From a virus (lineage: Duplodnaviria > Caudoviricetes): a DNA stretch of 36,977 nucleotides. Location of the stretch: the IMG/VR virus record IMGVR_UViG_3300012921_000044, positions 1 through 36,977 of that record; one strand, 5' to 3'. This document shows, piece by piece, positions 1 through 36,977 of this stretch. The position numbers and the translations under genes were made by a program. The notes beneath the pieces were generated by a model. The model saw nothing but the letters and a program-made list of their open reading frames with translations. It was not told the origin of the DNA and did not search any database. The first letter of the stretch is position 1. Every line of letters begins with the position of its first letter.

Positions 1-32
1 TTACGACGAGGGTTCGATTCCCTTCACCCGCT
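1..32 (+). tRNA. 3' half of a tRNA-Gly (probable att core; 5' half would lie left of the window)
   Basis: T-arm GAGGG-TTCGATT-CCCTT (8-24), acceptor strand CACCCGC (25-31), discriminator T, then CAC rather than CCA. A GCGGGTG/CACCCGC acceptor with U73 is typical of tRNA-Gly; anticodon not visible. Confidence 0.82.
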
Positions 33-1632
33 CACCCGTTATCGCAATTTCTTGCGGAACGGGCTGGCCAGTCGCCAAGGCCAGCATGGCGTTCATGCGA
101 GCGGTGACCTCGATCCGTGTCCCGCGGCCAGTGTCGGCGGGATAGACGTCGATACGGCCGATCAGCCCGCGCAGCTTCGGAATGCTCTCGACATGGCGAC
201 CGGGATCGCTGGCGAGCGTCGCGAACAGGTGTTCGACTTCGCGCCGATAGTCGGCAGCGGCCGTGGGATGCAGCGCGATCACCGGCAAGCTTTCCATATC
301 GGCGATATCGGCCGCCAACTGGTCGCGTTCGGTGCGGGCCTTGTCGAGCGCCTCGCGAACCTCAACCAGATCGACGCCCTTTGCGATGGCGTCGACAAGG
401 CGATCAATCTTCGCGGTGGCTTCACGCTGGGCGCGCTTCAGCCGATCGGCGTCACGGGCGATCGACTTCGCCTTCTTCGCCGCCGCCTGATGATATTCGC
501 GGACATAGGCTTCGATCGCGTCCGGGTGCAAAAGCTGACTGGTAAGTCCGTGCTCGACCCGTTCGGCCATCGTGTCCGACCGGACGGTCCGATTGTTCGA
601 ACAGACGGCTGCGCCGCTTTCGCGATGGCGGCCGCAGCCCCAATATTCACCGCCGCGCACCGTCCAGGCGCCGCCACAAACGCCACAGAATGCGAGCCCG
701 GACAGAATATGCTTCGGCCGGCGCGATCGTTCGGGCCGGTGCGTCGAATATTGCTGACGCCGTTCCTGCACCGTGGCGAAGGTCGCGTCGTCGATGATGC
801 GCAGATGCGGAGCGTCGGCCTCTACCCATGTTTCAGGATCGTTCGGCCGGATCAGGTGCTTGCGCGTCTTCGGGTTGAGCACCTTTTCGGTGCGATCGTG
901 GACCAGCTTGCCGATATAGATGCGGTTCTGAAGCATTCCGTTCGACCGCTGCCGGTCGCCCTGGATCGTCGATTGGCGCCATACGCCGCCGCGCGGACCG
1001 GGGATGCGGTCTTCGTTCAAGCGCGCCGCGATGGCACGAGCGGATTGCCCGGCGGCATATTCGGCGAAAATGCGGCGAACGACTTCAGCCTGGGCGTCGT
1101 CGACCTCGCGCAGCCCCCGGATCGCGCGGCCGGTGTCGGGATCAATGATGTTCGCCAGACGATAGCCGTAGGCCTTGCCGCCGGGGCTACGCCCCTGCTC
1201 GAGCGTGCCGCGCTGCCCGCGCTTGATCTTCGCGCGGTTGTCCTTGCGGAACTGGGCGTCGGTGAGCCCGCGCACGGTGGCAATAATGTCGGTGACCTCG
1301 CCGTCCGACAGGGTGAACAGGCGGGCGCCGGCGAAGTTGATGCGCTCGCGGATCGTGAAGGCGTCGCCCTGATGCCGCGCGATGCGATCGGTGGCTTCGG
1401 CAAGCACCTGATCGACGCCGCCTTCCTCGACCCGGCGCAGCATCGCACCCAGGCCGGGACGGGCGTTTTCATCGATGCCGGCGGCGCCATGGATGGCATA
1501 ATCGGTAAACGGCTCGGCGACCAGTTCCCAGCCTTCGCGCTCGCACCGTTCGCGGCAAATCCTGACCTGGTCTTCAATCGACCGGCTATTCTGAAGCGCG
1601 CTCGAAAAGCGGGCATAGATGACAGTGCGCAT
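1..1632 (-). CDS. Large serine recombinase (phage integrase)
   Basis: Resolvase motif IYARFSS...SIEDQ and DRIAR, recombinase domain (YGY..., NRIYIGK), zinc ribbon LSGLAFCGVCGG...YWGC, coiled coil. Confidence 0.96.
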   Translation of the reverse strand: MRTVIYARFSSALQNSRSIEDQVRICRERCEREGWELVAEPFTDYAIHGAAGIDENARPGLGAMLRRVEEGGVDQVLAEATDRIARHQGDAFTIRERINFAGARLFTLSDGEVTDIIATVRGLTDAQFRKDNRAKIKRGQRGTLEQGRSPGGKAYGYRLANIIDPDTGRAIRGLREVDDAQAEVVRRIFAEYAAGQSARAIAARLNEDRIPGPRGGVWRQSTIQGDRQRSNGMLQNRIYIGKLVHDRTEKVLNPKTRKHLIRPNDPETWVEADAPHLRIIDDATFATVQERRQQYSTHRPERSRRPKHILSGLAFCGVCGGAWTVRGGEYWGCGRHRESGAAVCSNNRTVRSDTMAERVEHGLTSQLLHPDAIEAYVREYHQAAAKKAKSIARDADRLKRAQREATAKIDRLVDAIAKGVDLVEVREALDKARTERDQLAADIADMESLPVIALHPTAAADYRREVEHLFATLASDPGRHVESIPKLRGLIGRIDVYPADTGRGTRIEVTARMNAMLALATGQPVPQEIAITGERVKGIEPSS

Positions 1633-1650
1633 GGCCGTTCCCCGGACCGA

Positions 1651-1836
1651 TTACGGCCGGGCCGCCCGCCGCTTTTTATGGGGCGTGTTGCGGTTGGCGG
1701 CCTTCTTTACCAGAAGATCCATATCCCGCGCGGCGTTCTCGCGCGCAAGGGCCTTCACGAAGTCGATGACGTCGGGATCGGGCGGGCTTTGAACCGTGAT
1801 GGTGACGCCGCCGATGGTGTGCGAGGCGGGAGCCAT
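1651..1836 (-). CDS. Small basic protein upstream of the integrase (candidate recombination directionality factor)
   Basis: 61 aa MAPASHTIGG...; ATG overlaps upstream TAA (TAATG); function inferred from position only. Confidence 0.6.
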   Translation of the reverse strand: MAPASHTIGGVTITVQSPPDPDVIDFVKALARENAARDMDLLVKKAANRNTPHKKRRAARP

Positions 1837-2105
1837 TACGCGGCTTCCTGCTTCATGCTGCCTTCGACGGGCAGCGCATCGGCCCACGCGAAGGCTTCCT
1901 GTCGAGCGCCTTCCATCGTGCTCGCCTTCAGAGCAAGGCTAAAATCCCAATCTCCGGCATCAACGAAGGCTTCCATCGACCCGTCGTATTCGAAATGAAT
2001 AATGAAGTTCAGCCCTCGATAGACCCATTCTTCGACCGGACACCCGCAATCGGGATCGGAATAGCTGGCATCGAGCCGGGGAACGCTCCAACCGTCGGCC
2101 GTCAT
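1836..2105 (-). CDS. Hypothetical phage protein (89 aa, MTADGWSVP...)
   Basis: ATGA overlap with upstream gene, TAATG overlap downstream. Confidence 0.7.
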   Translation of the reverse strand: MTADGWSVPRLDASYSDPDCGCPVEEWVYRGLNFIIHFEYDGSMEAFVDAGDWDFSLALKASTMEGARQEAFAWADALPVEGSMKQEAA

Positions 2106-2347
2106 ACCGCTGCTGCCTTGAGCTCGGCAACGAAGGCGTCCATCGCCGCAAGCGCCTTGCCGTCGAGCATGAAGGGGTGAGCCCAGCGCTGCCGATAGTC
2201 GCAGAACTGGCAAATCCAGCCCCGCACCGTCGGGACCAGCGAGACGCCGCCCTCGCACTGGGCGCAGGTGAACGGGTGGACCGGACCCTTTTGCCATGCG
2301 TCGAGATTGCGAACTTCTTCGGGGGTGAAGATGAGGGCGTTGGTCAT
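2102..2347 (-). CDS. Zinc-ribbon hypothetical protein
   Basis: HPFTCAQC...WICQFCDY; coupled on both sides. Confidence 0.8.
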   Translation of the reverse strand: MTNALIFTPEEVRNLDAWQKGPVHPFTCAQCEGGVSLVPTVRGWICQFCDYRQRWAHPFMLDGKALAAMDAFVAELKAAAV

Positions 2348-2676
2348 CAGTCGTTTCCGGCAATGCGAATATCGACGTCCATGCCGATGACGCCGCGCAC
2401 GGCCTCCGCGATCGTTTCGGCGTCGATGGTGACGACCTGTTCGGGCGCGTCGACCCTGATCCGCGCGACCATGCTGGGGGTTTCGAAAAGCGCGATCGGC
2501 AGTTCCATCTTCAGATTGATGGTCCGTTCATTGCGCGCGAGCTTGGGATAGGTGGCGGTCGCCCTAACCGACGGCCGATCGCTATAACCCTCGCCCCGTC
2601 CGACGGTCAGCCAGAAGTCGAGACACAGGACAGACTTGCCGCCGGCGGTGCTCTCATATCCAAAGCGAGCGCCCAT
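2347..2676 (-). CDS. Hypothetical phage protein (109 aa)
   Basis: 1-nt stop/start overlaps at both ends; protein-like composition. Confidence 0.8.
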   Translation of the reverse strand: MGARFGYESTAGGKSVLCLDFWLTVGRGEGYSDRPSVRATATYPKLARNERTINLKMELPIALFETPSMVARIRVDAPEQVVTIDAETIAEAVRGVIGMDVDIRIAGND

Positions 2677-2996
2677 TATTCGTCCCCCGCTCCGATCAAG
2701 CCAGCCTTATCGGCCGCGTCGATCAGTGAGCCGTCGCCGCGGTGACGCGACAGGACGGCGCCGCCGTCGCCCTTCAGCTCGAAGGGCGGCCGGTGCTTGC
2801 CGGCGCGGACGCCCGCGACGGTGAGCGTGCGGGAGGCGGTGCCGACCATTTCGCCAGCCAGCCAGTCGGCAACGTCACCTTCGATCAGCGGCAGCACGGC
2901 CGCGACCTGGTTAACGGTGGCAAGGTCGAACTCGCGCCCGAGACGATTGAGCAGGTTGAGCGCGTAAATCCGCGCGCGGCGGTCATCGTCGATCAT
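2676..2996 (-). CDS. Hypothetical phage protein (106 aa, MIDDDRRA...)
   Basis: ATGA overlap at 2993-2996; GAGG RBS upstream. Confidence 0.75.
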   Translation of the reverse strand: MIDDDRRARIYALNLLNRLGREFDLATVNQVAAVLPLIEGDVADWLAGEMVGTASRTLTVAGVRAGKHRPPFELKGDGGAVLSRHRGDGSLIDAADKAGLIGAGDE

Positions 2997-3220
2997 GGTT
3001 CCCTCACAAAGTTGCCGACACGGTCGAAGGTCTGGCACTCATTCACGCAAATGACGGTGCCGTCGGTGAAGCGCATCCGCCACCCTAACTGATAGCGGTC
3101 TATCGACTGGACGGTCTTTCCGACCAGCGAACGAAGGTCCAGCATGTCGCGGAAGTCGTCGTCGAGCGACGCGGCGGCGGACGCCAGGCAGGCGTCGAAG
3201 GTGCGCACGCCGCCGGTCAC
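2993..3220 (-). CDS. Hypothetical phage protein (75 aa)
   Basis: GTG start with GAGG RBS; LVGKTVQSI...MRFTDGT beta-rich segment. Confidence 0.7.
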   Translation of the reverse strand: MTGGVRTFDACLASAAASLDDDFRDMLDLRSLVGKTVQSIDRYQLGWRMRFTDGTVICVNECQTFDRVGNFVREP

Positions 3221-3687
3221 AGCACCGCCTCATTGACGCCGAACCGAAGCGCATTATCGTGAAGGCCGTTGGCGGCAATCGGGGGGATAGCGTCATGGGA
3301 ATTCTGATCACCGTCGCGCTCGCGATCATCGGCGGGCTTTGCGCCCTGGCTTTTCAGGACATGGTCGCTTTTAAGCGTCTTGCTCGCGCCGCAAGGCCGG
3401 TCCTGCGCTACGTCAACACTGTTGCCTTCGGTTCCCTTGTTGCGGCCTTGTATATTGGCGCGGACACCGGGCGCGCTGCCCAAGTAACCGACGTGGCAAT
3501 CATCGCGATCGTTTGCACGATGGCCGTTACCATCGTGCTTGTCTTTCTGATTTGGCTCCGAGAGGGCGTTTCCGGCTTTGTCGACCTGTAACACCCAGTA
3601 GGCGGAGAACGCCGCCGCAGACGCGACCACAGTTGGTAGAAGATACCAGCCAAGGCCACGCAGCCCGGCTTTCCGTTCGCCGCTCAT
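3217..3687 (-). CDS. Coupled ORF (156 aa) with N-terminal hydrophobic helix, overlying an antisense gene
   Basis: ATGA overlap at 3684-3687 and GTGA overlap at 3217-3220; C-terminal two-thirds looks like an antisense shadow. Confidence 0.45.
   Translation of the reverse strand: MSGERKAGLRGLGWYLLPTVVASAAAFSAYWVLQVDKAGNALSEPNQKDKHDGNGHRANDRDDCHVGYLGSAPGVRANIQGRNKGTEGNSVDVAQDRPCGASKTLKSDHVLKSQGAKPADDRERDGDQNSHDAIPPIAANGLHDNALRFGVNEAVL
3295..3591 (+). CDS. Small membrane protein, about 3 TM helices, antisense to the early operon (moron-like)
   Basis: 98 aa MGILITVALAIIGGLCALAF...; GGGGGA RBS; three hydrophobic segments. Confidence 0.7.
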   Translation: MGILITVALAIIGGLCALAFQDMVAFKRLARAARPVLRYVNTVAFGSLVAALYIGADTGRAAQVTDVAIIAIVCTMAVTIVLVFLIWLREGVSGFVDL

Positions 3688-3815
3688 GCCGACACCCAGC
3701 GCGCGGCCTGCGCCACGGCGATCGACAGGACAAGGACGGCGGCAATCAGCGCCAGCACGCGGTCGAAGATCACTTCGCCGTCGTCGGTGGCCATCGGCTC
3801 GATGGGAGGTTGCAT
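3684..3815 (-). CDS. 43-aa single-TM protein, first gene of the leftward operon (not in ORF track)
   Basis: MQPPIEPMATDDGEVIFDRVLALIAAVLVLSIAVAQAARWVSA; GGAG RBS; ATGA overlap downstream. Confidence 0.65.
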   Translation of the reverse strand: MQPPIEPMATDDGEVIFDRVLALIAAVLVLSIAVAQAARWVSA

Positions 3816-3855
3816 AGGACGGGCTCCACGGCCGGGACCGTCCCGGCGGCGAGCT

Positions 3856-3908
3856 TTGTTTCATAAATCGGAACATATAGTCAAGCGGAAAGTTCCAAAA
3901 ATAGAAAC
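3856..3908 (-). promoter_or_regulatory. PL promoter with two operators
   Basis: -35 TTGACT (3884-3879); GTTTC-ATAAATC-GGAAC (3858-3874) and GTTCC-AAAAATA-GAAAC (3892-3908). Confidence 0.75.
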
Positions 3909-3960
3909 TTCTCAAAATCCGCTGCGTTTTGGCCTAAATCGATTGCAAAGGGGAATTGCC

Positions 3961-4332
3961 ATGTTGTTTCGCGTTGCCATCGTTTTTTCTCTCGGAATGC
4001 TCTCCGCCTGTTCCGAACCCGAAGCTGCCCCGCTTGAGCGGTCGCGAGAGGCTGAACCGATAGCGGATATGGCGCCGCCCGTCGCGGCAGCGAGCTTGCC
4101 GCAGGGCGTTCGCCAGCCCACCTTGGCCGAACTGGCACGCGCGATCGGCGCATCTTGTCCCCAGCCCACCAAATCCGAATACAAGGGTGAGGCCGGCGGC
4201 AAGCATATGTTCGCAGTGAGCTGCGCGGGAGGCGATCAACTGGTGAGCGTCGAAACCGACGGCTCGACAAGCGTTCTTTCGTGCGAAGCAATGGAGCAAG
4301 TGGGCGGCGTCGGCTGTTGGGAACCCTGGTAA
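3961..4332 (+). CDS. Lipoprotein (123 aa), possible superinfection-exclusion moron
   Basis: Signal peptide with lipobox LSAC; AGGGGA RBS; four further Cys; convergent with the repressor. Confidence 0.85.
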   Translation: MLFRVAIVFSLGMLSACSEPEAAPLERSREAEPIADMAPPVAAASLPQGVRQPTLAELARAIGASCPQPTKSEYKGEAGGKHMFAVSCAGGDQLVSVETDGSTSVLSCEAMEQVGGVGCWEPW

Positions 4333-4333
4333 G

Positions 4334-4669
4334 CTAGCCTGCTTTCCGCCGATCGCCGTCCGGCAAGTCGTCAAGATCGGGCTGCGTCCGATATTCGCGG
4401 CGCTGTTCGGCCGCGATGCGCAGCGCATCCCTGCGAAGCTGACGCAGAGCCATTGCATCTTCCGGGTGCATTAGAAGTTCGAACGGCGCGATATGCAGCG
4501 CGTGCGCGGCTTCGTTGACCGTGTCCCGATTATAACGCTGCTTTCCGTTCACTAACTCGCTGGTCTTTCTCTTATCCCAGTCGGTGAGTTCCATCAGCCG
4601 CGCCTGCTTGACGCGCAGCGTGGCGAGCCATTCCCGCAGATACCAATCGTGGTGGGGGGCTCCGTTCAT
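4334..4669 (-). CDS. CI-like XRE repressor (111 aa) without peptidase domain
   Basis: WYLREW...KQARLMELTDWDKRKTSELVNGKQRYNRD HTH; divergent from cro. Confidence 0.85.
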   Translation of the reverse strand: MNGAPHHDWYLREWLATLRVKQARLMELTDWDKRKTSELVNGKQRYNRDTVNEAAHALHIAPFELLMHPEDAMALRQLRRDALRIAAEQRREYRTQPDLDDLPDGDRRKAG

Positions 4670-4763
4670 GTTTCGATTATAGAAACTCAATGCTTTTCCG
4701 TCGTTTGTAAAAAACGAAACTTTTGCGCTTGCGTTCTGTTTCATTTTTTGGAACAAAACCGCC
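4670..4763. promoter_or_regulatory. OR region: divergent PRM/PR promoters with three operators
   Basis: AT-rich; GTTTC-GATTATA-GAAAC (4670-4686), degenerate TTTGT-AAAAAAC-GAAAC (4704-4720), GTTTC-ATTTTTT-GGAAC (4738-4754); minus-strand TATAAT at 4681-4676. Confidence 0.8.
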
Positions 4764-5087
4764 ATGGCAAAAACCTTCTCCATCGCAGACCTTCGCCGCG
4801 AACTCGGACTTTCTCTTGAAGAGTTCGGGAAACGGATCGGCTTGTCGTCCAAGGGGAATGTGTCGCTTATCGAACGCGGCCAAGCCGCGCCGTCGCTCCC
4901 TGTCGCGCTTGCGATTGAAAAACTCTCGTGCGGCCGGATCGACGCCGCTGCCCTGAATTCCGACGTCGCCGCAGCGCGTGCGGCAAATGTCGTCACCTGC
5001 GGCACCTGCGACCGCCGGGCGGATCAGCCTGAAGTCGACGCCTGCACCGCGAGCAATTGCGGCCTTCGGCAGAAGGAAGCCGCGTAG
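4764..5087 (+). CDS. Cro-like HTH protein with C-terminal Cys4 motif
   Basis: LRRELGLSLEEFGKRIGLSSKGNVSLIERG HTH; CGTC...CTASNC tail. Confidence 0.88.
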   Translation: MAKTFSIADLRRELGLSLEEFGKRIGLSSKGNVSLIERGQAAPSLPVALAIEKLSCGRIDAAALNSDVAAARAANVVTCGTCDRRADQPEVDACTASNCGLRQKEAA

Positions 5088-5139
5088 ATGGCTGATGCAC
5101 CCTTCATCGTCGGCGTCCGTGGCGTGGAATTCGTGCCGT

Positions 5140-5421
5140 TCAGCGCGTCTGATCGGTCCGAAGCCGTTCCTGCACGCCAGCAAAAAAGGTCGCAATTCGA
5201 TGCGCCACAATTTCTTGCTGCGCTGCGCGGTCCGCTTCGCTGGGTTCGCTGCCATATGGCGCGGTTCCTGGAAGCATCGCCTGTCGGCAAAATTCGTCGG
5301 CAATCTGGGGAACAGTGTCATGACTGACCCCCGCTTGCCGCATGTGGATGGCGTAGATGTTTTCCAGCAAGAAATTGATCTTGCTGATTTCCGCGCCCAT
5401 TCGGATTTCGTCGATATCCAT
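5140..5421 (-). CDS. Hypothetical protein (93 aa, MDIDEIRMG...), antisense between cro and cII
   Basis: GAAGGGA RBS; helical globular composition; locally lower GC. Confidence 0.7.
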   Translation of the reverse strand: MDIDEIRMGAEISKINFLLENIYAIHMRQAGVSHDTVPQIADEFCRQAMLPGTAPYGSEPSEADRAAQQEIVAHRIATFFAGVQERLRTDQTR

Positions 5422-5729
5422 GAACCGTCCCTTCGTGCTGACCTTGAGGGGCCGCACGGTAGCGAGGGGCGCCGGCTGCGCCAATCCCGCCGTATGGGCG
5501 CCGCTGTCGTGCATTCGGCGCGCAGCATCCTTGTAATCCAGTTTCCCGTGCGCGCGTCGGCCCCGCCGCGCCACGGGGTGCACGCGCGGCGGGGGCTCCA
5601 TCTCCCCCCCTTGGCTCCCGCCGCGCAAATTGCCGCCCCCTGTTCGTCATGCCCCGATTGTGAAGCGTCGCCCTGCGCCGGTCACCGGGAAACGGCACCC
5701 ACTTTCCCCCCCGTCCTGAAGGCGCACTG

Positions 5730-6221
5730 ATGGCCCGCCCCGAAGCCCTGTCGACCGACGAACAAATCCTTGCGGCCGCCACGAAGAAGGCGATCCAGGC
5801 GGCGGGCGGCCTTGAGAAGTGCGAGGCCGAAACCGGCATTTCCGATAGCCAGCTGTCGCGTTGCTGCTCGCCGAACCAGCGGGACAGCATTACGATCCGC
5901 GACGCGGTGACCATCGAAAGCATCGGGCACGGAAACAGCGGCCATCCCCATATCCTGCGCGCCTATGCCCGCCTGCTCGGCTTCGTCCTCATTCCCCAGC
6001 CCGAAGGGCCGGCGGACGCCGACGGCCTGGCGCTGTCGGTGATGACGCTGACGTCCGAGCTCGGCGACGTCGCGCAGGCCATCAACGAAGCATTGCGCGA
6101 CCGCGTCGTCACGGCCGGCGAAGTCGCCGTCGCGCTCGAGCAACTCGACGAACTTGATCAGGCCAGCGCGACGCTGCGCCTGAAGCTGAAATCCTTGGTC
6201 GCGGCCGAGCCGAAGGGCTGA
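5730..6221 (+). CDS. CII-family phage regulator
   Basis: AAGGLEKCEAETGISDSQLSRC HTH-like; ILRAYARLLGFVLIP and ELGDVAQAI segments; position after cro. Confidence 0.8.
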   Translation: MARPEALSTDEQILAAATKKAIQAAGGLEKCEAETGISDSQLSRCCSPNQRDSITIRDAVTIESIGHGNSGHPHILRAYARLLGFVLIPQPEGPADADGLALSVMTLTSELGDVAQAINEALRDRVVTAGEVAVALEQLDELDQASATLRLKLKSLVAAEPKG

Positions 6222-6306
6222 CCGCGTCCCGATCCTCTCGGGGGATCACCGATCACCACGAAACGCCGACCCCGGACGGCCGGGGCGGAACCGAAGGGAG
6301 TATGTC

Positions 6307-6726
6307 ATGAACGATATTGCGAGTGCGCCCGTCACGCTCGACCAGCCCACCAAGGCGGCCGACGGCGGGCATGTCCCCGGCGCGTGCAACACGCTGGGCG
6401 ATTTCGTCCGGTCGCTGGAAGACGGTCAGTTCGATGTTGACGCCTATGCCGCGATCAAGAGGCTTTCCGCTGCCTTGACGGCCACGGCCATGTCGAACGG
6501 CGGGAAGGCGAAGGGGAAGGTGACGATCAGCCTGGACTTCGAACAGGAAGGTTCGGTCACCCAGATCAAGGCGGCCTTCAAGGTCGCGCTCCCCGAAGCC
6601 CGCCGTCCGAAGTCAGTCATGTGGAAGACCGACGACAACCGCCTGTCCCGCTCGCGTCCGGGGCACGGCGAACTTTTCGGCATCCGTGATGTGTCGGGCT
6701 CCACCCCCGGCTTCACCGACGCCTGA
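6307..6726 (+). CDS. Conserved phage protein, usual upstream partner of DUF2303 (YfdP-like)
   Basis: GGKAKGKVTISLDF motif; GGGAG RBS; synteny. Confidence 0.75.
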   Translation: MNDIASAPVTLDQPTKAADGGHVPGACNTLGDFVRSLEDGQFDVDAYAAIKRLSAALTATAMSNGGKAKGKVTISLDFEQEGSVTQIKAAFKVALPEARRPKSVMWKTDDNRLSRSRPGHGELFGIRDVSGSTPGFTDA

Positions 6727-7008
6727 CGCCCCAGCAAAGGAAAGCATTATGGAAAAGCCGCCCAGCCAATCGGTCGCCAGCACGTCCGATGATCGGACGA
6801 TCAATAATGTGATGCGCCACGCTTACCGCGTGCTGTCGGATCACGAAAAGGCGCAGATGCAGCGCGTCAAAGACGACGGCCTCGCCCTCTGGACCCTCTT
6901 CGACAGCATCGGGACCAGCCGCGAAATCGCGCTCGCGAAAACCAAGATCGAAGAAGCCGTCATGTGGGCCGTGAAACACATCACGGCCTGATGCCCCCAG
7001 CAAAGGAA
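6721..7008 (+). repeat. Direct repeat of about 22 bp (stop + RBS) flanking the Acb2-like gene
   Basis: GCCTGACGCCCCAGCAAAGGAA (6721-6742) and GCCTGATGCCCCCAGCAAAGGAA (6986-7008). Confidence 0.85.
6749..6991 (+). CDS. Acb2/Tad1-like nucleotide-sponge family protein (80 aa)
   Basis: YRVLSDHEKAQMQRVK resembles the Acb2 N-terminal YRxLS...MNRVK; REIALAKTKIEEAVMWAVK helix typical of the Acb2/Tad1 hairpin domain. Confidence 0.7.
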   Translation: MEKPPSQSVASTSDDRTINNVMRHAYRVLSDHEKAQMQRVKDDGLALWTLFDSIGTSREIALAKTKIEEAVMWAVKHITA

Positions 7009-7018
7009 GGAATTAGAC

Positions 7019-7990
7019 ATGGGCGACAAGCCTGAAACCGATAACACCGCCGCCACGTTGATGGCGCTGGTTGGCGCCGGCACCGGCTCGACGATCGAGG
7101 CGCTGCGGCGTCTGGTTGAAGACCATACCACCGCCAAACTTGTCGAACTGACCGACCCGGTCACGGACACGAAGTCCCCGGCCTTCATCAGCGGCGGACG
7201 GGTCTATCCGGTGAAGCCCGAGTTGTTCGACGGCTATCTGGAAGCGCCGCGCTTCCGCCGCGGGCAAGCGAACCTGACGACGATCGAAAGCCTGATCGAG
7301 CACGTCAACCGCTTCAAGGACAGCGAAAGCGTCCTGTTCGCGGTCGACGATCGCAAGCGGCCGTCGATTACCGCGATCATCGACTATCACCCCGCCGGCG
7401 GCATTGACAAAGCGTCGCCGCGCCACGGCGCGCACCGGTCGATGTTCGCCTTTCCGCTGTCGGACGAATGGAACGCCTGGGCCGACATGGATAAGAATCC
7501 CATGCGGATGATCGACTTCGCGGCCTTCCTCGAAGACCGGATCGTCGATGTGCTCGACATGATCGACGGCGAAGACAGCCTGCCCGAAGATATGCAGAAG
7601 TTCGTCAACGCCGTGGGCGGCCGGATCGCCGGTCCCTCGCGCCTGATGGACCTGTCCGTCGGGCTGAAGGTCTATGAAAAGGCGAATGTCAGCGAGGCGG
7701 TCAACCTCGCGTCGGGCGAAGCGCAAATCCAGTTCGCATCGGAGCATGTCGACGGCAGCGGCGCGCCGCTGAAGGTGCCCAACCTGTTCCTGATCGCGAT
7801 CCCGGTCTTCAAAAACGGGCAGTTCTATCGCCTCGCGGCCCGGCTTCGCTATCGCAAGTCGGCTGAAGGGCTGGTCTTCTGGTATGAACTGTGGCGCGCG
7901 GATCGCGCGTTCGATCATGCCTTCCGCGACAGCTGCGAACGGGCGCGGGTCGAAACCGAACTGCCGTTGCTGTTCGGGACGCCCGAATAA
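7019..7990 (+). CDS. DUF2303 (YfdQ-like) protein
   Basis: PRFRRG...TAIIDYH...SDEWNAW...FAAFLEDR...ARLRYR motifs. Confidence 0.88.
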   Translation: MGDKPETDNTAATLMALVGAGTGSTIEALRRLVEDHTTAKLVELTDPVTDTKSPAFISGGRVYPVKPELFDGYLEAPRFRRGQANLTTIESLIEHVNRFKDSESVLFAVDDRKRPSITAIIDYHPAGGIDKASPRHGAHRSMFAFPLSDEWNAWADMDKNPMRMIDFAAFLEDRIVDVLDMIDGEDSLPEDMQKFVNAVGGRIAGPSRLMDLSVGLKVYEKANVSEAVNLASGEAQIQFASEHVDGSGAPLKVPNLFLIAIPVFKNGQFYRLAARLRYRKSAEGLVFWYELWRADRAFDHAFRDSCERARVETELPLLFGTPE

Positions 7991-7992
7991 CC

Positions 7993-8226
7993 ATGCTCGG
8001 CCTGTCGCTCATCCTCGCGGCAGTTGCCGGCGCGGCGGCGGCGCTTGCCATCATGGCAGCGTCGTCCGCCGCGCGTTGGCGTGCCCGCGCCATCACCGCC
8101 GAAGGCTTGCTGGACCGCGCGGCCGCCCGCCGGTCGAACGCCAGCGCCCGCGGCAACGTTACCCGCCAAGCTGAACATCGCGAGCGCGTGCTGTCAAAGT
8201 GCGAAGAAATGCGGGGCGGCCGGTGA
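7993..8226 (+). CDS. Small protein with N-terminal TM helix (77 aa)
   Basis: MLGLSLILAAVAGAAAALAIM...; TGATG coupling to next gene. Confidence 0.65.
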   Translation: MLGLSLILAAVAGAAAALAIMAASSAARWRARAITAEGLLDRAAARRSNASARGNVTRQAEHRERVLSKCEEMRGGR

Positions 8227-9419
8227 TGACCGATACCCCGGCCTTGGGCGCCCCCGGTTCCGCCTTGTTCTGGATGGGGCCCGAGCTCGCGCGTGCTGGC
8301 CGCCTGAAGGGTCAATTCGCGCTTTTTCCTGATATCGAAGCGCGGGTCGCGCGCGCGGTCGGCCTGTATGTCAATCAGGCGCTCCACCCGGCGGCAACGC
8401 TGCTCGCCGCGTTGCACCCGCGCGCCGTCGAATATCTTGAACAGGCGCCGATCCTCGCGCTGGCTGCGACCTATGGCGGCAAGATCGAGAAGAAGCAGGA
8501 ACGCGCCTACGTCGCCATGAACTTCGCACCGATGATGGACCGCGGCGTCAAGCTGCGCGACCTGCTGGCCACCTATCGCGTCGCCTACCAGCTGCGCGCG
8601 GTGTCGGGCAACGCGATCCGGCCCGGAGCCTGGTCCCTGCTGAAGCGGATCACCGAACTGGTCGATCCTTCATCGATCGCGCAGGCCATCCCCGCCGACC
8701 CGACCAAACACATGTTCTGGCTCAACGACCTGGTCGAGCTTTGGAACGTCCTTGAACGGCGGCTGCAACATCGCGCGGACCAGCACGGCCCGATCCTGCG
8801 CTGGACCATGTTCGCCATCGCCCGTGCCGAAAAGGGCAAGCGGTTCCCGAAAGACGATGTTTTCCGCGACCTTCCCGCCATCCGCCCCGATGCGGCGACG
8901 CCCGGCGAAATCGCGGACTTCCTGATCGCCGAGCAGGCCCGCTTCAATCCGCGCTGGTCATGGGAACGCATGATCCAGGAAACCCGCGACTGGCACGAAG
9001 CCATCCAGAATGCGAAGTTGGACACGGTCGACGACGGCCGGATGGACGTCGAAATCGATTATGGCCGCGCGTTCCCCGTGGAACTCGAGGTCGACGGCTT
9101 CCAGTTTCACGCCCTGCGCTCGCTGCGCGCCCTGATCATCGAAGGGCGGGCGATGCACCATTGCGTGTCGTCCTATTACCCGGACGTCGTTTCCGGGCGC
9201 TGCCGCATCTATTCGATCCGCAAAGACGGCAAGCGCCTCGCCACCGCCGAGTTTCTCGCCTTCCCGGCGGCGCGCGCCGTGCAGGTCAAAGGGCCGTGCA
9301 ACATCAACCCCGGCGAGGCTGTCCGCCACGCGGCCGATCGCTTCGCCAAAGGGCTGAACAAAGCCGTTCCCGATGCGGCCGTCGCGGCGCTTTACGCGCT
9401 GAAGGACGGCCGCCCGTGA
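8226..9419 (+). CDS. PcfJ-domain protein
   Basis: C-terminal EGRAMHHCVSSY...IYSIR...ATAEF...QVKGPCN. Confidence 0.85.
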   Translation: MTDTPALGAPGSALFWMGPELARAGRLKGQFALFPDIEARVARAVGLYVNQALHPAATLLAALHPRAVEYLEQAPILALAATYGGKIEKKQERAYVAMNFAPMMDRGVKLRDLLATYRVAYQLRAVSGNAIRPGAWSLLKRITELVDPSSIAQAIPADPTKHMFWLNDLVELWNVLERRLQHRADQHGPILRWTMFAIARAEKGKRFPKDDVFRDLPAIRPDAATPGEIADFLIAEQARFNPRWSWERMIQETRDWHEAIQNAKLDTVDDGRMDVEIDYGRAFPVELEVDGFQFHALRSLRALIIEGRAMHHCVSSYYPDVVSGRCRIYSIRKDGKRLATAEFLAFPAARAVQVKGPCNINPGEAVRHAADRFAKGLNKAVPDAAVAALYALKDGRP

Positions 9420-9967
9420 GCGCGCCGAAGCATCTTTATCGCGAAGGCCTGCGCGGCCGGTCGCTCGAAAGCAAGGGCGGCATCGGCGGCGGGACGTTCG
9501 TCGCCCTGCTCAAATGCTCGCGCTGCCCGACTGCCGGCACGCGCAGCATGGGCACGATGCTGCCGCCCGAAGCGATCGACAAGAAATTCAAACAGGCCGG
9601 GTGGCGCGTCGATCCGCACGTCTGCCCCGACTGTCAGCGCAAACCGAAAGAAAGGCCCGCCCCTATGTCTGCCAGCCCGACGCCCGCCGCCATGAAGGCG
9701 CAGGCCGAAATGTTCCAGCTTCTGTCGCTCCATTTCGACGGCGACACGGGCCGCTATGCCAAGGGCTGGTCGGACGGCAAGATCGCGAGCACCACGGGCA
9801 TCGCCGTCGAGATGGTCACCGCCTTCCGCGTCGCGGGCTTCGGCGAACTGAAGGAAGCGCCCGAAATCGTCGCGATCCGCGCCGAGATTGCCAGCCTCGA
9901 AAGCCTTGTCACCGAACAGCTCGCGCATCTTCGCGGCGAGCTCGCGCGCATCGCGAAGGGCGCGTGA
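9416..9967 (+). CDS. Hypothetical protein with N-terminal zinc ribbon
   Basis: GTGA overlap; CSRC...KQAGW...HVCPDC; possible internal start at 9665. Confidence 0.8.
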   Translation: MSAPKHLYREGLRGRSLESKGGIGGGTFVALLKCSRCPTAGTRSMGTMLPPEAIDKKFKQAGWRVDPHVCPDCQRKPKERPAPMSASPTPAAMKAQAEMFQLLSLHFDGDTGRYAKGWSDGKIASTTGIAVEMVTAFRVAGFGELKEAPEIVAIRAEIASLESLVTEQLAHLRGELARIAKGA

Positions 9968-10398
9968 TGGCGAAGAAGAGCCTTTTCGCTGGACGTAACG
10001 CGCGCGCCCGCGCTTTTCGGCTCCCGGTTGAAGGCGCGCTGGCCGCGCCGTTGAAGAACAAGTTCGACGCGCGCAAGGCCGCATGCCAGCACGGGCACAC
10101 CCATGACAGCCGGTCCGAAGCGAAGCGGTGCAATGCGCTCCATCTGCTTCAGCGTGGCGGCCTGATCACCGATCTGGTCGTCCAGCCGCAATATTGGTTC
10201 GCCATCAACGGCGTGCAGGTGACGCACGAAAACGGCCGGCGGCTCGGCTATCGCGCTGACTTCGCCTATCGCGACGTCGAGAAGGGCACCGACGTCGTCG
10301 AAGACGTCAAGGGCGGCTATCGCGATGACGCCTGGACGATCCGCAAGGCGGTCTTCCGCGCGCTGTTCCCGAACCTCGAGCTTCGGGAGGTCAAATGA
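9967..10398 (+). CDS. DUF1064 family PD-(D/E)xK nuclease-like protein
   Basis: NKFDAR...DSRSEAKR...YRADFAY...VVEDVKG. Confidence 0.9.
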   Translation: MAKKSLFAGRNARARAFRLPVEGALAAPLKNKFDARKAACQHGHTHDSRSEAKRCNALHLLQRGGLITDLVVQPQYWFAINGVQVTHENGRRLGYRADFAYRDVEKGTDVVEDVKGGYRDDAWTIRKAVFRALFPNLELREVK

Positions 10399-10949
10399 GC
10401 GACCTTGCCCTCCTGACCAAGACGGCCCTTGTGCCCACATGCGCCGACTGCGGCGCGCCCCGCTTTTCGACCAAGCCGAAAAAGACGCCCTATTGTCGCG
10501 CCTGTGTCCGCGCCCACAATGCGCGCAGCCCGTCGCGGCGCGCGAAAGCCAGCGCGTCGATGAAGGCGCGGCTGGCAGACCCGCATGTCCGCGCCGAGCA
10601 TATCGAGCGCGCGGCCGAAGGCTTGCGCCTCCGGATCCGTGAAGACCCGGCCTTTGCCGAACGTCGCCGCGCGATCGGGCGCCGCACCGGACTGCTCAAG
10701 CGCGGGATGGCCCAGCACCCTGCCGGGAGCCCGCTTCGCCTCGCGAACGGCCGCAAGTCCGCCGCGACGAAGCTGGCATGGTGCCCGCCCGAATATCGGG
10801 ACGAATATCGCCGCCTGATCAAGCGGCAGAATATCCCGGCGGCGGAAGCGCGGCCGATGATCGAAGACATGATCGCGGCCGATGCGCGCCGCTATGCCGA
10901 AACCGGCGTCCTGCCCCAGTCCGCGCGAATCGAGGAGGCCGGAGCATGA
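10395..10949 (+). CDS. Basic hypothetical protein with Cys4 motif
   Basis: CADC...YCRAC; ATGA overlaps at both ends. Confidence 0.75.
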   Translation: MSDLALLTKTALVPTCADCGAPRFSTKPKKTPYCRACVRAHNARSPSRRAKASASMKARLADPHVRAEHIERAAEGLRLRIREDPAFAERRRAIGRRTGLLKRGMAQHPAGSPLRLANGRKSAATKLAWCPPEYRDEYRRLIKRQNIPAAEARPMIEDMIAADARRYAETGVLPQSARIEEAGA

Positions 10950-11149
10950 TGGAGCCGATTGAGCATGGCGTGATCATCCGGCCGTCCGAGCATATCCGCA
11001 TCGCCACCTGCGCCGATTACACCGGAACGGACGGGACGCCGCGCGCCGGTCCGCGCCGGATGCACCTGTTCCGCTGCCCTGACGGCCGGGACATTCAATG
11101 CGGCGGCAAGCGCTATTGCCGCGAGTGCATGAAGGAGCCCGGCCGGTGA
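10946..11149 (+). CDS. Small Cys-rich hypothetical protein (67 aa)
   Basis: ATGA overlap, GGAG RBS, YCREC. Confidence 0.65.
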   Translation: MMEPIEHGVIIRPSEHIRIATCADYTGTDGTPRAGPRRMHLFRCPDGRDIQCGGKRYCRECMKEPGR

Positions 11150-11151
11150 CG

Positions 11152-11805
11152 TCAGCCCTTTTCTTTGAACGGCTTGGCGCTGGCAGGACGCATGATCCGC
11201 TTGCCGACAATTTTTCCGGATTTGCTGTCCCGCTTCATCATGGCACTGCTCGCGGCGCGCGCAACGATCTCGCCGGTAACCTTAGCGCTCCCGCGGCTCG
11301 CGATCATACCGGGCGTCCCGTCGCGAGCTTTCGACGCCACGCGAAGAACGCGGCCGGTGAGGGCGTCCGTGCTTTCCGCAACGACACGCCGCATCTTGCC
11401 AGCCGGGCTGTTGTCGATCGGGTCGAGGCTGTCGATCGGCGCGCCAAGCGCCTCGGCGATAGCTTCCAGCGTAGCACGGCGCCCGGACCCTACTGGGGCC
11501 GCTTCAAGGCGCGCGATAGCCGCCTGGGTGACGTCCACGCGGTCGGCAAGATCGGCCTGCGTCATGCCGTTATACCGGCGCCAAGCGTAGACGGGGTTCT
11601 GCCCTGCACGGATCGCGCGAGCGACGACGGCCGGGACCGCTCCTTCTTCGTCGATGCTCTTGCGGCCCTTGATGGCGGCGGCGAGGTCGTCGGCGTCTTC
11701 TTCGGCGGCCAGAAGTTCTTCGAAGCGGGCGCGCGTGATCGTCACCAGTTCGGTGCCGTCATCGTCGACATGATGCGTCGGTGGACGCGTAGTAATTTTG
11801 TTCAT
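11152..11805 (-). CDS. XRE-HTH antitoxin (HigA-like) with long basic C-terminal extension
   Basis: ELVTITRARFEELL N-terminus; NPVYAWRRYNGMTQADLADRVDVTQAAIARLE HTH; AGGAG RBS. Confidence 0.88.
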   Translation of the reverse strand: MNKITTRPPTHHVDDDGTELVTITRARFEELLAAEEDADDLAAAIKGRKSIDEEGAVPAVVARAIRAGQNPVYAWRRYNGMTQADLADRVDVTQAAIARLEAAPVGSGRRATLEAIAEALGAPIDSLDPIDNSPAGKMRRVVAESTDALTGRVLRVASKARDGTPGMIASRGSAKVTGEIVARAASSAMMKRDSKSGKIVGKRIMRPASAKPFKEKG

Positions 11806-11841
11806 TGCTTGCTCCTGTGGTGGGATAATCGGGGTGCCCCC

Positions 11842-12105
11842 CTATCTGTAAACCTCCCTGCGATGGCCGACGTCCAGAATGTCGAGGACGTTGCCCAGAT
11901 CATCCATGATGACCCGGTAATCCCCGACGCGAAGCCGCCGAAATGCCGTGCCGCGCAATTCCGTCGTGTTGTTCGCGAGGCTGTCCGGGTCGGCGGCGAC
12001 CTGCTCAATTTTGTCCTCAATGAGGTCCGCAATCTTGGCGGGCATCTTTGCCAGCGCCTTATCGGCGGCTCGCGAATAGCGGATGGTTTTGAGCATCTTC
12101 GTCAT
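11842..12105 (-). CDS. RelE/ParE-family toxin (toxin-first, HigBA-like order)
   Basis: IRYSRAADKALAKM...FRRLRVGDYRVI...ILDVGHRREVYR. Confidence 0.93.
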   Translation of the reverse strand: MTKMLKTIRYSRAADKALAKMPAKIADLIEDKIEQVAADPDSLANNTTELRGTAFRRLRVGDYRVIMDDLGNVLDILDVGHRREVYR

Positions 12106-12111
12106 GCGGCG

Positions 12112-12140
12112 GATATAACGAATAACAACGAAGGTTTCAA
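12112..12140 (-). promoter_or_regulatory. sigma70-like promoter of the TA operon
   Basis: TTGAAA-N17-TATATC, 6 nt before the toxin ATG. Confidence 0.6.
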
Positions 12141-12185
12141 TACAAAAAACAACAAAGCATCACAAATTATAATGGGGGATGCAGC

Positions 12186-12431
12186 GTGATCCGGCCCAAC
12201 TTCCACGGCGGGCCGATGGTCGTCCGCTGCGATGCCTGCGCCCCGGCGCGCGTCGAAACGAAGGTGAAGACCTTCGCCGAAGCCCTGTCGATCGCCAAGG
12301 CGGCGGGGTGGACCGCGCATCATTGCGGCGCCGGTCACGGCTGGTGTCATTTCTGCCCCGACTGCACCGAACAGGCGGCGTGGACCGATCCGGGCAACCG
12401 GCTGGTCGCGCCGGGGACGGCTCGCCCCTGA
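12186..12431 (+). CDS. Small zinc-ribbon protein (81 aa)
   Basis: CDAC...KAAGW...HFCPDC; GGGGGA RBS; TGATG coupling to the methyltransferase. Confidence 0.75.
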   Translation: MIRPNFHGGPMVVRCDACAPARVETKVKTFAEALSIAKAAGWTAHHCGAGHGWCHFCPDCTEQAAWTDPGNRLVAPGTARP

Positions 12432-13837
12432 TGCGCTACCTATCCGTCTGTTCCGGCATAGAGGCCGCGACCGTCGCCTGGCACCCGCTCGGCTGGACAC
12501 CCGTCGGCTTTTCCGAAATTGAACCCTTCCCGCGCGCGGTGCTTGAGCAGCGCCACGGCGGCGTTGCAGTCGACTGGGACCATCGCTGGTCGGCCGGTCA
12601 GAATTACCCGCCGATTTTCGGCGATTTCACCAAGATCGAGGCCCATCATGTCGGACCAGTTGACCTTCTTGTCGGCGGAACCCCCTGCCAGTCCTTCAGC
12701 GTCGCCGGAACGCGTCTGGGACTGGACGATCCGCGCGGCAACCTCGCAATCGAGTTCCTGGCGCTGGCTAAACGAGTGGGCGCCCGCTGGGTGGTCTGGG
12801 AGAATGTCCCCGGTGTCTATTCCAGCTGGTCCGGTGAACCGGACGATGACGCGGTTACCGAATGGGTCGAAACAGCCGATTTCGTCGAATTCCTCAACCT
12901 CTTTCGGGAATGCGGGTATCGTGGAGCCTGGCGGACTATTGACGCTCAATATGTCCGAGTGGACGGGTTCGGCCGGGCTGTCCCCCAGCGTCGCCGCCGT
13001 GTGTTCCTTATCGGACATTCTGGAAACGACGCCCGTGCCATCCCGGTATTATTCGACCCCGAAAGCCTGCGCGGGCTTGCTGCGCCGCGCCGCGAAGCGG
13101 GGCAAGGAACTGCCGTCGCATCTGGGCTCGATCCTGAAGGGAATTGCGGCGATGGCGGCATAGGATCGCCCAGCGGGGCCGCCGCTACCGTCACCGCCAA
13201 ATGGGCGAAAGGTAGCGGCGGCCCCGCTGGGGATGAGTGCCAGAACCTTGTCGCCGTCGCGCATACGCTGCGCGCCGATGGCTTCGACGCCAGCGAGGAC
13301 GGCACCGGGCGCGGCACCCCTATTGTGACCGTGCCGGTAGCGCCGACGATCAGCGCGCGGACGCGCGGTGGCGGTGGTCTTGGCACGGACGCGGAGTGCG
13401 ACGGCGCGGTGTTTGCCGTGCCCTTCGACACGACGCAGATCACGCACTCGGATAATCGCAGCCAACCCAAGGCCGGCGATCCTTGCCATCCGCCCTCGAT
13501 CGCGTTTTCGATCAAAGACGACGGCCGGGACGTTTCCGAGGACGTTTCCCCTTGCCTGCGCAGCATGAACGCCGCGGACAGCAACGCGAATGCGGGCGGT
13601 CAGGTCGCGGTCCCGTCGGTCGACGGCTGGGCGGTGCGCAAACTCACCCCGCGCGAGTGCGAGCGCCTTCAGGGCTTCCCCGACGACTTCACGCTGATCA
13701 CCGTGCGCGGCAAACCTGCGGCCGACGGGCCGCGCTACAAAGCCATCGGCAACAGCATGGCCGTCAACGTCATGCGCTGGATCGGCATGCGGATCGAACT
13801 GGTCGAACGCGCCGTCGCGGCCGGGGGTGACCAGTGA
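12431..13837 (+). CDS. DNA (cytosine-5) methyltransferase
   Basis: Motifs I (SVCSGIEA), IV (GGTPCQSFS), VI (ENVPG), VIII (PQRRRRVF), IX (RKLTPRECERLQGFPD), X (IGNSMAVNV). Confidence 0.95.
   Translation: MRYLSVCSGIEAATVAWHPLGWTPVGFSEIEPFPRAVLEQRHGGVAVDWDHRWSAGQNYPPIFGDFTKIEAHHVGPVDLLVGGTPCQSFSVAGTRLGLDDPRGNLAIEFLALAKRVGARWVVWENVPGVYSSWSGEPDDDAVTEWVETADFVEFLNLFRECGYRGAWRTIDAQYVRVDGFGRAVPQRRRRVFLIGHSGNDARAIPVLFDPESLRGLAAPRREAGQGTAVASGLDPEGNCGDGGIGSPSGAAATVTAKWAKGSGGPAGDECQNLVAVAHTLRADGFDASEDGTGRGTPIVTVPVAPTISARTRGGGGLGTDAECDGAVFAVPFDTTQITHSDNRSQPKAGDPCHPPSIAFSIKDDGRDVSEDVSPCLRSMNAADSNANAGGQVAVPSVDGWAVRKLTPRECERLQGFPDDFTLITVRGKPAADGPRYKAIGNSMAVNVMRWIGMRIELVERAVAAGGDQ
12648..13163 (+). CDS. Nested +1-frame protein (171 aa) resembling the beta polypeptide of M.EcoHK31I-type methyltransferases
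   Basis: GAGG RBS before ATG; SSTSFGNAG...CSLSDILET...RYYSTPKACAGLLRRAAKRGKELP. Confidence 0.72.
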   Translation: MSDQLTFLSAEPPASPSASPERVWDWTIRAATSQSSSWRWLNEWAPAGWSGRMSPVSIPAGPVNRTMTRLPNGSKQPISSNSSTSFGNAGIVEPGGLLTLNMSEWTGSAGLSPSVAAVCSLSDILETTPVPSRYYSTPKACAGLLRRAAKRGKELPSHLGSILKGIAAMAA

Positions 13838-14280
13838 GCCTTCAAGCCGTCCCGCTCGCCTTCAGCGATGCCGCCGCCTTCGTGCAGCGTCATCACCGGC
13901 ACCATACGCCTCCGGTCGGCCACAAGTTCAGCATCGGCGCCGAAGCGGCCGGCGAACTGGTCGGCGTCGTGATTGTCGGGCGTCCCGTCGCTCGCGGCCG
14001 CGACGATGGTCTGACGCTTGAAGTGACGCGGCTTTGCACCAACGGCCATCCAAACGCCTGTTCGTTCCTTTATGGCGCTGCTTCGCGCGCAGCCTTCGCG
14101 CTCGGGTATCGTCGCATCGGCACGTATATCCTGAAGCGCGAGCCCGGCACGTCGCTTGCCGCTGCCGGTTGGAAGGTCGTTGCTGAACCGCGCGGCCGTT
14201 CATGGTCAGCCCCTTCGCGTCCCCGCACCGACAAGCATCCGACGGAACCGAAGCTGCTTTTCGAAAGGTCGGCCGCATGA
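13834..14280 (+). CDS. XF1762-family (Mom-like, GNAT-related) protein
   Basis: FVQRHHRHH..GHKFSIG...VGRPVAR..DDGLTLEVTRLCT...NACSFLYGAA...GTSLAAAGW. Confidence 0.85.
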   Translation: MSLQAVPLAFSDAAAFVQRHHRHHTPPVGHKFSIGAEAAGELVGVVIVGRPVARGRDDGLTLEVTRLCTNGHPNACSFLYGAASRAAFALGYRRIGTYILKREPGTSLAAAGWKVVAEPRGRSWSAPSRPRTDKHPTEPKLLFERSAA

Positions 14281-15470
14281 GCAACCATCTGATAACCGAA
14301 TGCAGCAAGCGCAAGATCGGGAGCCTGACGCGCTTCGCGATGATGTCCTATCTCGCGGACAAGGCGAGCGACGACGGCCGGGGCATCTATGCTTCGAAGC
14401 AGACGATGGCCGATGAACTCGACACGACGAAGAAGACCGTCATCGACACGATCAAGGCGCTGATCGCCGACGGGCTGCTTATCGTCGTGGGCGAACGGGC
14501 CTGCGTCAACGGCCACACGGTGGAATATGCGATCGACGTTGAAGCGCTGCGCGCCCTCCCGCTGGTCGCGTGCTGGCAGCGCAAGAAGGATCGGGAAGAC
14601 GCCCGCGCGACCAGTGAAGCTGCTACACCGGTTAAGCAGGGTGACCGGTATAGGAGCGACACGGGGAGGGGTATAGCAGCTACACCCAAACCCCCCTTGG
14701 AACCTATTCCCCCTTCACAGCCTGACGGCTGTGAGGCCCCCGCCGCCGATTTGGACGATCAGGAACAGGAAGCGGTGATCCTGCCCGGCGGCGGGCTCGT
14801 TGGCGAAAGCGGTCCGGGCATCACGCCGCCACGGCCGGCCCCCGTCGAACTTCCGCCGCCTCCCGTGTCGGTCAAGCCGCATCGCTTGCCTGATAGCTGG
14901 ACTGCGCCGCCGATCGCGGAGCTTGGCGACGTGTCGCGGGCTCTCGCCTCGCAATGGCCGTCCGGCGCCTACCAAGCCGTCGAAGCGCAGTTCATCGCCC
15001 ATTGGCAGCAAGCCGAAGGCCGGACCGCGAAGAAGTCGAACTGGGGCGCCGCCTGGTCGAAGTGGATCATAACCGAGCATGACAAGATCATGCGGGCCGC
15101 CAAGGCGGGGACCAGCTTCGCCGTGCTCGCCCCTGCCAAGCCCGCCAGCGCATCGCAGCCCGCGCGGCCGGTCGCTGCCAAGGATCGCGAAGACGACCGG
15201 TCGGCCGCGTTCCACACCGTGTTGGAGCGGGCCTTGGGCGCGAGCACCTATCGCCGCTACCTGAAGCCCGCCGCGATCCTATTCGAAGGCGGGGAAATCA
15301 CCGTCATCGTCGGCACCGACTTCCAGCGGTCCTACATCGAAACGAACCTGCTTCCCGGCATGGCCGTCGCCTTGGCGCGCTGGAATGCTCCGGTCAGCAT
15401 CGTGTCGGAAGCGAAGCAATCTCCCCCCAGCGAAAGGAACAGCGACCATGGCCAAGTCCGCCAAGCGTAA
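14277..15470 (+). CDS. Phage replication initiator: N-terminal wHTH, central DnaT-like segment, C-terminal DnaA domain-I-like module
   Basis: YLADKASDDGRGIYASKQTMADEL; LPDSW...FIAHW...KSNWGAAWSKW; LERALGASTYRRYLKP...TDFQRSYIETN; internal iterons. Confidence 0.85.
   Translation: MSNHLITECSKRKIGSLTRFAMMSYLADKASDDGRGIYASKQTMADELDTTKKTVIDTIKALIADGLLIVVGERACVNGHTVEYAIDVEALRALPLVACWQRKKDREDARATSEAATPVKQGDRYRSDTGRGIAATPKPPLEPIPPSQPDGCEAPAADLDDQEQEAVILPGGGLVGESGPGITPPRPAPVELPPPPVSVKPHRLPDSWTAPPIAELGDVSRALASQWPSGAYQAVEAQFIAHWQQAEGRTAKKSNWGAAWSKWIITEHDKIMRAAKAGTSFAVLAPAKPASASQPARPVAAKDREDDRSAAFHTVLERALGASTYRRYLKPAAILFEGGEITVIVGTDFQRSYIETNLLPGMAVALARWNAPVSIVSEAKQSPPSERNSDHGQVRQA
14611..14686 (+). repeat. 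Four degenerate 17-bp iterons, probable replication origin
   Basis: CCAGTGAAGCTGCTACA, CCGGTTAAGCAGGGTGA, CCGGTATAGGAGCGACA, GGGGTATAGCAGCTACA just after the wHTH coding region. Confidence 0.7.
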
Positions 15471-16089
15471 GAACAACAAGAAGCGCGGTGCGGCCGGGTC
15501 GCCGATGGGCAATGTCCATCCCCTGATCGCCCAGGCGGCCGGGAACGGTGCGCAGCTTGACCGCGGCGGCTATGAGGTCGTCCCTGTCCCGAACCCCTAT
15601 GGCGAAGTCGTGATCCGCGACGAACTGGTCCGCCATAAGGCCGTGCGCCGCGTGCCGCATTTCGAAACGCTCTATCGGTCGAAGGTCATCGACCGCCAGC
15701 AATTCGCCTGCCTCGAATGGTATGCCGAGCGCGCCGAGCTCGCGCAGTCGGGGTTGATCAAAAGCGCGCTCGACGTATCGGGGTGCGGAGGGTCGGTGCA
15801 TTCGCATAGCCCGTCGAACGAAGTTGCGGTGTGGGCACAGAAGGACGTCGATTGGGCGCGCTCGCTCATCCCCGCCGATTGTCTCGCGGCGTTCGATAGC
15901 GTGATGCTCGACGGGGTGAGCTTCATCGAAAGCGCCCGCCGGATCGTGTCGCAGGGCTATTCGCGCCACGGCGTCACGCGCCAGCGCCAGATCGCGCGGG
16001 AACAGTTCGGCCGGGCCGCCGCTGCGCTGACGCGCGGTGTCCTGCCTCGCATCGCGGAAATCGAAAGCCGGGGCATTCTTTGCGCTTGA
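15448..16089 (+). CDS. Putative late-gene regulator (Q-position, DUF6456-like)
   Basis: AAAGGA RBS; last early gene; LYRSKVIDRQQF segment and C-terminal sigma-4-like helices. Confidence 0.65.
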   Translation: MAKSAKRKNNKKRGAAGSPMGNVHPLIAQAAGNGAQLDRGGYEVVPVPNPYGEVVIRDELVRHKAVRRVPHFETLYRSKVIDRQQFACLEWYAERAELAQSGLIKSALDVSGCGGSVHSHSPSNEVAVWAQKDVDWARSLIPADCLAAFDSVMLDGVSFIESARRIVSQGYSRHGVTRQRQIAREQFGRAAAALTRGVLPRIAEIESRGILCA

Positions 16090-16113
16090 AATGTTGTCAG
16101 CACATGATAGTGT
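16086..16113 (+). promoter_or_regulatory. Putative late promoter
   Basis: TTGAAA-N16-TAGTGT with TG extension. Confidence 0.5.
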
Positions 16114-16132
16114 TTCACCATCGTCTTGAATT

Positions 16133-16167
16133 GCGTCCGCGACCTGCAAAGGTTCAGCGGACGTTTT
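16133..16167 (+). terminator. Leader hairpin/terminator between late promoter and HNH gene
   Basis: GCGTCCGC-GACCT-GCAA-AGGTT-CA-GCGGACGT then TTT. Confidence 0.6.
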
Positions 16168-16179
16168 CATATCCGGCCC

Positions 16180-16491
16180 ATGGCTAAGCGTCCCCCCAAT
16201 CTGAAGACCCAGCGCGCAGCACCGCGCGGATGGACCGCGACGAAGCGGACCAGCCGGCACGCACGCGGCTATGGTTCGGACTGGGACAAGCTGCGCGCTC
16301 GCATCCTCGACCGCGACCGCCACCTATGCCAGTCGTGCTTGCGCTCTGGTCGCGCGACGATCGCCCGCGAGGTCGATCACATCAGGCCGAAGCATCAGCG
16401 CGGCACGGACGACGAACATAATCTTGAGGCGATATGCACGCCTTGCCATCGGGTGAAGACAGCCCGCGAGGGCCGCGCGCGACGCGGCTGA
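16180..16491 (+). CDS. Terminase-associated HNH endonuclease
   Basis: RGYGSDW...LCQSC...EVDHIRP...NLEAICTPCH. Confidence 0.95.
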   Translation: MAKRPPNLKTQRAAPRGWTATKRTSRHARGYGSDWDKLRARILDRDRHLCQSCLRSGRATIAREVDHIRPKHQRGTDDEHNLEAICTPCHRVKTAREGRARRG

Positions 16492-16576
16492 CACACCAAG
16501 GAACCTTCCTGATACCGCGCCCACCCTTGCACCGGGCGCACTTCGGCCGTCGTTGCCATCGGATTGATTAGCCCTG

Positions 16577-16660
16577 ACGGGGGGCGGGTCAAATCTCTGG
16601 CAACGGCGGCCTTTAGGACCGGCGGTGGGGTCAAAAATTTGCGCGGTCAGATAGAACTTT
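16577..16660 (+). other. Probable cos packaging region
   Basis: G-run GGGGGGCGGGTCAAATCTCTG...GGACCGGCG...AAAAATTT between HNH and terS, as in HK97-like phages; exact cut site not determinable. Confidence 0.55.
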
Positions 16661-16695
16661 CTGTCGCAATTAAATTTCCAGTGTGGGGGTTGGCC

Positions 16696-16884
16696 ATGAA
16701 ATCGCACGTCATTTCCTACAGCCAGGCCGTCAAGGACATGGCGCCCGTCACGCTGACGCTCGGTATCCGCAAGGATGTTCGTTGGTCGCTGCGCTTCGCG
16801 GTGGCCCGCCTTCTTTTCCGGTTCGCGGCGTGGGTGCTGCCCATGCCGGCGACCGTAAGCTTCGACGATGAAGCGCGGACCTAA
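16696..16884 (+). CDS. Hypothetical protein (62 aa)
   Basis: GGGGG RBS; overlaps terS start. Confidence 0.55.
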   Translation: MKSHVISYSQAVKDMAPVTLTLGIRKDVRWSLRFAVARLLFRFAAWVLPMPATVSFDDEART

Positions 16885-17290
16885 GCCCGAGCTGGCAAAC
16901 ACGAAGGCGCAGCGGGGGACGCTTCGGAAAGACCGGGACGGCGACGTCGTCGTCCAGCCGGTGTCGCTGATCGCGGCGGGCGACCCGCCCATAATGCCCG
17001 ATTATCTTCAGCCCGCGGCCCGCGAAATCTGGATCGAGGAACTTCCCCGCGTGATGCTGGCCGGGGTGACCGAACGCGATAGCTCGCTGTTCGCCGCTTA
17101 CTGTTCGGTCGAGGCGCTGAACCGCGCGGCCTTCATTGCCGGGGAAGCCCCGCCCGCCGCCTATCTGACCGAACAGCGGCGCCGCGCCGAATTGCTCGGC
17201 ATCGCTGGGCCGCGCGTCCGTCAGGGATCGAAGTCGGATGGCGCGCAAAGCAGCAACCCGTTCGTCCGCAACGGCCGCCGACCCGCTTAG
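16868..17290 (+). CDS. terS: Terminase small subunit
   Basis: MKRGPKP...GTLRKDR; P27-like features; ends NPF. Confidence 0.88.
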   Translation: MKRGPKPELANTKAQRGTLRKDRDGDVVVQPVSLIAAGDPPIMPDYLQPAAREIWIEELPRVMLAGVTERDSSLFAAYCSVEALNRAAFIAGEAPPAAYLTEQRRRAELLGIAGPRVRQGSKSDGAQSSNPFVRNGRRPA

Positions 17291-19130
17291 CCCGTTCGTT
17301 CAGACCGCGATCGAATACGCTAAGGCGGCGGTCGCGGATCGGAAGCGCCGGGACTTTTGCGAGCTTGTGCGTCTGACCGCCAAGCGGTTCTTGAGCGACC
17401 TGAAGCGGGCGAAGCGGAAGGACTGCCCGTTCTATTTCAGCGAGTGGCACGCCGACGACGTCTGCGATTTCATCGAGAAGATGCCGCACGTCCAAGGTTC
17501 GTGGGATAGCGCGACGCTAACCCTTGAGCCCGCGCAGGTTTTCATCCTGGTCAATGTCTTCGGCTTCCGCCGCAAGGTCGATGATCGCCGCCGGTTCACC
17601 CGCGCCTATATCGAAGTCGCCCGCAAGAACGCGAAATCGACGCTGACCGCCGGCGTCGCGCTCTATTGCCTGACCTGCGAAAACGAGCTCGGGCCGGAAA
17701 TCATCATCGGCGCCACAACGGGCGCGCAGGCCGACAAGGTCTTCAAGCCCGCGAAGCTGATGGTCGAGCGGACCGGCGCGCTACGCGAGGCCTTCAATCT
17801 GAAGGCATGGGCCCGGTCGATAACCTGCGGCGATAACGGCGGGACGGTCCAGCCGATCAATTCGAAGTCGTCAACGCAGGACGGTTGGAACCCGTTCGTT
17901 GGCATCCTCGACGAACTGCACGCGCACAAGGATCGCGGCCTGTTCGACGTGATCCGGTCCGCCTTCGGCGCGCGCAAGCAACCGCTTATGTGGATGATCA
18001 CGACGGCGGGCTATGACGTCCGCGGCGTCTGCTATGAACAACGGACGCTGGTCGAAAAAATCCTGCGTGGCACCGTCCAGGCCGATCATTATTTCGGTAT
18101 CGTTTTCACGATCGACCAGGGGGACGACCCGTTCGACGAACGGGTCTGGGGCAAGGCGAACCCGCTTCTGGGCGCCGCGGTCGATATGGACGAAATGCGG
18201 GGCTATGCCGTCGAGGCGAAGAACAGCCCGGCGTCGCTCGGCGAGTTTCTGACGAAGCGTCTCAATGTCTGGTTGAATGCGGCATCCGCCTGGCTGTCGG
18301 TCGACCAGTGGAAGAAGGCCACGATCGAGGGCCTGGACTGGTCGGACTTCCACGGGCTGGAATGCACGATCGGCGCAGACCTTGCGGACAAGGACGATAT
18401 CACCGCCGTCGTTCTGGTCGGTCAGCATGAAGACGGCAAGATCATCTTCAAGCCGGTCTTCTTCATTCCGTCGGAAGCGCTTCGCCGCGAGACGCAAAGC
18501 GACACGGGGCAGTCGACCTATGGCGAATGGTCCGGTCACAATGGCGGCCCGCCGCTCGACGATGACGAACTGGTCGGCCTGCCGTCCCTTTTCGAGCTCG
18601 ACGACGACGGCAAGCCCGACTGGGATAAGCCGCTTTCCGAGCTTCCGCCAGTCTGGCGCACGCCGATCCTGACGACGCCGGGCGACTTCGTCGACCATAA
18701 CATGGTCGAAATGTTCATCCGCTGGGCGGTCAAAACCCAGTCGGTTCGCAAGATCGTCTTCGACCAGTTCGCCGCGGCGCAAGCGATGGCCTCGCGTCTC
18801 AACGAAGATTTGGGCACGCCCGACGATCCGCTTGCGACGATCCTGCACAAGTCCGCCGCGAACGTGACAAACCCGGCGAAAGAATTGGAAGCGCGGGTCC
18901 GCGCCAAAGACCCGTCGAAGCATATTGGCCATGACGGCAACCCGGTCCTGACCTGGATGGTGTCGAACGCGGTGGTAACTCGCCACGTCAACGGCACGAT
19001 CATCCCGAAGAAGGAAAGCCCGGAGAGCCCGAACAAGATCGACGGGGTGGACGGCATGATCAACGGTATGGCCCCGCTGGTCGCGGTCGAGCCCGACGCG
19101 TCAAGCGTCGTCGAATATACGGGCATGTGA
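17238..19130 (+). CDS. terL: Terminase large subunit
   Basis: Walker A VARKNAKST, Walker B ILDELH, ITTAG, GADLADKDD, KIDGVD. Confidence 0.97.
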   Translation: MARKAATRSSATAADPLSPFVQTAIEYAKAAVADRKRRDFCELVRLTAKRFLSDLKRAKRKDCPFYFSEWHADDVCDFIEKMPHVQGSWDSATLTLEPAQVFILVNVFGFRRKVDDRRRFTRAYIEVARKNAKSTLTAGVALYCLTCENELGPEIIIGATTGAQADKVFKPAKLMVERTGALREAFNLKAWARSITCGDNGGTVQPINSKSSTQDGWNPFVGILDELHAHKDRGLFDVIRSAFGARKQPLMWMITTAGYDVRGVCYEQRTLVEKILRGTVQADHYFGIVFTIDQGDDPFDERVWGKANPLLGAAVDMDEMRGYAVEAKNSPASLGEFLTKRLNVWLNAASAWLSVDQWKKATIEGLDWSDFHGLECTIGADLADKDDITAVVLVGQHEDGKIIFKPVFFIPSEALRRETQSDTGQSTYGEWSGHNGGPPLDDDELVGLPSLFELDDDGKPDWDKPLSELPPVWRTPILTTPGDFVDHNMVEMFIRWAVKTQSVRKIVFDQFAAAQAMASRLNEDLGTPDDPLATILHKSAANVTNPAKELEARVRAKDPSKHIGHDGNPVLTWMVSNAVVTRHVNGTIIPKKESPESPNKIDGVDGMINGMAPLVAVEPDASSVVEYTGM

Positions 19131-20410
19131 TGAGCATCCGCGCATCGCTCGCCCGCATGATCGGCGGTAGCGCGCTGACGCCGTCCGCGGTATCGGCCGC
19201 GCCCCAGGCATCGGCCGACCTGACCAGCACGGACAGCGAAACCTTCTGGGCGCTGACCGGCGGTGGTGGCGGAACGCGGGTCGTCATCAACGAACGGACG
19301 TCGTTGTCGCTGCCGGCGCTGCTTCGCGCGCTCGAAATTCTGACCGGCGTCTTCGCCATGACGCCGATGATTTACTATCGTCGCACCGCCGAAGGAAAGG
19401 AACGCGTCGAGAATTCGCCGCTGTTCACGCTGTTCCACGATCGTCCGAACGACGTTCAATCGGCCTTTCTGTTCAAGGAAGTGATCCTGGGCGACATGCT
19501 GATGGCGGGTCGCTTCGCGACCTATATCCATCGCGACGGCATGTTTCGCCCGAAGGCCCTGTCCCGCGTGAACCCGCTCGGCGTTCAGCCGGTGCAATAT
19601 TGGGATCGCACGGACGGACTCGAGTTGTTCTATGACGCGCATCTGCCCGACGGCAGCAACGGGCGCTTCAGCCGGACCGATATCTGGCATGTTCCGGGGT
19701 TCAGCCGCGACGGTATCTTCGGCGTCAACCGCGTTCGCCTGATGGATGACACGCTGTCGGCGGCCGTCGCGGCTGGGCAATATGCTCGTCATTTCTGGGA
19801 GAATAACGCGCAGCCGGCGACGCTTCTGACCGCCAAGGGCAAGGTTACGCCCGAAGACAAGGTCAAGATGAAGTTCGACTGGAAGCGCATGTTCGGCGGC
19901 GTGCGCAAGGCCGGCGATGTCGCTGTGCTCGACCAGGAAATGGACGCGAAGACGCTGGGCGCGACGAACAAGGACAGCCAGTTCGTCGAGGTCCGCGCGT
20001 TCAATGTTGTCGAAGTCGCCCGCGCGTGGGGTGTCCCGCCCCATCTGCTCTATGAGCTTTCGCGCGCGACCTTCAGCAACATCGAGCAGCAAAGCCTCGA
20101 GTTCATCATGTTTTCGATGATGCCGCACTATGAGCGGTTCGCATCGGCCGCGACGCACCACTTCGCCGAGCCCGGCCACTTTTTCGAGTTCCTGCCCGAC
20201 GCATTGCTGAAGGGCGACGTGAAGACGCGCTGGGAAGCTTACAAGATCGGCCGCGAAACGGGCGTCCTGTCCGCCGACGATATCGCCAAGCGCGAAAACC
20301 TCTCGCCGATCGGCGGCGCAGCCGGAAGCGAGCGTTGGCGCCCTGCCAACATGGCCATTTCCGGCGAGCCGAACCCCTCGTCCGCACCGCCGGCGCCTGA
20401 AGGAAACTGA
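19130..20410 (+). CDS. Portal protein (HK97 family)
   Basis: PNDVQSAF, DSQFVEVR...EVARAWGVPPH...ATFSNIEQQSLEF. Confidence 0.97.
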   Translation: MSIRASLARMIGGSALTPSAVSAAPQASADLTSTDSETFWALTGGGGGTRVVINERTSLSLPALLRALEILTGVFAMTPMIYYRRTAEGKERVENSPLFTLFHDRPNDVQSAFLFKEVILGDMLMAGRFATYIHRDGMFRPKALSRVNPLGVQPVQYWDRTDGLELFYDAHLPDGSNGRFSRTDIWHVPGFSRDGIFGVNRVRLMDDTLSAAVAAGQYARHFWENNAQPATLLTAKGKVTPEDKVKMKFDWKRMFGGVRKAGDVAVLDQEMDAKTLGATNKDSQFVEVRAFNVVEVARAWGVPPHLLYELSRATFSNIEQQSLEFIMFSMMPHYERFASAATHHFAEPGHFFEFLPDALLKGDVKTRWEAYKIGRETGVLSADDIAKRENLSPIGGAAGSERWRPANMAISGEPNPSSAPPAPEGN

Positions 20411-20414
20411 ACCA

Positions 20415-21347
20415 ATGAACAGTCATGTTCTGGCCGCGATCCGCTCGCAGCCCTGGGCAATCATGCCCGAATATCTGGCGGCGATCGAAGCGATTGCGCT
20501 GCGCGCGCTCGATCATCCGGCCATCGTGACTGTCGAAGCCGACGGTCACAAGGAACGGATGGTCGAAGCGGTCGCGGAAATGGGCGGTCGCTTTCCCGGT
20601 TCGCGCAATGCGACGATCCGCGAAGGGGTCGGGTGCTTGCCGCTGTTCGGTCCGGTCTTTCCGCGCGCGAACATGATGACGGAAATGTCGGGCGCGACGT
20701 CGCTTGCCGAGCTCGCGGCCGACTTCCGCAAGCTGGAAGCTTCGGCCGAAGTTCATCATATCCTGATCGTCGCGGACAGCCCCGGCGGCCAGATTACCGA
20801 TGTTCGCGCTTTCGCCCAGCTGATCGCCAATTCGAGCAAGCCGGTCACGGTTTTCGTGTCTGGCCTGTGCTGCTCGGCGGCCTACCATATTTGCAGCGCG
20901 GCGAAGGAAGTCGTTGCCGATCCTTTCGCGCTGGTCGGTTCTCTCGGCGTGATGATCGGCGGCAGCTATCAGGAAGAGCCGGATAGCCAAGGGCGCCGCG
21001 ACGTCGAAATTGTCAGTTCCAACGCCCCGGACAAGCGCCCCGACCTGTCGACCGATGAAGGTCGCGCCAAAATCCGCGCGATGCTCGACGGGGTCGAGGA
21101 AGTCTTTTTGTCCGATATTGCCCGCGGTCGCGGCGTCCCGGTTTCAACGGTGAAACGGGACTTCGGCGCGGGCGGCACGATGTCTGCACGGCAGGCGAAG
21201 GAAGTGGGTCTGATCGACAAGGTGGAGGCCGGCGGCCTTACCGCGATCCTCGCCCGCCTCGCGAAGCCCGTCCGGTCAGCGACGTCGCGGCGCAATGCCG
21301 CGGCGCTTTCCCATGAAGTTGCGCAGATGCGCGCCGCTTCGCTCTAA
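20415..21347 (+). CDS. S49-family prohead protease
   Basis: DSPGG, CSAAYHI, VGSLGV. Confidence 0.93.
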   Translation: MNSHVLAAIRSQPWAIMPEYLAAIEAIALRALDHPAIVTVEADGHKERMVEAVAEMGGRFPGSRNATIREGVGCLPLFGPVFPRANMMTEMSGATSLAELAADFRKLEASAEVHHILIVADSPGGQITDVRAFAQLIANSSKPVTVFVSGLCCSAAYHICSAAKEVVADPFALVGSLGVMIGGSYQEEPDSQGRRDVEIVSSNAPDKRPDLSTDEGRAKIRAMLDGVEEVFLSDIARGRGVPVSTVKRDFGAGGTMSARQAKEVGLIDKVEAGGLTAILARLAKPVRSATSRRNAAALSHEVAQMRAASL

Positions 21348-21362
21348 TCAGGAGACTGAACC

Positions 21363-22694
21363 ATGCGCATCACCGCGCTCAAAAATGCCCTGGCGGCCTG
21401 CCTTGCCAGCATGGAAGGCATCGTCAACGCCACCCTTGTTGCCGCCACCGACGACACGCCCGAACATTATCGTGACCTGACCGATGCGGAACAGGCCGAC
21501 TATGACAAGCACAAGGCCGAAGCCACCAAGCTTCAGGGCCAGATCAAGCAGGAAGAAGACCTGCTTGCGCTGAAGGCGTCGGTCGCCACGCCCGTTGTCG
21601 TTCCCGGCACGCCGGGCGCGAACGGCGTGCGCACCACGGTTCCCGCGCAGGCGCGCGAAGAACTGAAGCCTGGTATCATGGTCGCCCGTATCGCCCAGTC
21701 CGTCGCCATTGGCGGCTTCGATCAGCGCGCCGCGGCGAACGCCGCCGAAGGCCTCTATGGCACGGAAATGGGCCAGATCGTCGCCAACATGGAACAGACG
21801 ACCAACACGAAGGGCGGCTTCCTTGTTGATACCGATTATTCGTCGGACTTCATCGACGTCCTGCGCCCCCGCGTCGTCATCCGCAACATGGGCGCGCGCC
21901 CGGTCCCGATGCCCGAAGGCAACCTGACGACCCGCAAAAAGACGGCGGGCAGTTCGGCAAGCTATGTCGGCGAGCGCGTTCCCGCGCCGACGACCGGCGT
22001 GACGGTCGGTCAGCAGACCATGTCCGCAAAGCGCCTGACGGCGCTGGTTCCGATCACGAACCAGCTGATCCGCCGCGCTTCGATGAACGTGCAGATGATG
22101 ATCCGTGACGACCTTGTCGAAGGCGTTGCGGTGAAGGAAGATCAGCAGTTCCTTCGCGGCGTCGGTTCGGCGACCGCGCCGACCGGTCTGCGCAACATGA
22201 TCGCCGCCGGCAACATCATCCCCGCGAACGCGGTGGTCAACCTGGTCAATGTGACCAACGACCTTGGCAAGCTGCGCCTCGCGGTGCTGACCGCCAATAT
22301 CCCGATGACGCAATGCGGCTACATCATGTCGCCGCGGACGCTGTTGTTCCTCGAAAATCTGCGCGACGGCAACGGCAACAAGGCCTTCCCCGAAGTGGCC
22401 GAAGGCCGCCTGGGTATCTATCCGATCGGCGTCACGACGTCGGTTCCCGACAATCTGGGCGCCGGCACGAACGAAAGCGAAATCTACTTCGGTGACTTCG
22501 CCCAGTTCCTGATCGGTGACACCGAACAGATTGCCATCGCGGCGTCGGACGTCGCTGCCTATGACGACGGCGGCACGATCCGCGCGGCGTTCAGCAATGA
22601 CGAAACGGTCGTCCGCCTGATCGCCGAGCACGACACCCAGGTCCGTTACGACACGGCCTTCGCGGTGCTGACCGCCGTCACCTGGGAAATGTAA
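21363..22694 (+). CDS. Major capsid protein (HK97 fold with delta domain)
   Basis: GGFLV, YVGE, IYFGDF; N-terminal coiled coil. Confidence 0.97.
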   Translation: MRITALKNALAACLASMEGIVNATLVAATDDTPEHYRDLTDAEQADYDKHKAEATKLQGQIKQEEDLLALKASVATPVVVPGTPGANGVRTTVPAQAREELKPGIMVARIAQSVAIGGFDQRAAANAAEGLYGTEMGQIVANMEQTTNTKGGFLVDTDYSSDFIDVLRPRVVIRNMGARPVPMPEGNLTTRKKTAGSSASYVGERVPAPTTGVTVGQQTMSAKRLTALVPITNQLIRRASMNVQMMIRDDLVEGVAVKEDQQFLRGVGSATAPTGLRNMIAAGNIIPANAVVNLVNVTNDLGKLRLAVLTANIPMTQCGYIMSPRTLLFLENLRDGNGNKAFPEVAEGRLGIYPIGVTTSVPDNLGAGTNESEIYFGDFAQFLIGDTEQIAIAASDVAAYDDGGTIRAAFSNDETVVRLIAEHDTQVRYDTAFAVLTAVTWEM

Positions 22695-22700
22695 CCCGAC

Positions 22701-22724
22701 CGGCGGGGGCCAGCGTCCCCGTCG
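22701..22724 (+). terminator. Hairpin after the capsid gene
   Basis: CGGCGGGGGC-CAGC-GTCCCCGTCG; pyrimidine-rich tail but no clean U-tract. Confidence 0.5.
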
Positions 22725-22754
22725 CCTCTCTCCATCCTTTCAAGGGGACAACCC

Positions 22755-23054
22755 ATGAAGAAAATTGCCGTCACCTTCCTGATGTCGCACACGATCGGCG
22801 CCCTCTATAACGAAGGCGAAACCGCCGGCTTCGCTCCCGAAGTCGCGGAAGACCTCATCAAGCGCGAGATCGCGAAGCCCGTCAAAGCCGCGAAGAAACC
22901 GGCTGAACCCGAACTCTACGCGGCCGACGACTTCAAGGACGAAGACGAAGCGGTGATCGACGCGCTGATCAAAAAGCATAAGGTCACCGTCGCGGCGGCC
23001 GCCGACAAGGCGGCCAAGGTCGCTGCGATCGTCGCGGCGAAGATCGCCAAGTAA
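22755..23054 (+). CDS. Small head-associated hypothetical protein
   Basis: AGGGG RBS; YNEGETAGF...LIKREIA; position after capsid gene. Confidence 0.85.
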   Translation: MKKIAVTFLMSHTIGALYNEGETAGFAPEVAEDLIKREIAKPVKAAKKPAEPELYAADDFKDEDEAVIDALIKKHKVTVAAAADKAAKVAAIVAAKIAK

Positions 23055-23074
23055 CCCTCTCTCCCTGGACCCTG

Positions 23075-23117
23075 CGGCCGCCGCGTTCGTTCGCGCGCGC
23101 GGCGGCCGTCGTTGTTC
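23075..23117 (+). terminator. GC-rich hairpin
   Basis: 11-bp stem CGGCCGCCGCG/CGCGGCGGCCG then TCGTTGTTC. Confidence 0.5.
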
Positions 23118-23136
23118 ATCATAATCGGGGGTGACC

Positions 23137-23724
23137 ATGCGCCAGGGAACGATCGTCACTGTCGCCCCGGCGAGCGAGCCGCTTTCGCTCGCTGACGCCC
23201 GACTTCAACTGCGCCTTGATGCGGAAGACACCGATCAGGACGCGCATGTCGCGAAGCTGATCGCGGCCGCGCGCGCTCACATCGAAGGCGCTTACGGCAT
23301 CCCGATCATCCGGCAGACCCGCCAGACGCACCTTTTCGGCTTTGGCTGCGGTCCCGTTTGGCTCGGCGACGGCCACGATATCGCGGTAACGCAGGTCCAA
23401 TATTATGACGCCGCCGACATTCTTCAGACGCTCGCGCCGACGGACTATCTTGTCGACCATATCAGCCGCCCGGCGAAGTTGTGGCCGGCGCCGCTGAAGG
23501 CATGGCCATCGGTGCTGGACCGTCCGAGCGCCGTTCAGATTACATGGGAAGGCGGATGGACGGACGCCGACGCCGTGCCGGAAGACCTCGCGCAGGCAAT
23601 GAAATTGCTGATCGGCCACTGGGACCAGAACCGCGAAGCCGTCGCGCTCGGCACCATTTCGACCGAAGTCCAGGTCGCCCTTGACGCTTGTATGCAGCCC
23701 TATCGCTGCCAGTTCATCGCATAG
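23137..23724 (+). CDS. Head-tail connector (phiE125 gp8-like)
   Basis: EPLSLADARLQLR...LIAAAR...QAMKLLIGHWDQNRE. Confidence 0.92.
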   Translation: MRQGTIVTVAPASEPLSLADARLQLRLDAEDTDQDAHVAKLIAAARAHIEGAYGIPIIRQTRQTHLFGFGCGPVWLGDGHDIAVTQVQYYDAADILQTLAPTDYLVDHISRPAKLWPAPLKAWPSVLDRPSAVQITWEGGWTDADAVPEDLAQAMKLLIGHWDQNREAVALGTISTEVQVALDACMQPYRCQFIA

Positions 23725-23733
23725 GCCGCGCGG

Positions 23734-24078
23734 ATGCGCCTTGGTCGTCTTCGCGCGCGCCTGAACGTGCTGCGCCGCACCGCGGGCGCAAAAAACGCGT
23801 TGAATGAGCCGGTCGAAAGCTGGCCCGAGTTCGGGAAGTTCTGGGCCGAAGACTTCACCCAGCGCGCGGCCGAAGGCGCGAAGGCCGGGCAGACGATGGC
23901 CACCGTCGAAAAGGTCTGGCGCCTGCGCTGGATGGAACGGACCAAGTCCATCACCGCCCAGGATCGCATCGTCTGCGACGGGGTCACCTATTCCATTATC
24001 GGGATCACCGAACCCTTTCACCGTGAAGTGATCCAGATCGCCGCTGTCGGCATCAACGAAGGAAGCATCGCACCATGA
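23734..24078 (+). CDS. Head closure protein
   Basis: GRLRARL...W...WAE...DRIVCDGVTYSI. Confidence 0.88.
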   Translation: MRLGRLRARLNVLRRTAGAKNALNEPVESWPEFGKFWAEDFTQRAAEGAKAGQTMATVEKVWRLRWMERTKSITAQDRIVCDGVTYSIIGITEPFHREVIQIAAVGINEGSIAP

Positions 24079-24344
24079 TCAAAGTTCGCGTCGCTCGCGC
24101 TCATCGCAACGTCTATGGGGAAAAGTCCGAAAAGGCGTTCAACGACACCTATGACGTGCCGGACGGCCACGAAGTCGCCCTGATCGCGGCGAAGCTCGTT
24201 GTGCTCGACAAGGGCAAGCCGCTCGCCGCGCCGGGCGCAAAGCCCGCCAAACGGAAGCCCGCCGCGAAAAAGGTGGTGGTCAAGACGACCGCGCCGAAGA
24301 AGAACCCCGCCGCCGCGAATGACGCGGATGTCGCTAAAGGTTGA
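24075..24344 (+). CDS. Hypothetical protein with Lys/Ala/Pro-rich tail
   Basis: ATGA overlap; structural operon position. Confidence 0.65.
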   Translation: MIKVRVARAHRNVYGEKSEKAFNDTYDVPDGHEVALIAAKLVVLDKGKPLAAPGAKPAKRKPAAKKVVVKTTAPKKNPAAANDADVAKG

Positions 24345-24777
24345 CGGGCTGCGCGAACTCGACCGCGCGCTGTCCGAACTGCCCAAGGCGACGCAAGGCA
24401 ATGTCCTGAAGCGGACGTTGCTGCGCGGGGCGGAGCCGGTCGAAGCCGCCGCGAAGTCTAAGGTGAAGAAGTTCACGGGCGCGCTGGAACGCGATATCGA
24501 AACCAGCACGAAGCTGACCCGCCGACAGGCCGCCGCCGCGCGCCGCGCGGGCAAATCGCAAGCGGAAGTCCATATAGGCGTCGTCGATCCGGCGGGCGTG
24601 CAGACCGAGTTCGGCAACGCGCATCAGGCCGCCGATCCGTGGTTCCGTCCCGCATGGGATGAAAGCCAGGGCGAAGCCTTGAACGAAATCGCCGGCGGGC
24701 TGGGCGAGGAAATCGAAAAGGCGCGCGGCCGCCTCGCACGAAAGGCCGCGCGGCTCGCCGCGAAGAACGGGGGCTGA
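24328..24777 (+). CDS. HK97 gp10-family tail morphogenesis protein
   Basis: KVDGLRELDRAL...EFGNAHQAADPWFRPAWD. Confidence 0.92.
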   Translation: MSLKVDGLRELDRALSELPKATQGNVLKRTLLRGAEPVEAAAKSKVKKFTGALERDIETSTKLTRRQAAAARRAGKSQAEVHIGVVDPAGVQTEFGNAHQAADPWFRPAWDESQGEALNEIAGGLGEEIEKARGRLARKAARLAAKNGG

Positions 24778-24779
24778 CG

Positions 24780-25178
24780 ATGGAAGAAGCCCTGACGGCG
24801 CGGCTGCTCGCCGCGCCCGGTGTCGCCGCGATATTCGGTGACGCCATCCATTGGGGGATCGCGCCGCAAGGAACGCCGCTTCCCTATCTCGTGCTGACAA
24901 TCATCACGCCGGGCCGCGAATATACGCATGACGGCGCCGATCAGACCGGCAATCCGCGCACGCAATTTTCTGCCTATGGCAACACCGCCGCCGAAGCATT
25001 GGCAGGCCAGAAGGCGGTTCGCGACCTGATCGAACAGCCCGGCGTCGTCGGGGCCGTCCGCTTCACTCCCGCCATCCAGGCGAGCGAGCGCGGCCCGACC
25101 GACGAAGACCTGGGCGGCGGCCGCAAGGCCAAACGATACGACTGGGATTATTTCGTCTGGTTCACCCTCGCCGCGTGA
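24780..25178 (+). CDS. Tail terminator (DUF3168-like)
   Basis: MEEALTARLLA...APQGTPLPYLVL. Confidence 0.9.
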   Translation: MEEALTARLLAAPGVAAIFGDAIHWGIAPQGTPLPYLVLTIITPGREYTHDGADQTGNPRTQFSAYGNTAAEALAGQKAVRDLIEQPGVVGAVRFTPAIQASERGPTDEDLGGGRKAKRYDWDYFVWFTLAA

Positions 25179-25216
25179 CGAACGGCCTTTTCCCCCTGAC
25201 ATAAGGAGTTGATCCA

Positions 25217-25645
25217 ATGGCCGGTATTCATGGCTTTGGTGCGAAGTTCAAATTGCACAATGGCACCGCCCTGACGGCGGTCGCGAACGTGCTGGCGGTG
25301 AAGCCGCCCAGCCCGACGGTCGAGACGATCGACGTCACCGATCACGACAGCGCCGGCGCGATGCGTGAATTCATCGCCGGCCTGATCGACACGGGCGAAG
25401 GCACGGTCCGCGTCCACTATCTGCCGGGCTCGCCGGGCGACGTCTTGCTGTCCGCCGCTGCCGTGTCGCGCGCCGTGAAGGCGTGGAGCATGGAAGTCCC
25501 GAGCTCGACCGGCAAATGGGAGTTCACCGGCAATTGCATCATCACGTCCTATGAAAAGGATGACGTCGTCATCGACGACAAGATGACCGCGCTGCTTACC
25601 TTCAAGGTATCGGGTCCGATCACCGAAGCGGCAGTCACGCCGTAA
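25217..25645 (+). CDS. Tail tube protein
   Basis: AAGGAG RBS; ETIDVTDHDS...REFIAGLIDTG...FKVSG. Confidence 0.93.
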   Translation: MAGIHGFGAKFKLHNGTALTAVANVLAVKPPSPTVETIDVTDHDSAGAMREFIAGLIDTGEGTVRVHYLPGSPGDVLLSAAAVSRAVKAWSMEVPSSTGKWEFTGNCIITSYEKDDVVIDDKMTALLTFKVSGPITEAAVTP

Positions 25646-26001
25646 TGTCGAACGACGGCATAACGATCGAGGCCGGCGGCAAAGCCCGCCGGCTGCGCTT
25701 CATCGCGAACGCCTTTTGCGACCTCGAGGAAGCAACCGGCGTCAGCATCTTCAACCTGCTCGACGTTCTGGACAACAACCCCACGCTGACCTTCATCCGG
25801 GCGTGCATCTGGGCCGGGCTTCGCAGTTCGGAAGAAGATATCACGACGGCCGCCGCAGGCGAGATCATCGACGAAATCGGCGTGCTGCCGGCGACGGGCG
25901 CCCTGATCCAGGCTGTCACGGCCGCCTTCCCGACCATCAAAGGGAAGGATGGTGGCAAAAACCCTCCGAAGGGGCGGGCTGGGACTGGGACGAACTCCTA
26001 A
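25645..26001 (+). CDS. Tail assembly chaperone (G-like)
   Basis: LRFIANAFCDLEEATG; between tube and tape measure. Confidence 0.9.
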   Translation: MSNDGITIEAGGKARRLRFIANAFCDLEEATGVSIFNLLDVLDNNPTLTFIRACIWAGLRSSEEDITTAAAGEIIDEIGVLPATGALIQAVTAAFPTIKGKDGGKNPPKGRAGTGTNS

Positions 26002-26297
26002 GCCTGTGGTGCGAAGCGGGGTTCGACCCCGCTTCCTTTTGGTGCCAGACGCCCCGCCGGATCGACGCCGCGCTTAACGGTTACATCAGCCGCCGAAAGG
26101 TCGAACGCGACCAGCTGATCTTCCTCGCCTGGCATGTCGAAGTGATGGCCCGGCAGGATCACAAGCGGACCTTGCCGCCGCTCTCGCGCTTCCTTGGGCG
26201 CGACGAAAAAACGGCGACCCCGAAAGAACAGACCGGCGATGAAATCCTTGCCGCGATGCGCGTCTGGGCCGCTATGAGCAGGAAGGGCGAGGCATGA
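25956..26297 (+). CDS. Tail chaperone -1 frameshift extension (T-like)
   Basis: C-AAA-AAC at 25956-25962; -1 frame open with WDWDELL...GFDPASFWCQTPR; ATGA overlap with tape measure. Confidence 0.78.
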   Translation, partial: QKPSEGAGWDWDELLSLWCEAGFDPASFWCQTPRRIDAALNGYISRRKVERDQLIFLAWHVEVMARQDHKRTLPPLSRFLGRDEKTATPKEQTGDEILAAMRVWAAMSRKGEA

Positions 26298-28363
26298 CGG
26301 GATTGATCGGCGCGCTTCGCGTCAGCCTTGGGGCCGACACCGCCAACTTCGAAAAAGGGATGAAGCGGGCACGCGGCGAAATGGCCGCAATGCAGAAGGC
26401 TTCTGCGGCGCTGAAGACCGCGTTCGTCGGCATGGCGGGCCTTCTCGCGTTCGACCAGTTCGCTTCGCTCGCCAAAGCCGGTCTGGACTATGCGTCGTCG
26501 CTCGGCGAAGTCGCGGCGCAATTGGGCGTCTCGACCCGCGCGCTTCAGGAGTATCGCTACGCCGCGAGCCAGGCAGGCATCGAACAAGCCGAAATGGACA
26601 AGGCGTTAGAGCAACTGACGCGGCGCCTGGGCGATGCTGCGCAGGGGGTGAAAGAGCCCCTTAAGGCTCTTGAGCGACTGGGCGTCACGGTTCGTGACAA
26701 CAACGGCCATGTCCGCGATGCCGGCGAAACTATTCCCCTGATCGCCGAAGGTCTGAAGAGCATCGAAAGCCCCGCCGAGCGCGCGGCAATTCTGGTGGAC
26801 CTGTTCGGAAAATCTGGCCAGAAGCTAATTCCGCTAATGGAAGGCGGCGCGGCTGGCGTGAATGGTCTTCGCGACGCCGCCAATAGTCTCGGGCTCGTGT
26901 TGAGCGACAAGCTCATCAATGACGCCGACACCGCTGCCGACAAGATGGCCGAACTTAAGAAGGTGCTTGAAGCGAAGATCGCGGTCGCTGTTTCGGAAAA
27001 CGCGAGCGCGATCATCGAATTGGTCAACGCTCTGGTAAAGCTTGTCGAGTGGTCGGCAAAGGCCGCGCGGGCGTGGCGCGCATTTTCCGAGATGGATTTT
27101 TCCAGCCTTGGCGGGAGCTTCGCGAGCGGGGGCATCTTCGGCGCAATCCAAAACATGCGCATGCAGGGCGAGATTATCGCCGATCGCGAAGTCCGTTCCA
27201 GCGTCGAGTTGACGCCTTCGGCCGCTGCGGCGATCGAAGCGCGAAAGGGCGCCTCTCGGCAACCATCTCGAGGGAGCCAAATTGCGCCCCGGCAGACCGG
27301 TCCCAACCCTTGGTTGAAGAAGACCCCGTCCTTGCTTCAGCGGCGCAACGCCGCCGGTCACAGCGCGTTCGGCGGCCAAGGTCTGTCGGGGTTCGCCCCC
27401 GGCGCGGGCGACCCCGGCTGGATCAAGACGGCGACGGCCGGGTTTGGCGACCTCGCGGCGCGTTCGGCGGAAGTTGCCGCGAGCAATCGCGCCGCCAAAG
27501 CCGAACTCGCCGAAATGGCAAAGGAGCACGGGCCGCGCCTGCTCGCGTCGGTGAAGGCGCTTGCACCGGCGATGGAAGAATTGCGCTCGCGCGCGCAAGG
27601 CATCCTTGACCGGCTGTTCCCCGACGAAGCCGAAGCCCGCCAGTTTAAGGAAGAATTGTCGATCCTCGACGCCGCGATGGCGAAGGGCGCGCTGACGACC
27701 GAAGACCACCGGCGGGCGGTCGAGGCATTGCGCCATGAATTCACGGGGCTTGCCGAAGCGATGCGCGAGGCCGTGAATATCGAGACGATCGCCGGCCCCT
27801 CGATCGAAAACATGGTCGACCAGATCGCCGACCGCGCGGAAGATGCTCTAGACGCGACCCGGAAGAACGCGGATATCACCCGCGTCCAGGTCGTCGATAG
27901 TTTCCGCGACATGACCGAAGGCGCGCTTCGCGAGTTCGACCGGCTGGCCAATTCGATCCGGTCGGGCGGGTTCCTGGACATATTGTCGAGCGTGATCGGC
28001 TTTGGCCTGCAACTCGGCGGCTCGGGCCTGTTCGGCAAATCGATCCAGCAAAATATCCTTAGCGTGCCGGGCCGCGCGTTCGGCGGGCCGGTGATGGCGA
28101 ACCAGCCCTATATCGTCGGCGAACGCCGCGCCGAACTGTTCGTCCCTTCGACGTCGGGCCGGATCGAACCCAACCCCGGTAACGGTCGGCGCGGCGGCGG
28201 CGACACCTATCACTTCAGCGGCAACCTGTTGACGCCCGAGTGGTGGGCACAAATCCAGAAGGGCTTCGACGAAGCGGCCGTCCGCGGCGCGATGGGCGGC
28301 GCGCAACTGGTTTCGGACCGCTCGCAGAAGCAAGCCCGTCAACGTCTGGGGCGCAGCCGATGA
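26294..28363 (+). CDS. Tape measure protein
   Basis: IGALRVSLGADTANF start, Ala-rich helices, C-terminal GRAFGGPV...YIVGERRAELFVP. Confidence 0.93.
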   Translation: MTGLIGALRVSLGADTANFEKGMKRARGEMAAMQKASAALKTAFVGMAGLLAFDQFASLAKAGLDYASSLGEVAAQLGVSTRALQEYRYAASQAGIEQAEMDKALEQLTRRLGDAAQGVKEPLKALERLGVTVRDNNGHVRDAGETIPLIAEGLKSIESPAERAAILVDLFGKSGQKLIPLMEGGAAGVNGLRDAANSLGLVLSDKLINDADTAADKMAELKKVLEAKIAVAVSENASAIIELVNALVKLVEWSAKAARAWRAFSEMDFSSLGGSFASGGIFGAIQNMRMQGEIIADREVRSSVELTPSAAAAIEARKGASRQPSRGSQIAPRQTGPNPWLKKTPSLLQRRNAAGHSAFGGQGLSGFAPGAGDPGWIKTATAGFGDLAARSAEVAASNRAAKAELAEMAKEHGPRLLASVKALAPAMEELRSRAQGILDRLFPDEAEARQFKEELSILDAAMAKGALTTEDHRRAVEALRHEFTGLAEAMREAVNIETIAGPSIENMVDQIADRAEDALDATRKNADITRVQVVDSFRDMTEGALREFDRLANSIRSGGFLDILSSVIGFGLQLGGSGLFGKSIQQNILSVPGRAFGGPVMANQPYIVGERRAELFVPSTSGRIEPNPGNGRRGGGDTYHFSGNLLTPEWWAQIQKGFDEAAVRGAMGGAQLVSDRSQKQARQRLGRSR

Positions 28364-28971
28364 CCGTCATCTTGCCTACCAAGCCCGCCGCGCGGGTGTC
28401 CGAGCCCTATTTCCTCGACATGGGCGGCTGGCAGCAAGGGCGCGGCGGCGACGCCGTGCGGCTCGACCAGCTGGGCGACCGTCACGGGGTTGTTGTCCGG
28501 CTCCCGCCGATGAAGTTCGACGACCCCGTTACCGCGCGGCACGGCCGTCTGTGGATATCGCGCCTGAAACGCGGCATGTCCGAAGGGGCGCGGGTCCGCT
28601 TCGTTCAGCCGGACTATACGCCCCCGCTGACTGGCGCCAACCTGACGACGACGGCAGCGCAGGCCACCTTGATCGCGATCAGCGGCGCCACGCCGAACGT
28701 CGTCATCCCCGAAGGGATCGGCTGCACCATTATCAAGGCGGCCACGGGCCGCCGCTATTTTCACACGGTGAGCGCCGACCTCAACACTGGGGCCGGCGGG
28801 GCGGGCAATCTGTCGGTGCATCCCCGGACGCGCGTGTCGCTGGTCGTCGGCGATACGATCAGCTTTGCCCCGCTGGAAATCGAAGGCCGGATCATCGGCG
28901 AGGAACAGCGTTGGACCTTCGACGAACTGCGCACCGTCGGCATTGAATTCCAGATCGAGGAAATCGCCTGA
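28360..28971 (+). CDS. Distal tail protein
   Basis: ATGA overlap; follows tape measure; ends IEFQIEEIA. Confidence 0.75.
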   Translation: MTVILPTKPAARVSEPYFLDMGGWQQGRGGDAVRLDQLGDRHGVVVRLPPMKFDDPVTARHGRLWISRLKRGMSEGARVRFVQPDYTPPLTGANLTTTAAQATLIAISGATPNVVIPEGIGCTIIKAATGRRYFHTVSADLNTGAGGAGNLSVHPRTRVSLVVGDTISFAPLEIEGRIIGEEQRWTFDELRTVGIEFQIEEIA

Positions 28972-29651
28972 TGGCCGGCCATTTGCCGCCGGTGCTGGCG
29001 GCTTCCTTCGAAAGCGGCCGCAGCCTGCCGATCCTGATGCTGCGCGTCGATCTTCCCGCGATCGATCCGCTGCTTTTGCTCTGGGGATCGGGCGAAGTGA
29101 AGTGGGACGCGGGCGACGGCCTGAAGACCTTCGTCGGCAAGGACAGCAGGTTCGGAAGCATTGTCGCGCTCGACACGCCTGAAGATGGGCTGGGCAATAC
29201 GGCGCCGACGATGACATTTGAAATGGCTGTGCCGAACTCGACCGCCGCGGCGCTCCTGTCGTCGCCGTCCTATCAGGGTTCCCGTGCCCGCCTTTGGGTC
29301 GGCGGCCTCGATCCCGTCACGGGCGCGCCGTTCGAACCCTATCGAATGTTCGACGGCACGCTGGATCGCCCGCTGCTCAAGCGCGACGGGCGCACTCGCA
29401 CCGTCGAGTTTGAATGCGGCTCGGGATATGAAAAATTCTTCACCGACAGCGAAGGCCAGCGCCTTGCCGACGCATCGCACCAAGCGGCTTGGCCGGGCGA
29501 ACAGGGCTTGATCCACGTCACGGGCATCAACCGGACCATCATCTGGGGGCCGGGCGAACGACCCGGCGGCGCGTCCTATGGCTCCTATCCCGGCAGCGGG
29601 TTCGGATCGGGCGGCGGTCGTCCTCTTAGCGAGCGGAACCCCTACGTATGA
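28971..29651 (+). CDS. Tail tip/hub protein
   Basis: FGSI...YQGSRARLW...MFDG...HQAAWPGE...IIWG. Confidence 0.75.
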   Translation: MAGHLPPVLAASFESGRSLPILMLRVDLPAIDPLLLLWGSGEVKWDAGDGLKTFVGKDSRFGSIVALDTPEDGLGNTAPTMTFEMAVPNSTAAALLSSPSYQGSRARLWVGGLDPVTGAPFEPYRMFDGTLDRPLLKRDGRTRTVEFECGSGYEKFFTDSEGQRLADASHQAAWPGEQGLIHVTGINRTIIWGPGERPGGASYGSYPGSGFGSGGGRPLSERNPYV

Positions 29652-30067
29652 CGCATCCTCTCGAGCGCCGCCGGATCGCGACGCAAGCGACGGTCGACCG
29701 GTTCAAGGACGAACCCTTTGCCTGGGGTCGTTTCGATTGCGGCAAGATGGTCGCCTTTCACCTGCGCAAGATGGGAAAGCCGATCGCGCACGCCAAGGCG
29801 GGCAGCTATTCCGATGCGCTGGGTGCGGCGCGCGCCATGAAGCGGCTCGGCTTCGACAATCTGGGCGCGCTGATGAGCTCGCGTTTCGAAATCATCCCGC
29901 CCGCCGCCGCGCTGCTCGGCGACCTGATCGAGTTCGAAGGCGATCACATGCTGGGAACGCTCGGCGTCGCGCTCGGCAACAATGCCGCGCTGATGTATCA
30001 TGAAGATGCGGCCGGCGCCGTCCCGTGCCGTATCGTTTCCGCCGTTTCGGCTTGGCGCATCGCCTGA
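29648..30067 (+). CDS. NlpC/P60-like tail assembly protein (DUF6950-like)
   Basis: PFAWGRFDC...GD...AWR. Confidence 0.85.
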   Translation: MTHPLERRRIATQATVDRFKDEPFAWGRFDCGKMVAFHLRKMGKPIAHAKAGSYSDALGAARAMKRLGFDNLGALMSSRFEIIPPAAALLGDLIEFEGDHMLGTLGVALGNNAALMYHEDAAGAVPCRIVSAVSAWRIA

Positions 30068-33000
30068 TGGCCAGGGCGCTGAAGAAGGTCGCGCTGGTCG
30101 TCGGCGCGGTCGCGCTGGTCGCTACGGGCGTTGGTGCCGCAATCGGCGGCCCGGCTTTCGCTGCCGCTACCGGTGTGTCGCTAGCGACGGTGACCGCCAT
30201 CGGGACCGTCGCGTCGATCGCGTCGACTGCGCTCAACATGATTTCCCCGGCGAAGCCGAAGTCGGTCATGTCGGGCCAGCAAACGAGCTTCAAACTCGAT
30301 CCGCAAGCGGGCATCCCTTACGCCGTCGGCCGGACCTATCTGGGCGGCAACGCCGTCCATCGCGACACCTGGGGCGTCGACAATCAATATAATGGCTTCG
30401 TCATCGCGTGGACCGGTGGCGGCCCGATCGACGGTATCGAAGCGTTCAAGCTCGATCATGAAACGATCGCGTTCGACGGCGCGGGAAATGCGGTCGGCGG
30501 CTACAAGGATTTCATGTGGCTGCGGTCGCAGACGGGGATTTGCCCGTCGCCGGCGCTGGCGTCGCCTGTGGCCGGTTTTCCGGGGTGGGGCGCCAATTCG
30601 AAGCTGTCGGGTTATGCGGCCAGCGTCTGGATCGCGAAGTTCGACAAGAAGGGGAAGAAATATTCGGCCGGGCTGGGGCGGCCGGGCATCGTCGGCCGAA
30701 TGGTCAAGGTCTATGACCCGCGGCTGGATAGCACCTATCCGGGCGGGTCGGGCGCGTGCCGCGCGCTTCAGGAAGACACCTACGTCTATTCGGAAAATCC
30801 GTGGCTTCACGCGCTGACCTGGGCGCTCGGGCGCTGGCAGAACGGCAAGAAGGTGATCGGCGTCGGCATGGCGCCTTTCCAGATTGCCATGGCTTCGTTC
30901 GTCGATGCGGCCAATATCGCCGACCTCAACAACTGGAAGTGCGGCGGGCTGGTGTCGTCGGTCGACGACAAGAACGACGTGCTTCAGTTGTTCGCGCAGG
31001 CCGGGGGCGGTCAGTGCATCAAGATGGGCGCGAAGCTGACGGCCTTCGTCGAGGCGCCGCGCGTTTCCATCGCGACGATCCGCGCCAACGACCTTGTCGG
31101 CGAGATATCGATTGCGGGGACGCAGTTCGAACGCACGCGTATCAACGGCGTCGTCCCCATCTATCGGTCGGAAGCGCACGGATGGGAGCAGGTGCCCGCG
31201 GCGCCGGTCCGGTTCGACGACTATGTTGCCGAAGACGGCGAGCTCCGGACGGCGGAAACCGAATTCGTGCTGGTCCAGCAATTGAAACAGGCCGCCGAGC
31301 TCGCCGCCTATGAAGTGCTGAACGCGCGCGAGTTCGGCCCGATCGACACCCAATTGAAGCTGCAATGGCTCGGCATCGAGCCCGGCGACCTGGTGACCCT
31401 CGATATTCCCGAAGACGGGCTGGCGATGCAGCCGGCGCTCGCGCTGGTTCGCGGGCTCGACTGGTCGACGGGCAATGTCGCGATTTCCTTCCGCTCCGAA
31501 ACGGCAGCAAAGCACGCGCTCGCGCTTGGCAAAACGACGACGGTCCCGCCCTCGCCTTCGCTCACCGTGCCGGACCTGTCCGTCGTGGCCGCGCCCGGCG
31601 TCGGCGAATGGTCGGCGAGCGCGGAGACGATCACCGCGCCCGACGGGACGGCCGTGCCGATCATCGTTGCCCGCGGCGCAACCGGCAATCCGAACGCCAG
31701 TCATGCGGTATTCGAGTATCGGCCCGACGTTGATCCGGTCGGGGCGATGCCGCCCGCGCCGGCGCTCGGCGATATAGCCACCGACGATACGGGGTTCGAA
31801 TTCGTCTATGAGGCGAGCGGCTGGAAGCGGCGCTGGATCATGCAGGCGACGCAAGACGCCGGGGTTACCGTCCAGGAGTTCGTCGCCGTTACGCCGTTGA
31901 CGGACTATGAAATCGCAGTGGCCTATGTCGTCCGTGGCGTGCTGGGCGACCGATGCGTCATTGGTCCGATCAAGACCGGTTCGCAGTTGGCTTTGCCGCC
32001 GACCGATGCGTCACCCACGCCGCCGCTGGAACTTCCCGAAGGAACGCTGTGGCTCGCTCCCGGCGGGCATCCCTATCGCTTCGGATCGCGGCCATGGGTC
32101 GGTGGCGATGGTCAGTCGTGGATCGGCGCGGACGGCGAGCCGTGGCTCGGCAGCGGCTATGAGGACGTGCAGGACCAGCTCGGCGTGCAGGCGATGGCGG
32201 CGGCGGAGGCGGTGACCGCGGAGGTCGCGCGCATCGCGTCGGACGGCTGGCTCACCGCGGGCGAGAAATCGGGCCTTGTCCTGTCGCACAAGGCGATGAT
32301 CGAGAACCATATCGCGCTCGACGCGAAGGCGGCGGCGCTGGGGGTCGCGGCGACCGAGCGCACGAACGCGACGAATGCGGTCAACGCGCTCAACGCCTAT
32401 CTGACCAGCCTGTCCCCCGCGTGGAACGACACGACGCAGGACAGCGAGGCCGACGCGGCCACGATCACCGGCCTGTGGGGCGACGCGGCGCAGAAGGTCG
32501 CGCTGTTGCAGGCGGCGGTGCAAGGCCTGCCGGGACCGCAGGGCGATCCGGGCACGAACGGCATCGACGGCATCGACGGCGACGACGGCAAGCTGGTCGA
32601 GTTCGTCTGGAAGCGCGCGGCGAGCCAGCCCGCGGCGCCGACGGGCAACGGCATTCCGTCTGGCTGGTCGGACGATCCGCCCGCGGGCAGCGATCCGCTG
32701 TGGATGTCGAAGGCCAAGCAGGAACTCGACGGCACGCTGGTCGCGGGCGAGAGCTGGTCGACGCCGATCCGGCACGACGGCCCACCGGGGATCAGTCCCG
32801 TTTCAGCGGTGGCGGTCCCCGCCAGCAAACAGTTCACGGCCGACTCCGACGGCGTCGTCAAGATGGGTCAGTTGCCGTTCAATGTCGCGATCGACGCGAT
32901 AAAGGCGGGCGCGCCGATCGGCGGCACGGTTTCGGTTGTGAGCGTGTCGGGATGCACCGCGACGGCGATTTCGGGTGGCTTCACGATCGACACGATCAGC

Positions 33001-33522
33001 GCCGACGCGGGCTTCGTCCAGTGGAAGATCGTCGCGACCGACGGGCAGGAAGTCATCGGCAAGATGAGCTTTTCTCGCCAGCGCGACCCCGCCTCGGGGG
33101 GCTCGGTTTCGGTGAACTTCAGCAGCACATCGTGGTGGGGAGACGGCAGCTATGCGGCGAGTGGCCCGACGACGGTGTTGCCCGCGTCCTCGATCGGAAA
33201 GCTGCGCATTTCGGGCTACGCCAGTTTCTATTCGGCCGCCAATGGCACCGCGACGCTGACGGCGAAGCTGCAATATCGGGCGGTCGGCAGCGGGACATGG
33301 ATCGACAGCGGCTTTTCGGCGACGGGCAATGCCTTCAAGTCTCCGGACCTCGAGGGCGAGCCGGGCGAGAACAGCCCCGGCGACGTGTTCCCAAATGGTG
33401 AGCTGACCGGGCTCACCGCGGATGCGCCGTATGAAATCCAGCTGGTCGGCAATCGGTCGACATCGGGAACGGCGATCGCTAGCGCGACCGGCTTTGTATC
33501 GATGACGCAGGTGCTGACATGA
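30067..33522 (+). CDS. Central tail tip / host-specificity protein
   Basis: IPYAVGRT, KVYDPRLDST...YSENP, collagen-like GPQGDPGTNGIDGIDGDDG, beta-rich C-terminus. Confidence 0.9.
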   Translation: MARALKKVALVVGAVALVATGVGAAIGGPAFAAATGVSLATVTAIGTVASIASTALNMISPAKPKSVMSGQQTSFKLDPQAGIPYAVGRTYLGGNAVHRDTWGVDNQYNGFVIAWTGGGPIDGIEAFKLDHETIAFDGAGNAVGGYKDFMWLRSQTGICPSPALASPVAGFPGWGANSKLSGYAASVWIAKFDKKGKKYSAGLGRPGIVGRMVKVYDPRLDSTYPGGSGACRALQEDTYVYSENPWLHALTWALGRWQNGKKVIGVGMAPFQIAMASFVDAANIADLNNWKCGGLVSSVDDKNDVLQLFAQAGGGQCIKMGAKLTAFVEAPRVSIATIRANDLVGEISIAGTQFERTRINGVVPIYRSEAHGWEQVPAAPVRFDDYVAEDGELRTAETEFVLVQQLKQAAELAAYEVLNAREFGPIDTQLKLQWLGIEPGDLVTLDIPEDGLAMQPALALVRGLDWSTGNVAISFRSETAAKHALALGKTTTVPPSPSLTVPDLSVVAAPGVGEWSASAETITAPDGTAVPIIVARGATGNPNASHAVFEYRPDVDPVGAMPPAPALGDIATDDTGFEFVYEASGWKRRWIMQATQDAGVTVQEFVAVTPLTDYEIAVAYVVRGVLGDRCVIGPIKTGSQLALPPTDASPTPPLELPEGTLWLAPGGHPYRFGSRPWVGGDGQSWIGADGEPWLGSGYEDVQDQLGVQAMAAAEAVTAEVARIASDGWLTAGEKSGLVLSHKAMIENHIALDAKAAALGVAATERTNATNAVNALNAYLTSLSPAWNDTTQDSEADAATITGLWGDAAQKVALLQAAVQGLPGPQGDPGTNGIDGIDGDDGKLVEFVWKRAASQPAAPTGNGIPSGWSDDPPAGSDPLWMSKAKQELDGTLVAGESWSTPIRHDGPPGISPVSAVAVPASKQFTADSDGVVKMGQLPFNVAIDAIKAGAPIGGTVSVVSVSGCTATAISGGFTIDTISADAGFVQWKIVATDGQEVIGKMSFSRQRDPASGGSVSVNFSSTSWWGDGSYAASGPTTVLPASSIGKLRISGYASFYSAANGTATLTAKLQYRAVGSGTWIDSGFSATGNAFKSPDLEGEPGENSPGDVFPNGELTGLTADAPYEIQLVGNRSTSGTAIASATGFVSMTQVLT

Positions 33523-33854
33523 CCGCCTTTCGTCACGCCCCCACTGGCGAGGTCCATATCTCGGCCGATTTCGAGGGATATGAAGCGCCGGATTGGGAAG
33601 CTCTGCCCGATCCGCCAGCCGGGAACGGTCCCTGGTTGTGGGTCGATGGCAATTGGTCCCTCGACGACGCTCCTGCGTGGGCCCGCCTTCGCGCCGAGCG
33701 CGCGGCGCGGCTTCGCGCCTGCGACTGGACGCAGTTGCCCGACGTTCCCGAAGCGACGCGCCTCGCCTGGCAACCCTATCGCCAGGCGCTCCGCGACCTT
33801 CCCGACATCACCGCCGATCCGTTCGCGCCGATCTGGCCGACGCCGCCTGCATAG
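33519..33854 (+). CDS. Tail fibre assembly chaperone
   Basis: LRAERAARLRACDWTQLPD...WQPYRQALRDLP...WPTPP. Confidence 0.92.
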   Translation: MTAFRHAPTGEVHISADFEGYEAPDWEALPDPPAGNGPWLWVDGNWSLDDAPAWARLRAERAARLRACDWTQLPDVPEATRLAWQPYRQALRDLPDITADPFAPIWPTPPA

Positions 33855-33863
33855 GAAAGCATC

Positions 33864-35003
33864 ATGCCCGCCATTGAAACTGCCCCGACCGCAAGCGCCA
33901 CGCAGACCCGCGGCGCTGGCTCGCGGATGCTCGGCTATTACATGGACGGCCCCGTCAAGGTCGATTGCGTGTTCGACACGGCGAACTTTCTGACGAAGGA
34001 CAGCGCCGGCAACTATCTCGTGGATGGTGCGAGCGGTTTTTCGGTGCAGCTTCGCAACACCGGCGACGAAAATCGCGGCGGCAAGATCACGGTCACCGGC
34101 ACTGGCGGCGGCACCTTCGATGTCGGAACGACTTCGAGCGTCTATGCGCTCACCTTCAGTATCGATGCCGTCGAGCGAGCGAGATTGAGCGCAGAAGGCC
34201 GTTTCGGGATCGGCACGTCCTCGCCGAGCTACAAGTTGCAGGCGATGGACCCGTCGGCGCTCGTTGTCGGGGTGTTTCGCGATTATGACGTCGTCGCAGG
34301 CGGCGCCGTCGGGATCTTTATCGACATTGGCGCACGCGCAGGCTCAGCTCCAACCGTCGCGGCCCGCCTGTTCGCGGTGCTCGCCGATGCGAATGAAGGC
34401 TCTCTGACGATATCAACAAGGACCGCCGGGTCGATGGCCGACAGGTTGGTTTTCGAAACGACCGGAACGGTGAGACCCGGCAGCGACAACAGCCAATCGC
34501 TTGGTTCGGCGTCCTATCGTTGGTCCGTCGCCTATGCCGGGACGGGCGCGATCAACACATCCGACGCGCGCGACAAGACGTGGCGCGGCGCGCCGACCGA
34601 GGCCGAACTGCGCGCCGCGCGGCGGATCGCGGCTGAACTCGGCTTCTTTCAGTGGAACGACGCGATCGCCGATAAGGGCGCGGACGGTGCGCGGATGCAC
34701 TTCGGCGTACGCGCGCAGGCGGTGTGGGCGATCATGGCCGACGAGGGGCTGATCGAGCCGCTTGCCGAGGGCGTCGATCCGGGCAGCGCCTATGCCTTCC
34801 TCTGCTGGGACAAGTGGGACGCGGTGGAGCCGGTCACGGCGACCGACGAAGTCCGCGACGGGGAAGGCAACCTCATCGCCCCGGCGCGCGCGGCGCAGGC
34901 CGGTCGCACCGCCGGAAGCCGCTTCGGGGTCCGCGTCGACCAGCTCGCGCTGTTCCTGATCGCCGCCCAGGAAGCGAGGATCGCCGTGCTGGAGGCGGCC
35001 TGA
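33864..35003 (+). CDS. Tail fibre with C-terminal S74 intramolecular chaperone
   Basis: GRFGIGTSSP; LGSASYRW...GAINTSDARDK; HFGVRAQ...FGVRVDQL. Confidence 0.9.
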   Translation: MPAIETAPTASATQTRGAGSRMLGYYMDGPVKVDCVFDTANFLTKDSAGNYLVDGASGFSVQLRNTGDENRGGKITVTGTGGGTFDVGTTSSVYALTFSIDAVERARLSAEGRFGIGTSSPSYKLQAMDPSALVVGVFRDYDVVAGGAVGIFIDIGARAGSAPTVAARLFAVLADANEGSLTISTRTAGSMADRLVFETTGTVRPGSDNSQSLGSASYRWSVAYAGTGAINTSDARDKTWRGAPTEAELRAARRIAAELGFFQWNDAIADKGADGARMHFGVRAQAVWAIMADEGLIEPLAEGVDPGSAYAFLCWDKWDAVEPVTATDEVRDGEGNLIAPARAAQAGRTAGSRFGVRVDQLALFLIAAQEARIAVLEAA

Positions 35004-35025
35004 TTTCAACCGAAGGAGACGTGTG

Positions 35026-35169
35026 ATGAAGAAGCATATTTTTGCGCTCGCAGGCGCTTGCCTGCTGACGCTGGCCGGGTGCGACGACAATTCGCCGCCG
35101 CCCGACCCGAACGCGCCGGTCATCGTCGACGATGAATGCCCCCGCGCCGATGGCGAGCCCTGCCGCTGA
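35026..35169 (+). CDS. 47-aa lipoprotein (not in ORF track)
   Basis: MKKHIFALAGACLLTLAGC-DDNSPPPDP...CPRADGEPCR; AAGGAG RBS. Confidence 0.78.
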   Translation: MKKHIFALAGACLLTLAGCDDNSPPPDPNAPVIVDDECPRADGEPCR

Positions 35170-35198
35170 CCTGAATTCCCGCATCGGAGAAGGTGCCA

Positions 35199-35327
35199 AT
35201 GATTGTCTTGAATAGCGTGCTGCTCGGCACCTTCTTTGTCGGCGGCGCCATAACCGGCGCCGCCGTCGTTCTTGCCGCGATCGTCACGGCGTGGTGCTTT
35301 CATTGGCCGCGCGGGGTCTGGAAATGA
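35199..35327 (+). CDS. 42-aa membrane peptide (not in ORF track)
   Basis: MIVLNSVLLGTFFVGGAITGAAVVLAAIVTAWCFHWPRGVWK; AAGGT RBS; ATGA overlap downstream. Confidence 0.6.
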   Translation: MIVLNSVLLGTFFVGGAITGAAVVLAAIVTAWCFHWPRGVWK

Positions 35328-35626
35328 GCGCCGCCGAAATCGCGACCGCCGCCGTCGCCGTGCTGACCCCGATCGGCGGCGGCATCGCCTGGCTATGGGC
35401 ACAGATCGACAAGCGCATAACCGGCCTCGAAAGCAAGGTCGCCGCGTGCGAAGCGCGCGAAGATGCCGGGCTGGCTCGCCGCGCCGTGCAGTTGACCGTG
35501 ATCGAACTGCTTTGGCAGCGGCTCGACCAGCTGGAACCCGGCTCGGCCGTTCTGGTCCGCGCGAAGAAGTTGCTGGACGACCTGAAGGTAAAAAACCTCG
35601 AGGATCAGCAAGCCGACCCCGAATAG
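35324..35626 (+). CDS. Single-TM coiled-coil protein (holin/antiholin candidate)
   Basis: N-terminal TM then heptad-rich helix; directly before endolysin. Confidence 0.7.
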   Translation: MSAAEIATAAVAVLTPIGGGIAWLWAQIDKRITGLESKVAACEAREDAGLARRAVQLTVIELLWQRLDQLEPGSAVLVRAKKLLDDLKVKNLEDQQADPE

Positions 35627-35664
35627 TCGCCCGCGCCGCGGGCTCTCTCCCAAAGGAAATCTCT

Positions 35665-36150
35665 ATGCCTATCATTCTCGGCGCGCGTTCGCTCGCGCGC
35701 CTCGACGGCGTGCATCCTGACCTTGTCCGCGTCGTGAAGCGCGCGGCGCTGATCGCCGAGCCCGAAGACGACTTCACCGTCCTGGAAGGCGTGCGCAGCC
35801 GGGAGCAGATGGCCATCAACTATGGCAAGGGGCGCACGGCCGCCCAGTGCGAGGCGAAAGGCGTTCCGGCCAAATATGCCCAGCCCAAGGCCGCGAAGGT
35901 CACTTGGCTCAACGACCCATATAAGAGCAATCATCGCGTGATGTTCGACGGCTTCGGCCACGCGGTTGACCTTGCCCCGTGGCCGATCGATTGGAACAAT
36001 CTCGCGCGCTTCGACCGGCTGGGCCTGTTGATGCTGCGCGCCGCGTCGATCGAAGGCGTCGCGATCCGATGGGGCGCCGACTGGGACGGCGACGGCAAGC
36101 CTCGCGAAAAGGGCGAAAGCGACAGCCCTCACTTCGAATTGGCCCGCTGA
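35665..36150 (+). CDS. Endolysin, M15 L-Ala-D-Glu peptidase
   Basis: LDGVHPDLV...EGVRS...SNH...GHAVD...WGADW...DSPHFEL; AAGGA RBS. Confidence 0.94.
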   Translation: MPIILGARSLARLDGVHPDLVRVVKRAALIAEPEDDFTVLEGVRSREQMAINYGKGRTAAQCEAKGVPAKYAQPKAAKVTWLNDPYKSNHRVMFDGFGHAVDLAPWPIDWNNLARFDRLGLLMLRAASIEGVAIRWGADWDGDGKPREKGESDSPHFELAR

Positions 36151-36335
36151 TGAAGACGCTCGGGGAGTTTGCCCAGAACCCGGACGGCCGCACCTACGAC
36201 GGCCGGAAGGTCGCTCAATGGCTGTTCGAGGCAATGACTGGGAAGCCCATGTCGGATGAAGAAGCCTCGCGCTTGGTAGCGGAAGCGCAGGAAAAGGCGC
36301 GTCGGCGCCGCCAAAATCCTAGTTCCCCAGCCTGA
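36150..36335 (+). CDS. Hypothetical protein (61 aa)
   Basis: TGATG overlap with endolysin. Confidence 0.6.
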   Translation: MKTLGEFAQNPDGRTYDGRKVAQWLFEAMTGKPMSDEEASRLVAEAQEKARRRRQNPSSPA

Positions 36336-36396
36336 AGGATGTTCCCGCGTTGCCGTCGCGGCTGGCGATGGCGCGCGATCAATGAAAGGAAAGACC

Positions 36397-36567
36397 ATGA
36401 AATGGGTTCTTGACCGACTGCGCGAGCCGTCGACCTATGCCGGCCTTGCCGGTCTGGCGCTCGCGTTCGGCATCAACGACGCCACCTGGGCGGCCATCTC
36501 GACGGCCGTTGCCGGTGTCGCCGGTCTGATCGCCGTGCTGCTCCACGACAAGGCCGCCGACGCCTGA
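36397..36567 (+). CDS. Holin-like 2-TM protein
   Basis: RLREPSTYAGL then two hydrophobic helices; AAAGGA RBS. Confidence 0.8.
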   Translation: MKWVLDRLREPSTYAGLAGLALAFGINDATWAAISTAVAGVAGLIAVLLHDKAADA

Positions 36568-36977
36568 TGTGGGGGCGAGTTCTCGCCGGGGCTGGCGCTC
36601 TCGCGCTCGCCCTGGCGCTCGCCTGGCTTTATGGCGGTGCGCGCTATGACGCCGGCGAACTCGCCGAGCGCGTGAAGTGGAAGGACGTGGTCGCCGATAA
36701 GGAACGCGAAATCGCGGCCCTTCGCATCGGCAACGAACGGCGGGTGACCGCGGCCGTCGCAACCTTCGCCGACAAGATCACCGCGCTTCAGCCGGTGATC
36801 GTCCGTTCAACCGATACGGTGACCAAATATGCTCAAACACCCGCTGGCGCTGTTGAGTGCCTTTCTGCTGACCGCGTGCATGGGATCGACGCGGATGCCG
36901 CCGCCCTTGGCCTATTCTCCGCCCCCGCCACCCCCGGTGGCGTTAACCCCCTGCCACCGATCCCCGATCCTCCGTAG
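36567..36977 (+). CDS. Inner-membrane spanin (Rz-like)
   Basis: N-terminal TM, coiled coil, C-terminal Cys. Confidence 0.8.
   Translation: MWGRVLAGAGALALALALAWLYGGARYDAGELAERVKWKDVVADKEREIAALRIGNERRVTAAVATFADKITALQPVIVRSTDTVTKYAQTPAGAVECLSADRVHGIDADAAALGLFSAPATPGGVNPLPPIPDPP
36829..36977 (+). CDS. Outer-membrane spanin (Rz1-like lipoprotein), overlapping Rz and truncated by the window end
   Basis: MLKHPLALLSAFLLTAC lipobox then Pro-rich MPPPLAYSPPPPPP in the +1 frame. Confidence 0.8.
   Translation, partial: MLKHPLALLSAFLLTACMGSTRMPPPLAYSPPPPPPVALTPCHRSPILR

Follow-up and report, generated by a model that had tools for sequence, protein, structure and literature searches.

A toxin-antitoxin cassette inside an early operon

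The window analyzed here, a whole virus record of 36,977 nt, carries the gene set of a temperate phage: integrase, cI/cro, a CII-like gene, DUF2303, a methyltransferase, an O-like initiator, terminase and tail genes. Because its nearest named kin are sphingomonad prophages (for example, a Sphingopyxis flava prophage, at 63% for gene 10395-10949), the host is probably a sphingomonad. Scans of viral contigs for close relatives with gene 12186, the antitoxin or the toxin as query returned no match, and among the 20 of 74 blastn matches to annotated phages that were listed, only the methyltransferase and the Mom-like gene were hit. The early operon also encodes an Acb2/Tad1-type hairpin protein (6749-6991, plus strand; PF24729, 5.9e-19), likely an anti-defence signal sponge, and a coupled Mom-like DNA modification gene between the C5 methyltransferase and the replication initiator (13834-14280, plus strand; phrog_1384). 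Beginning at ATG 12179, the methyltransferase frame (12179-13837, plus strand) extends 84 codons farther upstream across gene 12186 with no stop, and the methyltransferase gene contains a 214-aa alternate-frame ORF (12519-13163, plus strand), which we take to resemble known overlapping ORFs of methyltransferase genes.

Two genes on the opposite strand separate co-directional gene sets of this operon, the gene map thus matching the layout of a noncontiguous operon (Table 1). They are predicted from their sequences to form a type II RelE/ParE-XRE toxin-antitoxin (TA) pair, with the toxin gene preceding the HTH antitoxin gene, an order shared by relatives. The antitoxin carries a C-terminal extension of about 90 aa (11152-11420, minus strand) with repeated D-x-x-T/S-G-R/K-I motifs, whose length varies among its few relatives.

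On the operon strand, a 347-codon reading frame, hereafter the bridge, opens on a GTGA in which gene 10946-11149 terminates. It crosses the XRE antitoxin, the 36-nt spacer, the ParE/RelE toxin and an AT-rich region of about 80 nt without a stop, and ends in MGDAA-stop on a second GTGA, at which gene 12186-12431 begins. The initial annotation had described this frame, its overlaps at both ends and the RelE/XRE pair beneath it, all of which are borne out by translation and family matches. Both TA genes lie in codon register with the bridge, and the remaining two operon-strand frames across the site contain 7 and 19 stops. The likely start is 11146, judging from the AAGGAG 8 nt before it; other starts, such as the ATG at 11098 within the upstream gene, are possible, and the frame is open already from about 11083. 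Gene 12186 has its own GGGGGA site, as read from the sequence, and a six-codon ORF from ATG 12172 lies just before it. The AT-rich region is likely the TA promoter/operator; a scan for consensus promoters listed no site in 12106..12171. A candidate divergent plus-strand promoter (TATAAT, 12168-12173) has no -35 match, was not listed by the scan and is missing from the homologous locus L070.

Table 1. Features of the early region discussed in the text (positions in the window)
Position	Strand	Feature	Remarks
3217..3687	-	Second bridge, 156 codons	Lies in leftward early operon; coupled by ATGA/GTGA
3295..3591	+	Second-site antisense cargo, predicted small membrane protein	Promoter-like site 3233-3260
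~3961..4332	+	Lipoprotein-like antisense gene, convergent on cI	Transcription-unit border; unbridged, serving as internal control
5088..5730	+	Third bridge, between cro and cII	Crossed by an ORF chain (5088-5327 and 5320-5730) or a single ORF from ATG 5095; ends TGATG on cII
5140..5424	-	Third-site antisense cargo	L178 carries a homolog (46% identity), likewise post-cro
10946..11149	+	Upstream early gene, 67 aa	Tail carries AAGGAG ribosome site 8 nt before GTG 11146
11146..12189	+	Bridge reading frame, 347 codons	Overlaps upstream stop with its GTG and downstream start with its TGA; no family match
11152..11805	-	XRE/HTH antitoxin, 217 aa, C-terminal extension	PF01381, phrog_7241; zero TTA/CTA/TCA codons
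11806..11841		Toxin-antitoxin spacer, 36 nt	Leaves toxin and antitoxin in register with each other; L070 homolog has 48 nt
11842..12105	-	ParE/RelE-family toxin, 87 aa	PF05016 (1.9e-11), phrog_1213; zero TTA/CTA/TCA codons
12106..12171	-	AT-rich region	Homologous to L070 counterpart; sole stop-free frame across it is the bridge frame
12172..12189	+	Bridge tail, six codons, with ribosome site of next gene	Close relatives have three different tails, each ending on a next-gene start
12186..12431	+	Downstream early gene, 81 aa	Weak phrog_9007; heads a coupled series that continues through the genes of the next row
12431..15470	+	C5 methyltransferase, Mom-like gene, O-like replication initiator	Would depend on read-through in the proposed model

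The length of the bridge is not in itself informative. A stop-free in-register antisense frame accompanies 23 of the 38 window ORFs checked (one of the 38 is a mis-called integrase frame), and frame length was dropped as a signal, in agreement with the earlier proposal that the signal lies in the coupling at both ends. Under pooled phage codon use, the probability that both TA genes are free of stops is 0.33 (about 0.4 by hand, minus one mis-called ORF); the corresponding values are 0.78 for the spacer and 0.15-0.20 for the AT-rich/promoter part. For the whole doubly coupled layout at the main site, P is 0.07-0.09 when frames are randomised and the sequence is kept (frame-only null) and about 0.01 when codons are redrawn from GC3-matched genes and spacers are shuffled (full null). 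The other two window sites discussed below give 0.13-0.18 and 0.05-0.07, and 0.35-0.43 and 0.12-0.14, respectively, and the loss of stop-making codons at the main locus alone is not significant. A single site is thus suggestive, with significance coming from the comparative sets.

Other inserts in the window and related cassettes

The initial annotation saw the same arrangement at two further sites. At 3217-3687 this holds in that one coupled 156-codon frame crosses the insert, this frame belonging to the leftward operon and lying on the minus strand; the true-gene strand was assigned from coding score and layout. The N-terminus of this second bridge is a hydrophobic stretch, and homolog searches with the bridge and its cargo returned nothing beyond the window's own record. 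At 5088-5730 the interval (643 nt) is not one frame, but it is crossed by an ORF chain or by an ORF from 5095. A fourth antisense gene (~3961-4332, next to cI) is unbridged. The post-cro position appears to be a hot spot: a small, mostly unrelated antisense gene lies between cro and the CII-like gene in L132, L134, L142, L150, L161, L162, L178, L189, L207 and L211.

A profile of the antitoxin found matches in 39 of 401 family genomes, and one frame runs over both TA genes in 4 of the 26 related loci in which both were found. In an unrelated prophage (L070, identical to L118), the same TA family (51-55% identity) occupies a methyltransferase-to-primase early operon under a single 519-codon GTGA/ATGA frame that covers three antisense genes, all in register; its spacer and its promoter-to-start distance each differ from those of the window by 12 nt. 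A host operon (L072) has its TA pair crossed by one frame that opens at a TTGA and closes 14 nt into the following gene; this pair (6266-6997) lies reversed between CP-ATP-grasp and Alpha-E genes. Two further loci (L034 and L035) have a frame over both genes that is uncoupled and outside such an operon, and show the chance rate of an open frame. A third phage copy of the family, in L184, is crossed by an ORF chain, and those of L186 and L188, located at the early/late border, have no bridge.

Closer relatives of the window offer a view of how the bridge changes. Contigs from seven runs carry substitutions in it; frequent stops in the bridge frame of relatives had been named as evidence against the idea, and none was seen among the matches listed, nor any indel. 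Two of them (X2 and X3) have, in place of 11 letters at the bridge 3' end, about 778 different ones. By a hand reading of the loose ends in X3, the frame ends in M-G-G-A-S-stop on a TTGA that starts another putative gene, which in turn ends in ATGA on gene 12186. X13 has a third type of tail. In X5/X6 the 5' part of the toxin and the promoter region are replaced from window position 11896 onward and the antitoxin is kept; there the bridge frame continues in frame into the next ATG, with no stop on it. Thus, the last codons and even the next gene differ among close relatives, and the frame still ends on a start.

Two empty sites bear on the origin of these junctions. In L057 the homolog of the upstream gene is coupled directly to a methyltransferase, and in L007 the homolog of gene 10395 is coupled to that of gene 12186. 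Since the flanking families are directly coupled there, the junction signals are partly inherited, and the bridge may owe its initial GTGA and ribosome site to a junction into which the cassette inserted. What is to be explained, then, is that register and openness are maintained across inherited junction signals.

One explanation is that the bridge encodes a functional overprinted protein. Precedent exists in Pseudomonas phage Fc02, where, according to PMC9936078, gene 10 of a lytic operon lies over an antisense gene and has exclusion activity, and the hydrophobic stretch that opens the second bridge would fit. However, the main bridge has no Pfam, PHROG or NCBIfam match, the second matches only its own record, and bridge tails vary freely among relatives. 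The bridges of the window and L118 are 31% identical, within the 26-40% seen between TA shadows that are unbridged, and of 65 bridge peptides PHROG leaves 64 unmatched, the remaining one being marginal. We therefore consider this explanation highly unlikely, and the suggestion that bridges are overprinted proto-genes with a conserved product is not sustained.

Antisense islands in phage early operons

To place the locus in context, we assembled antisense islands from about 110 phage early regions and 40 chromosomal regions, in which a home-made codon model called genes and yielded 330 islands. An island was scored as bridged if a relay of up to four ORFs, each starting -14 to +8 nt from the previous stop, crossed the cargo and ended at the next gene's start or entered that gene in frame. 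The first set comprised 42 operon-internal and 42 border islands, chosen by flank identity from 131 auto-sorted islands and further cI-adjacent ones; mis-sorted cI/cro, host borders, late-operon, duplicate and low-score calls were left out, and this curation was done after outcomes were seen and was not blind. Before corrections, 35/42 operon-internal islands were doubly coupled, against 16.9 (frame-only) and 7.6 (full) expected. A homology check removed L157 (two islands) and L175, where the bridges are real genes, and L112 (the frame enters the next gene), and the upstream gene was reassigned in L184, L060 and L171. The corrected count is 31/38 against 14.3 and 6.6 expected, with one of the 31 weak (L184, 253 nt), and strict overlaps number 15 against 4.3 and 1.8. 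Of the seven failures, three are crossed but unclosed, and two (L125 and L188) are open to the next gene with no start at the upstream stop; four of the 38 islands are uncrossed. Border controls (3/42 bridged) and chromosomal islands (5/48, against 3.6 and 2.6 expected) are at chance.

We then fixed the rules and applied them to a held-out set of 86 new contigs with 56 islands, classed from gene identities before scoring into 14 operon-internal and 12 border islands; 30 were dropped (mirror views, cI/cro/cII as cargo, integrase, IS, host or unclear). All 14 operon-internal islands are doubly coupled, against 6.1 expected under the frame-only null (P 5e-7) and 1.0 under the full null, P values that overstate independence, as five related phages contribute 8 of these islands and a single cargo accounts for two. 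Only 1 of the 12 border islands is bridged, with 0.8 expected, and strict overlaps occur in 9/14 against 2.4 and 0.3 expected. The comparison with a null model proposed in the initial annotation thus supports part of its idea in both sets: doubly coupled open frames recur as a rule within these early operons.

Codon use in the cargo points the same way. The codons that place a stop in the opposing frame (TTA, CTA and TCA) occur 2 times in the 18 held-out cargo genes against 35.0 expected, and 14 times in first-set cargo against 34.6, whereas the three control groups match expectation (21 vs 21.7, 47 vs 40.4 and 71 vs 62.8). Selection is on openness and not on peptide sequence. One example is L245 (211-2580, minus strand), where one 789-codon frame at 54% GC runs from the methyltransferase stop to the Rha-like start over four antisense genes, including a HicB-like gene and an addiction module.

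These data bear on whether bridges are by-products, that is, GC-rich in-register shadow frames plus left-over junction signals, enriched by gene calling and curation. Open shadows are indeed common in the window, the single-site P values reach only 0.01-0.09, two of 26 TA relatives have the frame outside such an operon, and three first-set bridges turned out to be real genes and were dropped. Against this stand the contrast between held-out interiors and borders, the near absence of stop-making codons, a frame of the L245 kind and controls that remain at chance under the same pipeline. This explanation is largely refuted for the set, and we regard it as quite unlikely. Summed over the three readings that invoke translation, which are weighed in the next section, the doubly coupled open frame is very probably under selection across phages. 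The stronger proposal that antisense morons persist only if they are bridged goes too far: selection for the bridge is supported, but 4/38 islands are uncrossed and phage phi1026b has only partial chains.

Ribosome sites occur at 51% of bridge starts (n=45), as at ordinary coupled genes (51%, n=1284), compared with 6% of random positions (n=1200), and restart on the bridge is therefore plausible. The genes behind bridges have such a site less often, at 33% (n=45) versus 51% (n=1284), and most bridges have an exact ATGA/GTGA/TGATG overlap at the 3' end. Behind the gene for the tail assembly chaperone, a tail operon of L311 (12444-14652) contains an integrase and a second gene in reverse orientation; these are likely an embedded element and were left out of scoring.

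How an operon transcript might cross antisense cargo

The architecture is a known one, the noncontiguous operon; the bridge is its undescribed part. Literature searches, with supplements and subscription papers outside their scope, returned no description of bridges over antisense cargo. In the noncontiguous operons of S. aureus and phage 80alpha, as presented in PMC11034616 and PMC11087260, one or more antisense genes with their own promoter lie within an operon, phage early and lysogeny regions are among the sites, and TA systems are among the cargo; the present locus has this layout, with a putative promoter for the cassette. PMC11034616 treats the untranslated antisense stretch as a puzzle, explained by runaway transcription in Gram-positive bacteria. 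Proteobacterial phages differ in keeping the stretch translatable, whereas the 80alpha sites scored 0/3 bridged.

We favor, with a probability of roughly 60%, the reading that this is a noncontiguous operon whose otherwise untranslated stretch is kept translatable, with Rho polarity as the main pressure and ribosome hand-over as the second. A lysogen would express the cassette from the cassette's own putative promoter. Upon induction, a single early transcript would span the cassette site and pass through it; ribosomes would restart on the bridge at the overlapping stop and start, run through, and restart on the next gene. Their cover on about 1 kb of antisense RNA would keep Rho from ending the transcript before the methyltransferase and replication genes, and the bridge peptide would be a by-product. 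Rho is known to suppress antisense transcription and to cause polarity on untranslated RNA (PMC12360218).

Several observations set bounds on the role of Rho. The operon strand has no excess of C over G (319 C and 319 G in the window island; mean skew 0.011), and therefore no C-rich signature of Rho sites. A boxA-like motif occurs at chance (10 vs 14.2 expected), and Rfam gave no match in window 1-17500; neither result speaks to the absence of antitermination. Among well-known phages, full bridges are found at none of eight sites (lambda 0/2, P22 0/1, 80alpha 0/3, phi1026b 0/2; HK022, whose annotation is too sparse, and phi11 were left out of scoring), the partial chains of phi1026b covering 517 of 682 and 324 of 429 nt. 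The lack of a bridge at 6/6 sites in lambda and P22, which use N-type antitermination, and in the Gram-positive phage 80alpha is as Rho polarity would predict, but it fails to isolate Rho because the islands of these phages have 30-41% GC, which makes a bridge harder to reach. The annotations of lambda and P22 place accessory genes (sieB in both, bor in lambda) backwards in an operon, as here, but these have no bridge, with 10-17 stops per frame across lambda sieB, and N/Q-type antitermination is present.

Overlaps such as ATGA and TGATG are a signal of translational coupling, normally between real genes. The junction signals and the proposed pressure of ordinary coupling and Rho polarity are the same here, the difference being that the frame would exist for the crossing. 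Bridges might instead be selected and translated for coupling itself, the next gene needing a ribosome that terminates on its start, with Rho a minor factor. The exact 3' overlaps, the scarcer ribosome sites behind bridges and the lack of C-rich skew would all be expected. However, gene 12186 has its own ribosome site, a short ORF such as the six-codon one from ATG 12172 would do without 1 kb held open, and the loss of stop-making codons extends over the whole cargo. We find this doubtful: with the full kilobase open, RNA cover fits better than hand-over alone, for which a short terminal ORF would suffice.

A third use of translation would be for ribosomes to shield the early mRNA from pairing with cargo mRNA and from cleavage by RNase III/RNase E. 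The sense and antisense transcripts would overlap fully at the site, regulation of noncontiguous operons by collision and dsRNA decay is described in PMC11087260, and ribosome cover has been proposed for ambigrammatic narnaviruses (PMC8316113). Nevertheless, 80alpha has such overlaps and 0/3 bridges, and we judge this use unlikely. According to PMC8316113, narnaviruses resemble the present case in that a homolog-less reverse frame is open opposite a real gene and its translation itself is thought to matter; selection against reverse-frame stops, which defines them, is what both comparative sets show. They differ in being eukaryotic RNA viruses with one fixed gene, no operon, no stop-start coupling and no Rho.

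A parallel to the Rho-based reading is eta of phage P4 (Forti et al. 1999, via PMC10111431), an ORF coupled to its upstream gene, as the bridge is at the GTGA and ribosome site of 11146; when eta is translated, termination is averted and transcription extends into the genes downstream. Eta, by that account, belongs to a protein family, overlies a region of immunity RNA and forms a regulated switch, whereas the bridge covers cargo of the opposite strand, lacks a conserved product and arises anew with each cargo. Neither a P4-type Bro-network protein nor a nested CI RNA was found here, given that the bridge has no family match and the Rfam search of 1-17500 was empty.

If correct, this reading would give a testable answer to a question posed in print, namely how, in bacteria that rely on translation to guard against Rho, the transcript of an operon gets past an antisense gene that is not translated. 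Codon choice would be shown to be selected from the opposite strand, the places open to defence and TA cargo in phages would be limited, and operon interiors could be told from borders by sequence only. The reading would also carry a warning for annotation, as long meaningless ORFs may still be under selection, and a design rule for reverse-strand genes in synthetic operons.

Whether a general rule follows, by which a backward operon gene in Proteobacteria and their phages persists only under a coupled, stop-free operon-strand frame, could in our estimate go either way. Were it true, bridges would be the proteobacterial answer to the noncontiguous-operon puzzle, a form of antitermination written in the codon choice of the cargo; they would decide where morons land, mark transcription-unit borders from sequence alone and supply a steady stream of translated raw frames for new genes. 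The rule would reach host operons, two of which show the bridge design (carA-carB over four TA genes in L087, and L072). A counter-example is L090 (5830-6579), where a TA pair lies reversed in the nuo operon before nuoG and a four-ORF chain covers 444 of 748 nt. The four antisense TA genes of the host carA-carB locus (G053:C1:1767500-1780000, 5003-6892) are XRE, RelE, VapC and VapB-like, and two chained ORFs of 146 and 489 codons run over them from the carA stop to the carB start.
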